A DNA stretch of 64,000 bases from Candidatus Omnitrophota bacterium (lineage in GTDB: Bacteria > Omnitrophota > Gorgyraeia > JAFGHF01), in contig JBHPFV010000003.1 in the NCBI GenBank assembly GCA_042571705.1, positions 28,298 to 92,297 of the forward strand. Reading direction: 5' to 3'. The notes under the pieces were generated by a model. The model saw nothing but the letters and a program-made list of their open reading frames with translations, did not search any database and was not told where the DNA came from. Made by a program: the position numbers and the translations under genes. Positions 1 to 64,000 of this stretch are shown here, piece by piece; the first letter of the stretch is position 1, and each line of letters begins with the position of its first letter.

Positions 1-60
1 CCATGCGTTAATTGTGCGTCTAGGCAAAGATTTTTGCCGGACAAAACCGCGTTGCGGTGA
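1..60 (+). CDS. 3' end of an ORF truncated by the window edge, product unknown
   Basis: Frame 1 is open from base 1 to TGA at 58-60 (..PCVNCASRQRFLPDKTALR*), abutting the ATG at 61. Too short to assign a family. Confidence 0.25.
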   Translation, partial: PCVNCASRQRFLPDKTALR

Positions 61-831
61 ATGCCCTTTAAAAAAATGGAAATAGTAATTTTAGGTTCAG
101 GAACCGGCGTGCCTTCGTTAAGGCGGGGCGCACCCGGTTTGTTGGTCAAAGCAGGGCATGATTACTTGCTGTTTGATACCGGGCCCGGAACAATCAAAAA
201 GCTACTAGAAATAGGCCTGACTTATCATGATATCACCAGGATATTTTACACCCATTTTCACACCGATCATACCTTGGATTTGGCGGCTATTTTATTCGCG
301 GCAAAATATGGCCTTTCCCTGCGCAAGCAAGAACTGCAGGTAATTGGGCCTCAGGGGTTAGGGCATTTTTATAAAGGATTGTTAGGGCTTTATGGTCAGG
401 TGATTATCCCTGAGGCCTATCAACTCAAGCTTCAGGAAATCGGCCCGGGCGATGAGCTTAACTTTGATGCTTATAATATCCTCACCCGCAAGATGCAGCA
501 TTGCCCGGAAAGCCTGGCCTATCGTCTGGAAGCAAATGGCAAAAGCATGGTTTATTCCGGCGATACCGCTGATTGTGAAGAGATCGTCGAGTTGGGGCAA
601 AATGCCGATATTTTAATCTTAGAGTGTTCTTTTCCAAATCGAATCAAGGTAGCCGGGCATTTAATCCCGGAACAAGCCGCAACTATCGCTCGAAAATGTA
701 ACTGTAAAAAACTGGTGTTGACGCATCTTTATCCGGTTTGTGAACAGGCTCAGATACTTGAGCAGGCAAAAAAAGAATTTAGCGGTGAAATTGTAGTAGC
801 AAGCGACTTGATGTCGATTAAGCTGATTTGA
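61..831 (+). CDS. MBL-fold metallo-hydrolase (short RNase Z/ElaC-like)
   Basis: 256 aa with the metallo-beta-lactamase signature HFHTDH (HxHxDH) and later His/Asp ligands (SGDT.., LTHLYP). Confidence 0.8.
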   Translation: MPFKKMEIVILGSGTGVPSLRRGAPGLLVKAGHDYLLFDTGPGTIKKLLEIGLTYHDITRIFYTHFHTDHTLDLAAILFAAKYGLSLRKQELQVIGPQGLGHFYKGLLGLYGQVIIPEAYQLKLQEIGPGDELNFDAYNILTRKMQHCPESLAYRLEANGKSMVYSGDTADCEEIVELGQNADILILECSFPNRIKVAGHLIPEQAATIARKCNCKKLVLTHLYPVCEQAQILEQAKKEFSGEIVVASDLMSIKLI

Positions 832-888
832 GAAGATTTAGCTTGCAGATTTTGGGTTTATTTTGTAGTATAGTACCTGGAGGCAAAG

Positions 889-1275
889 ATGAGAACCTCA
901 TTATTGTGCGCGGCATTATTATTATTTTCGCTGGCAGCTTTTGCGGATGCGGATTCTGAAATTAGGGAAGAAGTTCAACAGCTGCAAGAACATAAATTAG
1001 CAATAGAGCAGACAAGAATTAGTCAGCCGGAGATAAAAAACCTTAAGCCTACGATTACTTATTCTTTACGCGAACCAAAAACTGACTATTCGTTTTCTCA
1101 GGCCACATTTGCAGTCCGTCAGCCCAAGACTAAAACCTTTGAGGACTTAAAGACCAGCTATACTCTGCGCAGGATTAAAAACAAAGGCATTAGTCAGTTG
1201 GAGTATCGCTATCTTATGCCCCGGAGCCCTTTTGTTTACGGAGATCGAAACGCAGCATCTTTGATCAGCGAATAA
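889..1275 (+). CDS. secreted hypothetical protein
   Basis: 128 aa. N-terminal signal peptide MRTSLLCAALLLFSLAAFADA. RBS ctGGAGGcaaagATG. No domain recognised. Confidence 0.5.
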   Translation: MRTSLLCAALLLFSLAAFADADSEIREEVQQLQEHKLAIEQTRISQPEIKNLKPTITYSLREPKTDYSFSQATFAVRQPKTKTFEDLKTSYTLRRIKNKGISQLEYRYLMPRSPFVYGDRNAASLISE

Positions 1276-1460
1276 GGAGTAGTGGTGAAATGTACTCCAC
1301 TTCGTAAGCTGTTGGGAAATTTTATCCTAAAATTTCCCAACACTTCGTGGAGTTAATTCGCACAGTCACTTATGTTCGCTTACTGGACCCCTGCATTAAG
1401 GATTACAGGGTTTGCCCTTGTGGGCTTAGTTTGCTCCATAAGTGACGTGCTCATTAAGGA
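1276..1460 (+). promoter_or_regulatory. highly structured intergenic region (nested inverted repeats), function unknown
   Basis: Perfect 14-bp stem 1310-1323/1329-1342 (TGTTGGGAAATTTT / AAAATTTCCCAACA) enclosed by CTCCAC/GTGGAG. A second inverted repeat GTCACTTATG 1365-1374 / CATAAGTGAC 1437-1446 encloses CCCTG/CAGGG and GCCC/GGGC hairpins. Confidence 0.4.
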
Positions 1461-1826
1461 GTGGTGATGAAGGAAAGAAGAAAATTTGTCCGCTTAAATA
1501 TTCCTTTGGAAGTCAGCTATACGATACAGGGGACAGATCAGGATCCGCAGAGAAGTGTCACCAAAAACATCAGCCCTAATGGCGCCAGCTTCACTGTAGA
1601 AGAAGATTCGCCCAAAGGGACGATGTTCGACATCAACATTAGAATCCCTGAGCAGGCTGAGCCCATTCCGATTAAGGCCAAAATAGTCTGGTCCCAGAAA
1701 GAAGCCGAGCAAGAGCAGGCCAGTTATAATGCCGGCTTTGAATTCATTCAGATCCCCGAGAATAGCAAGCAAATGTTCTTTCAATATTTGTGTAATTTTA
1801 TGTATGACCAATTCAAAAAGCTTTAA
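1461..1826 (+). CDS. PilZ domain protein (c-di-GMP receptor)
   Basis: RRKFVR (RxxxR) and NISPNG (D/NxSxxG) motifs. The track ORF starts at GTG 1461; ATG at 1467 sits 5 nt after AAGGAG and is the likelier start. Confidence 0.8.
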   Translation: MVMKERRKFVRLNIPLEVSYTIQGTDQDPQRSVTKNISPNGASFTVEEDSPKGTMFDINIRIPEQAEPIPIKAKIVWSQKEAEQEQASYNAGFEFIQIPENSKQMFFQYLCNFMYDQFKKL

Positions 1827-1835
1827 GAGGAAGAA

Positions 1836-2288
1836 ATGGAACTAAAACAAAAAATTGAGGATGATTTTAAGCAGGCCTTAAAAAGTAAAAATCAGCTGAC
1901 TGTTTCAACTTTGCGGATGTTGAAGGCGGCCTTACACAATAAAGAGATCGAGCAAAAGGGCAAGGACCTTTCCACTGAGCAGATTTATAAAATTATCAGC
2001 AAACAAGTTAAACAGCGCCAAGAGTCTATTGAGCAGTTCAAAAAAGGAAAAAGAGACGAACTAGCCGAGCAGGAGACTAAAGAACTGAAGATTTTGGAGC
2101 AATATCTGCCGCAGCTGCTCTCAGAGGATGAGGTCACCGCAGTAGTGAAAAAAATAATTACAGAAAACGCTGGCGTCGGGCCGGCTGAGTTGGGCAAGGT
2201 AATGAAGCTGGCGATGGCCGAATTTAAGGGCCAGGCCGACGGAAAACTAGTTAACCAGATTGCCCTCAAACTTTTAAAGCCAACTTAA
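1836..2288 (+). CDS. GatB/YqeY domain protein
   Basis: 150 aa. The N-terminus MELKQKIEDDFKQALKSKNQLTVSTLRMLKAALHNKEIE matches the YqeY family pattern, as do length and charge. Confidence 0.85.
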   Translation: MELKQKIEDDFKQALKSKNQLTVSTLRMLKAALHNKEIEQKGKDLSTEQIYKIISKQVKQRQESIEQFKKGKRDELAEQETKELKILEQYLPQLLSEDEVTAVVKKIITENAGVGPAELGKVMKLAMAEFKGQADGKLVNQIALKLLKPT

Positions 2289-2318
2289 AAAGCTAAAAAC
2301 AGATAAAAGGGAAAAGCT

Positions 2319-2828
2319 GTGGCAGGGATTCAAATAGGTTTAGTGATATTCTTTATTTTTGTTTTAGGGATTATTTGCCATGATGAGGTCAAAAAAGTAA
2401 GACAGCAGCGCAAGACATCTAAATTAAATAGATTTTGGCATCACGGCCGGGAAAGAAGAAAGACTGTCCGCTTAGACACTGAGATCGCGGTTTCATATGA
2501 GGTAGTTGCCCATAATAAGGCCCAGAAGCATCTTTCCCGAACCACCAATATTAGTATCGGCGGGATTAATCTTGCGCTGGAAGAGAAACTGCCGCCGAAT
2601 ACAGTGTTGAGTCTGCATTTTAATATTCCACAATCTGCGCAGACGCTTAATGTAAAAGGAAAAGTTATTTGGGCCAAAGAAATATTGGCTAAGTTCGTTA
2701 CTTCCGGACACCAGCGATTCTTTGCTACCGGAATAAAATTTGTTTATTTATCTAAAAAAGACGAAGTTGTTTTGGACAATTTTATCAGGCAAAGCGCAAA
2801 ACAGCCTAGGTTGCAAACTGTCAGTTAA
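2319..2828 (+). CDS. membrane-anchored PilZ domain protein
   Basis: N-terminal TM helix (IQIGLVIFFIFVLGIIC), then RRKTVR and NISIGG PilZ motifs. GTG start. Confidence 0.8.
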   Translation: MAGIQIGLVIFFIFVLGIICHDEVKKVRQQRKTSKLNRFWHHGRERRKTVRLDTEIAVSYEVVAHNKAQKHLSRTTNISIGGINLALEEKLPPNTVLSLHFNIPQSAQTLNVKGKVIWAKEILAKFVTSGHQRFFATGIKFVYLSKKDEVVLDNFIRQSAKQPRLQTVS

Positions 2829-2839
2829 AAGGGGGAGGA

Positions 2840-3172
2840 ATGAGAAATTTAAAATATTTGTTACTGGCTGTTTTTTTAATAGGGTGTGCGGAGATTCAGC
2901 CTCCCGGCCCCAAAGAGATTATGCACCAGCCTTTAGGCGGCAGCGCCTTACGCATGGGAATGGCTAAGGAACAAGTCAAATCAATCTGGGGTGAGCCGGA
3001 CCTGGTCCGCGGGCTCGATTCAAACACCCCGGGCACAGTAAAGGAAGAGTGGGTTTACCGCGGTCGTTACCCCAATTTACCGATAAATGTGGATTATCTT
3101 GCGGAGAGTCAATACCTAGTATTTGATGGCAACAATCTTGTAGAGATGAATTTACGCAAACACAGTAAGTAA
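2840..3172 (+). CDS. BamE/SmpA-OmlA-like outer-membrane lipoprotein
   Basis: Lipobox LIGC after a signal peptide. GMAKEQVKSIWGEPD resembles the SmpA/OmlA core motif. 110 aa. Confidence 0.55.
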   Translation: MRNLKYLLLAVFLIGCAEIQPPGPKEIMHQPLGGSALRMGMAKEQVKSIWGEPDLVRGLDSNTPGTVKEEWVYRGRYPNLPINVDYLAESQYLVFDGNNLVEMNLRKHSK

Positions 3173-3185
3173 AAAGGAAACAGCA

Positions 3186-3551
3186 ATGGCTGATAACAAA
3201 AGAATTTTTGACCGGCTCGAAGGCGTGGTTAATGTGCGTTACGGGGTCAAGGGTCGGGATAAAGAAAAGATCGAAAGTCTACCCCGAAACATTGGGGGCG
3301 GGGGACTGGGGGTCTATTTAACAGAGAAGTTAGAGCCAGGTACAGTCATCGAGCTGGAAATTACCGTTCCCGACAATCCACAGAAGGCTATCCGCGGCGT
3401 TGGGGAAGTGCTTTGGACTAAACATTACGGTACTATCAGCCCCGAACAGGGTGTAAATTTGCACGAGACCGGGATCAGGTTTGTCGATATTAACCCGCTG
3501 GCAGTTGGTAGAGTCTATACCTACCATAGCCGGCAAGCTGACCTTTCCTAG
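3186..3551 (+). CDS. PilZ domain protein (variant binding motif)
   Basis: KRIFDR supplies RxxxR. The second motif is NIGGGG (Ser replaced by Gly). Confidence 0.7.
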   Translation: MADNKRIFDRLEGVVNVRYGVKGRDKEKIESLPRNIGGGGLGVYLTEKLEPGTVIELEITVPDNPQKAIRGVGEVLWTKHYGTISPEQGVNLHETGIRFVDINPLAVGRVYTYHSRQADLS

Positions 3552-3594
3552 AAGCCCAGCCTTCATAAATCTTACCTTTTTTATGCCAGTCGTC

Positions 3595-3623
3595 TTGACA
3601 AAGCCATTTTTTTGGTATATACT
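3595..3623 (+). promoter_or_regulatory. sigma70-type promoter upstream of the HD-GYP gene
   Basis: TTGACA (3595-3600), 17-nt spacer, TATACT (3618-3623), about 75 nt before the ATG at 3702. Confidence 0.5.
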
Positions 3624-3701
3624 TTTTATAGTATAGCCTAATTTGTAAGACTTTACCAGACTTTTCAAGATACGAGCCACGGGCGTTGCGAAGGAAAATT
3701 A

Positions 3702-5213
3702 ATGCCTGTCGCTCATTTTTTTTCTCAAGAGCCTAAATTTCTCTCCTTAGTCAGCTGTCTAAACAATCTTGGTGTCGGCTTAAGCGTAATCAATAAAGAA
3801 ATGCGGATTGTTTGGACCAATCAGGTCTTAAGCAATACTTTCGGCCCTCCCGAGAGCATTTGCCAGCGGCCATGCTACCAAGTGTTCTTTCGCAGAAAGG
3901 ACATCTGTTTAGATTGTCCGGTGGTTGAGACTTTTCGTACCGGTGAGCCCAGCCAAAAAAACAGCCAACTGCATTTTGGCCAAAATGGCCAAAAACGGTA
4001 TTACCACCTCAGCACCACACCGATAAGCTATAATGGTAAGGTAGCGGAAGTGCTGGAATTGAGTTATGACGTTACCAAAGATAAGGCCCTGGAAGAGAGG
4101 ATCCGCCATAAAAGCTCCGAATTGAATACCGCCCTCAGGGAATTATTTACAGTTTATTCGCTCAGCCGTGAGATTATTTCCACTTTGGACTTACAAAAAG
4201 TACTGACCTCAGTAGCCCAGACTGTCTGTTCAATCATTCATACTAAGGCCTGTGTCTTAAGGTTGGTTGATGAAGACAGTAAGCAGCTAAACGTTGCTTC
4301 CAGTTCCGGGATTAGCGCAGCCTATCTACAGAATACACCGTTAAAAGTAGGGCAGGGCCTTTCCGGGCTGATGGCCAACAGCGCCCGGCCGGTCATTTGT
4401 CCTGACCTGAGTAAAGAAAAAAACGCTAAATACTGCAATTACATCAATCAGGAGGGGTTTCAATCAGCCTTAGGCGTGCCGATTATCTTTAAGGATCAGG
4501 TCCTAGGGACCATTTTGACTTACGACAAATTAGTCAGAAATTACAGCAGGGTAGAAGTAATGCTTTTGTCTACTTTTGCCTCGCAGGTGGCGATTGCCAT
4601 TAAAAACGCCAAACTATATGAAAAGGTACATTTAAATTATTTCAATACCTTAAGTACCCTGGCCCTGGCCATGGAGGCCCGCGATCCTTATACTCACGGC
4701 CATTCTTTAAGGGTCACGGCCTACGCCACAGAGATCGCCCGGGCCTTAGGGTTGGCCCCACGTGAAATCAAGATTATTCTGCGGGCTGGCAAGTTACACG
4801 ATGTAGGTAAAATCGCGGTGCCCGATGCCATTTTAATGAAACCCGGGCCGTTAACCCGGAAAGAGAAAGAGGTAATTCAGCTCCATCCGCTTAAGGGGGT
4901 GGAGATGCTGGCGCCGCTTAAGTTCCTTGAGTCAGGTTTTCCTCTAATAAAACATCATCATGAAAGGTTTGATGGCAAAGGTTACCCCGCTGGACTAAAA
5001 AAGGGCAGGATCCCCGTTATCGCCCGGTTGTTTTCCTGTGCCGATGCCTTTGATGCGATGACTTCCGACCGTCCTTACCGCTGCAAAATGACCTACCAGA
5101 CCGCGATAGGGGAGCTGAAAAAAAATGCCGGCAGCCAATTCGACCCCGATATTGTCAAGAAATTCGTTTCCGTGCTCAAGCGTAAACCAGCATTCTTTTC
5201 TACCCTGGCCTAA
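3702..5213 (+). CDS. PAS-like/GAF/HD-GYP c-di-GMP phosphodiesterase
   Basis: The C-terminal domain has the intact HD-GYP set: HGHSLRV, LHDVGK, LHPLKG, HHHERFDGKGYP, DAFDAMTSDRPY. A central GAF-like region follows a coiled coil. The N-terminal sensor region carries C-x3-C-x10-C-x2-C. Confidence 0.9.
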   Translation: MPVAHFFSQEPKFLSLVSCLNNLGVGLSVINKEMRIVWTNQVLSNTFGPPESICQRPCYQVFFRRKDICLDCPVVETFRTGEPSQKNSQLHFGQNGQKRYYHLSTTPISYNGKVAEVLELSYDVTKDKALEERIRHKSSELNTALRELFTVYSLSREIISTLDLQKVLTSVAQTVCSIIHTKACVLRLVDEDSKQLNVASSSGISAAYLQNTPLKVGQGLSGLMANSARPVICPDLSKEKNAKYCNYINQEGFQSALGVPIIFKDQVLGTILTYDKLVRNYSRVEVMLLSTFASQVAIAIKNAKLYEKVHLNYFNTLSTLALAMEARDPYTHGHSLRVTAYATEIARALGLAPREIKIILRAGKLHDVGKIAVPDAILMKPGPLTRKEKEVIQLHPLKGVEMLAPLKFLESGFPLIKHHHERFDGKGYPAGLKKGRIPVIARLFSCADAFDAMTSDRPYRCKMTYQTAIGELKKNAGSQFDPDIVKKFVSVLKRKPAFFSTLA

Positions 5214-5278
5214 AGTTCCCAAATAGGGCAGAGGCTTAAAGGCGTTTAGCTTTCCCCTATTTTCTGTTAACAGGGGAG

Positions 5279-6057
5279 AGGTAAGTCCGAGTAACTCAAG
5301 GGGCATCGAGTAAGTTCTAGTAAAATTGAGGGCCTCGAGTAAGAAGTGGTAAAATTGGACCATGCGAGTAAGTTGAGGTAAAATAAAGCCTATCGAGTAA
5401 GTTCTAGTAAAATCAAACCCAACGAGTAACTTCCAGTAAAACCGAACCACACGATTAACTCTAAGTAAAATCAAGGCCATTGAGTAAGAACCGGTAAGCT
5501 CAAGACATCGAGTAACTATGAGTAAAATTGGACCCAATGATTAACTGTAAGTAAGTTCGGGACCCTTGAGTAATTCCCGGTAAAATCGAAGGGTACGGTT
5601 AACTGTAAGTAAGTTGGCCCGAAAAAGTAAGACCGGGTAAATTAGCCAGTGGCGAGTAATAGTAAGTAACTTGGGCCCAAAAAGTAAGCGCAGGTAAGGG
5701 CTCAGAATTTGGTAAATCTAAGTAAGTTGGCGCAAAAAAGTAAACCCAGGTAACTTCTCTTCAAAAAGTAAGCCCAAGTAAATGCGCCCGATTTAGTAAA
5801 TCTGAGTAAGTTAGTTCAAAAAAGTAAGCGCAGGTAAGAGCCCCGAATTTAGTAAATCTGAGTAAGTTGGCCCGAAAAAGTAACTCCAAGTAACAGCCAT
5901 GAAAAAAGTAATTCTGAGTAACTTCTCCCAAAAAAGTAAACCTAAGTAAGAGCTCTGAAAACGGTAAGACTGAGTAAGAGGTCTGAAAAAAGTAAGACCA
6001 GGTAAGAGGCTTTAAAAAAGTAAACCCCGGTAAATTGGCCCCAAAAAGTAAGCGCAT
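5279..6057 (+). repeat. phased GTAA tandem array, about 27 units of 29 bp then 28 bp, non-coding
   Basis: GTAA begins at 5281, 5291, 5310, 5320, 5339, 5349 ... (alternating +10/+19), switching near 5600 to +10/+18 through 6048. About 55 in-phase GTAA plus 3 TTAA variants by hand count. TAA therefore closes all three + frames. Confidence 0.95.
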
Positions 6058-6295
6058 AAAAGGCCAGTTAAATGGGCTTTTTTTAGTAAATAAAATTAAC
6101 TACATCAAAGTCAGGTTTTTAAAGTAATCAGAGTTAATTTGGATTAAGTGGCGGTTGCGGAGTAAGCAAAAATGAACAAAAGTAAGTGACAATTTCCGAG
6201 TAAGTTTAGGTAAGTTCAAAGAAGTGAGAATTTCGCAGTAAGATGGAGTAATATCAGTTAAGCCTGAGCGCAGTAATAGTTGGGTTCAGGTAGAC
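6058..6295 (+). repeat. degenerate tail of the GTAA array
   Basis: Further aGTAAg/aGTAAt copies at irregular spacing (about 6086, 6123, 6161, 6181, 6200, 6210, 6238, 6248, 6272). A weak hairpin plus T7 at 6058-6084 separates this tail from the regular array. Confidence 0.7.
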
Positions 6296-6344
6296 ATTAG
6301 TTATGGCTCATCCGGTATTAACTCGATAATTTCAATGCGAAATT

Positions 6345-6368
6345 AGGCCTTTAGCGGGCCTTTTTTTT
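6345..6368 (+). terminator. putative intrinsic terminator closing the array region
   Basis: AGGCC (6345-6349), 7-nt loop, GGCCT (6457 is not meant: 6357-6361), followed by 7 further T. The stem is short (5 bp, 4 of them GC). Confidence 0.5.
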
Positions 6369-6636
6369 GAATGTTGCTAACTATGACTTTTATGCTTGAG
6401 TTAACCTTGATTATTAAACTTGGCCCCACTTCCTACTTTATCCACACCCTTTTCCACATTTGTTGTATCTTATTGACTTACAATATGTTATATTTATAAT
6501 CGCCAATTGATGTAGTTAACATAAGATATATTATGCCACCAAGTGTCCGATATGGGGAAAAGCGCACAAAACAGCCTTGTATTGCGATTTTTGGGGTTAT
6601 TAAGGGTTATGGTTGGGTTGAGTTGGCCAACAGTTT

Positions 6637-6849
6637 TTAGCTGCTTATTTGTTTTTGATTAAGCCACTCTTGGATTAGTTTTTGCTTTTGGGGCTGCGGA
6701 AGGCTTTTGCGATTTAGCCAGCGGTAAACCGTGTCTCTGGAGACCCGGACATATTTGGCTAAATCGGCTATATTGGCATCAAATTGGCGGTGGGTTTGCC
6801 AGTAAGCGATCAACTCGGAGATGGTTTGGTTCGTTTGAATTTTGGGCAT
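6637..6849 (-). CDS. small helix-turn-helix DNA-binding protein (AlpA/excisionase-like HTH)
   Basis: 70 aa. IADLAKYVRVSRDTVYRWLNRK is a typical HTH_17/MerR-like recognition segment. Confidence 0.55.
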   Translation of the reverse strand: MPKIQTNQTISELIAYWQTHRQFDANIADLAKYVRVSRDTVYRWLNRKSLPQPQKQKLIQEWLNQKQISS

Positions 6850-6899
6850 TTCTGGCTGAAATTCGGCCTATTTTTTGGGCTCGTTTAATGACATTCAGG

Positions 6900-7085
6900 C
6901 TAGTCGCGGTCTAAGTCTTTGATCACCATAGTATGCTCAGTAAGGTTCTGTAAAAAATGCCTGAAGTCATAATAAAGCTTGCCCATGTCCTCTTTGCTAT
7001 CCCCTTTTGATTCCTTGAGGGTGGCACAGCCCAGACAAAATAACGAAAAGTAAATCACGATTATTATTGGCAGCAAGCGCTTCAT
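6900..7085 (-). CDS. small secreted or lipoprotein, hypothetical
   Basis: 61 aa. Signal peptide MKRLLPIIIVIYFSLFCLGCATL with Cys residues at the likely cleavage site. Sits upstream of the HTH gene on the same strand. Confidence 0.45.
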   Translation of the reverse strand: MKRLLPIIIVIYFSLFCLGCATLKESKGDSKEDMGKLYYDFRHFLQNLTEHTMVIKDLDRD

Positions 7086-7145
7086 TTCGTACCCTCTATC
7101 TCATATTGAAAATTTTCGATATGTCAGCGTTATTCCACTGCACAT

Positions 7146-7174
7146 ATTATAACCGACAAATTGCTATATGCCAA
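7146..7174 (-). promoter_or_regulatory. sigma70-type promoter for the lipoprotein/HTH pair
   Basis: On the - strand: TTGGCA (7174-7169), 17-nt spacer, TATAAT (7151-7146), about 60 nt upstream of the ATG at 7085. Confidence 0.45.
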
Positions 7175-7240
7175 CTTTTTTTTGATCTAGAGCCAGCAGT
7201 AAAATATGCCTAAAATTATACTGATTAAAGGCTAGTAATC

Positions 7241-7249
7241 TGGTATAAT
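7241..7249 (+). promoter_or_regulatory. extended -10 promoter element for the alpha/beta hydrolase gene
   Basis: TGgTATAAT at 7241-7249. The downstream RBS is ctGGAGGtactagATG. Confidence 0.4.
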
Positions 7250-7300
7250 GAAAAGTACTATTGAAGGAGTTCTAAGATCTAACTAAACTGGAGGTACTAG

Positions 7301-8281
7301 ATGAAGTTCCCTTTCAGGTGCGTTTTTGTTCTTATTTGTGCATTAATTTTATTTGCGAGCCAGGGAAAGCTGCTGCTTGCTGATAATATTGGAGATTTGG
7401 AGTATACGATTGAGCTAGAAGGATCTGCAGGTAAAGAAACGATCGCTATTCTGCCCTGCAGCGAGGGTGAGCATACATTCATTGCAATACACGGAGCAAC
7501 CACTACTAATCATCTCATGAGATGGGAAAATTTATGGTCTAAAGGCGAGGTTATATTAGCCGGACTTCCAGGGCACGGAGAAGTTCCTCAGTATGGGCGT
7601 TCACACTATTTACAGTGGACTCCCCAACATTTCATTGATGTTGGCGTGGCAACGGTGAAAAAATATAGTCAGGGGCGAGCAGTCACGTTGATTGGCCATT
7701 CTTTTGGAGGTGGCGTAGCTTTGGGGGTTGCCCTTGAAGCCCCTGAGCTTGTTGAGAGATTGATTGTGGTTGATCCAGTTGTCTGGCCTAAGTTAGGCGG
7801 GCTGGATGCTGTAGTAATGTTTATGTGTTCAGCTCCACCGGTGGGTCGTCTTTTGATTAATTCTATTGTATGGTATACAAAAAGATCGTTATCTGAATAC
7901 AGCAAGGGATTTGAAGCTTTTGTTAGTAAAAGTAACGTAAAAACATTTTGCGCAAGCCCTAAAGTCAAGAAAGTCTTAGCACGAAGTTACACCCCTTATG
8001 TTAAGACTCCAGGGTATACATTTTCCGAAATTTATATGGTAATGAAGAAGTTTGATTTACGTTCTCAGCTTAAGGACAATCCTTTCCGGATCCCCACCTT
8101 GATTATACATGGAGATCAGGACCCGAGCGTACCGTTGATGCAAGCAGAGTGGCTAGCTAAGGCGCTTCCCGATGCAGATCTTGTCGTTCTTCCTGATACG
8201 GGGCATTTGGGTTTCCTGGAAAACGAAGAGTTTTTTAATGAACAGGTGGAAAATTGGCTTGATGCCCATCCGGTTAATTAG
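7301..8281 (+). CDS. alpha/beta-fold hydrolase with signal peptide
   Basis: Nucleophile elbow GHSFGG (GxSxG), late Asp (HGDQD) and His (DTGHLGF), and a hydrophobic N-terminal signal sequence. Confidence 0.8.
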   Translation: MKFPFRCVFVLICALILFASQGKLLLADNIGDLEYTIELEGSAGKETIAILPCSEGEHTFIAIHGATTTNHLMRWENLWSKGEVILAGLPGHGEVPQYGRSHYLQWTPQHFIDVGVATVKKYSQGRAVTLIGHSFGGGVALGVALEAPELVERLIVVDPVVWPKLGGLDAVVMFMCSAPPVGRLLINSIVWYTKRSLSEYSKGFEAFVSKSNVKTFCASPKVKKVLARSYTPYVKTPGYTFSEIYMVMKKFDLRSQLKDNPFRIPTLIIHGDQDPSVPLMQAEWLAKALPDADLVVLPDTGHLGFLENEEFFNEQVENWLDAHPVN

Positions 8282-9357
8282 AAATATGACCTCAGCTCAC
8301 CACGCCTTCGGATATCACAGGTAGCACAATGAAAACTGCCGCCAAAAGAGTAGTTACTGCGGAAAGGTAGCGGTATTGGCTGAAAACCCCAGTTTTTTAG
8401 TGCTTGAATCAACGGCCCTTCTTCTTTTTCTACAATCAGTCGCTTTTCATCAAGATTCAACATATTCATATGCAACCATTGGTTCCAAAGGTATCCAGTC
8501 CGTTGGCTTTTAGGATAAGTAGTCTCGGGGCATTCCAGTATTTCCCATTTTGCTTTTTTAAATATCTTTGGTAACTTTTTGATCGGACGCGCCGGATTAA
8601 CTAAAAGCTTGCCGGGTGCTAGTGGTAAAAACGTAGCATCAATATGCAGGGCCCGCGGATCATCAAACTCAAGTTTATGTACGGTGTATTCACTGCCTAA
8701 AGTTCTTCGCAGCCATTCGATGCCAAAATCATTCGTCACCTGGCTGCGTTGTACAAAAATATCCCTGCCGCATCGTACAGCATCAGCAACATCAATGATC
8801 GGTTCAAATTCGTTGGTGATGTAGCGCTGGTTTCCCATCTTCCACTTAGGGTCATAAAGCTGCTCAATAAGCATCGGCTTAGGACCAACACTCCAACGCG
8901 CCCCCTTTTTAAAATATTCTTTAACCAGAGAACGATAGGCAAAGTTCTCAAAATATCGGCACTTCCATGACATTGTTGATTCTATAATGTGGTCACCGAC
9001 AACCATTAATACATCCCGGGGGTCTTTCTGGTTGTACCCCGACTTTGCTGCCCAATACGGAGTGGCGTAAGGTTTGCTGTTATCGATAGCATCTGGACGA
9101 CGTACGATTACCCCTTCTGATTCCAACACATGAATAAAATTATCAAGATCTTTTTGGGCCTGCTCCACTGCCTGTTTTTGAACCGCTGTCCCACCGAATA
9201 TATTTCTGTAGCCCTGAGTTACTTTTAGAATTTCTGGAGGGGTCAAGGCCTCAAAGGGCTTTTCCCACGACATTACACACGCTCCGTCTATGTTACCGAC
9301 GATAATTTCTTCAAGCGGATCCCACTCATTATGAGAATTTGCTACCTTAGCTTTCAT
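8278..9357 (-). CDS. L-arginine:glycine amidinotransferase (AGAT)-type amidinotransferase
   Basis: Near-colinear with AGAT by eye: SHNEWDPLEEIIVG, EGVIVRRPD, TNEFEPIIDVADAVRCGRDIFVQRSQVTN, HIDATF, and C-terminal GGSFHCATCDIRRRG, which contains the catalytic Cys. Confidence 0.88.
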   Translation of the reverse strand: MKAKVANSHNEWDPLEEIIVGNIDGACVMSWEKPFEALTPPEILKVTQGYRNIFGGTAVQKQAVEQAQKDLDNFIHVLESEGVIVRRPDAIDNSKPYATPYWAAKSGYNQKDPRDVLMVVGDHIIESTMSWKCRYFENFAYRSLVKEYFKKGARWSVGPKPMLIEQLYDPKWKMGNQRYITNEFEPIIDVADAVRCGRDIFVQRSQVTNDFGIEWLRRTLGSEYTVHKLEFDDPRALHIDATFLPLAPGKLLVNPARPIKKLPKIFKKAKWEILECPETTYPKSQRTGYLWNQWLHMNMLNLDEKRLIVEKEEGPLIQALKNWGFQPIPLPFRSNYSFGGSFHCATCDIRRRGELRSYF

Positions 9358-9369
9358 AATTTACCTCGA

Positions 9370-10452
9370 TTAGTATTTAAAAAAATTCTCGAAGTCGCTC
9401 TCAATATATTGTTGTAAAAATTTACTCATCTTTTCCCTTCCCTGAGCATTAAGGTGGTCATAATCTATATAATCATTATCCTTGTCGAATGAAGGAAGCT
9501 CATCTAGGGAAACATAGACAAGATCAAGTTGGTTTGCTTGCTCAAGAAGAAAATCATTATATAAAGTATTGAGCTTATTGTCATATAAGCTATTAATCTC
9601 TTGATTCATTGGAGAATCGACAACAATCACTTTTATATTGTTTCTCTGAAAATATAAAACAAGCTCAACAAACAACTCTTTGCATAAAGGAGTAAGTTTG
9701 CTTTGCTCGAAACTTCTTTTATTTTCACTGCGGAAACGTTTTTCCGTTTTTTCATAAAAATCCGGGGAGCAGCCTGTTGTGAAATAGTACTCTTGAAAAT
9801 CTGGCTTTTTTCCAGTCAAGGCAGCATTTACCATCTTTTCTAAAATGCCTGTCAAAACAAATCTGTGTCTTCGGGGAAAAACGACTTTGTTAACAATGCC
9901 ATCTAAGAATACAGCCCTTTCCCGGAAGACTTCTTTGACGCCAAGGTGCTTTATTAAATATGGCACTATATCCGGATCAAATATAAGATCCCAAGTTACC
10001 GTATAGGGAAAAAAGCGTCCTAGAGAAAAAAGACCATGTTCAGAAATGTAGAATCCCCCCACGTCGGGCATCAAAATTACAACATCAGGTTTTTCTTTTA
10101 CAATTCTATCCTTAAGGAGGAAAAGCTGCACGGGGTTGCCGAACGGGATATCAATTGTATAAAACCTCACCCCCTTAGCAAGGAATTCGGTATTCAAATA
10201 CTTGGTATCATACCCTTGAGCAACAGTGCTACCGCCTAGAATGATCACTCGCTTATCTGCACTCTTTTTATCCGGCATAAAATACAATTTTGCCTCAAGG
10301 CGAAACATTCGTCCCATTATTGGCTCCGAATATTTATAAAAGGTTTGCCAAAAAGCCGGCAGTTTTGCTAAAGTGCCTTGAGTGAGAAAGAAAATCATTA
10401 TCGCGGCAACAAATGACCAAGGAAAATGTTTTTTATAATTAAAATTCGCCAT
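9370..10452 (-). CDS. membrane-anchored SGNH/DltD-like protein (probable MBOAT partner)
   Basis: N-terminal TM helix. GGST block (ILGGSTVAQG) and C-terminal DYDHLN (DxxH) resemble SGNH blocks I and V. Overlaps the MBOAT gene by 14 bp. Confidence 0.5.
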   Translation of the reverse strand: MANFNYKKHFPWSFVAAIMIFFLTQGTLAKLPAFWQTFYKYSEPIMGRMFRLEAKLYFMPDKKSADKRVIILGGSTVAQGYDTKYLNTEFLAKGVRFYTIDIPFGNPVQLFLLKDRIVKEKPDVVILMPDVGGFYISEHGLFSLGRFFPYTVTWDLIFDPDIVPYLIKHLGVKEVFRERAVFLDGIVNKVVFPRRHRFVLTGILEKMVNAALTGKKPDFQEYYFTTGCSPDFYEKTEKRFRSENKRSFEQSKLTPLCKELFVELVLYFQRNNIKVIVVDSPMNQEINSLYDNKLNTLYNDFLLEQANQLDLVYVSLDELPSFDKDNDYIDYDHLNAQGREKMSKFLQQYIESDFENFFKY

Positions 10453-11899
10453 AAATAAAGGCTCCTGGCCCGGAGAACCCCCAATAAAGGACTATCAGCC
10501 AGATCAAAAGCACATAAAAGACTGTTTTAATCCAAAAGTTCCATTTAAGCACCACAAAGTGATCATTCTTAATGAACTGGAAAAACTCAATCACAATAAG
10601 TATCCATGTATGGAATATGAATATAACCAAAAAAGTAGCTGATCCCGATGTTAAGGTAAAGTTAAAAAATAGGTTCCGAATAACATTTACAGCTTGGCCT
10701 ACTGATTTGTACGTTGATGTAGACATATATAAAAGCTCTCCAAATACAAAAGAATGAAACGTAATAAACATACCCAAAGCTCCTAGCCATTTATTTTTCT
10801 TCTTAAGCCGGTCAGGTAAAAAATTACCTGATAATTTCCCCAAGGCATTAGCTACAGTAAGTAATATGCCATGATATAACCCCCAAATGAGAAATGCCCA
10901 AGATGCTTCATGCCATACTCCCATTGTTATCATAGTAATGATAATAGCCAGTGAAGTCCCGCCTATTCCTATTAGCCCTAGTCTCAAACGGGCTCGATTT
11001 AGATAGTAAAAAATATAATCGCGGCACCAGCTGGACAAACTTATATGCCACCGGCGCCAAATATCAAATGGGTTTTTAGCAAAAAATGGAAGATTGAAGT
11101 TTAACATCGTCCTAAATCCTAAGCAGCCAGCAATCCCAATTGCCATGTCCGTATATCCGGAAAAGTCGGCATAGAGTCGAAAGGTACCCGCGTATGCGCC
11201 GATAAGGACATCAAAACCAGAAACCACGCCTTGCTCTTTAAAAATATTGTTTACTATCTGGGCCAGGCCATCAGCAACAAATACCTTCTTGAACAGCCCC
11301 CAAAAAAACAAATAACAACTTTCAGAAAAGAATTTTACATTAAATTCTCTTGGGGCCGCTACCTGTGGTAAAAAATTGGCCGCACGTTCAATAGGGCCGG
11401 ACAATATTTGGGGAAAAAAAGAAATATAAAGAGCATAATCCAGAAAGCTAGTTGCCGGTTGTTTAATTACCTTTCTGTAAATATCAATATTGTAACTCAG
11501 TGATTTGAAAATGTAATATGAAATGCCTAAAGGAAGAATTATATCTAGCCAAAATGATGAAATATCCCCCACTCTCATAATATCTGATATAAGTCGATTG
11601 AAATTATCAATAAAGAAATTATAGTATTTGAAAAAAAAGAGCACCACAGCATGGATTGCTATGCTACTCCAGAGAATACTGTTCTTATGCTTCTGCTCAG
11701 CCCGATAGATACCTATTGCGCAAATATAACCTATGCCTGTCACAAAGAGCATCAAAAAGAGAAAACGCCAATCCCAGCAGGCATAAAAAAAATAGCTACC
11801 CAGAAGTAAAAGTAAATTTTGTTTTTTACGATCTAGGCGCCAGTAAATGATAAATAAAAGCAGAAAAAAGAAAAGAAAATCGTATGACAAAAAGTCCAT
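10439..11899 (-). CDS. MBOAT-family membrane O-acyltransferase (DltB/AlgI-like)
   Basis: 486 aa, polytopic. Contains the conserved WRRWHISLSSWCRDYIFY segment with the catalytic His. Confidence 0.9.
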   Translation of the reverse strand: MDFLSYDFLFFFLLLFIIYWRLDRKKQNLLLLLGSYFFYACWDWRFLFLMLFVTGIGYICAIGIYRAEQKHKNSILWSSIAIHAVVLFFFKYYNFFIDNFNRLISDIMRVGDISSFWLDIILPLGISYYIFKSLSYNIDIYRKVIKQPATSFLDYALYISFFPQILSGPIERAANFLPQVAAPREFNVKFFSESCYLFFWGLFKKVFVADGLAQIVNNIFKEQGVVSGFDVLIGAYAGTFRLYADFSGYTDMAIGIAGCLGFRTMLNFNLPFFAKNPFDIWRRWHISLSSWCRDYIFYYLNRARLRLGLIGIGGTSLAIIITMITMGVWHEASWAFLIWGLYHGILLTVANALGKLSGNFLPDRLKKKNKWLGALGMFITFHSFVFGELLYMSTSTYKSVGQAVNVIRNLFFNFTLTSGSATFLVIFIFHTWILIVIEFFQFIKNDHFVVLKWNFWIKTVFYVLLIWLIVLYWGFSGPGAFIYGEF

Positions 11900-11920
11900 T
11901 CCAGCGCCCTGTTTTCCTCG

Positions 11921-12196
11921 TTAATTTGATTCCTGTTCTTCGCTGTCTTTAATTTCTTTGACGATCGCCGCCATCCCTTGAATCGAACGGGACCGGCTAT
12001 CAAAAAAATGCTCTTCTTCCAGCTTTACCTCAAACGACTGCTCAAGAAAAGTTGCCAAATCGAATACACCCATCGAGTCAATAATCCCTGCTTCAAATAG
12101 ATTAATGTTATTATTTAGCTCGTTTTCACCAACCCGGTAGTGCTCACTTACATATTTTTTGATTAGCTGTATAATTTCCGCTTCGCTTAAAGACAT
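11921..12196 (-). CDS. acyl/peptidyl carrier protein (DltC-like)
   Basis: 91 aa, acidic. Phosphopantetheine attachment motif GIIDSMG. Confidence 0.8.
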   Translation of the reverse strand: MSLSEAEIIQLIKKYVSEHYRVGENELNNNINLFEAGIIDSMGVFDLATFLEQSFEVKLEEEHFFDSRSRSIQGMAAIVKEIKDSEEQESN

Positions 12197-12214
12197 TCAT
12201 CGCCTCCGGATATA

Positions 12215-13486
12215 TCAGTAAAACATTTCTGGTTTAAATGACCTTCGCGCTATCTTAACCTCCCCGCCATCAATAAGTAACTCAGCTGGTAAATCGTGAG
12301 AGAGAAATAAAAGCGGACTCCCTGTATAAACATATGCACCCGAATTCAAAATGGCAATGTAATCGCCGATTTGGGGTTCTACTAATTCCACTGCCAGGCC
12401 CAAAAGATCAAAGGCCGCGCATAATGGGCCGACCACTGCAACTTCCATCTTTTTGCTCTCATCTGTATTAGAAAGATTCACCATTTTAAAATTCTCACGC
12501 ATAAGTTGACCAAACTTACCGCTGGCCGCAAGGTGATGGTTCATGCCGCCATCTAACACACAGAAGTGTTTTCCTCTGGATTCCTTTATATCCACCACCC
12601 GGGCAATATAAATGCCCGCTTGAGCAACTATAAATCGTCCTAATTCGATTATCCCGGTACAATCAAAAAGGCCTGTCTCTTGCCTAAATTGATTAAATTG
12701 CTCTACTAAAGATGCGCAGACATATTTAACATCAATCTCCTTCTGACTTCTAAAATAAGGAATCCCAAATCCACCCCCCAAGTTAACTTTTTTTAAAGGA
12801 ATGCCTGTAGCTTTAAAAACCAACCGGGCCAACTGCAAAATATTTTGCGCATTTTCAATAATTATTTCTTCGCTTAAACATTGCGTACCCGAGAACACAT
12901 GGATTCCTATGAAATTACAGCGTTGCGTTGACTGAAGCAGCCCAAAAAAATCCTGGCATTTCTCCTGATCAATACCTAATTGAGAAGCCTTTCCCCCCAT
13001 TTTAATCGGGAACTTCCTGTTGACCTTCGCAGGGTTGATGCGCATAGAGACATCGGCCGTTTTTCCCAATTCCTTTGCGATTCTCTCTATCCGCTTAAGT
13101 TCATTCAATGACTCTACGCTGATTGAGCCAACGTTTTTGGAAATAGCAAGGGAAAGCTCTTCATCCGTTTTGCCCGGGCCGGCAAAGCTTATCTGGCTAG
13201 GATTCGATCCAGTTCTTAAGACCTCCCTAAGTTCGCCACCTGAAGAAATATCCATCCCATCAACCAATGGCATTATGCCTTTAAGAAGTTCGAGATTGGG
13301 ATTTGCTTTTACACAATAGTAAAGATCAATCGCATCTTTCAGGCTACCCTTGACAATGCTGATTTGGTCTTGAACATGCCTCAGGTCATACAAGAAAGCA
13401 GGCGACCCATATTCAGCCCCAATCGAATGTAAATCAATATCTCTCAGAAACAAATGGTTATTGACGGGACGGAGATTTAGATCCAT
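12215..13486 (-). CDS. fold-type III PLP-dependent decarboxylase (DAP/Orn/Arg decarboxylase family)
   Basis: YCVKANPN with the PLP lysine, the GGGFGIPY motif, and about 420 aa, typical of LysA/SpeC-like enzymes. Confidence 0.85.
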   Translation of the reverse strand: MDLNLRPVNNHLFLRDIDLHSIGAEYGSPAFLYDLRHVQDQISIVKGSLKDAIDLYYCVKANPNLELLKGIMPLVDGMDISSGGELREVLRTGSNPSQISFAGPGKTDEELSLAISKNVGSISVESLNELKRIERIAKELGKTADVSMRINPAKVNRKFPIKMGGKASQLGIDQEKCQDFFGLLQSTQRCNFIGIHVFSGTQCLSEEIIIENAQNILQLARLVFKATGIPLKKVNLGGGFGIPYFRSQKEIDVKYVCASLVEQFNQFRQETGLFDCTGIIELGRFIVAQAGIYIARVVDIKESRGKHFCVLDGGMNHHLAASGKFGQLMRENFKMVNLSNTDESKKMEVAVVGPLCAAFDLLGLAVELVEPQIGDYIAILNSGAYVYTGSPLLFLSHDLPAELLIDGGEVKIARRSFKPEMFY

Positions 13487-13517
13487 GATTATATTTCCCT
13501 TCTTAGAAAATACTAGT

Positions 13518-15050
13518 CTAAGATCTCAAGGAGATTTTGTCTATCTTACCTGATGGCGCCTTGGGAAGAGAACTCCTGAGTTCAATTAGCTCAGGAACCA
13601 TAAAACTCGGCATATTTAATCTACAAAACTTATTTATCTCGCCTGCAGTAATATCTGAAGAGCTGGGGACAACAACAACCTTAAGCTTGGACCCAAACAA
13701 ATCATCCTTAACACTAATAGCAGCCGCTTCTTTAACCAGCGAAGAATTTAGCAGTATCTCCTCAACCTCTTGAGGAGATACTCTTTCTCCCCTGCATTTT
13801 ATCATTTCTGTTTTTCTCCCGGTAATATAGATAAAGCCGTCTTGATCTTTCCTTCCTAAATCTCCTGAGTGGAAGCCGGGGTCGCTGAGCGAACTGTCTG
13901 TCTGCCCCCAGTATCCCGGCATTACATTATCTCCGCTTAAGACCAGCTCCCCCTGAGAACCATTTAGAATCTCATCTCCGGTTTCTCCGATGATGCGAAT
14001 ATTGACAATGCTCATGCCTTTGCCACAAGAATCGACCTTCTCCAGAAGACTCTCTGGACTAAACAGGTGAAGGCAGGCTGCTCCGGCGTTTTCAGTTAAT
14101 CCATACCGTATTGCAATAGAGGCGCCAGGAAATTCACTCCTCAATTCATAAATGAGATTTCTAGGAACATGTGAAAGGCCAATCTCTAAATGTCTCAACT
14201 GATTTTGCAGCTTATCGCGAACAGAAGAGATTCTATTCGCCTTAAGCAGAAAATTATAAATAAACGGAGGGCCGATAATACTCGTTACCTCATTGTTGAT
14301 TATGGACTCGAGGAAATCCGCTGGCGAAAGATTCCCTGGTGAGAGGACAACCGTATTTCTATTATAGACGCAATCTATCAAAGTTGATTTTCCACAGGAA
14401 TGGGCAAGGGAAACTGCCAAGAAATATATCTCGCTGGTATCGATATTAAGATATTGAGTGCGGGACTTTGTTGCGGTAATGAAATTCTTATGAGTGAGCA
14501 TTGCGCCTTTAGGAGTACCGGTAGATCCAGAGGTATATTGAATCATGCAAATGTCTTCTTCCTTCAAGCGGAAGGACTGCAAATTCTCAAGATTTGTTGC
14601 GAGTATTTGAGAATAAAGAGATATCTTTATTCTTTTGCTTGTGGAACAATCCAGGAGAGATTCATCGAATAATATAACGTGGTCGAGAGAGTTTACGTTT
14701 CTTAAGATTTCTTCCAGCACCTCTTTTTCCACACCCTGCACGAACAAAATTTTTACAGAACAATTGGTTAAAGAATAAATAATAAACTTAGTCGACATCC
14801 GCGGGCTTAACCCAACTTCAATACAGCCAGCCTTGAGAGTGGCAAAAAATAATACTACATTTTCAATGTAATTATCCATCAGAATCGCAACTCTATCCCC
14901 TTTTTCCATATCCGATTTTACCAAGAACTTCGCTACAATGTCAGAAATTTCATCAAGGGCTTTGTACGTAATGCACTGAGAACCATAGATAACAGCTTTC
15001 TTGTCGGGGGAACGAACCACAGACCCAGTTAATGCTTCTTGGATCAACAT
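13518..15050 (-). CDS. AMP-dependent synthetase/ligase (DltA-like adenylating enzyme)
   Basis: ANL motifs YTSGSTGTPKG, GDLGRKDQDGFIYITGR and C-terminal PKAPSGKIDK. Confidence 0.9.
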   Translation of the reverse strand: MLIQEALTGSVVRSPDKKAVIYGSQCITYKALDEISDIVAKFLVKSDMEKGDRVAILMDNYIENVVLFFATLKAGCIEVGLSPRMSTKFIIYSLTNCSVKILFVQGVEKEVLEEILRNVNSLDHVILFDESLLDCSTSKRIKISLYSQILATNLENLQSFRLKEEDICMIQYTSGSTGTPKGAMLTHKNFITATKSRTQYLNIDTSEIYFLAVSLAHSCGKSTLIDCVYNRNTVVLSPGNLSPADFLESIINNEVTSIIGPPFIYNFLLKANRISSVRDKLQNQLRHLEIGLSHVPRNLIYELRSEFPGASIAIRYGLTENAGAACLHLFSPESLLEKVDSCGKGMSIVNIRIIGETGDEILNGSQGELVLSGDNVMPGYWGQTDSSLSDPGFHSGDLGRKDQDGFIYITGRKTEMIKCRGERVSPQEVEEILLNSSLVKEAAAISVKDDLFGSKLKVVVVPSSSDITAGEINKFCRLNMPSFMVPELIELRSSLPKAPSGKIDKISLRS

Positions 15051-15093
15051 ATCTTAAACTCCTGATAACAGAAGGAACAGGACACCGCGGTCG

Positions 15094-16362
15094 TTATTCC
15101 TTAATCGCGGGTAAGGTAATAATGAAGGCAGTACCTTGCCCGGGTTTGCTTTTGACCTCAATTTCGCCATTGTGGGCCTGGATAATCTGGTAGCTTACCG
15201 AGAGGCCCAATCCGGTCCCTTTAAACTGAGCCTTGGTGGTATAGAACGGCTCAAAGACCTTATCCAGGTCTTTCTGGCTAATCCCACAACCGGTATCGCT
15301 GAACTCAATGCTTATTTTATCAGGCTGTTTGGCCTGCTTGGCCTTGAGGTTCTTGGCCGTGATCTTGAGCTTGCCCCCTTTAGGCATGGCTTGTTGGGCG
15401 TTTAAGATGATGTTGGTGAACACCTGCTGGAGCTGATTAGCATGGCCCTTTACCTTTTTTAAGCCCGGAGCGAACTTGCAATCTACCTTGACATTGTGTA
15501 TCTTCAGCTGGTTGCCGATTAAGGAGAATATATCTTCAGTAATATGAGTAAGATCTATAGTCCCTAATGGCGTTTGGGACTTTCTGGAAAAATTGAGCAA
15601 ATTCTCTACTATACACTTACAGCGCTCTGACTCCTTTTCGATGTATTTTAGGTATTTCTTACAGGCCTTGAATTCCTTGGCGCCAAAGTCGGCTTTCTTG
15701 ACTTTCTGGAGCATGAATTGGACATAGCCTGAAATTCCCCCCATAGGATTGTTCAATTCGTGGGCTACGCCGGCCCCTAACTGGCCTACAGCCGACATCT
15801 TGGCCGACTGAATCAATTTAGCCTGCGCATCCTTTAATTGCTGGTTAGAGCGCTCTAATTCTTTAGTCCGCTCACGCACCTTTTGCTCTAATTTCTTGCT
15901 ATACTCCTGGATTTGTTTTTGCTTGTCCTTAAGTTCCTGATTCATCTGCTCAATGATCTTGATGTGCTTGAGCCGGCCTTGCTCTAATCGATAGACCTCA
16001 ATATTTCGCTGTACGCTATGCAAGAATACCTCCATCTCAAAAGGCTTATAGATGTAATCATCGACCCCGACCTTAATCGCCCGGACCGGGACATCCGGAT
16101 CGGCGTAACCGGTCATGATAATCACCATGCTTTTTGTCTCGGGGTAGATTTTCTTGATCCGTTTTACCGTTTCAATGCCATCCATCTTTCCGGGCAAACG
16201 CACATCAGCCAGGGTCAGCTCGAAAAAGTTGTTTTTCGCCGCCTCAATGGCGCCGGCTCCATCTTCTACGCCTGTGGCCCGAAACCCCTCTTCCTGCAAC
16301 AGCTCAATTAGGGCCCGGCGAAAATGCTGGTCATCCTCAATCACTAAAATATGTTCTTTCAT
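15094..16362 (-). CDS. hybrid receiver-histidine kinase (REC, coiled coil, HisKA, HATPase)
   Basis: Receiver domain with LADVRLPGKMDG, a long coiled coil, H-box AHELNNP, and ATPase boxes DTGCGI and GTGLGLS. No TM segments. Confidence 0.9.
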   Translation of the reverse strand: MKEHILVIEDDQHFRRALIELLQEEGFRATGVEDGAGAIEAAKNNFFELTLADVRLPGKMDGIETVKRIKKIYPETKSMVIIMTGYADPDVPVRAIKVGVDDYIYKPFEMEVFLHSVQRNIEVYRLEQGRLKHIKIIEQMNQELKDKQKQIQEYSKKLEQKVRERTKELERSNQQLKDAQAKLIQSAKMSAVGQLGAGVAHELNNPMGGISGYVQFMLQKVKKADFGAKEFKACKKYLKYIEKESERCKCIVENLLNFSRKSQTPLGTIDLTHITEDIFSLIGNQLKIHNVKVDCKFAPGLKKVKGHANQLQQVFTNIILNAQQAMPKGGKLKITAKNLKAKQAKQPDKISIEFSDTGCGISQKDLDKVFEPFYTTKAQFKGTGLGLSVSYQIIQAHNGEIEVKSKPGQGTAFIITLPAIKE

Positions 16363-16415
16363 TTAGTATTTACCTCCTTATCCAAGTTCACTTTTTAACC
16401 GGTATCTTAAGATAT

Positions 16416-18755
16416 TTACTTTTTCACCGGTATCTTAATAGTCACGGTAGTCCCTTGTTGTGGCTTAGAGGAGACTTCAATGCTTCCCTTGTGGTTTTCA
16501 ATAATCCTATATACGATAGAAAGCCCCAGGCCGGTGCCTTGACCGATATCTTTGGTAGTAAAGAATGGGTCAAATATCTTATCAAGTTGATTTTTTGATA
16601 TCCCGACACCATCGTCCTTGACTTGCACGACCACAAAGTTTCCTTCTTGATAACTTTCGATGGTAATCGCGCCAGCTTCTCTAACTGATTTGATGGCTTC
16701 TTTGGCATTGACGATTAAATTGGTAAACACTTGCATTAATTCGTTAAAATTGCCCTCAATGGCCGCGATTGTTCCTTGCTGTTTGATCAGATAAAACTCA
16801 ATTTTTTCTTTAGTCAACTGATGCTCCAAAAAAGAGCAACAGCGGTCGATGACCTGATTTATTTGGATCGGTTCAAACTTGCTGCTGGTTTTCCTTGAGT
16901 ATTGCAACAGCATTTCTACAATTTCTTTGCAGCGCTGGGTACCTTCTTCGATTTGCTTGAGCATTCTTTTGTATGGTTTGGCCTGCAATTTTCTGAGCAA
17001 CATTTCTGTATTAAGTAATATCGCGCCCAGCGGTGTGTTGATTTCATGAGCCACGCCGCCGGCCAAGATACCTACCGTGGCCATTTTTTCGGACTGTATC
17101 AGCTGGGCTTCGGTAGTTTTTAATTTTTTCTGCACCCCGGAATGCATGCGGGCGTTGACTAAAGCTATGGAGGCATATTCAGCCAATGCTTCCACTAAGC
17201 TCAAGTCATCAGCGGTAAAGGCATTAACCAGAGATTGCCTGTCGATATAGATTAAGCCGACAATCCCTTTATTTTCTCTTTTTAAAGGCACGCAAATTAC
17301 TGAGCGAATATCCAGGTCTAAAACGCTTTTTGCAGTTGAAAATTGGCTGTCACCCTGAACATCAGTAAGCAAAATTGCTTCTTGGGTCTCCATGACCTTC
17401 TTGGTGATCGTCCGGCTAAAATTCTTGAAGAAAGTATGCTGTTTTTTGGTAATTTTTTCCTTAGTTCTAATTACCTGGGAATAAAGCTTTCCGGCCTCAT
17501 CCAGCAAAATCAAAAATCCACGATCAGCTTCAGTTACTTTCATGATGTATTCAATGACGTTATTTAAGACAGCCTCTAAGTCCAAATTACTGACCACCAG
17601 TTTCATGAATTCTTCCAGCGTTCCTTGCTGCTGTGTTTGTACAGAAGATGGTTGTTGAGCAGACCCTGGTGGCGCTGGCGCTTCTTTTTGCCTGTCTTTT
17701 AAGTCTTGGCGGGCTTGATTGGCAAGAGAGAGCTGAAATTGATTATCAATGATAATAAATTTAGCCGAGGCCTCTTCTAGGGCCTTGGTGCTTTGAGAAT
17801 AGTCTTTTAGCTCTGCGTATAATTCACCTAGCTTCAGTTGAGTTATCCCCTCTTCTAAAGGATTCTCCGTGGACTGGGCTATTTTAATAGCTTGCTTAAA
17901 ATATTCTTCTGCTTGTTTGAATTGTTTTTCTTTTTGAGTGATTTGACCCCAAAGCCTGAACAAATAAATATGATAATAAGAATCCGATACTTCTAACTCT
18001 GTTTCTAGCTTTTGCTGGGCCTGTTCCAAATATTCCCTGGCTTCAGCTATTTTTCCTTGCTTTAAAAGCACCTCAGCCGTATGATAAAGGGCAGGAATTA
18101 ACTGCTCTGCTTGCTTGTCTTGTCCCAAAGAAACAGCCTGCTTAAGATTGGTCAAGGCTTCCCCTTCCCTATTCAATTCCAAAGCGATCTTTCCCATCAG
18201 CACCTGGGCTTGGATTTGGAGGTTAAACTTTCCTAATTTCTTGGCCAGATCCAACAGCTTATTTGCCGTTTCCTGGGCGGAGTTAAAATCTCCCCGGTTT
18301 AAGGCCTCCCAGGCCAAAACCGGCAGCACATAGATTTCATAGGTTGATGGTTCTGGTAACCTCTGCAGACAACTAAACACCGAGTTACGCAGTCCTTGGA
18401 CCTGGTGTTTGCGGCCGCAAAACCCTAAGTAATCGAGTTTACATTTATTGACCCAGAAGGTTATATCTGCAAGATTATTTTGCTGAGCTATTTTATCAGC
18501 TTTTTCTAAATATTGGTCTAGGCCTTTTCTGCCGAAGCGAGAGAAGGTCTGCTCGCAGAGACAGCAAGCCATGGCGTAAACCCACCAGTATTGCTGATCT
18601 TGTCCTGTTTTTCTCTGTTCACAACGCCCAATCAGCTCTTTCATTTGGCTAGCGCAGGTAACAGCTAACCCGTGGTCTAATAAATCAGAGGCTTTGCTTA
18701 TTGAATCTTTGCTGTAGGCGAAAAACTTCCTATTTGAACTCCAAAATAACCGCAT
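16416..18755 (-). CDS. cytoplasmic TPR-GAF histidine kinase
   Basis: The N-terminal ~350 aa are TPR-like helical repeats, followed by a Q/P-rich linker, a GAF-like region, H-box AHEINTPL, and DDGVGI and GTGLGLS boxes. Confidence 0.85.
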   Translation of the reverse strand: MRLFWSSNRKFFAYSKDSISKASDLLDHGLAVTCASQMKELIGRCEQRKTGQDQQYWWVYAMACCLCEQTFSRFGRKGLDQYLEKADKIAQQNNLADITFWVNKCKLDYLGFCGRKHQVQGLRNSVFSCLQRLPEPSTYEIYVLPVLAWEALNRGDFNSAQETANKLLDLAKKLGKFNLQIQAQVLMGKIALELNREGEALTNLKQAVSLGQDKQAEQLIPALYHTAEVLLKQGKIAEAREYLEQAQQKLETELEVSDSYYHIYLFRLWGQITQKEKQFKQAEEYFKQAIKIAQSTENPLEEGITQLKLGELYAELKDYSQSTKALEEASAKFIIIDNQFQLSLANQARQDLKDRQKEAPAPPGSAQQPSSVQTQQQGTLEEFMKLVVSNLDLEAVLNNVIEYIMKVTEADRGFLILLDEAGKLYSQVIRTKEKITKKQHTFFKNFSRTITKKVMETQEAILLTDVQGDSQFSTAKSVLDLDIRSVICVPLKRENKGIVGLIYIDRQSLVNAFTADDLSLVEALAEYASIALVNARMHSGVQKKLKTTEAQLIQSEKMATVGILAGGVAHEINTPLGAILLNTEMLLRKLQAKPYKRMLKQIEEGTQRCKEIVEMLLQYSRKTSSKFEPIQINQVIDRCCSFLEHQLTKEKIEFYLIKQQGTIAAIEGNFNELMQVFTNLIVNAKEAIKSVREAGAITIESYQEGNFVVVQVKDDGVGISKNQLDKIFDPFFTTKDIGQGTGLGLSIVYRIIENHKGSIEVSSKPQQGTTVTIKIPVKK

Positions 18756-18773
18756 TTTTGTAATGCCCTCCTT

Positions 18774-19160
18774 CTATTTATATCCAGCCAGTAACTTTTG
18801 TAATAATCTTGCGTCTTTTTTGCGCAGGTCTATAAAGCAGGCTCCGGTACTAAGAATGTCTTGATGTCCTTTTGCAACCGGCCGGCTATAAACTATTTTT
18901 ACCTTGGCGTTAATAGTTTTAGGCTTAGTTGGTTTGCCGCGTTTACTTTTTCTGGGTAACTCAAGCTGAAGATCTATTACCAAGGGGTCCGGTTTATGGC
19001 TGCCGACAAATCCCAACCCTTCAGCGCTAATATCTTTAGTTTGGGCCCTGATCTTTAGCTGTTCTTTAACTGGAGGTATGGTAGTGTGATAAGTTACCGG
19101 GAGTGAAACAGCGAATCTGCGCGTACCCCTGTTTTCAGTATATTTTTTCTTCCTTTTCAT
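18774..19160 (-). CDS. PilZ domain protein
   Basis: RGTRR (RxxxR) and DISAEG (DxSxxG). Confidence 0.7.
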   Translation of the reverse strand: MKRKKKYTENRGTRRFAVSLPVTYHTTIPPVKEQLKIRAQTKDISAEGLGFVGSHKPDPLVIDLQLELPRKSKRGKPTKPKTINAKVKIVYSRPVAKGHQDILSTGACFIDLRKKDARLLQKLLAGYK

Positions 19161-19185
19161 TAAACTACTCCCTTTTCCTTGGGCG

Positions 19186-19563
19186 TTACATCCAATGGTT
19201 CCAATCTAGCCTAGCAATACTTTCCTTCACGAATTTTCTGATCGTCAACCGATCTTTTTGCTTCAACTTGACAAAGGCCACGCCGCATCGATAAGTGGGA
19301 TATCCGCCCCAGTAATTATTCAGCACGAACGTGATCCGACCTTGAACATTAATGCTAACATAAGGAGAGGGCAATACTATTGTTAGCTGCAAAATACTTC
19401 CGGGAGGCAGTTTCTTTGAGGTCTTGAGCATTATTCCGCCTTCGCAGATATTTACGCTGACCGCTTTTGTTGGTGAAGAAGCAGAGCCTTTAACCCTATA
19501 TTTGACACCAAAATCCGTTCTGACTCTAGAGAATTTTCTCTGTTCTTGAGCCATTTGAACCAC
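19186..19563 (-). CDS. PilZ domain protein (Cys variant of the binding motif)
   Basis: RKFSR, and NICEGG (Ser replaced by Cys). Its 5' end overlaps the larC stop by 29-38 bp, depending on the start codon chosen. Confidence 0.75.
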   Translation of the reverse strand: MVQMAQEQRKFSRVRTDFGVKYRVKGSASSPTKAVSVNICEGGIMLKTSKKLPPGSILQLTIVLPSPYVSINVQGRITFVLNNYWGGYPTYRCGVAFVKLKQKDRLTIRKFVKESIARLDWNHWM

Positions 19564-20737
19564 TCTCCTTCAATTTTTTTGAGCAGAGCATTTTTGCCTG
19601 ATCATACACAGCCTGCAAAGGCACCTTCTTTTTTTTAGCAATTCTTTTACAGGATTCATATTCCGGGGCAATAGTTTTTATCCGCTGGCCAATTTTGCCT
19701 ATTTTTACCTCAACCTTCCCGAAATCAGTCCCTATTGATACAACCTTGCGCAAAAGTTTTCTTCTTGTAAGATACTGTATCCTGACCCCAAATGTTGAAG
19801 TCTCGTCAAATATAACAGAGAGCAGTTCATCAAGTTTTTGTGGTTCGCTCAGGACGCTGAGCATGCTGGCAGCCCGGCCCTTTTTCATAATTATAGGGGT
19901 CATAAAGACATCAAGCGCGCCCTGGGAAAACAACTTTTCGCATGTATATTCCAGCACTTCGGGACTGAGGTCATCTATGTTTGTTTCCACCAGCGCTATT
20001 TCGTCTCGATCAGGCTGGTGTTCAATTAATTTCCCGAGGGAAATCCGTAAGAAATTAGGAATATTAAGTTCTTTCTCTCCTGCCCCGTAGCCTATTTTAG
20101 CTATTTTCATCTGCGGCAGGGAGCCAAAGCCCTGAGCAACAGCTTTAACTATAGAGGCGCCTGTGGGCGTAACCAGCTCTGTTTCTATGCCTTGGGAATA
20201 GACAGGTATTCCTTTCAATAACTCAAGTGTTGCCGGTGCCGGAACAGGTAATGTCCCGTGCCCGCATTTAAGAAAACCGCTTCCCATATGGATTTTTGAT
20301 GAATAGACGCGTTCAATGCCTAATTTCTTTATGGCTATAAAAGCCCCGATAATCTCTACTATTGAATCCAGCGCTCCCAGCTCATGAAAATGTATCTGAT
20401 TGATATCTTTACGATGTATTTGCGACTCTATCCTGGCAAGTTCTGTAAATGTATTTTTGCCCAGCTTCTTGATCTCACTATCCAATCCGCTTTTTTCTAT
20501 TAACTGCAGAATATCTCTTAAGTTTCGCTTGCGCGTTTGCTTGACAGTAGTAATATTAAACTTTGTTCCTGAGATCCCTCCCCTGAGCACCTGCTCTGTT
20601 TCTATTCTGTAACCGGGAAGCTTAAGTTTTTTTAGTTCTGCTTTAAGTTGCTTGAGATCCAGTCCGGCATCAATCAATGCGCCCAGGACCATATCCCCAC
20701 TGATACCGGAGAAGCAATCAAAATAGGCTATCTGCAC
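19526..20737 (-). CDS. larC: LarC, nickel-inserting cyclometallase of nickel-pincer nucleotide (NPN) cofactor synthesis
   Basis: N-terminus MQIAYFDCFSGISGDMVLGALIDAG. About 400 aa, with the typical two-domain length. Confidence 0.88.
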   Translation of the reverse strand: MQIAYFDCFSGISGDMVLGALIDAGLDLKQLKAELKKLKLPGYRIETEQVLRGGISGTKFNITTVKQTRKRNLRDILQLIEKSGLDSEIKKLGKNTFTELARIESQIHRKDINQIHFHELGALDSIVEIIGAFIAIKKLGIERVYSSKIHMGSGFLKCGHGTLPVPAPATLELLKGIPVYSQGIETELVTPTGASIVKAVAQGFGSLPQMKIAKIGYGAGEKELNIPNFLRISLGKLIEHQPDRDEIALVETNIDDLSPEVLEYTCEKLFSQGALDVFMTPIIMKKGRAASMLSVLSEPQKLDELLSVIFDETSTFGVRIQYLTRRKLLRKVVSIGTDFGKVEVKIGKIGQRIKTIAPEYESCKRIAKKKKVPLQAVYDQAKMLCSKKLKESGSNGSRTEKIL

Positions 20738-21492
20738 GTTTGTTTACCCATTCTATTGATCATGCTTGCAAAATACCCCGCACCAAACCCATTATCTATA
20801 TTTACTACTGTAACTCCGGGAGCGCAGCAGTTAAGCATAGACAATAGCGCCGCCAAACCATCAAAACTTGCTCCATAGCCAATACTAGTGGGAACAGCAA
20901 TTACCGGCTTATCTACCAGACCCCCGACTATACTAGCTAGGGCTCCTTCCATGCCGGCAACAACTATAATTACATTGGCCTTAACCAGGTTGGGCAAATA
21001 TTTAAATAATCTATGTATGCCGGCGACGCCGATATCATATGTTCGCTCCACAGAGTTTCCCAGAAGTTCGGCCGTTACCGCCGCTTCTTCGGCAACCGGA
21101 ATATCGGCAGTTCCGGCGCTGATGATCAATATACGTTTTTTGGAATTTTTTTGTTTACTCCGGCCGACAGCTACTATCTTGGCAGTTTCGTAATAAACCG
21201 CGTTCTTTTTTATTTTTTTGATAGCCTGGTAAATTTGTTTACTGGCCTTGGTGGCTATGGCCCAGCCAGTAGTCGCTAAAAGCCTCTTTGCTATCTTTGT
21301 GATTTGGTCGATCGTCTTACCCTTACAGAATATAACCTCCGGAACACCACAGCGTAACTCGCGATGCGTATCCAGTTTAGCAAATCCCAGGTCTTCAAAC
21401 GGCAGAGTTCGCAAAACATTCATCGCTTTGGAAACATCCAGCTTGCCGTTGCGTACACCATTAAGAAGTGCGTTTATCTTTTTGCTATTCAA
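20728..21492 (-). CDS. larB: LarB, NaAD carboxylase/hydrolase (AIR-carboxylase-like)
   Basis: ISAGTADIPVAEEAAVTAELLG and the PurE-like C-terminal half. 254 aa. Confidence 0.88.
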   Translation of the reverse strand: MNSKKINALLNGVRNGKLDVSKAMNVLRTLPFEDLGFAKLDTHRELRCGVPEVIFCKGKTIDQITKIAKRLLATTGWAIATKASKQIYQAIKKIKKNAVYYETAKIVAVGRSKQKNSKKRILIISAGTADIPVAEEAAVTAELLGNSVERTYDIGVAGIHRLFKYLPNLVKANVIIVVAGMEGALASIVGGLVDKPVIAVPTSIGYGASFDGLAALLSMLNCCAPGVTVVNIDNGFGAGYFASMINRMGKQTCR

Positions 21493-21501
21493 ATTCCATT
21501 C

Positions 21502-22329
21502 CTACCTTGAGCTTTTTAGCGTTTCGTTCATACTGCCCATCCTGTAACCTTCCAGGTCTACGGTTATGTACGCATAACCTAGTTTTTTAAGTTCGGCTAC
21601 AGCCTTCTCAGATATGCCTGAGCCGAAAAACAGGGGTATTTCTTCTTTGGGGACCTCTATTCTGGCAATAGCACCGTGTACCCTTACGCGCAGTTGACTA
21701 AAACCCAAAGTTGAGAGCAGCTCCTCGGCCTGATCCACTCGGATGAGCTCTGGAGAGGTGATTCTGTTGCCATATGGAAATCTGGATGATAAACACGGAA
21801 AAGCAGGTTTGTCCCAGGAAGGAAGATTAAGCTCTTTTGACAATATCCGGATCTCCTGTTTCGTAAATCCGGCTTCCTTTAAAGGGCTTCTCACGCTCAG
21901 TTCAGCCGCGGCTTTTGCGCCCGGGCGAAAATCTTTTGTATCATCGTAGTTTGAACCATCGGCAACATACTTTATTCCGTACTTCTTGGCCAGTTCGTTA
22001 AGCTTGGCAAACAACTCGCTTTTGCAGTAATAGCACCTTTGTGGAGAGTTCGCGGCAAAATCTTCGTTATTCAATTCACTTGTATTAATGATAATGTGTT
22101 TGACGCCTATAATTCCGGCATATTCTTTAGCTGCTTTGACTTCACGAGCGGGATATGTCTCTGACTGCGCGGTAACTGCCAGCACATTGTCCAGTAAAAC
22201 ATCCTTGGCCACTTTAACTAATAAAGTGCTGTCTACGCCTCCTGAATAAGCAACTAAAACACTTTCCATGCTCAATAAAATATTTTTTAAAACTGCTAAC
22301 TTTTCCAAGAGCTTATCCCTGCTTAACAA
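21502..22329 (-). CDS. larE: LarE, ATP-dependent sacrificial sulfur transferase
   Basis: PP-loop YSGGVDS and the LarE cysteine motif PCLSSRFPYG. 275 aa. Confidence 0.88.
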   Translation of the reverse strand: MLSRDKLLEKLAVLKNILLSMESVLVAYSGGVDSTLLVKVAKDVLLDNVLAVTAQSETYPAREVKAAKEYAGIIGVKHIIINTSELNNEDFAANSPQRCYYCKSELFAKLNELAKKYGIKYVADGSNYDDTKDFRPGAKAAAELSVRSPLKEAGFTKQEIRILSKELNLPSWDKPAFPCLSSRFPYGNRITSPELIRVDQAEELLSTLGFSQLRVRVHGAIARIEVPKEEIPLFFGSGISEKAVAELKKLGYAYITVDLEGYRMGSMNETLKSSR

Positions 22330-23056
22330 TAATTGTGCTGTTTAAATATACGTCTTTCATGCCCTCAATGAATTTTGTTAATATTTGCGAAGGTTGGCTG
22401 GGGTCAAAATGCATGAACGTACAAATATCATTAAACTCATAGAATGGTTCCAGTGGTGTCTTTTCATCTACATCATGAACTTTAGTAAACCCCATCTTTT
22501 CATAAATCCGGCCGGTTTTATATTTATTTCCCTGAATGATCAGCACCTCGTTTACTCCTTCTTGAAAGAAATAAGAATAGGTTACCGTAAATAGACCGGC
22601 GCCGACTTTACTTTTTACATTACGAAATCTGCGGTATTCTTCAGCAACCACCAGTCTGGATATCTCGATAACCTTGCGCTTCCTCTTGGTGAAATCGTCT
22701 AACATTACATCTAAGGCCCGGAGATGCTTTTTTAAATTTAATTTTTTAAAAATATACTCTGTTTCGCCGTCAAAATAAATCCCGTTTTCCGATAGTATGC
22801 TGACCCTTAAGCCCCCGATAACCCGGCCGTTATCTACAGCTATTGTATGCATCGAAACCGGATCCCACTTTTCTTCAAATCTGCCTTCCTTCGAGAGAAT
22901 TTCTTTCGAATAAAGGCCTTCGTCTACATAAACCTTGCCGCGCAATTTGCATAGTTGGTCTAAATATTTATTCCACAAGCCTGGGTCAACAACGACGTTC
23001 ATCTTGCCTGGAGCATACTTTGGGGGAGATTGTTCTAAAATTATAAATTTAACCAT
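22313..23056 (-). CDS. GNAT-fold N-acyltransferase of the LuxI/FeeM/OlsB-like group (N-acyl amino acid or autoinducer synthase-like)
   Basis: LRGKVYVDEGLY..GRFEEKWD..HTIAVDNGRVIGGLRV and IEISRLVVAEEYRR follow the pattern of that family. 247 aa. Confidence 0.55.
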   Translation of the reverse strand: MVKFIILEQSPPKYAPGKMNVVVDPGLWNKYLDQLCKLRGKVYVDEGLYSKEILSKEGRFEEKWDPVSMHTIAVDNGRVIGGLRVSILSENGIYFDGETEYIFKKLNLKKHLRALDVMLDDFTKRKRKVIEISRLVVAEEYRRFRNVKSKVGAGLFTVTYSYFFQEGVNEVLIIQGNKYKTGRIYEKMGFTKVHDVDEKTPLEPFYEFNDICTFMHFDPSQPSQILTKFIEGMKDVYLNSTIIVKQG

Positions 23057-23059
23057 TTA

Positions 23060-25351
23060 TTATGTTTCCTCTTTGAGAATTTTAATAAATATCTCTACGA
23101 TCTGAGGGTCAAATTGCTTACCCGCGTTTTTAATTAGTTCATTTTGAGCTTGCTCTACTGAGAGCGCCTTGAGATAAGGCTTATCGCTAATCATGGCTTG
23201 ATAGGCATCAACAATAGCGATGATCCTGGATTCCAAAGGTATGGCCTCGCCTTTGAGGCCTTCCAGATAACCCTTGCCATCCCAGCGCTCATGATGATAG
23301 CACACTATCCTGGCAATGTCTTCAAAATCTTCTAATTTTTCAGCCACGTTTTTGCTGTAAATAACGTGTTTTTTAATGGTTTCAAACTCTGCCTTGGTTA
23401 ATGAGCCTGGCTTGGTTAGGATATTAACAGGAATGCGCATTTTCCCGACATCATAAATTAAGGTAGCGGTTTCCAGTTGCTCCAATTGCCGCTTCGATAA
23501 ATTGAACCGCTCCCCTATTTTTCTGGCTAGTTGTGCGTTCTTCACATAGTGCAGGCGGGCATACCCCACAATCTCTGTAAGTTTGGTTACCAATTTTGTT
23601 ATATGAGTTAGTCTGTCTTCGAGCTCTTGCAACAGGCAAAGGTTATAATAGATACCCTTCTTCTTCATTAGTTGGCTGTGTGTTCCCATCTCCCGCATTT
23701 TCCCCATGTGCAGCACGAGGATCCTGTCGGCGTTACGAACAGTAGAGAGATGGTGAGCAATCACAATAACAGTCCTTTGTCCTTTTAAAATTTTTAAAAT
23801 ATTTTTAATCTCATTTGTGGTTTCGGCATCAACATTTGCCGTAGCTTCGTCAAGGACTATAATCTGGGGATTAAATAAACAAGCACGAGCAAAAGAGATT
23901 AGCTGTTTTTGACCGGTAGATAGCCTCGAGCCTAATTCTTGGACCTTTTCTTTGTATCCATGAGGAAGCTGAGATATAAATTTATCAGCGCCCACATAAA
24001 CAGCTGCTTGTTGGACTTGCTGGCTATCTATTTCTGAATTTCGTAATTTAATATTATCCTCTATACTTCCCGAGAACAGAAAAGGATCCTGCGGCACTAT
24101 TCCAATCAGCGAACGAAGCTTACCCTTGTTAATATTTTGAATATTAACGCCGTCAATTAGAATTTGCCCCTTATTCATTTCGTAAAATCGAGCCAATAGG
24201 TTGACTATTGAGGTTTTACCTGCCCCAGTATGGCCGACAATACCGATTTGCTCGCCTTTTTTAATTTTAAGATTAAAATTGTTGAGCACAAAGTTATTAT
24301 TATCGTAGGCAAACCAGACATCATTGAATTCGATTTTATCCTTAAAGTCCGGCAATTTGACCTTACCTTGAGGCGACTCCAGCTCACTCTTGGTATCCAA
24401 AAATCCCAAAATTCTTTCTAAAGAAACCCAGGCAGTCTGCAAGACCTTGTTCGCCTTGACTGTCCTTTCGATCAAAGCGAAAAAAAGCCCCATCGACCCG
24501 ATAAAGACAAGCAAAGACCCCAAACTTAGAGTTCCCTGCAGTACCTTTCTTCCTCCGTAGCCTAGTATCAAGCTCATTACCGCGGCCCTAAATATTGCTG
24601 TTACTGAAGGGGTCAGGTTTAAATAAGAAAGAGAACGAATGCTCGTATCGGCGTAACTTTTATTAAAATAATACAATTTCTCATTCTGCTTTTTTTCTTG
24701 TCGAAAAAGCTTGATCAGGGAAATGCCGGTTATGTTTTCTTGAAGAAAGGCATTGATCTTTCCAAACCAAGACCGGCTTTCCCTGGTTGCTTTTGCGGCT
24801 TTGCGGTTGATCCACACCAGAAAAATTCCGAATCCCAAAATCAATACATAGAATATCAAAGCAAGTTGATAATTTTGATAAAACAAGTAACCGACGATTC
24901 CCAGGAAAAGAAATACGTTGCCTAATATACTAGTGAATTGTTCAGTTGCCACAGGTTGTAAATGCTGAACATCATTAGTAGCCACTGTCAATAATTTTCC
25001 AATAGGCGTCCGATCAAAAAATGCAAGAGGCATCGTTTGTAAATGGGCAAAGATTTTCATTCTCAGGTCCAACATTACGTTTTGTCCGATATAGCTAGTT
25101 AAATAAATCCGCAAGAAACTAAACAACAGCAGCAAACCGAGCACAAAAAGATATATTAAGAGCACATTCTTGAGTAACCCCAGGAAGTCTGCTCTGAGGA
25201 CATAAACATCTATAGCTGTTTGCAATAGGTGTAATTGGAAGATTTGTAAAAACGCAATACCCAGCTGGAAAAAGACGCACAAGATAATCAGATTCTGGTA
25301 CGGCTTGGTATGTCTGATTAACATTTTTAGATTAAGTTTTCTCTTTGCCAT
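23060..25351 (-). CDS. ABC exporter half-transporter (TMD-NBD) fused to a C-terminal, partly degenerate HD-GYP domain
   Basis: Six N-terminal TM helices. Walker A GHTGAGKTS, signature LSTGQKQ, Walker B IIVLDEAT, H-loop IAHHLS. A ~180-aa tail then carries IYDVGK (HD changed to YD) and HHERWDGKGYLEG (GYP changed to GYL). Confidence 0.9.
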   Translation of the reverse strand: MAKRKLNLKMLIRHTKPYQNLIILCVFFQLGIAFLQIFQLHLLQTAIDVYVLRADFLGLLKNVLLIYLFVLGLLLLFSFLRIYLTSYIGQNVMLDLRMKIFAHLQTMPLAFFDRTPIGKLLTVATNDVQHLQPVATEQFTSILGNVFLFLGIVGYLFYQNYQLALIFYVLILGFGIFLVWINRKAAKATRESRSWFGKINAFLQENITGISLIKLFRQEKKQNEKLYYFNKSYADTSIRSLSYLNLTPSVTAIFRAAVMSLILGYGGRKVLQGTLSLGSLLVFIGSMGLFFALIERTVKANKVLQTAWVSLERILGFLDTKSELESPQGKVKLPDFKDKIEFNDVWFAYDNNNFVLNNFNLKIKKGEQIGIVGHTGAGKTSIVNLLARFYEMNKGQILIDGVNIQNINKGKLRSLIGIVPQDPFLFSGSIEDNIKLRNSEIDSQQVQQAAVYVGADKFISQLPHGYKEKVQELGSRLSTGQKQLISFARACLFNPQIIVLDEATANVDAETTNEIKNILKILKGQRTVIVIAHHLSTVRNADRILVLHMGKMREMGTHSQLMKKKGIYYNLCLLQELEDRLTHITKLVTKLTEIVGYARLHYVKNAQLARKIGERFNLSKRQLEQLETATLIYDVGKMRIPVNILTKPGSLTKAEFETIKKHVIYSKNVAEKLEDFEDIARIVCYHHERWDGKGYLEGLKGEAIPLESRIIAIVDAYQAMISDKPYLKALSVEQAQNELIKNAGKQFDPQIVEIFIKILKEET

Positions 25352-25355
25352 ATAA

Positions 25356-27161
25356 CTATATAGTTTCCAGCATTTCTTCTATAGTCTCTCTTTCAAAAAA
25401 TGCAGCATAAATCTCCCCCATTTGCAGTAATTGATTATGCGTGCCGCTCTCTACAGCCTGCCCGTTTATCAGAACCATAATCAGGTCGGCATTTTTAGCC
25501 GAGGCTATCCTATTAGCGATAAAAATGATGGTGCAGCCTTGCATTTCTCTGGTTAAGTTTTTTAATATCTTTTTTTCCGTACCGGCATCTACCTGCGAGA
25601 GGGCATTATCAAAAAGTAAAATTTTGGGCCGGATAATAACTGAGCGAGCGATAGCAATCCTTTGCTTTTGTCCACCCGAAAGGGTAACTCCTCTTTCTCC
25701 GATTAAGGTTTCATACCCGTAAGGAAATTCGTCTATATCTTTTTCAATATCAGCAATATTAACAGCCCTGCGCAAAGTCTCTTTGGTTGCCCCAGGGACC
25801 CCAAAACAAATATTGTCTCTTATACTTCCCGAAAATAAGAAGGGTTCCTGGGAAACGTAACCAATATTTCTTCTTAAGACATTTAAAGGAATCTCTTCAA
25901 TGGGATGGTTATCGACAAAAATCGTCTTTTGAGGTGCGCTATATGAACGGGCGATTAAATTAACTAATGTCGATTTGCCTGCACCAATATTGCCGATAAT
26001 CGCTATATTCTTTCCTTTTTCGAATTTTATATTTATATTACGGAGAATAGCTCTATCCTTTTCAAAAGAGAAGTTTAAATTGTTCAATCTTATTTCCCCT
26101 GCTATAGCGCTGATGCCATGATTGATTTTTTCAGAATCTTCAATATCGGGCTTTTGTAGGAGGATCTCGTTAATTCTTTCCAGGCGAGCCCGGGCCTGTT
26201 GAAAACGGCTGATTGAGACGCCAAGCAATAGCACAGGCCAAGTCAGATGGCTTAATTGATAAAAGAAAGCGGCAAATTTGCCCGGGGTTATCCTTCCGGA
26301 AATAATCAGACTGCAGCCAAATCCTAAAAATATTAACTGACTTAAACCGATAAGAAATCCGCACAAAGACATTCCCAGGCCGTAGATTTTATGAAAAGAC
26401 ATATTTTTCCTGAAGTGTTCTCTGTTCACCTTTCGGTAATTGATGATTTGATTGTCTTCGTTAACGTATGACTTAACTATTCTGATGCCGGAGAGATTCT
26501 CCTGGATCTCGGAGCTGAGCAGGCCAAAATGTTTTTGAATTATCCGCCTGTGCCTAAGACCGTATTTACTAAAAATATATGCGGCAATTGATACGCCCAC
26601 CAAGGGAACCAGTGCGTAAATAACCAACTCTTTCCCGATAATAAATAGATAAATAACGGAAATCGGAGCTAAAATGAAATAATTTCCCAGAGCAATACCT
26701 GCGCTGGCGAACTCATCGATACACCTGATATCGTCACTGAACCTAGCCATAATATCGCCGGTGTTCTGTTGGTGGTAATATGACTGCGAGAGTCTTTGCA
26801 GATGAGAAAAGAGCCGACTTCTTAAATCGCATTCAATTCTTTTGGCAGTGGACATAATTAGAAATTGGAAAAAGTATATAAAAGGCAAGCGAGTAATATT
26901 TACTAAAAGATACAAAGAGGCAAAAAAGACTAAAATACCACCTTTTGAATCTATATGCAGATACACAAAGACCTTTTGCAATAAACCAGGCTGGAGGTAG
27001 TCTTCTTTAAGAACATTAAAACCCTGATTGATAATTATCGGTTCACAGATTTGAATCAGATTACTGAAAACCAAGAGCAGGAATCCAAAGAGTAAAATTC
27101 TTTTATGCTTTAGGACGTGTTCCTTTAATGGCATCAGATTTGCTAACGTCTTACTCTTCAT
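25356..27161 (-). CDS. ABC exporter half-transporter with a degenerate catalytic site (partner subunit)
   Basis: TMD-NBD layout. Walker A GNIGAGKST and signature LSGGQKQR. Walker B reads ILLFDNALS (catalytic Glu replaced by Asn) and the H-loop reads IANRIAS (His replaced by Asn). Confidence 0.9.
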   Translation of the reverse strand: MKSKTLANLMPLKEHVLKHKRILLFGFLLLVFSNLIQICEPIIINQGFNVLKEDYLQPGLLQKVFVYLHIDSKGGILVFFASLYLLVNITRLPFIYFFQFLIMSTAKRIECDLRSRLFSHLQRLSQSYYHQQNTGDIMARFSDDIRCIDEFASAGIALGNYFILAPISVIYLFIIGKELVIYALVPLVGVSIAAYIFSKYGLRHRRIIQKHFGLLSSEIQENLSGIRIVKSYVNEDNQIINYRKVNREHFRKNMSFHKIYGLGMSLCGFLIGLSQLIFLGFGCSLIISGRITPGKFAAFFYQLSHLTWPVLLLGVSISRFQQARARLERINEILLQKPDIEDSEKINHGISAIAGEIRLNNLNFSFEKDRAILRNINIKFEKGKNIAIIGNIGAGKSTLVNLIARSYSAPQKTIFVDNHPIEEIPLNVLRRNIGYVSQEPFLFSGSIRDNICFGVPGATKETLRRAVNIADIEKDIDEFPYGYETLIGERGVTLSGGQKQRIAIARSVIIRPKILLFDNALSQVDAGTEKKILKNLTREMQGCTIIFIANRIASAKNADLIMVLINGQAVESGTHNQLLQMGEIYAAFFERETIEEMLETI

Positions 27162-27230
27162 TATCTGAGCTCCAACAGGCTTTTAAGATAAACAGAGACG
27201 ACTATTTTCAATTTTATGCAGATTGATTTC

Positions 27231-27246
27231 TGCCAGATACCTGCCA
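27231..27246 (-). promoter_or_regulatory. possible sigma54-type -24/-12 element upstream of the ABC operon
   Basis: - strand TGGCAGgtatcTGGCA has GG and GC at the canonical 12-nt register, about 70 nt upstream of the ATG at 27161. The -12 box is imperfect, and no enhancer-binding protein lies in the window. Confidence 0.25.
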
Positions 27247-27340
27247 ATTCTTCAATTTGGACTATATCAATGAGGTTAGAAAAAGGTGCGTCAGCCAGTA
27301 TTCTTTTTACCGAGAACTTTGTTTTATGCATATGCATGGA

Positions 27341-28174
27341 CTATTTAAGACTTTTTTTTAAAAATTTCAAAATTGCTCTATTTACTATTGCTGGATGTGT
27401 TTCATGCGTTGCGTGTCCGGCATAGGGAACTACAAGTAACTTTGAATTTCTTATCTTTGCCTTAAGCCAACGAGCTGATTTCAATGGAAAATAGGGATCG
27501 TTCTCACCCCAAATAAGAAGGACCTTTTTGTCTATCTTACAATTTTTGTCAAGTATATCAGCAAATTTACATTGAGCGCCGACTGCCACTAGGGCATCTC
27601 TTGCCTCTTGAGTTTTCCACATTTTAAATTGTTCACTTACTACTTTTTTAGTAACTGCCTCTCGATTACAATAACCTTCTTTTAACAAACACTCTAAAAC
27701 TTTCCTTGCCCAAGACAGGCTTTTTTTACCTTGGCTGAGATAGGTTAATGCCTTAAATCGCCTTGCTCGTGCCTTGCTGATTTTAGCTGTACCAAAGCGA
27801 GCTATGGAATTTATCACAATCAGCCGATCAACTTTTTCGGGGTGCTCTATAGTGAAGGATGTGGCCAAAGCTCCTCCCCAAGAGGCTCCAATAAGCGTGG
27901 CTTTATCAATTTTTAGAGTTTTTAAGAATCGGTAGATCAGCTTTGTGAAGAAAAAGCGGGAATAATTAATCTTAGGCTTATCTGAACGGCCAAAGCCAAT
28001 TAAGTCTAGTGCGTAAACTCTAAAATATTTAGATAGTTCAGGCAGATTTTTGCGCCAACTAAAAATATCTGTTCCAAACCCGTGGATCAGAAGTACAGGT
28101 AAGCCTTTTCCGCACACTACGTAGCGCATTTTATATCCTAAAACATCTATGTAGCTATCTTTTTTTTCCATCAT
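27341..28174 (-). CDS. alpha/beta-fold hydrolase
   Basis: HGFG oxyanion region, nucleophile elbow GASWGG, and C-terminal AGHATHE. Confidence 0.8.
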   Translation of the reverse strand: MMEKKDSYIDVLGYKMRYVVCGKGLPVLLIHGFGTDIFSWRKNLPELSKYFRVYALDLIGFGRSDKPKINYSRFFFTKLIYRFLKTLKIDKATLIGASWGGALATSFTIEHPEKVDRLIVINSIARFGTAKISKARARRFKALTYLSQGKKSLSWARKVLECLLKEGYCNREAVTKKVVSEQFKMWKTQEARDALVAVGAQCKFADILDKNCKIDKKVLLIWGENDPYFPLKSARWLKAKIRNSKLLVVPYAGHATHETHPAIVNRAILKFLKKSLK

Positions 28175-29115
28175 TTATAATATATACAGCGTTTTTTATC
28201 GACTCGAAATTTAAGACTTCTGGCAATACCCAAACTCCACCAGCACACATAGTTAAAAAATAGGCATATAGCTACAAATAACCGCGGTCTGGTATAGGCT
28301 TCAGCTATATAGTTGCTGCCTTTAATCAGCTGAAAAATCTTGACGAATATTTCAAGAAACATTACAAAAAAAGCGCGCCAATCACCGTAACGAATATATT
28401 TCATGTAGACTGCTAATCGCGATAACTCGTATTGCTTTAGTTTATCCATGGCTTCCTTGCCCCATTTCCTTACCTCAAGATGGATAACTTTAACTGAAGA
28501 TGAATCAAAAATTTTAAATCCATTCATTAGCGTCCGATAGCTATAATCGTAATCTACATTTCCTGGCAATGCTGCGCCGGTGCCCAACATTTCGTCAAAA
28601 CTACCAACCTTTTCAATTACTTCTTTTTTCACAGCCATATTGGCTCCAATACCCCGGGCATAAACCTTTGAAAAAACCCCCTTCAATAATGAATCTTTGG
28701 CCAAAAATACAGGTACAAAACCGTCGCTTGTCTTATACCCCGGAGGAGGCAGAACACTTCCGAAGACTATGCCCGCCTCCGGATTCTGCCTGAAGCTTAA
28801 GACCATATTTTCTATCCAGTCACTGTGTACCGCGCAATCGTCATCGGTAAAGGCTACAATTGTTCCCTGATATTTCTTTATACCAAAATTTTTTGCCGTA
28901 CCCAATCCCCGAGAAGAAGTTCGAAAATATCTTATTTTCGAATTAGTTTGCGCAAACCTATCTACTAAAACCTGCGTCCTGCCATTATCGCTTTGATCGA
29001 CAATAATAACTTCAAAGTCCGCATAGCTATTAGCTAATATACTATTGATTGTATGCTCTAAGTACTTTGGCCTATTGCGCGTAGAGATTATAACAGACAC
29101 CTTTTCTTTGCTCAT
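28171..29115 (-). CDS. family 2 glycosyltransferase
   Basis: VSVIISTRNR..FEVIIVDQSDNG and the DxD-type FTDDDC. Paralogous to 29857-30798 along its whole length. Confidence 0.85.
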   Translation of the reverse strand: MSKEKVSVIISTRNRPKYLEHTINSILANSYADFEVIIVDQSDNGRTQVLVDRFAQTNSKIRYFRTSSRGLGTAKNFGIKKYQGTIVAFTDDDCAVHSDWIENMVLSFRQNPEAGIVFGSVLPPPGYKTSDGFVPVFLAKDSLLKGVFSKVYARGIGANMAVKKEVIEKVGSFDEMLGTGAALPGNVDYDYSYRTLMNGFKIFDSSSVKVIHLEVRKWGKEAMDKLKQYELSRLAVYMKYIRYGDWRAFFVMFLEIFVKIFQLIKGSNYIAEAYTRPRLFVAICLFFNYVCWWSLGIARSLKFRVDKKRCIYYK

Positions 29116-29120
29116 TTGAT

Positions 29121-29678
29121 CTAGTTTGCCCTGTTTAAGATTTGTTTAATTTTTTTGGCGGCCTTGATGCTGCCGTTAATCATATGTTTGGTTTGCTTTT
29201 GCTTTAACTTTTCCAGGTGTAAATTCCTATGAATAGCTTCCAGAAGAGATTTTTTTCCAGTCCTGCGAGGATCGATCATTTCAATCAAATTCATCTTCTT
29301 TAATGCGCTGGCATGAATAAACTGTTCTTCTTCGATACGGGGATGGTGGGGCATTATAATAGAACGAACCCTGGTAGTTAAAATTTCCGCCAAGGTGTTA
29401 TATCCACTCATTCCGATAAATAAATCAGCTGTGTTCATCCAATCAGCCAAACTGTAATTTGTTCCTCCAGTAAATCTTTCTATATAAATATTTTTATTTT
29501 TCCGGATAGCCATTTGAAGATGTTTAACTTTTTCTTCAGGCATATGCGGACCCGGAAACAAGATTGTTTTTACTGTTTTGGCCATAGCAAAATGAACCTT
29601 TAGGTACAAATTCAAAATTTCAAAACCATCTATTCCGCCACCACAAGCTACGACAATCATTTTTTCTTTTCTTTTCAA
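29121..29678 (-). CDS. glycosyltransferase C-terminal (GT28/MurG-like) domain protein, probably a truncated gene
   Basis: IVVACGGGIDG.. and ..GMSGYNTLAEIL resemble the nucleotide-sugar-binding half of GT-B enzymes. The acceptor half is missing. Confidence 0.55.
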   Translation of the reverse strand: MKRKEKMIVVACGGGIDGFEILNLYLKVHFAMAKTVKTILFPGPHMPEEKVKHLQMAIRKNKNIYIERFTGGTNYSLADWMNTADLFIGMSGYNTLAEILTTRVRSIIMPHHPRIEEEQFIHASALKKMNLIEMIDPRRTGKKSLLEAIHRNLHLEKLKQKQTKHMINGSIKAAKKIKQILNRAN

Positions 29679-29692
29679 TCCTATTCGTTTCT

Positions 29693-29881
29693 TTATTTGT
29701 GAGCCTTTCGAGAGATTACGATCAAATTGGACTGAGGCATTACCTTTTTAATGCCTCTTGCCAAGGCGCATATTCTTGATAAATGACCCATACCGAAGAT
29801 ACTATGTCCATACAGCAAGATTTTCGGGCAATTAGTCTTCATTTGTCTTATCCTTTTTATCTTTTGGAGATAAATAAACAA
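29693..29881 (-). pseudogene. remnant of the N-terminal half of the same GT-B glycosyltransferase
   Basis: KILLYGHSIFGMGHLSRICALARGI is the G-x-G-H-x-x-R start of GT-B/COG4671-like transferases. It stops after 62 aa, lies in a different frame 14 nt from the 185-aa ORF, and overlaps the 3' end of the upstream GT2. Confidence 0.35.
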
Positions 29882-30798
29882 TTCTTTTGGTCAACAGAAT
29901 ATTTTAAGCTCTTTATCATTCCCAGAACAGTCCAGTACGTGATAGCCGTCCACAAAAAAAGCAATGATATCAACCGGGGCTTGTTGCCGAATGTTTGCTT
30001 GCTCGAGAGTATAAAACGCATTGCTTGGTTCATTCTCCTCACCCATCTTATAAACAGTATACGAACCGAGATAAAATCTAAACAACGTAGCTGTTTCAAA
30101 TAAACGGCTCCTATGCCTATTTCAAAACCACGCAAGACGGCCAAATAACTTTCCATATCCCGAACTCTATACATGCGGTGAGTTACGATAATCTCTCTTA
30201 CTGTAATAATCTTGAACCCAGCCTTCAAGGTCCGATATGCAAAATCTTGATCTTCACTTCCCGTCAAGGGATTTCCTGTTCCCAAAAGTTCATCGTGTCC
30301 CTTTACTTTTTGATATACTATTTTTTTAACAGATCGATTAGCAGCGTCTCCGACAAACGATAGCTTGGAGAGACGACCAGCAAATTTTCCGTTTTCAATC
30401 AGACCTCTGGCCTTTTGTGCCCCGAATAATGCCTGAGAATCTAGAACACTGCCAAATACCACGACTGCGTCCGGATTTCTTTGGAAAGCCCCTACTATCT
30501 TCTCAAGCCAGTCTTGAGCAACTATACAGTCATCATCAGTTTGGGCGATAATCACTCCCCGACTTTCTTTGATGCCCAAATTGAGCGCCTTAGTTTTACC
30601 CTTAGCTTTCATATGTAAATATGTTATGCGTTTATCCGTAGACATAAGTTTTTCTACTATTTGCGCGGTCTTTTTATCGGTACTTTGATCTACAATCAAA
30701 AACTCAAAGTCACGGTAGGTGTTATGCAAAATACTTAAAATGCAAGATTCAATAATTTCGGACCGATTACGTGTACATACAAGAACCGTAACTTTCAT
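29857..30798 (-). CDS. family 2 glycosyltransferase
   Basis: VTVLVCTRNR..FEFLIVDQSTD and QTDDDC. Confidence 0.85.
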   Translation of the reverse strand: MKVTVLVCTRNRSEIIESCILSILHNTYRDFEFLIVDQSTDKKTAQIVEKLMSTDKRITYLHMKAKGKTKALNLGIKESRGVIIAQTDDDCIVAQDWLEKIVGAFQRNPDAVVVFGSVLDSQALFGAQKARGLIENGKFAGRLSKLSFVGDAANRSVKKIVYQKVKGHDELLGTGNPLTGSEDQDFAYRTLKAGFKIITVREIIVTHRMYRVRDMESYLAVLRGFEIGIGAVYLKQLRCLDFISVRILFIRWVRRMNQAMRFILSSKQTFGNKPRLISLLFLWTAITYWTVLGMIKSLKYSVDQKNCLFISKR

Positions 30799-31799
30799 TA
30801 TCCCCTTACTTTAGTTTTTAAGAGACCTGACAAAAAACCTATTGCATACGCTATTTGTTGCACTAAGAATAAAAACGGTATACACAAAGCCATAGCCAGA
30901 CTTTTCTGCTCAACTATACAGGATATCGAAATTAAAGCAAGATAGATTAAGCCAATGAAAATATAGATTTTTAGCACAATAAAATTATTGAAGAATAACG
31001 AAAGCAATATAATTGCCAAGGGAATTATCATTAACGCAAGCGGTGGAATAAAATTAAGAAATTTCACTACTCCTTTCTCGCTTTTAGATGCAATGGCTGT
31101 TCCCTTTGCCATTCCATGCACTTGCTTTAAAAAAGACATTATTCTATCTCTTCTGAAATGATAAACAAAAGCTTCATGGCAATATAAAGATCGATATCCA
31201 GCTTTTTTAGTTTTCTCTGATAATAATGTGTCTTCTGCATATTTTTGATACAAAAATTTGCCAGTTTTGTCAAACACCTCTTTTTTTACAGCCATATTAA
31301 AACTGCGGGGAGAAAATTCTGTCAATCTTAATTTGCCTCCCCGGATTCCGCCTGTGGTAAAAAAAGATGTCATTAGGTAATTAATGCATCTGATTAAAAA
31401 TGGCGCATCCTTAGATACTGTATCGGGTCCCCCTGTTATTCCGACATCATGATTGTTCCAAAGGGGCTCTGTAATTTTCTCTATCCACTCCGGAGGTGCA
31501 ACACAATCGGTATCGGTAAATAATAATAATTTTCCCCTCGACATCTGAATTCCTTTATTTCGAGCAGCTGCCGGACCGGCATTTTCTTGTCTATGATATA
31601 GAATTGCGCAGTCTTTATGGTCTGCAATATACCTAGCTACAGCATCTTTTGTCCCATCTGTAGAGCCGTCATCGATTATAATAATTTCAAATTCCTCCCT
31701 TGGATAAGTCTGTCCTTCGAGCGAAATTAATAATTCCTTAAGCTCCTCTTGGCGATTATAAGTAGGGATAATAATGGATGCTTTAATCTCTTTTTGCAT
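30798..31799 (-). CDS. family 2 glycosyltransferase with C-terminal membrane helices
   Basis: ASIIIPTYNR..IIIIDDGSTDGT, FTDTDC, and two or three TM helices at the C-terminus. Confidence 0.85.
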   Translation of the reverse strand: MQKEIKASIIIPTYNRQEELKELLISLEGQTYPREEFEIIIIDDGSTDGTKDAVARYIADHKDCAILYHRQENAGPAAARNKGIQMSRGKLLLFTDTDCVAPPEWIEKITEPLWNNHDVGITGGPDTVSKDAPFLIRCINYLMTSFFTTGGIRGGKLRLTEFSPRSFNMAVKKEVFDKTGKFLYQKYAEDTLLSEKTKKAGYRSLYCHEAFVYHFRRDRIMSFLKQVHGMAKGTAIASKSEKGVVKFLNFIPPLALMIIPLAIILLSLFFNNFIVLKIYIFIGLIYLALISISCIVEQKSLAMALCIPFLFLVQQIAYAIGFLSGLLKTKVRG

Positions 31800-31801
31800 T
31801 A

Positions 31802-32404
31802 TTAAAAATTTAATAACACTACGTGCATAGTAGCGTCTCCACCGATTATCTTGTAGGAAGTATCTTTAATCAAGCTAAGCTCATCAGGAGTTAGCAGAAC
31901 TACTACTTTGCCATTATTTATTAAATAATTTTTTACTTGACTTAAAAAACGTTTAAGCAAAAGCACTCTTTGGCCTTTGAACAGACTATAATAGAGCCGC
32001 AGAATGAATTGATTCTTTACCGGTAAGATCGATTTTATTACATTTAAACACCGGTTAAAAGATCCGAATCTACAATGCGATATTGGCGGATTAAATATTA
32101 TCAGGTCATATTCTTTATTTACATTTTCAAAAAGGTCGGAAATATAGAAGGTAATCTTAACGCTATTTATTTTTGCGTTTTGCCTGGCACATTCTACCGC
32201 TGTCCTATTTATATCAGCGCCTTCGCAGTCAAAGCCGAGCTTTCTTAGGTAGATTGATATGAATCCGGTTCCGCAACCGACGTCTAAAGCGGATTTAAAT
32301 TTTAATTCTGGCAGAGGTCTGGCTGTAATTTCTGTTGACTCACGTACCGGATATACGCCTATGCAATTTTTTATATTGATATTATTAAAATCTTCATATA
32401 CCAT
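31802..32404 (-). CDS. class I SAM-dependent methyltransferase (small MTS/HemK-like domain)
   Basis: SAM motif LDVGCGTGFISI and the NPP-type motif IIFNPPI. Confidence 0.75.
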   Translation of the reverse strand: MVYEDFNNINIKNCIGVYPVRESTEITARPLPELKFKSALDVGCGTGFISIYLRKLGFDCEGADINRTAVECARQNAKINSVKITFYISDLFENVNKEYDLIIFNPPISHCRFGSFNRCLNVIKSILPVKNQFILRLYYSLFKGQRVLLLKRFLSQVKNYLINNGKVVVLLTPDELSLIKDTSYKIIGGDATMHVVLLNF

Positions 32405-32516
32405 GGGATCTTTATTAGATTAGCCAAAGGAATACATGCTAATGATTGTGTCTGTTATTTTATTCCATCTGGACATTTTTTTAACTAATTCATCTTCTTT
32501 ATATAAGATTAGAAAA

Positions 32517-33461
32517 TTAGTCCAATATTTCCCTAATATTTACCTTATCTCTGGTGAAGTTTTTAGTATTGATTATCATCTCACAAATTAGACCAACAGA
32601 AATGAATTGGATGCCCAGGATAAATAAAAGAACTCCAAAAGTAAGAAGGGGCCTTGTTCCTATCCCCCCCCCGCTTAAAACTATGGATAGAAGGTACAAC
32701 AGTGTCGAGCCTCCAATAAACGAGCAAAACAATCCTACAGCTCCATATAAATGCAAGGGAGACCTGGCAAATTTTGTAAGAAATAGTACCGTTAAAAGAT
32801 CTAAAAATCCATTGATAAACCTATTTGCCCCGTACTTTGATTTACCGTGGATTCGGGCAAAATTGCTTATCTTAATTTCTGTAATCACAAATCCTCTTTT
32901 TATAGCTAGTATAGGAATGAACCTATAGAGATCACCGTAAATATTGAGGTTTTTTACTACCTCGTGTCTATATGCCTTAAAAGGGCAGTTGAAATCATGA
33001 AGCTCAACTCCGGATAATAAAGAAGTAACTTTATTAAAAATTTTAGACGGTATGCGCTTAAGAAACGGACCCTTACCTGTATGTTTCCAGCCATTGGCTA
33101 GGTCGTAACCTTCGTTAATTTTATCAATGAATTTTGGAATATCTTTAGGGTCATCTTGTAGATCACCGTCCATAGTTATGACTATATCGCCATGAGCATA
33201 TGTAAACCCAGAAGAATAAGCCGCAGCTTTACCAAAATTTCTTCTATGTTTTATTATCTTAACTCTCCTATCCTTTAAGCGAACTTGCTCAAGGCGTTTA
33301 TAGGTTTCATCCATGCTACCATCATCCACAAAAATAACTTCAAAATCGTATTCTATAGAATTCATAGCTTGTCTAATTCCTTCATATACTATTTCCACGT
33401 TCTCTTCTTCATCGACAACAGGTATAACAACTGAAACTTTTTTCAAATTTTTTTGATTCAT
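32517..33461 (-). CDS. polyprenyl-phosphate glycosyltransferase (GT2; ArnC/GtrB/DPM1-like)
   Basis: VSVVIPVVDEEEN..VIFVDDGSMDET, TMDGDLQDDPKDIP, and two C-terminal TM helices, the layout of ArnC/GtrB. Confidence 0.82.
   Translation of the reverse strand: MNQKNLKKVSVVIPVVDEEENVEIVYEGIRQAMNSIEYDFEVIFVDDGSMDETYKRLEQVRLKDRRVKIIKHRRNFGKAAAYSSGFTYAHGDIVITMDGDLQDDPKDIPKFIDKINEGYDLANGWKHTGKGPFLKRIPSKIFNKVTSLLSGVELHDFNCPFKAYRHEVVKNLNIYGDLYRFIPILAIKRGFVITEIKISNFARIHGKSKYGANRFINGFLDLLTVLFLTKFARSPLHLYGAVGLFCSFIGGSTLLYLLSIVLSGGGIGTRPLLTFGVLLFILGIQFISVGLICEMIINTKNFTRDKVNIREILD
32664..32672 (-). repeat. G9 homopolymer (C9 on the + strand) inside the ArnC-like GT2 coding sequence
   Basis: Read directly. 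Encodes Gly264-266 (LSGGGIG) between the two C-terminal TM helices. Confidence 0.9.
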
Positions 33462-33476
33462 TTTTGCTCCTTTGCT

Positions 33477-34493
33477 TTACTCAACATTTAAGCTTGCAAA
33501 ACTACCGTGACACAAACGACACATTTCAATGCTTCTCTTGGATTTTAATATTCTTTCCCTGAAAGTAATATAATTTTCATTATTCCAGATATTCTCAAAT
33601 GTTTGTCCTTTCGGATAATCTAATTTACCAAAGGTATATTTTCCATGAAAATCGTAACAGCAAGGCATGACTGTTCCATCCCAATTTATCATAGAGGAAA
33701 ACCATAACCGCGAGCAGAACCTGTTCTTATTGACCTGCCTTTTAAAGCGATCGTCCTCTGTAATGAAATCTTCCTTTGTATTGCGGCCAACTGTTTTAAT
33801 GGTCAATTTATTCACACCAATTTCTTTGCTCATTCTTCTCACAAGTGGTATTTCGTGTTCGTTATACTTCATTGCGATGAATTGCAACTCAACAAAAGGC
33901 AATTTTACCCGCTTTTCCTTTTTGATTTCACTGATAGATTTAACAGATTTAACGATTTCTTTAAAATTTGCCCCTATCCTGTATTTACTTAGCGTTTCTT
34001 GACTTGCCCCATCCAAGGCAACGATTAAATTATCTAAGCCACTGTCTATTAATTTATTGATGTCTTCACGGTTTGAGAAAAAGTGTCCATTGGTACTCGT
34101 TCTAACAAATATATGCTTAGCTTTGGCATATTTGATCATATCGTAGATTCCTTTGGCCATAAAAGGTTCGCCATAACCCCAAAGGGTGAGATGCATTACT
34201 TTATCTCCAAACTCATCAATGATATTTTTAAACAAACTTAACTGCATTATCCCTTTCTCTCTTTGTAAACTACCATTGCCAGTCGGGCATAAAGGGCATT
34301 TAAGGTTGCAGTAGGTTGTAGGTTCAATCATCAAGGCTGGAGGGTAACCCCAGATTCTTTTTAGCCTCAAAAGATAAGAAACAGATACGCATAAAAAGTT
34401 GATTATTCTCTTTACGGTTAGCACTCTTTTCTTTAAGAATAAAATAGCTAGTTGGATTTTACTAGTAATATCAACTCTTCTAAAAAATCTCAT
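33477..34493 (-). CDS. radical SAM enzyme with a SPASM-like C-terminal Cys cluster
   Basis: CNLKCPLCP (CxxxCxxC), plus C-terminal CSRLW..MPCCYD..MCRLCHG cysteines. Confidence 0.82.
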   Translation of the reverse strand: MRFFRRVDITSKIQLAILFLKKRVLTVKRIINFLCVSVSYLLRLKRIWGYPPALMIEPTTYCNLKCPLCPTGNGSLQREKGIMQLSLFKNIIDEFGDKVMHLTLWGYGEPFMAKGIYDMIKYAKAKHIFVRTSTNGHFFSNREDINKLIDSGLDNLIVALDGASQETLSKYRIGANFKEIVKSVKSISEIKKEKRVKLPFVELQFIAMKYNEHEIPLVRRMSKEIGVNKLTIKTVGRNTKEDFITEDDRFKRQVNKNRFCSRLWFSSMINWDGTVMPCCYDFHGKYTFGKLDYPKGQTFENIWNNENYITFRERILKSKRSIEMCRLCHGSFASLNVE

Positions 34494-35283
34494 AGTTTGT
34501 TAATATAATTTTTTCAGACTTTATGATATCCCAGACCGATTGTTCCGTAAGCTCCTTCAATTCAACTTCCCTTTTTAATGCTAACCTTGAACTTTTTTTT
34601 AGTTGATCATCCACATAGCCAGGATGGCAAAAAATTTCATTAACACCATTCTTAAGCTGTTCAAGCCGTTTTTTTAGTTTGATATTCTCAATGTCAAAGA
34701 TATAATCAGGTGAATGCTGTTTAGTATATGTAGCCCTATTCCCAAATAGGTAAGTCATCAGCTTTTTAACAAAATTTTGCCTATCGGAAAAGTAGCATTT
34801 GCCGGATCGATAAAATCGCAGCTTGGAAATGTTGTATTTATCCATTAGGCCTGAGATGATATAGTGAATTTTCGGAAACAGAACAATGTGGTGATGTGTG
34901 TCGATATGCGTCAGCTTCAGGCCGAAATCCAAAAATTTTCTAATTTGGGCATCAAGCTCAACTCTAATTTGTTCTGAATTAGCTCCCTTAAAGTAGAATT
35001 TCAAAAAGATTCTCTTTTTGTTTTTCACAAAATTTCCCTCAGAATCTACTAGCCGATAAACTTGTTTGATCGGAGAAACCGGCTTACCCCAGGTTAGGTT
35101 AAGGTGGATTCCTGTTCCTAACCGGGGGTTTTTCTTGGCCCGAAAAACCGCATCTTCAAATGCCGGCGTATTTGTGATTAGGGTAGCGCTGGTAAGTATG
35201 CCGTTTTGAAAGGCCTCGATAACTCCCTGATTGGTCCCCACCGACAATCCGAAATCATCACCATTAACAATGAGCTTTTTCAT
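34480..35283 (-). CDS. YdjC/ChbG/HpnK-family carbohydrate deacetylase
   Basis: MKKLIVNGDDFGLSVGTNQGVIEAFQNGILTSATL is the family's N-terminal signature, and HIDTHHH occurs later. Confidence 0.88.
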   Translation of the reverse strand: MKKLIVNGDDFGLSVGTNQGVIEAFQNGILTSATLITNTPAFEDAVFRAKKNPRLGTGIHLNLTWGKPVSPIKQVYRLVDSEGNFVKNKKRIFLKFYFKGANSEQIRVELDAQIRKFLDFGLKLTHIDTHHHIVLFPKIHYIISGLMDKYNISKLRFYRSGKCYFSDRQNFVKKLMTYLFGNRATYTKQHSPDYIFDIENIKLKKRLEQLKNGVNEIFCHPGYVDDQLKKSSRLALKREVELKELTEQSVWDIIKSEKIILTNYEIF

Positions 35284-36953
35284 CTCCCCTCTTTAAGTTT
35301 ATATATCAAGAAACCATCATATTCTTCTACAAATTTATAATCTTTAGCAACATAATCCTTTAGAACCAATACTTCAGTGACTGACGGGATTCCCTTCCAC
35401 CTACCGCCACCCCACAAAAAGGGGCCGTATGTGTCTTTCGGTTCTTTATTTTTTTGCGATGGGTCAATAATAAGTTTTGGTTTTTTTTCATTGAATCTTT
35501 TCTCAAACATTTCCCAAATAATCTTTGTAGGCTCATAAAACCTAACAGGGACATCAATGATTAGACCGAACCACTCTGCATTAAAAACGAAAGGAGATGC
35601 CGGAATTCTGTCTGATAAAACATACACAGGATAAAGAGCTCCCCACAAGAAAATTCTATCGTCTTTTTCAGTGTTCTTTCTGATATACTCCAAAATTGGA
35701 TATTTTGAAAATCCATAAGCTTTCTTAACCAGAGGAAAACCTCTGATATGAGTAGAGTAAATCGGCACCAAAATTCCTAGGATAAGGAACGAATATAGAA
35801 AAATTTTACTTGCCCAAAAGAGTTTGTTGTTATCCCGTGCTAATACTTGCGTTTTTAAAACATATAACCCATAAGCAGCGATAATCATCACAACAGGAAA
35901 ACAAAGTGTCCAGTATTGACGGAACATTCGAGCTCCATGCAAGAAAAGAGTAAGCAATGAAAATATTAACCATAGCGAAAAAAACAAATTACTGTAGGCA
36001 AAATCGCATTCACGATTTTGTGCAGAGATATCCCTTTTCTTGCAATATTTCAAAAAAGATAAAAGGCTATAAATGCTCGAAAAAAAGGCAAGAAACCATA
36101 ATAAGAAGTTATGTTTAACCATCATTTCGCTGAATAAAATAAAGAATCTTTTAAATGCCTGTGGCGTTAAATATTGAGCCCCGCCAACATAAACTTGCAG
36201 TTGATGGCTATAGTGTTTCGTTATAGCAGGCCAACTCCCGATCATTGAGAAATATAAAAGCCCAACCCCTACCCCCAAAATCACGCCCAAAGTGATAAAA
36301 AGGGTAAACTTGAAAGGTTTGGCAAAGATCGGCCGGGATTTTTCCTTAACTGCTGAGATTAGGACTAAATATATTGGCAGAAATAAAAGATAAAGTAGTA
36401 CTTTAAAGTGAAGCATTGCAGAAATTCCGCAAAAAAGACCCGTCAAAACGAAGTAAGAACATTTCTTTTCTTTGATTCCTTTCAAAAACATATAAAAACT
36501 AACGCTTAGGGGAAGTAGCAGCATAAATTCTGCATTCAAAGTCATGCAGTTAGGAGAGGAAGGAACGGTGTTTTGTCCATCATAATTAATTGTTGTATGA
36601 AAAATTGCAAAAAAGAACGTAGCCCAATAAGCTACGCTTTTATTAAATGCGTATCTACTCATTTTAAATACAGTTATGGCAATGAACACTGCCCATACTA
36701 AAGCGGCGATATGAATAGCAAATAAATTGTTCCTTCCAAAAATTGAGAATATAATATGGTAGGGCAGATATACAAGTGGTGGCCGTTGAGAGAAGGTACC
36801 TTCATACAACTTTGCGCCATCCATCACTGAGCTGGTAACAAAACTGAATAGGGCTTCGAAATGATCTATAATCGGCATAAAAATGTATTGAATTCTACAT
36901 AGGACAATTGCGGTTATGATTGCTATCCAAAAGAATAAATCTTTTTTATTCAT
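35280..36953 (-). CDS. GT-C fold membrane glycosyltransferase (ArnT/PMT-like)
   Basis: 557 aa with at least 10 predicted TM helices, an acidic first-loop motif (IIDHFE), and a soluble C-terminal domain. Overlaps the neighbouring genes by 4 and 8 bp. Confidence 0.62.
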   Translation of the reverse strand: MNKKDLFFWIAIITAIVLCRIQYIFMPIIDHFEALFSFVTSSVMDGAKLYEGTFSQRPPLVYLPYHIIFSIFGRNNLFAIHIAALVWAVFIAITVFKMSRYAFNKSVAYWATFFFAIFHTTINYDGQNTVPSSPNCMTLNAEFMLLLPLSVSFYMFLKGIKEKKCSYFVLTGLFCGISAMLHFKVLLYLLFLPIYLVLISAVKEKSRPIFAKPFKFTLFITLGVILGVGVGLLYFSMIGSWPAITKHYSHQLQVYVGGAQYLTPQAFKRFFILFSEMMVKHNFLLWFLAFFSSIYSLLSFLKYCKKRDISAQNRECDFAYSNLFFSLWLIFSLLTLFLHGARMFRQYWTLCFPVVMIIAAYGLYVLKTQVLARDNNKLFWASKIFLYSFLILGILVPIYSTHIRGFPLVKKAYGFSKYPILEYIRKNTEKDDRIFLWGALYPVYVLSDRIPASPFVFNAEWFGLIIDVPVRFYEPTKIIWEMFEKRFNEKKPKLIIDPSQKNKEPKDTYGPFLWGGGRWKGIPSVTEVLVLKDYVAKDYKFVEEYDGFLIYKLKEGR

Positions 36954-38904
36954 ATCGTAAAGCCTCCACTGGTTTAAGGTTTGCTGCCTTGTAGGCCGGA
37001 TATAGCCCAGAGAGAATACCGATTACAAAAGCGAAAGAAATAGCCAGAATAAGGGAATCCAGGGTCACCAACGTTATCCAATCCGTCTTTAATCCAATAA
37101 AATGTGAGGCTACTATTCCTACGGCAATTCCAACCATTCCTCCAGCTATGCTCAGCACAACCGTTTCAGTTATAAACTGGGTTATAATATCTCGATTCAT
37201 AGCGCCTATTGCCTTACGCAGGCCTATTTCTCTCGTTCTTTCTGCCACTGATACGAGCATAATGTTCATAATGCCAATGCCGCCAACTAACAGGTTAATA
37301 GCCGCCACTAAAGACAAAAGTAAAGTAAATGTTCCTCCGGCTTGCTTTGCAAAACTAATATACACACTTGAATCAAAGAGACGGAAATCATCCTTTTGCC
37401 CCGGCCTTAAATTGTGTCGTTTACGCAGTACTTCTTTAATTTTCTTTTTTGCTATCGGCACAGCTTTGTCAGTAGCTATTTTGACGGTTATCTTCTTAAT
37501 ATACCTGTCTCCAAAAACGCGCCTTTGCCCGGTAGTCAAAGGAATAAACACGTTTCCGTCTCGTTCCAGAAAATCGTCTGCACCCTTCTCTTCCATGACC
37601 CCAACCACATTGAATTTAATATTCTTAATCTTAATGTCTTTGCCTATCGGATCCTCGTCACCAAATAGTTCTTTGACCACGTTATTTCCCAGTACAGCAA
37701 CTTTTCGACTATACTTAAGATCATCCTCTGTAATGAATCGGCCTCTTGCAGCGAAAAAATTTATAACTTCCTGAGATTCCGGGACAGTTGCATTTATATA
37801 AGCATTACAATGTTTATTACCGTATTTAACATCGATCGAGTTCTCATCGTATTTAGGCGCTATCTTTACTATCTCAGGGATATTTTGTAATAATTCGATA
37901 TCGCTATTTGAAAGTCTATACTTGCTATCCGACTTTAATAGGATCATGCATGCATTTGTTCCTAAGCTTCTAATTCTTCTCAAGAAATTGTGCTTTGCGC
38001 CCTGGCCAATAGCTATAACTGAAATAATTGAGGCCACACCGATAGCAATACCCAGCATAGTTAAACAAGAACGCGCCTTGCCTGCTAAAATACCAATTAT
38101 CCCCATTCCGATATTTTCTCGTACCTTAGCAAGGCTAAATGCTGTGCTTTTGAATCTCGGCTTTGCTAAAAAACCTATGGCACCCTTTTCTTCTTCCGGT
38201 TTCATAACTATTTTGTTTAATACGTCATTAACAATCCGACCGTCCTCTAAATTAATAATTCTTTTTGTATACTTAGCTACATTTGAATCATGGGTTACAA
38301 GTATGATTGTTATCCCTTTTCGATTTAAATTCTCTAAAATTTGCATAATTTCTTTTCCGGTGCTACTGTCCAGATTTCCCGTTGGCTCATCAGCTACAAT
38401 AATGCCTGGATTATTTACCAGAGCCCGGGCTATAGCGACTCGTTGTTGTTGACCTCCTGAGAGCTCGGTCGGTTTGTTACAGAGTCGTTCCTTTAAGCCA
38501 AGAATAGAGAGGGCCTGAGTAGCTCGCTTTGTTCGCTCTTTAATATCTCCATAGATCATTGGCAGCTCAACGTTTTTTAAGGCACTTAGCCGCGGTAACA
38601 GGTTATAATTTTGGAAAACAAAGCCAATTTTCCTATTGCGAATTTGAGATGTTTCTTTGCCCTTTAATGTATTGACCGAGACCCCATCTAACCTATACAC
38701 TCCATCGCTTGGTTTATCAAGGCAGCCGATAATATTTAACAGAGTAGTCTTTCCTGAACCGGAAGGTCCCATGATGGCTACAAATTCTCCCTCTGAAATT
38801 TCCAAAGAAATTCCCTTCAATACGGCTGATTCAATCTTTCCTATTCTATAGGTCTTTTTTAGATCTTTTAGCTCAATAATTTTTCTAATCTTTTGCCCAG
38901 CCAT
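36946..38904 (-). CDS. macB: MacB-type ABC transporter (N-terminal ATPase fused to FtsX permease)
   Basis: GPSGSGKTT, LSGGQQQR and IIVADEPT, then four TM helices with a large periplasmic loop. 652 aa, like MacB. Confidence 0.88.
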   Translation of the reverse strand: MAGQKIRKIIELKDLKKTYRIGKIESAVLKGISLEISEGEFVAIMGPSGSGKTTLLNIIGCLDKPSDGVYRLDGVSVNTLKGKETSQIRNRKIGFVFQNYNLLPRLSALKNVELPMIYGDIKERTKRATQALSILGLKERLCNKPTELSGGQQQRVAIARALVNNPGIIVADEPTGNLDSSTGKEIMQILENLNRKGITIILVTHDSNVAKYTKRIINLEDGRIVNDVLNKIVMKPEEEKGAIGFLAKPRFKSTAFSLAKVRENIGMGIIGILAGKARSCLTMLGIAIGVASIISVIAIGQGAKHNFLRRIRSLGTNACMILLKSDSKYRLSNSDIELLQNIPEIVKIAPKYDENSIDVKYGNKHCNAYINATVPESQEVINFFAARGRFITEDDLKYSRKVAVLGNNVVKELFGDEDPIGKDIKIKNIKFNVVGVMEEKGADDFLERDGNVFIPLTTGQRRVFGDRYIKKITVKIATDKAVPIAKKKIKEVLRKRHNLRPGQKDDFRLFDSSVYISFAKQAGGTFTLLLSLVAAINLLVGGIGIMNIMLVSVAERTREIGLRKAIGAMNRDIITQFITETVVLSIAGGMVGIAVGIVASHFIGLKTDWITLVTLDSLILAISFAFVIGILSGLYPAYKAANLKPVEALRYE

Positions 38905-38914
38905 CTTTTTAGTA

Positions 38915-39991
38915 TTACTTCATTTTTTTTATTTTTTGATCAGATGATTTAAACCAAGAGGGAGCATTTTTCCTGAAATAATCTCTTATATGAGATACAC
39001 CGAACTTATATTGCTTCTCGCTGGCGTCTTCTGTCAACTCATCTTGTTTAATTACAATTTTTTCGCCTGCGCTCAATCCGGAAAGCACCTCAACGTTTTT
39101 TCCGTCTGTAAAACCAATTTTGATGAAACGTTGCTTATAGTCATCCGGGCCTTTCTTAATCCAGACGTAACTTTGGTTCTTCCCCTCTTTGATTAGATAA
39201 GCAGGGATAAGCATTGCTTCCTCTTTTTGAAAAGTAATTATTTCTACATTAGCGCCCATCCCCGACTTTAGTTCTCCGGTAGCAAGTACCAGATCGGTAG
39301 TAATCTCATAATATGTTATATTGTCGACTATTTTTGACTCAAAGGCAATCTTTGTCACTTTACCCTGAAAAGTTTTGTCAGGAAATGCATCAACTATAAC
39401 ATTTACCGGTTGTTCTTTTTTAACTTTTCCAATATCCACTTCATCAACTCGAGCTACCACCACCAGCACATCAGCTAATATAAAAATAGAGTCATCTAAT
39501 GAAACTGTTTGGCCGGGTTCAGCTCCGCGCAGAATAACAATACCATTAATCGGTGCAACAATGGGTATTTGGGCATAAGTATTTTGTGCTATTTCCAATT
39601 CCCGCTCTGCTTGTTTTATTCTTTTTTCATCTTGACTTTTTTTGGTTTCTTCCAACCCCGCTAAGGCGGTATCAACTAAAGCGATGCGTTCTTCGCTACT
39701 CATCCAGGCTAAAATCTGACCTTTTTTGACCCGGTCTCCTTCTTCAGTTAAAATTTCGTTAATCCTGCCTCGCTTAAGCGGAATTATATTAACCTTGGTT
39801 TTGGGTCGCACCAGACCCGTAGCAGAAATTTTAGTGGTTAAATCCCCTTTTTCTACTGAGACAAGTTCCTCTTTATTTCTTTCTATATTTTTAGGGGAGG
39901 ACTTAACAAACCCAGAAAGCTTACCTATGACAAAAAATAATACGACAGCTGAAATAAAAAATTTTATTAAAAAGGTGATCACCTTTTTCAT
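38915..39991 (-). CDS. macA: periplasmic adaptor (membrane fusion protein, MacA/HlyD family)
   Basis: N-terminal anchor, a coiled-coil hairpin region flanked by lipoyl and beta-barrel-like segments, and its position next to macB and an OMF gene. Confidence 0.82.
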   Translation of the reverse strand: MKKVITFLIKFFISAVVLFFVIGKLSGFVKSSPKNIERNKEELVSVEKGDLTTKISATGLVRPKTKVNIIPLKRGRINEILTEEGDRVKKGQILAWMSSEERIALVDTALAGLEETKKSQDEKRIKQAERELEIAQNTYAQIPIVAPINGIVILRGAEPGQTVSLDDSIFILADVLVVVARVDEVDIGKVKKEQPVNVIVDAFPDKTFQGKVTKIAFESKIVDNITYYEITTDLVLATGELKSGMGANVEIITFQKEEAMLIPAYLIKEGKNQSYVWIKKGPDDYKQRFIKIGFTDGKNVEVLSGLSAGEKIVIKQDELTEDASEKQYKFGVSHIRDYFRKNAPSWFKSSDQKIKKMK

Positions 39992-40009
39992 AATTATTGC
40001 CTCCCCATC

Positions 40010-41305
40010 TTATCGTCCTATTGTATTATCCAACTCCGCTTTTTTTAAATTCAATTCATAAAGAGCGTCAACAACGTCCAATTCCGCATCAGCTAAATCC
40101 AGCTCATCGTCTTCTAGTATAGAATAAGATAAAGTCCCCTGTTTATATTCAAGCCGCGTTAAATCCGCTCTCACTTGCGTTGCTCTTAAGGCCTGCTCGG
40201 ATACGCTCAATTGCTTTTGGGCATTCGATATATTTACGTATGCTTCGTTTACTTCTACAATTATTTCGTTTTCTAAATCGCCAAATTCTATTTGCAAATT
40301 GTTGACTTCAATTTCCGCCTCTTTTACTTCAGACCTGGCCAGAAAACCGTCAAAAATAGGCATGGTCAATTTTAGTTGCGTATCCCAGTAATCTTCATAG
40401 GCAGCGAAACGCGCATCCTTGATGCCTAAATTCGTCTCCAGGCCCAATGTTGGCAATAATCCACTGCGGGCCTCCTTCAACTCAGCGCGGGCCGCCATTA
40501 TTTTTGCAAGTTGTTGTTTTAGCTCCGGCCGCTTCTCATTGGTCTCATCTATAAGCTCGGCAAGCGAGCTTTGAAATTCAATACTTTGCAATCTGCCTTC
40601 AGTTGTTAAAGCATCGGAAATCTGCCGGCCCATGGCTCTGTTTAATTTTAATTTATAAATCAGCAGGCTGTTTTCCTCCTTAGAGAGATCAAATTCAGCT
40701 TTAGCTATTTCCGATTCGGCGCGCAGTAAATTTGCCTTCTTTTCTCTCCCCGCGTTATAAAGCAGCTGAATTAAATCGGCGTTACTCTTTCTGCGTTCGA
40801 CAATTTCCTTCCGGACTTCAATCAGGCGCTTTTCTTTTTGGATTTGATAATAAGCATCCTTAACGTCTAAAATTTCGTCCGACTCAATTTCTTTGTATGC
40901 GTACTCTTTCTCAGCTAAGTCTGCTTTTGCTTGCTCAACCAAAGATGAGTTTTCGCCTCCTGTAAATATATCCTGCTCTATTTTGACGTTGTGTGCGTAA
41001 CTGTCGATGTATAGCTCATGAGCTTCTTTGGTTTCTTTAATATAGCTAGAAAGATTGACTTGGGGGAAATAGTTTGCGTATTGTTGTCTTACTTTTAATT
41101 CGTGTTGTTTAAGCACGTTTTTGGCCTGAATTATGGAGGCATTATTCATTTTAGCTATTTCAATACACTCCTCAAGAGAAAGAACTTCTTTTTTTATAGG
41201 GGGTTCCTGCTCTTGCGCTACAGCAGAGGCTAATAGGCCTAAGCAAAAATAAATAGCCACTACATTTAAAAACATATAAAGATTATGTTTTACGTTATTG
41301 CTCAT
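40010..41305 (-). CDS. TolC-family outer membrane efflux protein
   Basis: Signal peptide, two long repeated coiled-coil/beta halves, 431 aa. Adjacent to macA. Confidence 0.85.
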   Translation of the reverse strand: MSNNVKHNLYMFLNVVAIYFCLGLLASAVAQEQEPPIKKEVLSLEECIEIAKMNNASIIQAKNVLKQHELKVRQQYANYFPQVNLSSYIKETKEAHELYIDSYAHNVKIEQDIFTGGENSSLVEQAKADLAEKEYAYKEIESDEILDVKDAYYQIQKEKRLIEVRKEIVERRKSNADLIQLLYNAGREKKANLLRAESEIAKAEFDLSKEENSLLIYKLKLNRAMGRQISDALTTEGRLQSIEFQSSLAELIDETNEKRPELKQQLAKIMAARAELKEARSGLLPTLGLETNLGIKDARFAAYEDYWDTQLKLTMPIFDGFLARSEVKEAEIEVNNLQIEFGDLENEIIVEVNEAYVNISNAQKQLSVSEQALRATQVRADLTRLEYKQGTLSYSILEDDELDLADAELDVVDALYELNLKKAELDNTIGR

Positions 41306-42431
41306 AAATCCTGCCTCTCCATGAGAGACCTTTTCTTGCGGTTACTGCAAATAGCGCTTTTAAAGTGATAAAAGAGGTTATCAATACCCCCAAGGGGAGT
41401 CCTAATACATAATGAGGGCGGAAATTATCCCGCTTATAAAAAATCATGGCGGCGAATAGCAAAATCAAGACTTCCACAACTGAGCTTGTGGTTAGTATCG
41501 CATTTCTATACAGTGATTCGGCAAACAGCAGCCAAATTAGCACGGCCATGGGAATAAGAGAAGAAATCAGAATAAATGCATTTACTAATCCGCGCAGCCG
41601 GTTTTCTACAGGCGTAAAAGCGCGATAGAGCAATTTAAAATAGCTGTTTATTATTTCCCTTAAATTATGAAATTTTCTTACCCTGATTAAATCGGCCCCG
41701 TTGACCAGCCTGACCTTATGCCCTGTCCTTTTGAACAGGCTCATCAGCGCAGCTGATTCAATGATCTCGCTCTTAATTGCCTGATGTCCGCCTAGCTCTG
41801 TGTATACCTTCCTTTTGACAAAGATAAAATCACCCTTGGCCATTACAGCTTCAGGCCGTTTCATATTGTTGACTTGTTTGGGAGAGACAACAAACCAGTT
41901 TTCTAAAAAAAGTAAACATGGCAGAACCACTTTCTCCCAGAAAGTTTCTACTAAAAGTGTGTACTTTAAGGTCAAGAAGTCGACATTTTCTTTGATGGCG
42001 TAGCGATAGGCCGAGGTTAATGTCTGAGGTAGATGAATAACATCGGCATCGCTAAATAAGAGCCATTCTCCTTGGGCGATTTGAGTTGCCTGTTGAATTG
42101 CCCAGCATTTGCCGAGCCATCCTTGAGGTAGAGGTTGACCCGGGATTAATCTAACCTTGGTGTTGGCGTCTTGTTTAATAAATTTCCTGGCAATTTCAGC
42201 CGTATGATCACTAGATTGGTCATCAACAACAATAATTTCAAAGTTTGGATAGGTCTGCTCAAGCAGCGAGCCCAAGCACTTCTCGATCGACCTCTCTTCA
42301 TTCCTGGCGGGTATTATTACAGAGATAAATGGGCCGTTTTGATGAATTTCTTGAATTGCGGGCAAACGTTCCCATGAATTTATTAGATGTAACGCCTTGA
42401 GACAGCGCGCACTTATCACCAAAGTTATCAA
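41295..42431 (-). CDS. membrane-bound family 2 glycosyltransferase (ceramide-glucosyltransferase/HpnI-like layout)
   Basis: SVIIPARNEE..IIVVDDQSSD, FSDADV, and C-terminal TM helices. Paralogue of 49892-51052. The start (TTG in the track) is uncertain. Confidence 0.75.
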   Translation of the reverse strand: MITLVISARCLKALHLINSWERLPAIQEIHQNGPFISVIIPARNEERSIEKCLGSLLEQTYPNFEIIVVDDQSSDHTAEIARKFIKQDANTKVRLIPGQPLPQGWLGKCWAIQQATQIAQGEWLLFSDADVIHLPQTLTSAYRYAIKENVDFLTLKYTLLVETFWEKVVLPCLLFLENWFVVSPKQVNNMKRPEAVMAKGDFIFVKRKVYTELGGHQAIKSEIIESAALMSLFKRTGHKVRLVNGADLIRVRKFHNLREIINSYFKLLYRAFTPVENRLRGLVNAFILISSLIPMAVLIWLLFAESLYRNAILTTSSVVEVLILLFAAMIFYKRDNFRPHYVLGLPLGVLITSFITLKALFAVTARKGLSWRGRIYEQ

Positions 42432-42451
42432 AATTATAATAAATTCAGATA

Positions 42452-44221
42452 TCAGAACTCACCTCTACTTTTACCTTGACTATTTGCCGGCAAGATTGAA
42501 TATTTAATTCCCAAAGGAGTGTCGCCGTCTTCTTCAGATACGTACATACTGAAACCATATCCTGTATCAAGTCCCCGGTCAGCTGTGGTGTTTTTTATCT
42601 TCACCAATAGCCTGTTTTCGCCTTTAACTAGATTAATCGGGATGTCTTCTTCTTGCCAGGCAAAATCTCCGGTGTCATCATTGGTATAAATATTTTTTCC
42701 GTTGAGCCATATTTTAATCCCATCAACACTGCCAAAGCGCAGATGTGTATTTTTTATGGGGCGCTGGGCGACTATCCGGGTAAATGCATAGGTAAAGCAA
42801 AATGCCGGGTCTTTATAATATTGCAGCAGATCCATGTAATCCGTGTAATCTTGAAATATAGTCCAGGTTTTACCTGCTGTAATAGCGCCGGCTACCGGTG
42901 AGATATCCGGTTCTGCTTCCAGATAGTCATGTTTAATATCATCACCGTAATGCGGTCCGTTAAGTAGCCATGTTCTGTTTCCCCGCCCAGGGATCCGATA
43001 CCTTTTGTTGCTAAATGGTTTAACAAACTCATGCCTGATTTCATCGACTCCGGGTCCATTTATGGCAATCTGCTTTACATCCAAGGTTTTTCCGAAACCC
43101 TTATTTCGGCTTAAATGGAGGTATTCGATATCCCAGGGATTGAATCCCATTGCATAAGCACCTACCGCATCTACAGCTACCGGGTCCTTTCCGGCTATGA
43201 TTAGATTTTTTTTGATGGATGGCCCCCAAATTGGCCCGGCACCTTCCATTCCCCAGATGCATTCAATAATCCCAAAATCAAAAGGATGGTAGGAAGCCAA
43301 ATCAATTAGCGAGCGGTCAACGGTGTGGTCCCATCTAAACTTGTGTGGCTTATATTCTCCATGAGGAATTAAAAAGTGATCAAAATCGTATTTTTTGTAT
43401 ACTTCAGCAGGTGAGATTCCCATATATAATTTGTGTAGCAAGGTGACTTTGGTCAGGATATGTGTCTTCATCACCGCTACTCCGATCAGACGGTCGCAGT
43501 CTAAAATAGCATTAGGGATGGTGTAGGAATCCTGAGAAAGGCCGCCGCCGGGCACCGGCAGGTCCTTTGTGTAGGGTGAGGTAGCGTAATAGTCGAGATC
43601 AATGTAGTCAATTTTTATAGCAGTCGAGGCATTGAGGTCTTTAATCATTTGGTCATAAGATAGCCCGCCATAGTAGCTCCAGCTGCTGTTCCAGCCATCT
43701 GGTTCTCCTTTTCCCATTTGACTGGTATTCGGCCAGCATTTTCCCTCAGCTACAGTTATTCGGCTGGCATCGCCCTCTTCGATCAATTGCTCGATTAGGC
43801 TTTTGATTACTCTCAAATCGGTGGCTGTCCCTTTCTTGAATTCATCAGAGCCAAAAAATTGATTCGCAATCTCTGCCGCTACTACTATATTTGGTTTGAT
43901 CACCACCCAATCGCCCGGTTGGATTACCTCGGCCAGTCCCTTGGCACGCTGAACAGCTAAACGGGTCAAATCATCAACCTGTTCGGTAGTCAGCTCAGCA
44001 TTTAACTTTGCTGGAGCTGGTAGGCCAGGATCACTGGACTGAGAGATTCCGACTACGGGTTTTTCTTGAAGAGGCCCCGACGATAACGGATCAAAACATA
44101 TTGCATATTTATTTTTGCCTATATCTTGAGATTGAGCGCTAGAGCTATTTAATAAGGGCAAAACCATAATTGCCATCAGGCCAACAACCGCTATTACCGT
44201 TTTCCTTTTCCCAGTGTTCAT
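42452..44221 (-). CDS. secreted DUF362-domain protein with a C-terminal beta-sandwich-like domain
   Basis: Signal peptide. WVVIKPNIV and later segments look like DUF362. The C-terminal ~150 aa (IKIWLNGKNIY..LLVKIKN) look lectin/LamG-like. Confidence 0.55.
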   Translation of the reverse strand: MNTGKRKTVIAVVGLMAIMVLPLLNSSSAQSQDIGKNKYAICFDPLSSGPLQEKPVVGISQSSDPGLPAPAKLNAELTTEQVDDLTRLAVQRAKGLAEVIQPGDWVVIKPNIVVAAEIANQFFGSDEFKKGTATDLRVIKSLIEQLIEEGDASRITVAEGKCWPNTSQMGKGEPDGWNSSWSYYGGLSYDQMIKDLNASTAIKIDYIDLDYYATSPYTKDLPVPGGGLSQDSYTIPNAILDCDRLIGVAVMKTHILTKVTLLHKLYMGISPAEVYKKYDFDHFLIPHGEYKPHKFRWDHTVDRSLIDLASYHPFDFGIIECIWGMEGAGPIWGPSIKKNLIIAGKDPVAVDAVGAYAMGFNPWDIEYLHLSRNKGFGKTLDVKQIAINGPGVDEIRHEFVKPFSNKRYRIPGRGNRTWLLNGPHYGDDIKHDYLEAEPDISPVAGAITAGKTWTIFQDYTDYMDLLQYYKDPAFCFTYAFTRIVAQRPIKNTHLRFGSVDGIKIWLNGKNIYTNDDTGDFAWQEEDIPINLVKGENRLLVKIKNTTADRGLDTGYGFSMYVSEEDGDTPLGIKYSILPANSQGKSRGEF

Positions 44222-44222
44222 T

Positions 44223-44238
44223 CCCCCCCCTTTTTTTT
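44223..44238 (-). repeat. A8-G8 double homopolymer forming the RBS region of the DUF362 gene
   Basis: The + strand reads C8 (44223-44230) then T8 (44231-44238). On the - strand: TAAAAAAAAGGGGGGGGAATG, linking the permease stop to the DUF362 ATG. Confidence 0.9.
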
Positions 44239-45151
44239 ACCAAATGCTGTAAATAAAGCCAAATAACAGTGCCCCTGTAAAGACGGTAGCAAGATACAGG
44301 ATAAATGTTTTCCTGGTCATCGCCGCTTTAAGCGCCACTAAAGTCGAGACTTTTGTGGCTGGCCCAGAGATGAAGAAGGCCAGAATTGCCCCTTTATTCA
44401 TACCTAAGTCCCCTAACGTCTGCATCACTGGAATGACTGCTCCTCCGCAAGCGTAGAAAGGGACGCCTCCCGCTACCGCGACAGGGATAGAAACACTACG
44501 TCGATCTCCTAATAGATTAGCCACCCAGCTTGCCGGAATCAGGACTTTTACTAACGCCGCGATCGTAATCCCAAAGACAAGGTATTTACCCGCGAATTTG
44601 GACAAACGGTAAAATTGATTCAAAAAGGAAGTACTATCAGAGAACCCCGAGGCCTTGCTTTCACTACGGATAAACCCGGTTAATTGGTTGCGGGAAATCA
44701 AAAATTGCATAGCATAACCAGCCGCAATCCCCAGCACAATAGCAACCAGTAATCTGCCCACAGCCATTTGATATCCAAAGGCCCCTAAAGTTAAAGAAAA
44801 AAGCGCAGGATTCATTAAAGGAGAAGATACCAGAAAGGTGAATAAAACCGGTGCCGGGGCCCCAACCTTAAAAAGGGCAGCGAGCAATGGTATCGTCGCG
44901 TAAGTAGGTATGGGCGAGATTACGCCTCCCAGTGCGGCAAGGCAAATCGAAATTCCACTGGAGGTGCGTAACTTTTGACAGAATGCAGCCAATTTACGCT
45001 CTGGCCAAATGACAACTATTAAAGCACTGATGATAATTCCGGCCAAGAAAAAATACCACAATTGCCCAAACAAATTTAACATAGCACCAACTATTTTATT
45101 TGCATATAAATAAATTGAGCTGTAATCTTGCGTGAAATTATTCATATTCAA
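44237..45151 (-). CDS. polytopic permease (DUF318/ArsP-like)
   Basis: 304 aa, about 8 TM helices, internal FYACGG motif. Family assignment is by general resemblance only. Confidence 0.5.
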   Translation of the reverse strand: MNMNNFTQDYSSIYLYANKIVGAMLNLFGQLWYFFLAGIIISALIVVIWPERKLAAFCQKLRTSSGISICLAALGGVISPIPTYATIPLLAALFKVGAPAPVLFTFLVSSPLMNPALFSLTLGAFGYQMAVGRLLVAIVLGIAAGYAMQFLISRNQLTGFIRSESKASGFSDSTSFLNQFYRLSKFAGKYLVFGITIAALVKVLIPASWVANLLGDRRSVSIPVAVAGGVPFYACGGAVIPVMQTLGDLGMNKGAILAFFISGPATKVSTLVALKAAMTRKTFILYLATVFTGALLFGFIYSIW

Positions 45152-46337
45152 ATTTTAAATACCTTAGAATAGATCCCGCTACTATTGCAACGCCAATGGG
45201 AAGGGCTGCTTCATCAAGGTCGAAAAAGGGGCTATGGGTAAGATGAGCTATCCCCTTTTTTCGATTACGGATTCCTATCGAAAAAATCGCCCCCGGAATT
45301 TTTTTGAAAAAGTAACTGATGTCTTCGCCTTCAAAGAAAGGATGTTTACAGTAGCAAATATTTTTGGGACCAAGAAGTTTTTCCCCGGCCCCAATTATTA
45401 TATCGTTTAGCTGGGCGTTGTTTGCCAGAGATGGATAAGAAGGGATAAATTGAAGCTGATGCTGCGCTCTGTGTGCGCGACAAATATCATCAACCACCTG
45501 CTTGATCTTCCTGAGTATATTCTTTCGTGTAGCAAGATCAAGTGTTCTCGCTGTGCCTTTTAGTCTGATAGAATGCGGGATAATATTGCTGGCGGTTCCG
45601 CCATGAATTTCTCCAATTGAAATAACAGCCGGCAGTCGAAAATTCTGTTGTCGCGAGACAGAAGAATGAAGTGCCTCAACAATCTTCGCTGCTACCAAAA
45701 TTGGGTTTACCGTCTTCCATGGTTGGGCGGCATGGCCTCCTTTACCAATCACAGTTATCTCAAAGTCATCTATGTTGGCAGTCACTATTCCCTTGCGCAC
45801 ATACATTTTTCCGGAATCCAGGGAGGGGCTTAGATCAAAACCAAAGATAGAATCAACCCGGGGGTTTCTTAAGGCTCCAGCGGCAATCATTGCCTGGGCC
45901 CCACCAGAACCTTCTTCATTGGGCTGAAAGACAAATTTGACCTGACCTTTGATCTTATCGGCAGCAATTTTGCTTAATAAATGAGCAACCCCCAAGGCAA
46001 TAGCAATCTTTCCATCATGGCCACAGGCATGCATAACGCCAGGAATTTTAGATGCATATTTTTTTCCAGTACGCTCTTGGATAGGCAGGGCATCCATATC
46101 TGTCCGGACAGCAACTGTTTTTCCGGTTTTTCCTCCTTTAAGAATACCGATCACACCTGTCTGGGCTACTTTTTCTTGCACTGTTAGTCCTAAACTTTTT
46201 AATTTTCTGGCGATTAGCCTTGCCGTTTTTAGTTCCCCAAAGCCCAGTTCCGGATAGGCGTGGATTTGCCGCCTGATTTTAATAATCTCAGACTTAATTT
46301 TAAACGATTCCTTTAATAAGTCACTTTCTTTCATCAA
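45138..46337 (-). CDS. M20D-family amidohydrolase (N-acyl-L-amino acid amidohydrolase/hippuricase-like)
   Basis: IHAYPELGF, MDALPI and MHACGHDG motifs. 399 aa. Confidence 0.85.
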   Translation of the reverse strand: MMKESDLLKESFKIKSEIIKIRRQIHAYPELGFGELKTARLIARKLKSLGLTVQEKVAQTGVIGILKGGKTGKTVAVRTDMDALPIQERTGKKYASKIPGVMHACGHDGKIAIALGVAHLLSKIAADKIKGQVKFVFQPNEEGSGGAQAMIAAGALRNPRVDSIFGFDLSPSLDSGKMYVRKGIVTANIDDFEITVIGKGGHAAQPWKTVNPILVAAKIVEALHSSVSRQQNFRLPAVISIGEIHGGTASNIIPHSIRLKGTARTLDLATRKNILRKIKQVVDDICRAHRAQHQLQFIPSYPSLANNAQLNDIIIGAGEKLLGPKNICYCKHPFFEGEDISYFFKKIPGAIFSIGIRNRKKGIAHLTHSPFFDLDEAALPIGVAIVAGSILRYLKFEYE

Positions 46338-47706
46338 CCAATCCCGTTTTAGAAATAACCATTTTGTGCTGTTTGAACAAAGTCTTTTCCGTACCCGGTT
46401 CCGACAAGATTTCCGGAACCCGCTCTACCTTGATCTTCACAATGCCTAAAAGACCTTTTTTGTCCAGAATTTTACTGATTGCTTTTTCCACCAGATTGCT
46501 TACTTCTTTTTCCCTTGCGGCTGCTATTATCTTAATTCGTAAAAAATCGTTATCTTCCTGGACCACCTGTAATTTCTCTAAGCCCGGGATCTTTAGATTG
46601 AAAAGAATAGGCTCAATTATTTCGTAGTTATTATCTGGTTTTTTCACCCAAAGCATATCTCCCGTTCTTCCCCAGATTTTGCTAATAATTGGCAGGGAGC
46701 ATCCGCAGCGGCATTTCAATGGAGACATTTGAATAACGTCATCTAAACTATATCGGATTATCGGTTGCGTGAAATTCATTAAATTCGTAAATATTGCTTT
46801 TCCTGGTTGCCCTACCGGAACCGGTCGGCCATCTAAGTCAAGGATTTCAAGAATCAGTGCCTGAAGATAAACGTGAAGCGAGTGGTATTCACACTCTAGG
46901 GCAATAGGGCCTGTTGCCTCAGTAGCGTAATAACCATTAAAAGGGGTACAACTAAACGCCTTGATTACAGACTGTCTAACATCCTCTGAAAACAGAGCCC
47001 CCCCGGAAAAAACTTTCTGCGGAGAGATGCGCAGGGCGCCTTTGATTTTTTGTTCAGCTAGTTCCTTGATCATGGACGGGTATCCGCCTAATATATCTGG
47101 TTTAAAGTCATTGAGTCCTTCTACTATTTCAGCTATAGGTCTACTTACTGAGAAATAGCGCATATTTAAAAGGAAATCCGGTATGTTTTTTCTAAACACA
47201 CTAGAGCCAACATGTGGATTTTCGGTTGAAACAGAAGCGATGCGCGGTTTTTTCTTTTTGAAAAGATATTTCATCGGGTCATAGATTCTATTTTCTATAA
47301 TGGTCGCTATTTCGTAATCAAAACAACGGTCGTCGATTAGGGAAAGCCATAGTAATCCAGACGACCCTCCGCTATGCAGCACGGTATACTTGTTATTTAT
47401 CTTAAATCTGTCCTTTTCTGATGCGCAAAAGTCGATCAATTGCTTTTTGGTAATCCCTTTGACTGTAAGTGAGTCGTCGTAATTGTCCATCAGCAATTTT
47501 TTATTTACTGTGGGTAGGTCTTCAGTGCCTAAATCCTTATCTACATCTATATCGCGGTAAAGCTTGGCATAAAAAGGAGAGCGTTGTTTTGCAAATTGCA
47601 CAAGCCGCAAAAATCTATGTTGTTGGAGGCGTTGAATTGAGGATAAATCCATCCGCATTATTTTCTTCAGCTCAAGCACATTTTTAAAAACACTGATTAG
47701 CCTCAT
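46321..47706 (-). CDS. adenylate-forming enzyme of the PaaK/CapK (F390-synthetase-like) family
   Basis: 461 aa. P-loop-like HSGGSSG. Overall ANL-like layout without the long-chain acyl-CoA synthetase motifs. Confidence 0.6.
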   Translation of the reverse strand: MRLISVFKNVLELKKIMRMDLSSIQRLQQHRFLRLVQFAKQRSPFYAKLYRDIDVDKDLGTEDLPTVNKKLLMDNYDDSLTVKGITKKQLIDFCASEKDRFKINNKYTVLHSGGSSGLLWLSLIDDRCFDYEIATIIENRIYDPMKYLFKKKKPRIASVSTENPHVGSSVFRKNIPDFLLNMRYFSVSRPIAEIVEGLNDFKPDILGGYPSMIKELAEQKIKGALRISPQKVFSGGALFSEDVRQSVIKAFSCTPFNGYYATEATGPIALECEYHSLHVYLQALILEILDLDGRPVPVGQPGKAIFTNLMNFTQPIIRYSLDDVIQMSPLKCRCGCSLPIISKIWGRTGDMLWVKKPDNNYEIIEPILFNLKIPGLEKLQVVQEDNDFLRIKIIAAAREKEVSNLVEKAISKILDKKGLLGIVKIKVERVPEILSEPGTEKTLFKQHKMVISKTGLVDERK

Positions 47707-47726
47707 CTTGGCCCCTGTTAATTAAT

Positions 47727-49871
47727 CTAGGTTTTTGCCTGCCGTTTTTTTTCTTGATAAATAACTTTATCCAAAAAGACGACCTTTTGAGGATCAATGG
47801 CAAAATAAGAACGGGTTTTTCTGTTTTTGGTTTCCAGCCACAGTGTTTTTCCCAAAAAATCTATTTTCTTTTGAGCATCACTGAATCTTGCGCGCCGGGG
47901 CTGGTGAATAAAATAATCAGTCTGTTCAGGCATCTTGATTGCTACGCCTAGCGTACCGTTTTCCGGATCAATCCTCTGGGAAAGCAGGGGATCTATGCGA
48001 ATTTTAGGGGGCTTTCCGCGGAAAGGAAAAAGCAATGTATAGAAGAAGGTTGTATTGCGGCCGATTTTTATATATTTTAGAAAAGGAGAACTAAAAGGTC
48101 GCTGGCCATAAATAACCTTCCCCTTTGTCATAACTAGCTGGTCAATTCCGTCTTTATCTAAAGGAACGACTTGCAGACCGACATTTCCCTTCACCACCGT
48201 GACCGTTTTCTCTATTCTGTCTACCTTCACCCTTCCGGGAAAAAAGTGGAGCAGGAACTCATAATTGCTGGCGAATGACGCTCGTTCGGGAAGCATTCTT
48301 AATTCATCGATAATCAACCAGTATTTCCCCTTGATGTATAATATCTTGCGTTTATGAGTTAGCGGATTAAGTAAACTGCGATATCCCTCATGTTCTGCCT
48401 CGATAAAATCAAAAGCCGCATTGGTGGTCCAGCGTTTTATTGAGACTTTGGGGAGTTTGCTGGCCTTTATAAAGGCTTTGAAATTGGGATGTAGCATAGC
48501 TTCTTTGAATTTATAGTCAATGTCCCATTGCCAGGTATCTTTTAATGCAACTTGATCGCGGCTGTTGACTTGAATCGTATTATGCGCTAAAGTGCGCCGA
48601 TACCAGCGTCCGTATTCACAATGGTCATAGGAACAGTTTCCTGCGTCAATAACCATTGCTTTTCCATGAGCATAAAGATCGAAACTTAGCTTTCCGGCAT
48701 GAGTATGCGGAAACCAGCCAGGATTGGCGTCGAAAAATAGATGCTGGGTATTCTTTCTGTCGCGCATCACCGCAAACCCGCCGTCCGGGAAAAGCGTTGA
48801 TTTTTTCTCTGAACAAGCAGAAGCTGCCTTGTCCGTTCTTGGAGGGATATTCCGGAGTTGTCCGTTATAGCGCAAGATTAAGTCCTTGCTATGCGCGTTA
48901 GTTAATCTGGGCCAATTATTATCGGGAAACATCTGATTAGCGTATAAGATGAAAGTTTTTAAGTCAATTATGTGAGAGTCATTAACCAGAGGCAGTGTGT
49001 TGTCGGGTCGCAGCGCGGCCATTGCAAAATTAACCATTTTTTGGGTAAGTTTCTTTAAGTCTTTAGGTACTCTTTGATGATTAATTTGGGCAATACGCAG
49101 GGCATCCAGATATAGCTGGGCCACAACCAGATGATAGCTCAATGATCCCTCTCCATGCACGCCGTCCGGAAAAAATTGTAATTTTGCTTGTTCTCCCAGT
49201 TTTCTATAAGCTAACCTTTTCCATTTTTCGGCCTCTTTAAATTCAGGGAATAGTATACCCAGATGGGCTAAGGCAACTAACTCATGAATCTGCCAATTGA
49301 CCGCACAATAATTAGAGGCAGAATTAATGCCATATAAATATTTTCCGTGATCAAAGATAACCTCAATGATCAACGATTTTTCTTCTTGGGTAATTTGTTT
49401 TGAATCTTTAATAAAATAAAACATCCATAATAAATTCATCACGCGAATTGCCGCGTTCAAACTGCGCCAGATCAGCCCAACGAGACGATCTCTTTTGGCT
49501 CTATCAGAAGAAGCAGGATTTTTCTTCCACCAGTCGCGGAGCAAAGATAGACTTTTCCTCAGGTATTGTGGTCTTTGGTAGAGGAAATACATCAGCCCTA
49601 AAGATGTTAAGAAGCTCAGCCTATTTACCTTAGCAGTCTTCTCGGTATTTTTGAATTTTTTCCAATCGATATCATCTCCAAAATCAGCCCAGCCCTTAGT
49701 TACGTTATGGAACATATATATTGCGGTATCTTCGCCGACCAAAAATGTGTTGCCTAAGGCAGCGTCGGCAATTTTCTTATCAAAGGAAACTTCTTTTAAA
49801 GCACGAAGTTTTTTCCTGAGTAATGGCGCCTGTTCAGATTGGAAATAAAACTTGGGCTTTTGTAATTTCAT
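47727..49871 (-). CDS. heparinase II/III-like (alginate-lyase superfamily) protein
   Basis: HAGKLSFDLYAHGKAMVIDAGNCSY..RWYRRTLAHNTIQVN matches the heparinase II/III C-terminal domain pattern. I moved the start to ATG 49871 (MKLQKPK..) because the track start at 50042 overlaps the upstream gene by 151 bp. Confidence 0.72.
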   Translation of the reverse strand: MKLQKPKFYFQSEQAPLLRKKLRALKEVSFDKKIADAALGNTFLVGEDTAIYMFHNVTKGWADFGDDIDWKKFKNTEKTAKVNRLSFLTSLGLMYFLYQRPQYLRKSLSLLRDWWKKNPASSDRAKRDRLVGLIWRSLNAAIRVMNLLWMFYFIKDSKQITQEEKSLIIEVIFDHGKYLYGINSASNYCAVNWQIHELVALAHLGILFPEFKEAEKWKRLAYRKLGEQAKLQFFPDGVHGEGSLSYHLVVAQLYLDALRIAQINHQRVPKDLKKLTQKMVNFAMAALRPDNTLPLVNDSHIIDLKTFILYANQMFPDNNWPRLTNAHSKDLILRYNGQLRNIPPRTDKAASACSEKKSTLFPDGGFAVMRDRKNTQHLFFDANPGWFPHTHAGKLSFDLYAHGKAMVIDAGNCSYDHCEYGRWYRRTLAHNTIQVNSRDQVALKDTWQWDIDYKFKEAMLHPNFKAFIKASKLPKVSIKRWTTNAAFDFIEAEHEGYRSLLNPLTHKRKILYIKGKYWLIIDELRMLPERASFASNYEFLLHFFPGRVKVDRIEKTVTVVKGNVGLQVVPLDKDGIDQLVMTKGKVIYGQRPFSSPFLKYIKIGRNTTFFYTLLFPFRGKPPKIRIDPLLSQRIDPENGTLGVAIKMPEQTDYFIHQPRRARFSDAQKKIDFLGKTLWLETKNRKTRSYFAIDPQKVVFLDKVIYQEKKRQAKT

Positions 49872-49891
49872 TTTCCCAGTAACCCCATTAT

Positions 49892-51052
49892 TTACTTGCC
49901 GCTGCGCAATGTTTTTAGAGAATAAAATCTGCCTCGCCAGCGGATGCCCCGCTGTCGGATTGTAATATATGCCGATCTCCACAAGGCCGATAAATATAAG
50001 ATAATGCAAAATGGACTCACCAGCAGGACTCTCCATCCGCATTGTAATTTTTGGCCCACATAACCATGAAGAATATGTATCATCAAGACTGAAAACACAT
50101 ATCCGTAACTCCTGGCATCGTGCAAACTCAAAAGAACTATGTATGGTAAAATTGCTACAGCCAGGTAAAAACCAGTGAGGCTGGATAATTCTTTGAGTGA
50201 AAAATTCAAGGTGGCGTAAGCGTTCTTTTCGGTAATCTTCATAAAGCCATTGACCCCTCTAAACCACTTTAATCTGATCAAGTCACTCCCCAAGAGTACA
50301 TCTTGCCTGGCTCCTGAACATTTCAGCAGCCGGCCTAGATTCATATCCTGAGGGATTTTTAAACGAATTGCTTCATCTCCGCCGGCCTGCTGATATGCAG
50401 TTTTTTTCACCAAATTGAATTGGCCAAGTCCTATAGAATATTTCTTTGAACAGGTCGAAACAGCTTTGGGGTTTCTGTGCATCATAAACAGCATGATAAA
50501 AAAAGTCCACAACGCATTTTCCCAGTATTTCCCCGGTATGTGCGAAGTAAGTAAAACAAGGTGGTCCAGTTTTTTGCCCAGCGCGTATTTAATTGCTAAT
50601 CGCAGAGTTTTTTTATTGAATAAGACATCGGCATCGGTTAATAGAATAAAATCACCTTTAGCAGTTTGCGCAGCCTGATGAATAGCGTATTGTTTGCCGA
50701 GCCAATTTTCAGGGAGTTCTCTATTATGAACAACCTTTAAACGCTGCTCTTGTTCTGCTAAGCGGCGCAAAATCGCGCCGGTTTGGTCTTGGGAGCGGTC
50801 ATCTACAGCAATTACCTCAAAATCGGGGTAGTCCATTTTCAAGAGTGAACGCAAGGTTCCTTCAATGCCCTGCTCTTCATTTCGCGCTGGGACTATCACA
50901 GAAACAGAAGGCCAATTTGCAGGAGTTGGCGATTGGGCAGCTTTCTTAGTTAATCGCTGGGTGCCGAAAAACCAAAAAGTAGTAGCTGCCCTACGAATCC
51001 ATTCGTAAAAAATCACCCATCCTAAAAAGCAGGTAATCCACCAGACGGTCAT
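49892..51052 (-). CDS. membrane-bound family 2 glycosyltransferase
   Basis: N-terminal TM helix, SVIVPARNEE..VIAVDDRSQD, LTDADV, and C-terminal TM helices. Confidence 0.8.
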   Translation of the reverse strand: MTVWWITCFLGWVIFYEWIRRAATTFWFFGTQRLTKKAAQSPTPANWPSVSVIVPARNEEQGIEGTLRSLLKMDYPDFEVIAVDDRSQDQTGAILRRLAEQEQRLKVVHNRELPENWLGKQYAIHQAAQTAKGDFILLTDADVLFNKKTLRLAIKYALGKKLDHLVLLTSHIPGKYWENALWTFFIMLFMMHRNPKAVSTCSKKYSIGLGQFNLVKKTAYQQAGGDEAIRLKIPQDMNLGRLLKCSGARQDVLLGSDLIRLKWFRGVNGFMKITEKNAYATLNFSLKELSSLTGFYLAVAILPYIVLLSLHDARSYGYVFSVLMIHILHGYVGQKLQCGWRVLLVSPFCIILYLSALWRSAYITIRQRGIRWRGRFYSLKTLRSGK

Positions 51053-51104
51053 TATTCAGCAATATCTCCTGGAACCTAACTTCTATTAGTATCCGCATTG
51101 GATA

Positions 51105-52334
51105 CTAAGTTAGTGCGACTTCTCTCGTAAAATAAGTCCACAGATCATATCCGTCCCAAGACACTTGAAAAGACAGTGCCTCACCGATTGGGACTATCCG
51201 GTCTATACCGCGACCGCTTAGTTGCCAGGCAAATTTTTCTAGCTCATGCTTAGGAAACCCGTAGACAGCAAGGGTTTGGTCTTTGAGCGTTATTAACTTC
51301 AGAATATCAAGTAGACTCGATTTCTCGGTCTCCAAAAATAGCCCGCCTCCGGGGTGTATTTCGCGCAGACCTGCTTTATGATTTTTCAGATGAACTTTAT
51401 ACGGAAGCTCAGTTGCGGCGGACAAAAGTTTATCTGCTATGCCACAAGCGGCATACCTGTATCCCGCAAGCATTCGAATTATAGTGCCGCCCTGGTCGTT
51501 CCAATTAATATTTTTTTGGCGCGCTACTTTTTTAAAAGCTGCCCAAAATCGGTTCTTAGCCCTATTTAGCTCCTTCTTTTTTCCTATCCAAAAAATCAAC
51601 CTAGGCGAAGCGCAAGCGTTTTGATTCAGTCTAAAAGTATCATTGTAAAAGTTTTTCGCAAGTCTATCGATATTAACCTTAGACCCATTTAAAACAACCT
51701 CGGCTTTAATGGCAGCCATAGAGAATCTATCTGCGAACAAAAGCTCAGTAGCTCTGGGAGGTAAAGGCACAGCTCTGATATTCAGAATAGTTTCATCGCC
51801 GCCCCAGATTACACGCAGATGGCAAAATCGGGACAGTTGTTCAGTAATTTTCCGCTGGTGAGCGTAGCTCACCACCAGAGTCCTTTCCCTGATGGCCTTA
51901 AAACGTTTTAGACCTAAAATGGAGTTAAGCAGATCAAGGATAAGTTGCGTCTGCGCGCTTCTATTTTGAGGAAGGCGAACTACATTTATGTTACCCGCAA
52001 GTAACGACAAAAACCATGAAGCGATAAATATAGAGTCGATATTTGCCGGGGTGAAGTGCAAAGTTACACCTCGAGGCAACCAAATCCTATTTTGACGTTT
52101 CGATTCATAATCCTGATGGAGCTGTTGAAGATGTGTTTTCGAGAACCAGTTGGCGATAGCCTTTAACTCCGGATATTGCGCCAACCGTTTATTATGCAGT
52201 AATCTCTTTGAGAATTCTTGTAAAAATAACAAGGTTGCGCCTGCAAATGGTTTCATTGGTTTAATCGAAGTAGTGCGCTTAAGCAGTCCTTGCCAATGCG
52301 TATTTGTTTTGTTAGGTATTAAGATTTCCATCAA
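51105..52334 (-). CDS. LuxC-like acyl-CoA/acyl-protein reductase
   Basis: 409 aa. Active-site-like NQNACASPR (compare the LuxC family QQACSSP). Adjacent to, and overlapping, a LuxE-like gene. Confidence 0.62.
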   Translation of the reverse strand: MMEILIPNKTNTHWQGLLKRTTSIKPMKPFAGATLLFLQEFSKRLLHNKRLAQYPELKAIANWFSKTHLQQLHQDYESKRQNRIWLPRGVTLHFTPANIDSIFIASWFLSLLAGNINVVRLPQNRSAQTQLILDLLNSILGLKRFKAIRERTLVVSYAHQRKITEQLSRFCHLRVIWGGDETILNIRAVPLPPRATELLFADRFSMAAIKAEVVLNGSKVNIDRLAKNFYNDTFRLNQNACASPRLIFWIGKKKELNRAKNRFWAAFKKVARQKNINWNDQGGTIIRMLAGYRYAACGIADKLLSAATELPYKVHLKNHKAGLREIHPGGGLFLETEKSSLLDILKLITLKDQTLAVYGFPKHELEKFAWQLSGRGIDRIVPIGEALSFQVSWDGYDLWTYFTREVALT

Positions 52335-53446
52335 ACCTCTCCTGGTCTAGTATATTCAGCGGCGTATATGTCACTACACCCTCGCAATTCGGCTAAGGGC
52401 ATTCGGCCTTCAACCCGGAAGTGTTTTCCTTTTCGGCCACAGCGACAATCATCTTCACCCAAAACCGTTCCCAAGTCTTCTGTTAACAAACTGTGCCCTG
52501 GGTAACTTCGGGCTATAGTGTTTAGCACTTGGATCAGCCCCCTTCGGCCTGGCGCCAGAGGCTTAAGAGAAGTTTGATCGCGAATAATAATATCTGCGAA
52601 ATCCGGAACATGCAGGTGACCTCTCTCGCATTCCAGAAAAATCACTCCGAACAGTTCGGCCATCGAATACAGATTATAGATTTTTTTGATCCCTAATTGA
52701 TATTTTAATCTCGACTTGAAAACTCGATTATTTACGGCCAACTCATCCATCTTTTTCCAACCCCCAGCATGAATAAGTATGCTCTCGCCAAGATCTAAAC
52801 GGCATCTTTTCTTCATCAAAGGTCGATATAAATGCTGCCAGATGATAAAGGTGAAACCAAAAAGGATTATCCTCTCTTGCCCATGTTTCTTCAGGAAAGA
52901 TTTCAGCTTGTTCCATTGCGGGTTCATGGAGTCATCTAACAAAAATAAATGGTCGCTGCTAATATTCATTGCTCCTCGCAGAGAACTACCGCGTACCCTT
53001 GAGGTAACCTCATCCTGAATTTTACCTGAGGCATCAACCGAAATTATCGGATATTTTTTCTTTCCAATAAAAGAAAACACTGTGGCTCTCCAGGCCTGAG
53101 CTCCTAAGGCCAAAGTCTCTTGGTCCAAAAAGACTCGCGAGGAAATTTGCGATGTTGTACCGCTAGACAAGATTGTTTTCTTTATCAATTTACCGGGGAC
53201 ACTCCTTAATTCACAAGTTTTGAACAGGCCAACCGGCAGCATAGGTATATCTTCCAAACTATCTACTGAGGATAACGAAAACGGCAAGGCCTCCAGAATA
53301 CGTTTGTAAGCTTGACAGTTTCTTCTGTGTTTCAAGGTAAGCTTGCGTAATTGTTCGAGCAGAAGCCTCTTCTTATCTCGTCTCTTGAGGCAATAAGGAT
53401 TAGAGGTTACAAGACATTCTACGCTCTTTTGGGAAATTTTATTCAT
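52331..53446 (-). CDS. LuxE-like acyl-protein synthetase (adenylate-forming)
   Basis: 371 aa. LSSGTTSQ P-loop. Length and order (luxE-like then luxC-like) fit the family. Confidence 0.62.
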   Translation of the reverse strand: MNKISQKSVECLVTSNPYCLKRRDKKRLLLEQLRKLTLKHRRNCQAYKRILEALPFSLSSVDSLEDIPMLPVGLFKTCELRSVPGKLIKKTILSSGTTSQISSRVFLDQETLALGAQAWRATVFSFIGKKKYPIISVDASGKIQDEVTSRVRGSSLRGAMNISSDHLFLLDDSMNPQWNKLKSFLKKHGQERIILFGFTFIIWQHLYRPLMKKRCRLDLGESILIHAGGWKKMDELAVNNRVFKSRLKYQLGIKKIYNLYSMAELFGVIFLECERGHLHVPDFADIIIRDQTSLKPLAPGRRGLIQVLNTIARSYPGHSLLTEDLGTVLGEDDCRCGRKGKHFRVEGRMPLAELRGCSDIYAAEYTRPGEV

Positions 53447-53475
53447 TCCACATTCCTATAGAATCATAAATTTGC

Positions 53476-54534
53476 CTAAAAATACATCTGCACTTGCCGT
53501 TTAATTTGAGCTAATTCATCTGCGGTAATGTCTCGTGGAAAATTGTAAATAAGATTTGGAGTGTCAGCAACGAAAGGTCTATTGCAGGCCCCCTTTAATC
53601 CACCGCACCCTGTGCAGATCGATAAAAAAGGAGTTCCCGCTTCGATTAGTTTGATCAACTCTTGTTTAGGCACCCCAAAATCAACTAAAATCCCTTTCTT
53701 ATTGAATTTCATGTCTTCAACTCTGACCTTTTTCTGGTAAATTAAGTATCGTGCTAACTGGATTTTTCTATAGCTCTCAATCGGTGGTTGCTTGTAATTT
53801 TCTAATCCCGTTCCTACAACAGGCAGTAAGGGTCCGATTGCGCTAGCTATCCCGATATCAAACAGTTGCTGAATAAACGAAAGTGCCTCGGCTTCAGTCT
53901 CGCCTAATCCGATCATCAGATGAGTGCCTACTTTAAATTTACCAAATACTTCGACCGCGTCCTTCAAACCCTGAATATGGCTTTCCCATCTGAATGGCCC
54001 TTTTGCCTTTTCTCCTTTTATCTTTGAAAAAACCTCTGGTGTGGCGCAATCCATTGATATAGTGAATCTGGCTAAATTTAAAGGCTTCAGTTTTAGAAGA
54101 CTTTTTTTTGGCGCGGGTGTAGTGCAGACAGTGATTGCCACAGAGCTTCTTTTTCGTATTTCTTCCGCCGCGTACCTGATCATTTCGAAATGATTCGGCA
54201 TACATATGGTTTGGGAGCAGACGTTTTTAATAATTCCTTCGCTATAGGCCTCGGCAATCCTCTCGGCTACAATTTCTATAGGAAATGCCGGATATTGGAT
54301 ATCCGTGATAGAAAAGTCTGTAAGCTTGCTTGAAGTCTGGGTACAAAAGGCGCATCGGGCGCTACATCTCTTTTTTGAATAGAGCAGCAAGTATATAGTA
54401 GTAGCAACAGTCAAAGATCTCTCCAATAACCGTTTTCTTGTTTCCTTATAGTCTAGTGTGACCAGGCCCAAGGTGAATGCCGACCCCCTGCTCATGCGAA
54501 TCTTGCCTTCTTCCAATATTTCGCTTCGTCCCAT
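53476..54534 (-). CDS. radical SAM enzyme (BioB/HydE-like core) with an extra C-terminal Cys cluster
   Basis: CSARCAFC (CxxxCxxC), GLGETEAE, and C-terminal CTGCGGLKGAC. Confidence 0.75.
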   Translation of the reverse strand: MGRSEILEEGKIRMSRGSAFTLGLVTLDYKETRKRLLERSLTVATTIYLLLYSKKRCSARCAFCTQTSSKLTDFSITDIQYPAFPIEIVAERIAEAYSEGIIKNVCSQTICMPNHFEMIRYAAEEIRKRSSVAITVCTTPAPKKSLLKLKPLNLARFTISMDCATPEVFSKIKGEKAKGPFRWESHIQGLKDAVEVFGKFKVGTHLMIGLGETEAEALSFIQQLFDIGIASAIGPLLPVVGTGLENYKQPPIESYRKIQLARYLIYQKKVRVEDMKFNKKGILVDFGVPKQELIKLIEAGTPFLSICTGCGGLKGACNRPFVADTPNLIYNFPRDITADELAQIKRQVQMYF

Positions 54535-54547
54535 CTTTTCTTCCTTT

Positions 54548-57500
54548 CTATTCTTTGATGGTTTTTAGTAGCTCTTCAATTTCTTTCACTCTTTTCTCCG
54601 CGCCTAACTGCTCATAAGTTAACTTAGCTTCATCCAAGCTATCTTTGGCACTGCTCCGCTTAGATAAATCAATGAAGATTTTTGCCTTTTGTTCAGCAGC
54701 TTCCGCTTCCAAAAAGGGATTGCTGGTTTCCTCTGATACAGCTATGACCTTCTCTAAGGTTTTTTGTGCGTCCTCAAATTTCCTCTTTCTTCTAGCGACT
54801 TCGCAACTCAAAAGATGAAGGCGCGCTTTGGCAAATGAGTGCGGTTCTTCGAAATTTTCCATGAACTGCTCCGCTTGAGAAATGGCCAACTCCGCTTGTG
54901 CAATATCATCTAACTCAAGATACATTTCAGCTAAGTACCCCGTGAACTCGGTATGAGTTACAAAATTTGCCTCAGCGGCTTGAGCGATGACCTCTTTGAT
55001 TTGGGCCAGCCCGCTTTCCTTTTCACCCCGCTTAAAGGTAAATAAAGCCCTGTAGCCCTTGGCGATAGTTAACAAATAGCTATAACCAATTTTAGAGGTG
55101 GTATTGTATAATTTATCTACATCCTCAACTGCCTTTTCATGACAATGCATTAAAATTTCTAATTTAGCCGAAAACATATAGAGCCATGCTTCTTGAGCTG
55201 GCGGCCTTCCCATCTTTTTCAACAGTGCCCTTGGTTGGGCTATTTCTTCTTTGAAATTTTTGTACATACCCCTGTCGCATAACCATACTTGTCGAGTAAT
55301 ATAACACCATATTACTTGGTCGAAAAATTTCTCTTTTTCAGAATAATTCAGTCCGCGACTGATCAGCTCCCGATTATAGTTTTTTCCCATCAGCGCGTCG
55401 TTAACGCTCCCTTCAAAAAGCAAAGCTCCGTAACAGTATTTTTCTACCGTTTCGCTAAATCCAGTATAATGCTTTATTTCTTCGAAGATTTTTAAAGAAT
55501 GCTCTAGCTTCTTGCGAAAAGTTACAGTTTTACCTATATACTGGTACAAAGCCACAGATCCTGCTGTTAACATTGCAAAGCCGGGCCCGTCAAAATCAGG
55601 GACATATTTATCAAACAATTCCGCCGCTTCCAATGACTTCTCAGTCTTTCCTGAAAAAATCGCGCCCAGACACCACCAAACAAGAGACAAAATAGTAAAT
55701 CTTAATATTGTGCCTAAATCTCCCTCTATCTTCTTTTTGGGAGTTTGTCTGGCGAGTTTCATCTTGACCTTTATCGATAATCTCTTCGGAAGCCTATCTA
55801 CTACTTTAAATATACAGCGGAAGAGTTTAATCAGCATGGAAAAAAACGGCACCAGGCTATTTAATTCGTAAAATTGGCGTTGAGCCATTTCTAAGGCAAA
55901 GGCGGGATCAGTAATATAAGTCCATTCCAATAATCTATCTCGAGCATGCAATGCCACTGTCTTTTTATTCGGATAATCGATTTTGTCAAGTATTTCCAAA
56001 GCGCGGATAAATGATTTACTTGCCCCGACAACATCGGAAGATTCCCTTAGGGAATATCCGGCCTGAATTAAATAATCAACAGCTTTGGTTTTATCCAAAC
56101 CACGGTTAAAATGGTATGCTAATTCATTTATTACCAGCGCCTTATTATGAGCAAATTTAACTTCTAGGAGATTGCCCACTTGCTCGTGAAGCTTTTGCCT
56201 ATCCTCTTCTGTTAATTGGGCATAGAGGGTTTCTCTAACGCGGTCGTGAGTAAAGGCATAACGTTTTTCTTCAATTTTTACAAATTGCCGCTCGGTTAAT
56301 TCATCTAAAATATCAAACAGTTGAGTATCGCCAAGCTTACCAAGCTGTTTAAGAAACGATAAATCTAAATTTCGACCTACTACTGCTGAAAATCGGGCAA
56401 AACTAAGCGCATCCGGACTAAGGAGATTTAAACGTCGTGTTATTGTCGCCTCTATAGAGGTAGGAAGTTCTAAGGCGCTTATATCGGCAGGTAAAATCCA
56501 GCGGCCACGGTCCAGCTTCAATTGTTCTTCCTCAATGAGCGTCCGCATTGCTTCAGTTACAAAGAAAGGATTACCTCCTGTAGCATTATAGATTTGTTCA
56601 CTGAAATCCTCAGTTAATTCAATCCTGCCTAACATCCTTTTGATTAAAGTTTCGACATTTTTACTATTCAAAGGAGATAATTTCATTATTTTGGTCAATT
56701 CTTCTTCTGCTGTCTGAAAAATACGGTTTGTAGAATCAACTTCATCGTCACGAAAAGAAGATAAAATCATAACCGGAGACATTCTCAGTGTTCGGATACA
56801 GGCGTTTAGTAAATCTATGGAGGCCATATCCGACCAATGTAAATCTTCTATGTAAATAACCACAGGCGTAATTTTTGAAATCTCTTTCAGCCAGCCAGTT
56901 ACTGATTCGAACAAACGAGCCCGCTCAGCAAACTCTTCCAATGGTGGGGCGGGATGGTAGCCTTTATTTTTTAGTTCGGGTATAACCTTAACAAGAATTG
57001 AACCGTGTCTATCCAATATATCTTGTTTAGTTAGCGGAAGCAAAGGTTTAAAGGCATCAGCTAAAGGTTGATATGGGGTCATCGCTTGTTCGAAGCACTG
57101 ACCTTGCATAAAAGGAATTTCTGCTAATTGGATCGTTAATTTAGCTTCTTGTATTAATCGGGATTTGCCCACACCTGCCGGAGCAGCAACAAAAACACTT
57201 TGCCCTTTGCTTTCTTTTGTAAATTTTAAATGTTCTTTTAATTCCCGCATTTCTTTTTCACGACCAATCAGCTCACTGCAATTAAGATAACTCTTTCTTT
57301 GCTCTAACGTCTCTGTGGATACATCCTGACCGGTGAATTTGGCTAAATCATTAATTAGCTCCATTGTGGTTTGGTAACGGTTATCCGGCTCTTTAGCAAT
57401 AAGTTTCAATATGATCTTTTCGAGTTCCGCTGGGATATCTTTTCTAATTTTGCAAGGAGGCGCAGGAGGCTGCTCAATGTGTTTTTTGATAATCTCCAAA

Positions 57501-58306
57501 ATAGTCTTTCCTGAAAATGGAAGCTTTCCAGTAGCTAATTCATAGGCCATGATGCCCAATGAATATAAATCAGAGCGGGCATCAATTACACCACCTTTGG
57601 TAACTTCCGGGGGCAAGTAAAGGGGGGTGCCGGTGATCTCGCCGGTGCTTGAGTTGCCCATTTGTTCCATCAGGCCAAAGTCCATCATCTTGACATTGCC
57701 TTCGGGCGTAATCCGGATATTATCTGGTTTTATATCTCGATGAACCAAGAGTCTGGAATGAATGAAGTTGAGCACCTGGGCAGTTTGCATAAAGATACGA
57801 TAAACCTCAGGGATAGTCAGTCGCCTTTCTTTTAAGATGTCCCGCAACTCTCTTCCCAAAACAATTTCCATGGTAATATAAGGGTTGCTATCTTCTAACA
57901 CCCCAAAATCGTAGACATGGACAGTATTAGGATGCTTTAATTTAACCATGGTGCGAAATTCCTGTTTAAACTGTAGGTCTACTTCAGTTGCCGAAGCAGC
58001 GCCAGCAGCTATCTTCGCTCTTTTTGTCTGGGCAGCTGTGGTAGCGAAAATATCATCTCCTACCAATGGTTCCCTGACTCCAGCTTCGGTTACATTTAGG
58101 CTTGTATCTACGTCTGCAGTAGCTTTGCTAGTTTGTTTTGTCTTTGCTAATTTCCCAGTACCGGGGGAAGCTAATTTTCTAAAAAATTGCTTTAAAGCGA
58201 CTACACGGTGTTCTACCGTATCATAGACTTTCCAGGCTACGCCCATTCCTCCTTCGCCGAGTTTTTCTACTATTCTATACCGGTTTACTAATAATTTTTC
58301 AGACAA
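54548..58306 (-). CDS. Ser/Thr protein kinase fused to an AAA/STAND-type NTPase and TPR repeats
   Basis: Kinase motifs VALKQF, HRDIKPDN, MDFG and TPLYLPPE. Walker A APAGVGKSR and Walker B-like VIYIEDLHW. The C-terminal ~500 aa are TPR-like. Confidence 0.9.
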   Translation of the reverse strand: MSEKLLVNRYRIVEKLGEGGMGVAWKVYDTVEHRVVALKQFFRKLASPGTGKLAKTKQTSKATADVDTSLNVTEAGVREPLVGDDIFATTAAQTKRAKIAAGAASATEVDLQFKQEFRTMVKLKHPNTVHVYDFGVLEDSNPYITMEIVLGRELRDILKERRLTIPEVYRIFMQTAQVLNFIHSRLLVHRDIKPDNIRITPEGNVKMMDFGLMEQMGNSSTGEITGTPLYLPPEVTKGGVIDARSDLYSLGIMAYELATGKLPFSGKTILEIIKKHIEQPPAPPCKIRKDIPAELEKIILKLIAKEPDNRYQTTMELINDLAKFTGQDVSTETLEQRKSYLNCSELIGREKEMRELKEHLKFTKESKGQSVFVAAPAGVGKSRLIQEAKLTIQLAEIPFMQGQCFEQAMTPYQPLADAFKPLLPLTKQDILDRHGSILVKVIPELKNKGYHPAPPLEEFAERARLFESVTGWLKEISKITPVVIYIEDLHWSDMASIDLLNACIRTLRMSPVMILSSFRDDEVDSTNRIFQTAEEELTKIMKLSPLNSKNVETLIKRMLGRIELTEDFSEQIYNATGGNPFFVTEAMRTLIEEEQLKLDRGRWILPADISALELPTSIEATITRRLNLLSPDALSFARFSAVVGRNLDLSFLKQLGKLGDTQLFDILDELTERQFVKIEEKRYAFTHDRVRETLYAQLTEEDRQKLHEQVGNLLEVKFAHNKALVINELAYHFNRGLDKTKAVDYLIQAGYSLRESSDVVGASKSFIRALEILDKIDYPNKKTVALHARDRLLEWTYITDPAFALEMAQRQFYELNSLVPFFSMLIKLFRCIFKVVDRLPKRLSIKVKMKLARQTPKKKIEGDLGTILRFTILSLVWWCLGAIFSGKTEKSLEAAELFDKYVPDFDGPGFAMLTAGSVALYQYIGKTVTFRKKLEHSLKIFEEIKHYTGFSETVEKYCYGALLFEGSVNDALMGKNYNRELISRGLNYSEKEKFFDQVIWCYITRQVWLCDRGMYKNFKEEIAQPRALLKKMGRPPAQEAWLYMFSAKLEILMHCHEKAVEDVDKLYNTTSKIGYSYLLTIAKGYRALFTFKRGEKESGLAQIKEVIAQAAEANFVTHTEFTGYLAEMYLELDDIAQAELAISQAEQFMENFEEPHSFAKARLHLLSCEVARRKRKFEDAQKTLEKVIAVSEETSNPFLEAEAAEQKAKIFIDLSKRSSAKDSLDEAKLTYEQLGAEKRVKEIEELLKTIKE

Positions 58307-58850
58307 AAGTCTTTACTCCCGTAGCATTGCTTAGCTCATTTTTGAACGCTTGGACAAATCTTTCTTCGCAATCTTTTTCAAATTTTACTCCCGAGGACTC
58401 ATATTTGATGACCATAGCTATTTTAATAAACACATTTAAGATAGAACTGCGCGAAGGCTTATTGCCACCGGAGAATCTTATCTCACCGGCTATTTTATCG
58501 ATAAAGTTAATTTGATTTTTATTCATTCTAATATTAGCTACAAGTAAATTGTTATTGCCTCCATTTTTTAGCGGGTTCATCTTTGGTCTGAGCTCTTCCG
58601 GTAAAGCTATTAATCTATTAAGGATCCTTTGCTGCAGTTCGGCCTCGGTTTTAATCTTTTTAAAATTGATATCCAGTTTGATGAAGGCATTGATTAGGCT
58701 GCGAATGATATACGACTTGGGTAGCTTATAACCGCCATTCAGCTTCATGGAGATGCTTAAGCTGTACAGCCAATCGCTGGCCTCTTTATCCAGAAAGATC
58801 GGGATCCGGAATAAATTTTTCTCTACATTGGCCCTAAATCTCTTATTCAC
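58299..58850 (-). CDS. hypothetical protein with two ribbon-helix-helix-like repeats
   Basis: 183 aa with an internal duplication (FRIPIFLDKEASDWL..KLPKSYIIRSLINAFIKL and VANIRMNKNQINFIDKI..NKPSRSSILNVFIKIAMVI), each with an RHH-like strand-helix-helix pattern. 8-bp overlap with the kinase start. GTG start. Confidence 0.4.
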   Translation of the reverse strand: MNKRFRANVEKNLFRIPIFLDKEASDWLYSLSISMKLNGGYKLPKSYIIRSLINAFIKLDINFKKIKTEAELQQRILNRLIALPEELRPKMNPLKNGGNNNLLVANIRMNKNQINFIDKIAGEIRFSGGNKPSRSSILNVFIKIAMVIKYESSGVKFEKDCEERFVQAFKNELSNATGVKTFV

Positions 58851-58871
58851 TTATAGGCCCCACCTGATAAT

Positions 58872-58910
58872 AAAAAAACCGAACTGCTTTTTTCCGTAAC
58901 GGCAGTCCGG
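58872..58910 (-). terminator. intrinsic terminator or attenuator hairpin in the leader of the RHH-kinase operon
   Basis: - strand ACCGGACTGC, 14-nt loop, GCAGTTCGGT (10 bp including one G:U), followed by T7. It lies 22 nt upstream of the GTG at 58850 and downstream of the promoter at 59020-59048. Confidence 0.6.
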
Positions 58911-59019
58911 TTAACGAGTTAACTAAACATTTAGCTAACATTTTCATGTTCAGTTGCTTTATCCTCCCATTTCTCAGATCCGACTATAATACTTTATAAT
59001 ATACTATAATATACTCCTT

Positions 59020-59048
59020 TTTATAACACAGAGCTTATCCTTTGTCAA
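59020..59048 (-). promoter_or_regulatory. sigma70-type promoter just downstream of dinB
   Basis: - strand TTGACA (59048-59043), 17-nt spacer, TATAAA (59025-59020). Confidence 0.55.
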
Positions 59049-59088
59049 GTGTATTTTTATGCTTTTCAATATTTTTATAACTGTTTAT

Positions 59089-60261
59089 TTAAGAAGCGGT
59101 AATAGTAAACTGGGCAGGGTAGATAGTTTGGTCGCCAAAGCGGGCGTTAATCTGATCTAAGGCCAAGAGCAGCTCTTGTCTTTTTATGTCTTGCTCAAAT
59201 AGATAGGCAGGATTGGTTGGAATCAGCTTGGATACCGTTACCCCCAAGGCCCTGACCAGCTTAAGCTGCTTAGGTAGGCTGTTCAGGATAATTAGACTGC
59301 GCTGATATATCTGCTTACCGTCAAAGGTGGCCTCAGAGAAGCTTTTCTGCTTGGACCACCACTGCAGATCAGGCCCGCGTAAATAAAGGTGGACCACAGA
59401 GCCTTCTAAAAGTAAGTTACGTAGCCTTTGGGCAACCATTTCGCAGAGCACCCTCAACCAAGCCTTAATCAGCTCAATTTTGCTAATGTTTCTTTCTAGA
59501 GTATAAGAGTGGCCTACAGACTTAGGGGGTAGTTTAGTTTGTGTGTATAGTTCTACTATATCTGAGTCTTCTCCCCTGGCTGCTTGATTTAACCAGAGGC
59601 CGTACTTCCCAAAACGCTTCTTTAAAACAACAGACGGAGTGTTAGCTAACTGGCCGCAGGTAAAGATAGACATCTCCTGCAGGTAGACGGTTATTTTAGG
59701 TCCGATACCACAGATTTTTTCAACAGGCATATCTTCGAGGATGTTTTCCAGATCCTCTCTTTTCCAAATAACTAACCCATCGGGCTTATCTGCTTTGGAA
59801 GCCAGTTTGGCCATCAGTCTATTGGGAGCCACACCGATTGAGCCGGTAATGTCAAGCTGCTGTACAATCTTTTGCTTAATTATTCGGGCCAGCTGTTCAG
59901 TCGAGCCAAATAACTTTTGACAGCCGGTAATATCCAGATAGAATTCATCTATAGAACTCATTTCCACTTGCGGGCTAAATTCTGAGAGCAGCTTAAAGAT
60001 CTTTTGGGCGGTATAGATATATTTAGTGCTATCGGCGGGCATAAATATGGCTTCCGGGCAAAGCCTGAAGGCTTCTTTAGCGCTCATCCCCGATGCGCAG
60101 CCTCGGGCCTTGGCTTCATAGGAGCAAGCGGCGACCACAGTGCGGTATTTATCAGCTCGCGAGCCGACAATTACAGGCTTGCCTTTTAGCTTAATATTGA
60201 CGGCCTGCTCTACAGAGGCGAAAAAGGCATCCATGTCTAGATGGAGAATAAGCTTATCCAA
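59089..60261 (-). CDS. dinB: DNA polymerase IV (Y-family)
   Basis: ILHLDMDAFFASVEQ, SIDEFYLD, and the little-finger C-terminal region. 390 aa. Confidence 0.92.
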   Translation of the reverse strand: MDKLILHLDMDAFFASVEQAVNIKLKGKPVIVGSRADKYRTVVAACSYEAKARGCASGMSAKEAFRLCPEAIFMPADSTKYIYTAQKIFKLLSEFSPQVEMSSIDEFYLDITGCQKLFGSTEQLARIIKQKIVQQLDITGSIGVAPNRLMAKLASKADKPDGLVIWKREDLENILEDMPVEKICGIGPKITVYLQEMSIFTCGQLANTPSVVLKKRFGKYGLWLNQAARGEDSDIVELYTQTKLPPKSVGHSYTLERNISKIELIKAWLRVLCEMVAQRLRNLLLEGSVVHLYLRGPDLQWWSKQKSFSEATFDGKQIYQRSLIILNSLPKQLKLVRALGVTVSKLIPTNPAYLFEQDIKRQELLLALDQINARFGDQTIYPAQFTITAS

Positions 60262-60282
60262 CTTAATTAATCTTTCTAGATC

Positions 60283-60564
60283 TTAGGAGGTGTTAGCTAA
60301 TTTCCAGGAGAGAGTCCGGTTGCTAAAATAGATTTGGAAGGTATTGGCGCCGTCGGTAACGCTAAAACAATATAATTTTTCCCGGCCCTGATAGTCTTTC
60401 CAAAAGAAATTCACCCGTTTGATATCGTATCTTTGATTGCCTAAAGTAAAGCAGATCGGCTTAATTTTTCCTGGTCCAAACCGGGCGATTACTTCGATAG
60501 TTTGATGGGCGGTATTTTGCGGTTGGAAGCTGGGTCGATCCCAGCGGCTATTCGGATTAAACAT
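60283..60564 (-). CDS. hypothetical protein inside the lexA-dinB operon
   Basis: 93-aa ORF overlapping the lexA stop by 8 bp and ending 21 bp before dinB. No motif recognised. Confidence 0.5.
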   Translation of the reverse strand: MFNPNSRWDRPSFQPQNTAHQTIEVIARFGPGKIKPICFTLGNQRYDIKRVNFFWKDYQGREKLYCFSVTDGANTFQIYFSNRTLSWKLANTS

Positions 60565-61153
60565 AGTTTCTAATTACTGAGATTACTTTCCCGATTATAT
60601 GGAAATTATCCTTGATTAAAATAGGCGTATAGTTCTTGTTGGCTGGCTGAAGATAGATTTTGTTTTTATGTTTCCTAAAATATTTGACCGTAGCTTCATT
60701 GTCCACCAGGGCAACTACAATATCCCCAGTTGCGCAAGTGTTTTGCTTGCGCACCAACAGTAAATCATCAGGCATAATGCCTGCTTCAATCATGCTCTCC
60801 CCCTTGGCCCTTAAAGCAAACTGATTTCCATCTTTTAAGATTAGGCGTTCTAAGTCAAGATAGCCTTCAATATCTTCATAGGTTAAGGTTGGGCTGCCGG
60901 CATAGACTTGGGCCACAATGGGCAGCTGCAGCAATTTTTGATTTATAATTTCAATGGCCCTTGCTTTTTTCTTAGTTAACTTGAGATATCCTTTATTTTG
61001 TAAAGTGCGCAGATAATCCCTGACTGTGCCGGTTGAGGAAAAATGGAAATTCTGGCCAATCTCCCTAATCGTTGGCGGCCTTCTCTCATGCCAGATCTTT
61101 TTGGCAATAAACCGCAGTACTTGGTTTTGCTTTGGAGTTAGCGGTATTTCCAT
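60557..61153 (-). CDS. lexA: LexA repressor
   Basis: Winged-HTH N-terminus (LTPKQNQVLRFI..PTIREIG), an S24 peptidase domain with GESM (Ser) and ATVKYF (Lys). The likely start is ATG 61153 (MEIPLTPKQ..), since the track's GTG at 61171 lies inside the promoter. Confidence 0.9.
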   Translation of the reverse strand: MEIPLTPKQNQVLRFIAKKIWHERRPPTIREIGQNFHFSSTGTVRDYLRTLQNKGYLKLTKKKARAIEIINQKLLQLPIVAQVYAGSPTLTYEDIEGYLDLERLILKDGNQFALRAKGESMIEAGIMPDDLLLVRKQNTCATGDIVVALVDNEATVKYFRKHKNKIYLQPANKNYTPILIKDNFHIIGKVISVIRNYV

Positions 61154-61159
61154 AGGGGT

Positions 61160-61188
61160 TTTATACCACACTTTTGTGTGGATGTCAA
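61160..61188 (-). promoter_or_regulatory. lexA promoter with an embedded perfect palindrome (candidate SOS operator)
   Basis: - strand TTGACA (61188-61183), then the 17-nt spacer TCCACACAAAAGTGTGG, then TATAAA (61165-61160). The spacer contains the 16-bp palindrome CCACACAAAAGTGTGG (61166-61181). Only 6 nt separate the -10 box from the ATG. Confidence 0.6.
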
Positions 61189-61192
61189 GTGG

Positions 61193-61222
61193 AAAAAAAG
61201 GCCCATTCTTTTCGAATGAGCC
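61193..61222 (-). terminator. intrinsic terminator of the 61251-61577 gene
   Basis: - strand GGCTCATTC, 5-nt loop, GAATGGGCC (one mismatch), followed by T7. Confidence 0.7.
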
Positions 61223-61250
61223 TTTTTAGTATCTATTTCTATTTATGGTG

Positions 61251-61577
61251 TTATTCCCATTCTTCGAATACAAATTCCGGACTGATCATTGGTTCATAAT
61301 CAGCAGGTGCCGGAATCGGGAAAGTTACGGTCTCATACACTCCAGCAGCAGTGCGCAGGAGTCCTACGGCCGCTCCCTTAATCCAACCCCAAGTTAATCC
61401 TAATAGAGGATTGTCATTTTTACTGATTAGGATAACTTTCTTGGGAATTTCTACCACACCAGTAACTGCGTTAGCTAAGCCTCTTCCTAATTTTCTGATT
61501 GGATCAGCAAAACACGGAGATATAATTAAATTAGAAATGAGGACGACAGCTATTAAAACCAGAAACCATTTACGCAT
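61251..61577 (-). CDS. small secreted protein, possibly of the exosortase-associated TIGR04073-like family
   Basis: Signal peptide, then DPIRKLGRGLANAVTGVVEIPK, which resembles my recollection of that family's core motif. Not verified by HMM. Confidence 0.45.
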   Translation of the reverse strand: MRKWFLVLIAVVLISNLIISPCFADPIRKLGRGLANAVTGVVEIPKKVILISKNDNPLLGLTWGWIKGAAVGLLRTAAGVYETVTFPIPAPADYEPMISPEFVFEEWE

Positions 61578-61681
61578 CTCTACACCTCCTTTCCTCCAGC
61601 TTTAAACTATAGCTGATTTTTTTCCTTCTTATGTTTGTAACATATTGTAATTACTTTGTCAAGGAAAAAATTACCCAAAAG

Positions 61682-62116
61682 TTATTTTACCAGCCAAACT
61701 CCGGCGATAATTAAAGAAGTGCCGATTAACCTGGCTAAGGTGACGTTTTCTTTAAGGATCAATACACTGAGCAGAGCGGTAACTAAGGGATAGCAGGCGG
61801 CAATCGGGACTACTTTCGAGGTCGCCCCGGACTTAAGTGCCGCAAAATAAGTCCACATTCCGAAAAGTCCGGCCATGATCCCGCTGATGATAAATATGAT
61901 TACGGTTTTGCTTTCAGTGTTAATCAGCTGTTTAATTCTTCCGGTTAAGGCTAAAGTGATTATTAAAGCTGAAGTAATCCCTAGACTTCTGATGGTTATC
62001 GCAATCAGCGGAGTAGTATTGCGCAAGCCGGTTTTTTCTAATATTGGCGCTGTGCCCCAGAGTAATGCCGTTAACAGTAAGAGCATCAAAACAGACATCT
62101 TCTTCTCCACTTTCAA
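61682..62116 (-). CDS. single-EamA-domain (DMT superfamily) small membrane transporter
   Basis: 144 aa, 4-5 TM helices, EamA-like sequence (LLWGTAPILEK.., ..LIIAGVWLV). Confidence 0.68.
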   Translation of the reverse strand: MKVEKKMSVLMLLLLTALLWGTAPILEKTGLRNTTPLIAITIRSLGITSALIITLALTGRIKQLINTESKTVIIFIISGIMAGLFGMWTYFAALKSGATSKVVPIAACYPLVTALLSVLILKENVTLARLIGTSLIIAGVWLVK

Positions 62117-62124
62117 TTCTTTGT

Positions 62125-62544
62125 CTATCGTGATTCTACGCGTTGTAAGTCCGGACCAGGCAAGGATGGCTGCGGTTGTTCGATTATTGAGATAATCGGT
62201 TCTTCGCTTTGGCCTTGTTCTAATTCAAAGCTTAGGCTATGTTGGTCGGTTAGTTGCCAGGGGATCAGCACTTCAGCTATAAACGAAAATGGAAGATACT
62301 CATAAAAAGGCCCCTTTAGCTTGACCTCAGTTCTCAAATTGGTGTGTTCCGGCTTGACTAATTCTAAGTGGTGGGTGCCGTAGTACAGAAATTCGTGGCT
62401 TAAGGGCGTATTTCCGATTAGTTTGCGGTCTAAGTAGACTTCGGCTCCGGGAGGCTTGGAGTCTATGGTGACGATTCTGCGCACGCAGCCGGAATTAAAC
62501 ACTACTAATAACAGCAAAATTGTAATCAGCAGACTTTTCTTCAT
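62125..62544 (-). CDS. PEGA-domain lipoprotein
   Basis: Lipobox NSGC after MKKSLLITILLLLVVF. PEGA motif IDSKPPGAEVYLDRKLIGNTPL. The start is set at ATG 62544 (AAGGGG RBS) rather than the track's 62598. Confidence 0.7.
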   Translation of the reverse strand: MKKSLLITILLLLVVFNSGCVRRIVTIDSKPPGAEVYLDRKLIGNTPLSHEFLYYGTHHLELVKPEHTNLRTEVKLKGPFYEYLPFSFIAEVLIPWQLTDQHSLSFELEQGQSEEPIISIIEQPQPSLPGPDLQRVESR

Positions 62545-62556
62545 TTTTTTTACCCC

Positions 62557-62585
62557 TTGCCAAAACTCTATTTTTGTGCTATACT
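62557..62585 (+). promoter_or_regulatory. sigma70-type promoter on the + strand (opposite to all neighbouring genes)
   Basis: TTGCCA (62557-62562), 17-nt spacer ending in TGc (extended -10), TATACT (62580-62585). Confidence 0.45.
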
Positions 62586-62591
62586 TACTTA

Positions 62592-62684
62592 GTGCCAACT
62601 TGAAAGTGCAGAAAACACCGCTGCTGCGTACACCCTCATGGGGCGATGATGAGGAGGTAGCGGGTCCTCCAAGTTGGCTTTTTT
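62592..62684 (+). ncRNA. candidate ~93-nt structured small RNA, antisense to the aminopeptidase-PEGA intergenic region
   Basis: Begins about 7 nt after the promoter above. A 9-bp closing stem GCCAACTTG (62594-62602) / CAAGTTGGC (62670-62678) encloses GCAG/CTGC, CCC/GGG and GAGGA/TCCTC hairpins, and is followed by T6 (62679-62684). Confidence 0.3.
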
Positions 62685-63600
62685 ATGTCATTCTCCTACC
62701 GTCGATAAAGACCCGCGGATTGAAAAATACAAAATCTAAATGACAAGGACAAGATATCTTGCCGCCAAAAGAGATATTGGCGCCAATAGCTAAATGCCCG
62801 GTCCTTTCTGCTTTTTCGTCTTCTAAGATATTTCCGGTTACCTTGGCCCGAGGATTAAAACCTAAGCCAATTTCGGCTATATTTAAGGCACACTTACCTA
62901 AGGGTTTAATCGCCTTAGCAATCCGCGGTATCGGCATGTTCTGAATTAGTCCGTGCTTAATGATTATTTCTTTCGGTCGTTTAAGCCTGCCTACCATAGG
63001 CGCGCTGGCGTCAACAACTAGTCGTCCATTAGTGGTCCCTTCGCAGGGTGCGATACAGGCCTCACCAGCAGGGAGATTGCCAAAAGCGCCCGGCCGTGTA
63101 TAAAGACCGCAGTCAGAGAACCCTTTTTGTCCCCGAATAGACATGGTAAGATTTGTGCCTCGATCGGTATATATCTCCATCCGCCTACCTTTGTTTAGTT
63201 GGCGGGCTGCTTTTTCTACCTTTTGCTTTAACTTTGTATAATTTAATTCAATAGACCTGTTGCAGATTTCCTCAGTGATTCCGGGGAGGCTGGCCATTCT
63301 AGTGCCATATTTTGTGCAGGCAAGTTTACGCGCTTTGGTGTGCGAAAGTGACATCGCAGTTAATAGGATGGCTATGTCGGTTACTTTTAGCGCCGCGGTC
63401 ACCTCTTTAGGCGGCTCTTGTCCATGCATTTTTAGTGGCGGTATCTTCAGCAGTAGACAATCAATCTTTTCTTTTTGCGCCGCCTGATAGAATGTTTGGG
63501 CCAATCGTTCAGTGGCATCGTCAGTAACAATCAGCAGATGCTCACCCTTTTTAAATCCGAAACATTTATGTATAACTGCACTGGCAATTTTTTTATTCAT
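62683..63600 (-). CDS. aminopeptidase-like protein (M29/aminopeptidase T-like, COG2309-type)
   Basis: 305 aa. The N-terminus (..CFGFKKGEHLLIVTDDATERLAQTFYQAA) and the later GHLAIG segment resemble that family. Assigned by eye only. Confidence 0.55.
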   Translation of the reverse strand: MNKKIASAVIHKCFGFKKGEHLLIVTDDATERLAQTFYQAAQKEKIDCLLLKIPPLKMHGQEPPKEVTAALKVTDIAILLTAMSLSHTKARKLACTKYGTRMASLPGITEEICNRSIELNYTKLKQKVEKAARQLNKGRRMEIYTDRGTNLTMSIRGQKGFSDCGLYTRPGAFGNLPAGEACIAPCEGTTNGRLVVDASAPMVGRLKRPKEIIIKHGLIQNMPIPRIAKAIKPLGKCALNIAEIGLGFNPRAKVTGNILEDEKAERTGHLAIGANISFGGKISCPCHLDFVFFNPRVFIDGRRMT

Positions 63601-63986
63601 CAGGCGTTGAAGTTAGGGTCGTTATACTGTTTTGTCTTTCTGAACACGTAATTAAGAATCCGGGTTCTTGAATTTTCATCAATTTTAGTGAATCTTAAGC
63701 CCACAAAGAAATATTCTTTTTTGGGATCAGGCTGGGCCTTGGTCTTCTTTTCACATTTTTCAAGCCAAACCGTTTCTCCTTTGGCTACAATCGGCCGAGA
63801 GTTACCCGGAAGATAAATCTCCACTTCCGCGGCAGTGCCAAGCTTTATTTCTTTGTCTACTGTAATCCGCAAGCCCGTTCCGCAAATATCAAATGCCGAT
63901 GATTTTCCTTCCAAAGACTCATCGGGCATTTTAAAATTGACCAGCACTAGGCCATTACAGCGGACGTATTCACGCCTTTCGCGCAT
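63600..63986 (-). CDS. PilZ domain protein (Cys variant)
   Basis: RREYVR (RxxxR) and DICGTG (Ser replaced by Cys). RBS AAAGGAGG. Confidence 0.75.
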   Translation of the reverse strand: MRERREYVRCNGLVLVNFKMPDESLEGKSSAFDICGTGLRITVDKEIKLGTAAEVEIYLPGNSRPIVAKGETVWLEKCEKKTKAQPDPKKEYFFVGLRFTKIDENSRTRILNYVFRKTKQYNDPNFNA

Positions 63987-64000
63987 TTCATTCCTCCTTT

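What the first reader, a model, noticed from the sequence alone, without database searches (positions are those of the whole stretch)
22313..27161. Asymmetric heterodimeric ABC exporter with a partly degenerate HD-GYP domain, followed by a LuxI/FeeM-like N-acyltransferase
The 763-aa subunit has canonical NBD motifs plus a ~180-aa C-terminal HD-GYP domain. When this domain is aligned by eye to the intact HD-GYP at 3702-5213, the first His, the later His, the HH pair and the Asp are kept. However, the HD dyad reads YD (IYDVGK) and GYP reads GYL. The HD His is a metal ligand in solved HD-GYP structures, so this domain is more likely a c-di-GMP sensor than an enzyme. The 601-aa partner has Walker B DN in place of DE (ILLFDNA) and an H-loop Asn in place of His (IANR). 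That is the degenerate-site pattern of obligate heterodimeric exporters. A GNAT of the autoinducer/N-acyl-amino-acid-synthase type starts 3 bp after the fusion gene. An M20D N-acyl-amino-acid amidohydrolase-like gene lies 20 kb away on the same strand. Together these suggest c-di-GMP-gated export of an acylated small molecule or lipid. I am not aware of a characterised ABC exporter with an HD-GYP fusion.
Basis: partly seen in the sequence, partly recalled or inferred. Interest (0 to 1): 0.65.

Follow-up and report, generated by a model that had tools for sequence, protein, structure and literature searches.

The report
Exporter fused to altered c-di-GMP domain
An uncultured Omnitrophota bacterium has a two-subunit ABC export pump in a sugar-polymer/lipid gene cluster, one subunit of which carries a conserved, probably non-catalytic version of a c-di-GMP-degrading domain, and related bacteria keep the same domain, PilZ c-di-GMP receptors and an acyltransferase even where the pump is replaced by an unrelated transporter, pointing to an undescribed way of tying export to the biofilm messenger c-di-GMP.

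Summary
Three co-directional minus-strand genes encode:
- a 601-aa ABC half-transporter with a degenerate ATP site (Walker B D-N, H-loop Asn);
- a 763-aa half-transporter with consensus catalytic motifs, an LSTGQ signature and a C-terminal HD-GYP domain reading YD/GYL;
- a FeeM/LuxI-fold GNAT.

The fusion is not an artefact. It recurs in three ABC clades, always paired with a degenerate partner and always YD.

- GYL is irrelevant. Relatives keep GYP, and GYP mutants of PmGH stay active.
- The diagnostic changes are H221→Y and D308→Q, plus D183→V in the Omnitrophota ABC clades.
- The conserved module is exporter-HD-GYP + GNAT + two PilZ proteins + a TPR-GAF histidine kinase.
- In other Omnitrophota-like loci an MFS–YD-HD-GYP–PilZ protein replaces the ABC pair in the same slot. 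Its fused PilZ is 39% identical to the window's PilZ1.

My best reading is a c-di-GMP-responsive regulatory tail, working with PilZ, on an exporter of a glycolipid or acylated amphiphile. Nucleotide binding, lack of hydrolysis and the substrate are all inferred. The M20D link is unsupported. I found no description of this architecture in the literature. I class it as a new variant of a known kind, interest about 0.6.

The parts
25356..27161 (-). 601-aa ABC half-transporter (TMD+NBD) with a degenerate ATP site. Walker B ILLFD-N (25596-25622), H-loop IA-N-R (25503-25520), canonical LSGGQ.
   Evidence: D518-N519 and N550 are invariant in 5 orthologues. The same pattern occurs in L009 (D-D, H-loop N) and L091 (D-N, N). 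Nearest solved chains are TmrB and BmrC/YheI.
23624..25351 (-). Transporter body of the 763-aa subunit: TMD plus a consensus NBD (Walker A GHTGAGKTS, Walker B IIVLDE, H-loop IAHH). The signature is non-canonical, LSTGQ (about 23909-23923).
   Evidence: Nearest solved chains are TmrA, TM288 and BmrD/YheH. The signature is LS[T/A/E]GQ in all fusion orthologues.
23060..23623 (-). C-terminal YD-type HD-GYP tail (residues about 577-763). YD replaces HD (LIYDVGK, 23441-23461). HHERWDGKGYL lies at 23264-23296. The D308 equivalent is Q and the D183 equivalent is V.
   Evidence: Pfam HD_5 E 3.5e-39. PDB alignments to V-cGAP3, PmGH, DvhD and PA4781. YD is invariant in 12 orthologues plus P0142 and P0168. 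Residue audit against the window's intact HD-GYP. The tail is as conserved as the NBD (71% vs 73%).
22313..23056 (-). 247-aa FeeM / N-acyl-amino-acid-synthase-like GNAT. It starts 3 nt after the fusion gene.
   Evidence: Pfam FeeM 41.8 bits and Acetyltransf_5. AF2 model pLDDT 84. Top folds are the AHL synthases BjaI, RpaI and LasI, and FeeM 2G0B. Orthologues sit in the same slot in L002, L003, L005, L006, L007, L092, L106 and L109.
19186..19563 (-). PilZ1, 125 aa. RxxxR is present; the second motif reads N-I-C-E-G-G.
   Evidence: Pfam PilZ E 9e-11. 58-62% identical orthologues in L001, L002, L005 and L007. 39% identical over full length (E 3e-33) to the PilZ fused behind the YD-HD-GYP in MFS protein P0168.
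18774..19160 (-). PilZ2, 128 aa. RxxxR and D-I-S-A-E-G are both canonical.
   Evidence: Pfam PilZ E 9e-7. 50-58% identical orthologues directly after PilZ1 in all Omnitrophota-type loci.
16416..18755 (-). TPR-GAF-HisKA-HATPase sensor kinase, the last member of the conserved module.
   Evidence: 68-70% identical orthologues follow the PilZ pair in L001, L002, L003, L005, L007, L105 and L109.
27341..29115 (-). Alpha/beta-hydrolase (27341-28174) and GT2 glycosyltransferase (28171-29115), immediately upstream of the ABC pair.
   Evidence: 56-59% identical orthologues occupy the same positions in L002, L003 and L005.
19526..22329 (-). larC, larB and larE (nickel-pincer cofactor synthesis). This is a lineage-specific insertion between the GNAT and the PilZ pair, and is not part of the module.
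   Evidence: Pfam Ni_insertion, AIRC and PP-loop. No counterpart in any related locus.

Best explanation
The two large genes encode an obligate heterodimeric type-IV (B-family) ABC exporter. It has one degenerate and one consensus ATP site, like TmrAB or BmrCD. It sits inside a roughly 35-kb glycosyltransferase/lipid-modification cluster of an Omnitrophota bacterium.

The catalytically competent subunit carries a C-terminal 'YD-type' HD-GYP domain. This domain has lost three residues needed for hydrolysis in PmGH (H221->Y, D308->Q, D183->V). It keeps the rest of the metal site and most c-di-GMP-contacting residues.

I propose that this tail is a regulatory module rather than a bulk phosphodiesterase. 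It would sense c-di-GMP, alone or together with the two conserved PilZ proteins, and transmit that to the attached NBD. That would gate ATP-driven export of the cluster's product.

The product is most likely an amphiphile, such as a glycolipid, a lipid-linked sugar or an N-acylated small molecule made with the FeeM-like GNAT. The reason is that an MFS transporter can take the ABC pair's place.

Shown: architecture, motif degeneration, conservation, synteny, the transporter swap and the HD-GYP-PilZ fusion. Inferred: c-di-GMP binding, absence of turnover, direction of regulation and the substrate.
For: (1) Architecture and motifs.

(2) The fusion is found in about 12 clusters at 90% identity, in three clades reaching down to 31% overall identity. 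Every one is YD and every one has a degenerate partner.

(3) The tail is under strong constraint. Mean pairwise identity is 71%, against 73% for the NBD and 54% for the TMD. Where an in-frame TAA detaches it, the tail is still 90% identical to its nearest fused relative while the body is 77% identical.

(4) Catalytic audit. The H221, D308 and D183 equivalents are replaced, and each alanine mutant abolishes PmGH activity (PMC4159591). PA2572 (YN-GYP) has no detectable activity (PMC3411652).

(5) There is a precedent for a degenerate HD-GYP that binds but does not cleave c-di-GMP: DvhD, PDB 9RBZ (PMC13090378). Its contact residues L577, Y621, M646, R650 and Y652 correspond to L, Y, M, K/R and Y in the tail (mapped). 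The PmGH K235 and I294 equivalents are invariant.

(6) c-di-GMP context. PilZ1, PilZ2 and the TPR-GAF kinase are conserved neighbours. A REC-HD-GYP follows in L002 and L005.

(7) Rosetta stone and non-orthologous displacement. MFS-YD-HD-GYP-PilZ (P0168) sits in the same slot, followed by GNAT, PilZ1, PilZ2 and the kinase, in two lineages.

(8) All fusion loci with enough upstream or flanking sequence are glycosyltransferase clusters (window).
Against: - No biochemical data exist for any YD-type domain.
- Five of the seven PmGH ligands found across HD-GYPs are strictly invariant (D222, H250, H276, H277, D305), and H189 is kept in most clades. Established receptor-type HD-GYPs (DvhD, HnoD, ECA3548) have lost several ligands. 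This pattern would also fit a still-active or metal-dependent enzyme, and Tyr can ligate Fe(III).
- Only one tail is present per heterodimer, whereas DvhD signals through HD-GYP dimerisation.
- By the usual domain logic, a C-terminal HD-GYP is the output and the N-terminal part is the input.
- The tail has been lost by deletion in one lineage (L090), so it is dispensable there.
- The distant clades (L004/L091, L009) lack adjacent PilZ and GNAT genes.
- The substrate is unknown, and no NCBIfam equivalog cutoff is reached.
- The full-length AF2 model is too poor to show any NBD-tail interface.
Confidence: 0.5

Rival explanations
1. The tail is a working phosphodiesterase and the transporter is its input. 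The HD-GYP would be slow or use a different metal, with Tyr as a ligand. The transport cycle or substrate load would switch local c-di-GMP (or pGpG/cGAMP) hydrolysis on or off. This would make the protein a 'transceptor' or trigger enzyme that reports export status to the PilZ effectors and the glycan-synthesis machinery.
For: - D222, H250, H276, H277, D305 and K225 are invariant across clades that share only 31-45% identity. This degree of retention is typical of active enzymes and unlike DvhD.
- A C-terminal HD-GYP is normally the output domain.
- The E185 equivalent is Tyr, as in the predicted binuclear Y/F subfamily, which includes the window's own intact HD-GYP.
- YD also occurs in GGDEF-HD-GYP and PAS-HD-GYP signalling proteins.
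Against: - H221A, D308A and D183A each abolish PmGH activity, and all three positions are substituted here.
- PA2572 (YN-GYP) is inactive.
- None of the 115 nearest stand-alone HD-GYPs with a recognisable dyad, which are presumably active, carries YD.
Confidence: 0.25
2. The tail is a nucleotide-independent docking platform. It would recruit the PilZ proteins, or a diguanylate cyclase, to the exporter, much as the RpfG HD-GYP engages GGDEF and PilZ partners. PilZ would be the only c-di-GMP sensor.
For: - PilZ1 is fused directly behind the YD-HD-GYP in P0168, and two PilZ genes are conserved neighbours.
- Catalytically inactive RpfG-family proteins act through protein-protein interactions (Galperin & Chou).
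- PilZ2 has fully canonical binding motifs.
Against: - Invariance of the metal and phosphate-site residues (HHE, D305, K225, K235) is not explained by a pure docking role.
- The distant ABC clades carry the tail without neighbouring PilZ genes.
- The PilZ1 second motif usually has G or C in place of Ser, so PilZ1 itself may be a weak binder.
Confidence: 0.15
3. The module is a cell-cell signalling cassette. The LuxI/FeeM-like GNAT would make an N-acyl signal, the ABC (or MFS) pump would export it, and the TPR-GAF kinase with a REC-HD-GYP regulator would sense it. The tail and PilZ proteins would provide c-di-GMP feedback on signal export. The glycosyltransferases would be regulated targets rather than makers of the exported substrate.
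For: - The GNAT fold is closest to AHL synthases and FeeM.
- GNAT + exporter + PilZ pair + TPR-GAF kinase travel together even when the transporter class changes. An ABC-to-MFS swap favours a small-molecule substrate.
- A REC-HD-GYP (RpfG-like) follows the kinase in L002 and L005.
- NAS genes are known to sit in EPS-associated loci (Craig et al. 2011, cited in PMC7293339).
Against: - The window's GNAT has no Pfam Autoind_synth hit at E<=0.01, and it is only 10-15% identical to AHL synthases.
- The distant ABC-HD-GYP clades lack the GNAT.
- In the window the kinase is followed by a REC-HisKA protein, not a REC-HD-GYP.
- There is no evidence for the ligand of the GAF domain.
Confidence: 0.1

Closest known systems
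Heterodimeric ABC exporters with one degenerate ATP site (TmrAB, BmrCD/YheIH, TM287/288)
   Same: - Two adjacent half-transporter genes with the PF00664 exporter fold.
- One NBD lacks the catalytic Glu and the H-loop His, and the other NBD supplies a non-canonical signature.
- The partner is closest to TmrB/BmrC and the fusion subunit to TmrA/BmrD.
   Different: - None of these carries a C-terminal signalling domain.
- The catalytic residue here is Asn. From my own recollection, not checked here, TmrB and BmrC have Asp at that position.
- The genomic context is glycan/lipid biosynthesis, not multidrug resistance.
DvhD of Desulfovibrio vulgaris (degenerate HD-GYP c-di-GMP receptor, PDB 9RBZ/9RC0)
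   Same: - An HD-GYP domain with an altered HD dyad that binds c-di-GMP without hydrolysing it and relays the signal across the membrane.
- Several contact residues (L577, Y621, M646, R650, Y652) are matched in the tail.
   Different: - DvhD has lost HD (->SQ) and HH (->MN) and binds without metal. The tail here keeps D222, HH, H250 and D305.
- DvhD is a dCache-PAS-HD-GYP homodimer that controls a protease. Here there is a single tail on an ABC heterodimer.
PA2572 (YN-GYP) of Pseudomonas aeruginosa and other inactive RpfG-family or PilZ-HD-GYP proteins (HnoD, ECA3548)
   Same: - PA2572 has Tyr at the HD histidine and no detectable c-di-GMP hydrolysis, with a regulatory role.
- ECA3548 combines PilZ with an inactivated HD-GYP.
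   Different: These are soluble response-regulator or YcgR-like proteins, not transporter fusions. PA2572 has also lost the Asp.
c-di-GMP-gated polysaccharide secretion (BcsA-PilZ, Alg44-PilZ, PelD) and ligand-binding C-terminal regulatory domains on ABC ATPases (MetN, ModC, MalK; c-di-AMP-binding CBS domains of OpuCA)
   Same: The logic is the same: a second-messenger or ligand-binding domain physically attached to the export or transport machine controls it post-translationally. This comparison rests on my own knowledge. PelD, LapD and PilZ are listed as receptors in PMC12448109.
   Different: - Those systems use synthase-dependent secretion or importers.
- None uses an HD-GYP domain.
- None is a B-family exporter or an MFS transporter.
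FeeM / N-acyl amino acid synthases and LuxI-type AHL synthases
   Same: GNAT fold with TM-scores of 0.5-0.7. Pfam FeeM is above its cutoff. An E-x-S-R-L core motif is present (E131/S133/R134/L135 are invariant; the motif is my own reading). NAS genes are known next to EPS/exosortase loci.
   Different: - Only 10-15% sequence identity.
- No PDB sequence hit.
- Below the TIGR03694 cutoff (24.5 vs 112 bits).
- The family is tiny, with 12 clusters.
- Acyl donor and acceptor are unknown.

Membership tests
Heterodimeric ABC exporter with a degenerate nucleotide-binding site | Two distinct half-transporters (TMD-NBD, exporter fold) encoded side by side | tested here: met
   Both proteins hit PF00664 and PF00005. 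They are 30% identical to each other and 4 nt apart.
Heterodimeric ABC exporter with a degenerate nucleotide-binding site | One NBD lacks the Walker-B catalytic Glu and the H-loop His | tested here: met
   ILLFD-N and IA-N-R. Both are invariant in orthologues and in the distant clades.
Heterodimeric ABC exporter with a degenerate nucleotide-binding site | The opposite NBD contributes a non-consensus signature motif and keeps its own consensus catalytic residues | tested here: met
   LSTGQ, with IIVLDE and IAHH in the 763-aa subunit. The signature is LS[T/A/E]GQ in all orthologues.
Heterodimeric ABC exporter with a degenerate nucleotide-binding site | The subunits physically heterodimerise and hydrolyse ATP asymmetrically | not testable with these tools
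   Needs co-purification and ATPase assays.
HD-GYP c-di-GMP phosphodiesterase (PF13487/COG2206) | Domain-level homology | tested here: met
   HD_5 E 3.5e-39. PmGH E 5e-28 and V-cGAP3 E 7e-35.
HD-GYP c-di-GMP phosphodiesterase (PF13487/COG2206) | Complete set of catalytic and metal residues (H189, H221-D222, K225, H250, H276-H277, D305, D308, D183) | tested here: not met
   H221->Y, D308->Q and D183->V; the others are kept. The alanine mutants of these three are inactive in PmGH.
HD-GYP c-di-GMP phosphodiesterase (PF13487/COG2206) | GYP motif | tested here: not met
   GYL in the window and GY[L/I] in the close clades. GYP is kept in P0142, P0168 and P0281. The motif is not critical for catalysis.
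HD-GYP c-di-GMP phosphodiesterase (PF13487/COG2206) | Hydrolysis of c-di-GMP | not testable with these tools
   Needs an enzyme assay.
Degenerate HD-GYP c-di-GMP receptor (DvhD type) | Loss of metal ligands, with metal-independent binding | tested here: inconclusive
   Only one canonical ligand is lost (two in P0013/14). HH, H250, D222 and D305 are invariant, unlike DvhD.
Degenerate HD-GYP c-di-GMP receptor (DvhD type) | Retention of c-di-GMP-contacting residues | tested here: met
   L577, Y621, M646, R650 (as K/R) and Y652 are matched. K582 and E668 are not, but those also differ in PmGH.
Degenerate HD-GYP c-di-GMP receptor (DvhD type) | Binds c-di-GMP and changes conformation | not testable with these tools
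   Needs ITC/DRaCALA and a structure.
FeeM / N-acyl amino acid synthase (PF21926, PF13444) | Profile match above the curated cutoff, and the fold | tested here: met
   FeeM 41.8 bits (cutoff 27) and Acetyltransf_5 31.4 bits (cutoff 22.4). Foldseek hits to FeeM 2G0B and AHL synthases at probability 1.0.
LuxI-type AHL synthase (PF00765) | Profile match | tested here: not met
   No Autoind_synth hit at E<=0.01 for the window protein. Only a 'faint' precomputed hit for the L007 paralogue.
PEP-CTERM/exosortase-associated acyltransferase (TIGR03694) | Score above the curated cutoff | tested here: not met
   24.5 bits against a cutoff of 111.95.
PilZ c-di-GMP receptor | PF07238 match with RxxxR and [D/N]xSxxG | tested here: met
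   Both proteins are above cutoff. PilZ2 has R..RR and DISAEG. PilZ1 has RKFSR and N-I-[C/G/S]-E-x-G, with the Ser usually replaced.
M20D amidohydrolase functionally linked to the GNAT | Family membership | tested here: met
   TIGR01891 347 bits against a cutoff of 154.
M20D amidohydrolase functionally linked to the GNAT | Conserved co-location with the exporter/GNAT module | tested here: not met
   No M20 homologue within the +/-8 kb flanks of seven related loci. In the window it is 22 kb away, separated by a MacB-HlyD-OEP system and many other genes.

The most novel reading that the evidence does not exclude
YD-type HD-GYP domains are a distinct, previously unrecognised class of transporter-attached second-messenger modules. 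Together with a dedicated PilZ partner, fused in MFS proteins and free-standing next to ABC pairs, they would directly gate membrane exporters of two unrelated superfamilies. This would be the first case of c-di-GMP acting on primary (ABC) and secondary (MFS) exporters through an HD-GYP-derived receptor. It may be part of a GNAT-made acyl-signal export and sensing loop in Omnitrophota.
Probability: 0.35. Interest if true: 0.78.

Novelty: new variant of a known kind. Interest (0 to 1): 0.6.

Why it matters
Post-translational control of matrix secretion by c-di-GMP is a central theme of biofilm biology. The known examples are synthase-dependent systems (BcsA, Alg44, PelD) and the LapD/DvhD protease switches.

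A degenerate HD-GYP hard-wired to the ATPase of an ABC exporter, and to an MFS transporter together with PilZ, would extend that control to two major exporter superfamilies. It would also give degenerate HD-GYP domains, whose receptor role was shown structurally only in 2026, a second and different output.

The system is compact and testable. It needs one tail, two small PilZ proteins and one heterodimer. A natural 'control' exists in the detached-tail and deleted-tail variants.

It also flags a small, uncharacterised FeeM/LuxI-like acyltransferase family whose product is probably the exported or regulating molecule. This is in a phylum (Omnitrophota) whose physiology is almost unknown.

Tried and rejected
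- **GTDB genome scan with the tail alignment.** All 80 loci were canonical HD. It is uninformative about taxonomic spread.
- **Tail-only homology search.** It returned only proteins of 330 aa or less, so no architectures. It was used only as a background count: 115 HD and 4 with no recognisable dyad among the 119 domains my motif search picked up, none of them YD. The detached tail P0281 is YD but escaped that search.
- **PDB sequence search with the GNAT.** No hit at E<=1. A fold search was needed.
- **Rfam on the whole window.** No c-di-GMP riboswitch or any other family.
- **Promoter/terminator scan of 18.5-28.4 kb.** Counts were at or below shuffle expectation, so no operon boundaries could be assigned.
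- **Full-length AF2 model of the fusion.** Mean pLDDT 67, pTM 0.37, linker 570-585 below pLDDT 50. Nothing can be said about tail-NBD docking, so no fold search was run on it.
- **Artefact hypothesis (frameshift or misassembly creating the fusion).** Rejected. The fusion occurs in NCBI, JGI, ENA and Logan assemblies, in three clades.
- **'GYL means inactive'.** Rejected.
- **M20D as part of the system.** Rejected for lack of synteny.
- **The lar genes as part of the module.** Rejected; they are a window-specific insertion.
- **NCBIfam.** It gave no equivalog for either ABC subunit. The best matches (MsbA, MsbA_rel, HlyB, CphA-associated, HepA) are all far below cutoff, so the substrate cannot be read from family membership.

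Full report
**1. What is in the sequence**

Positions 22313-27161 hold three tightly packed minus-strand ORFs: 601 aa (25356-27161), 763 aa (23060-25351) and 247 aa (22313-23056). The gaps between them are 4 nt and 3 nt.

Pfam assigns ABC_membrane and ABC_tran to both large proteins. The 763-aa protein also has a C-terminal HD_5/HD domain (residues 577-751, E 3.5e-39). The small protein hits FeeM (41.8 bits, cutoff 27) and Acetyltransf_5. NCBIfam places both ABC proteins among B-family exporters (MsbA, MsbA-related, HlyB, HepA, CphA-associated), but far below every equivalog cutoff.

The closest protein in the databases is a 100% match annotated only as 'ABC transporter transmembrane domain-containing protein [Candidatus Omnitrophota bacterium]'.

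**2. The ATPase asymmetry is real and ancient**

A direct alignment of the two subunits (30% identity) gives the following.

| Motif | 601-aa partner | 763-aa fusion subunit |
|---|---|---|
| Walker B | ILLFD-N-A | IIVLD-E-A |
| H-loop | IA-N-R | IA-H-H |
| Signature | LSGGQ | LSTGQ |

One composite site is therefore doubly degenerate: the partner's Walker B and H-loop, plus the fusion subunit's signature. The other site is consensus.

D-N and the H-loop Asn are invariant in five orthologous partners. They recur as D-D/N in the most distant clade (L009) and as D-N/N in the 45% clade (L091). The fusion subunit's signature is LS[T/A/E]GQ throughout.

Among solved structures, the partner is nearest TmrB and BmrC (YheI). 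The fusion subunit is nearest TmrA, TM288 and BmrD (YheH). These are the classical degenerate-site heterodimers.

**3. The HD-GYP tail: what is and is not degenerate**

Against PmGH (4MCW) the tail keeps H189, D222, K225, K235, H250, H276/H277, I294 and D305. It reads Y for H221 and L for the Pro of GYP.

I then aligned the tails with the window's own intact PAS-GAF-HD-GYP (3702-5213; LHDVGK, HHHERFDGKGYP). This shows two further losses: the D308 equivalent is Q (Q, Y or R in relatives), and the D183 equivalent is V in the Omnitrophota ABC clades.

In PmGH, H221A, D308A and D183A each abolish activity. G284A, Y285A and P286A do not substantially reduce it (PMC4159591). So GYL is a red herring. 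The relatives P0142, P0168 and the detached tail P0281 all have GYP. The informative changes are H221->Y and D308->Q.

The E185 equivalent is Tyr in the tail, and also in the intact reference domain. Both therefore belong to the Y/F subfamily that the PmGH authors predicted to be binuclear.

**4. The fusion is genuine, conserved and constrained**

About a dozen 90%-identity clusters carry the same architecture at 64-83% identity, and two more do so at 45%.

I ran an exhaustive phmmer search of 1.84 billion representatives, using the segment from the NBD signature to the C-terminus. Exactly three representatives align across NBD and tail in one stretch: P0008, P0013 and a third clade, P0142 (790 aa).

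All of them read YD. In the P0013/14 clade, H189 is also lost (->G).

Mean pairwise identity among the fusions is 54% for the TMD, 73% for the NBD and 71% for the tail.

Two natural variants are instructive:
- In L005/L006 a single in-frame TAA replaces the Ser codon at the NBD/tail junction. The detached tail is nevertheless 90% identical to its closest fused relative, while the transporter body is 77% identical.
- In L090 the tail has a frameshift and an internal deletion of about 110 aa.

So the tail can be detached, and in one lineage it was lost. Where present it is under strong purifying selection.

H->Y is rare. None of the 115 nearest stand-alone HD-GYP domains with a recognisable dyad has it. 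Neither do any of 80 GTDB hits. A YD-specific metagenome scan returned only 18 stretches. These included a few PAS- or GGDEF-linked HD-GYPs, so the change is recurrent but uncommon.

**5. The conserved neighbourhood**

In orthologous loci the order is:

GT2/GT1 - alpha/beta-hydrolase - GT2 - ABC(degenerate) - ABC-HD-GYP - GNAT - PilZ - PilZ - TPR-GAF-histidine kinase

This is followed in L002 and L005 by a REC-HD-GYP regulator, an ECF sigma/anti-sigma pair and an OEP.

In the window the same genes are present:
- GNAT at 22313-23056.
- PilZ1 at 19186-19563.
- PilZ2 at 18774-19160.
- The kinase at 16416-18755.

However, larE, larB and larC are inserted between the GNAT and PilZ1. That insertion is seen in no other locus. 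The kinase is 68-70% identical across loci, PilZ1 58-62% and PilZ2 50-58%.

PilZ2 has canonical RxxxR and DxSxxG motifs. PilZ1 has RxxxR and N-I-[C/G/S]-E-x-G.

The wider window is one long minus-strand cluster containing the following:
- many GT2s and a GT28-C;
- PMT_2 and YdjC;
- radical-SAM enzymes;
- a MacB-HlyD-OEP system;
- a heparinase-II/III-like protein;
- LuxC/LuxE-like proteins and AMP-binding enzymes.

Three more PilZ genes precede the intact HD-GYP at 1461-3551. No GGDEF was found among the ORFs I scanned, and there is no riboswitch.

**6. The key result: a transporter swap that keeps the module**

The tail's closest non-ABC relative is P0168 (53% identical). It is an MFS transporter with the architecture MFS - YD-type HD-GYP - PilZ. 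Its fused PilZ is 39% identical over full length to the window's PilZ1 (E 3e-33).

Its gene occupies the slot of the ABC pair. It is preceded by GT2s, PMT_2 and an LPG_synthase_TM protein. It is followed by a 247-aa FeeM-like GNAT (35% identical), PilZ1 (61%), PilZ2 (52%) and the TPR-GAF kinase (70%).

A second MFS lineage, 76% identical in the MFS part, shows the same order (L106/L109).

This is a non-orthologous displacement of the transporter with retention of the regulatory set. It is also a Rosetta-stone fusion linking the YD-HD-GYP to PilZ1.

The third ABC clade (L009) sits in a GT4/GT2/ATP-grasp cluster without a GNAT or PilZ genes. In the 45% clade the downstream genes are unrelated, and the upstream region is truncated by contig ends. 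The universal association is therefore 'exporter with YD tail in a glycosyltransferase cluster'. The GNAT/PilZ/kinase set is specific to the main Omnitrophota clade.

**7. The GNAT**

Its family is tiny: 12 clusters at 56-68% identity, all unnamed. A second subtype, 35% identical, occurs in L001 and L007. There is no PDB sequence hit.

An AF2 model (pLDDT 84) is closest to the CoA-dependent AHL synthases BjaI and RpaI, to LasI, and to FeeM (TM-scores 0.5-0.7, 10-15% identity).

It is below the cutoff for the exosortase-associated acyltransferase family. It has no Autoind_synth hit. 'LuxI/FeeM-like' is therefore a fair description of the fold, but the substrates are unknown.

N-acyl amino acid synthase genes embedded in EPS-associated loci have a precedent (Craig et al. 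2011, as cited in PMC7293339).

**8. How it most likely works**

*Shown.* A degenerate-site heterodimeric exporter. A conserved, constrained HD-GYP-derived tail on the catalytically competent subunit. Loss of three residues essential in PmGH. Retention of the nucleotide-contact residues shared with DvhD and PmGH. Obligatory company of PilZ proteins in the main clade. Exchangeability of ABC and MFS.

*Inferred.* The tail binds c-di-GMP with little or no turnover. This is analogous to DvhD, whose degenerate HD-GYP binds c-di-GMP and does not hydrolyse it (PMC13090378), and to the inactive YN-GYP protein PA2572. Together with PilZ1/PilZ2, the tail would modulate NBD closure or hydrolysis at the consensus site.

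Because an MFS can substitute, the cargo is more likely a small amphiphile than a long polymer. Candidates are a glycolipid, a lipid-linked sugar or an N-acyl compound.

*Caveats.*
- The near-complete retention of the metal ligands is unlike known receptor-type HD-GYPs. It keeps open an active, Tyr-ligated or mononuclear enzyme, and the reverse logic in which the transporter is the input and the PDE is the output.
- Only one tail exists per heterodimer, so the DvhD dimer-splaying mechanism cannot simply be transferred.
- The full-length AF2 model is too weak to help.

**9. Comparison with what is known, and novelty**

Each ingredient is known:
- degenerate-site ABC heterodimers;
- degenerate HD-GYP receptors;
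- PilZ-gated secretion;
- ligand-binding C-terminal domains on ABC ATPases;
- NAS genes in EPS loci.

The combination appears undescribed. The 2021 census of HD-GYP architectures does not mention ABC or transporter fusions at all. Full-text searches for HD-GYP/ABC fusions, PilZ with ABC exporters, and Omnitrophota c-di-GMP found nothing relevant. The only parallel found was a single ComFB-ABC ATPase fusion noted in passing.

I therefore class it as a new variant of a known kind. It is a solid, testable lead rather than a categorically new system.

**10.

- The degenerate-site heterodimer and the c-di-GMP/acyl-export idea stand, and are strengthened by the PilZ pair, the kinase and the MFS swap.
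- The GYL argument and the M20D link do not hold up. The M20 gene is a bona fide TIGR01891 amidohydrolase, but it is 22 kb away and not syntenic in the related loci.
- 'Sensor, not enzyme' is plausible, at about 65% for the sensor and docking readings combined, but it is unproven.

Noticed in passing
window 5275-6100 (intergenic, after the PAS-GAF-HD-GYP gene): About 850 bp of degenerate tandem repeats with a 28-29 nt period (56- and 112-nt super-periods), built from paired (A/G)GTAA cores roughly every 14 nt, e.g. CGAGTAAGTTCTAGTAAAAT. There is no convincing ORF and no Rfam hit, and it is not CRISPR-like. It could be a protein-binding array or a sponge RNA.
   Followed up: partly
window 1461-1826, 2319-2828, 3186-3551 (+) and 3702-5213 (+): Three more stand-alone PilZ genes lie directly upstream of an intact PAS-GAF-HD-GYP phosphodiesterase. 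The window therefore holds five PilZ proteins and two HD-GYP domains, but none of the ORFs I scanned has a GGDEF domain.
   Followed up: partly
window 19526-22329 (-): larC, larB and larE (nickel-pincer nucleotide cofactor synthesis) are inserted between the GNAT and the PilZ pair in this genome only. No LarA-type (DUF2088) gene was seen among the ORFs I scanned. A 589-aa DUF362 protein (42452-44221) is conserved at the head of the cluster in L002.
   Followed up: partly
L005 9759-9761 and L006 (same protein); L090 4400-4653: Natural tail variants. In L005/L006 an in-frame TAA sits exactly at the NBD/HD-GYP junction and the downstream tail is intact (seen in a JGI and a Logan assembly). L090 has a frameshift plus an internal deletion of about 110 aa in the tail. 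These would serve as natural controls. Read-through or recoding of the TAA was not examined.
   Followed up: partly
L091 1-919 (contig start, P0013 clade): The ORF upstream of the fusion gene joins a PstS/PBP_like_2-like N-terminal fragment to a degenerate-type NBD (ILLLDNALSQVD) with no TMD. The sister MAG's contig (L004) breaks at the same place. This may be a rearrangement or an assembly chimera.
   Followed up: no
window 36946-41305 (-) and 51105-53446 (-): A MacB-HlyD-OEP tripartite efflux system and LuxC/LuxE-like acyl-CoA reductase and acyl-protein synthetase genes lie inside the same glycosyltransferase cluster. This is reminiscent of glycolipid (DevBCA-type) export and fatty-aldehyde/alcohol chemistry. 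It fits a lipid-containing product but was not analysed further.
   Followed up: no
P0137 (898 aa): A protein with three tandem HD-GYP domains reading FD / YD / FD at the HD dyad, each with HHERPDGKGYP. This is a multi-degenerate HD-GYP array of unknown context.
   Followed up: no
window 8278-15050 (-): Downstream of the kinases lie an AMP-binding enzyme, an Orn/DAP/Arg decarboxylase, an MBOAT and two proteins with no family hit. This is a Dlt/AlgI-like acylation set that may modify the same surface polymer.
   Followed up: no
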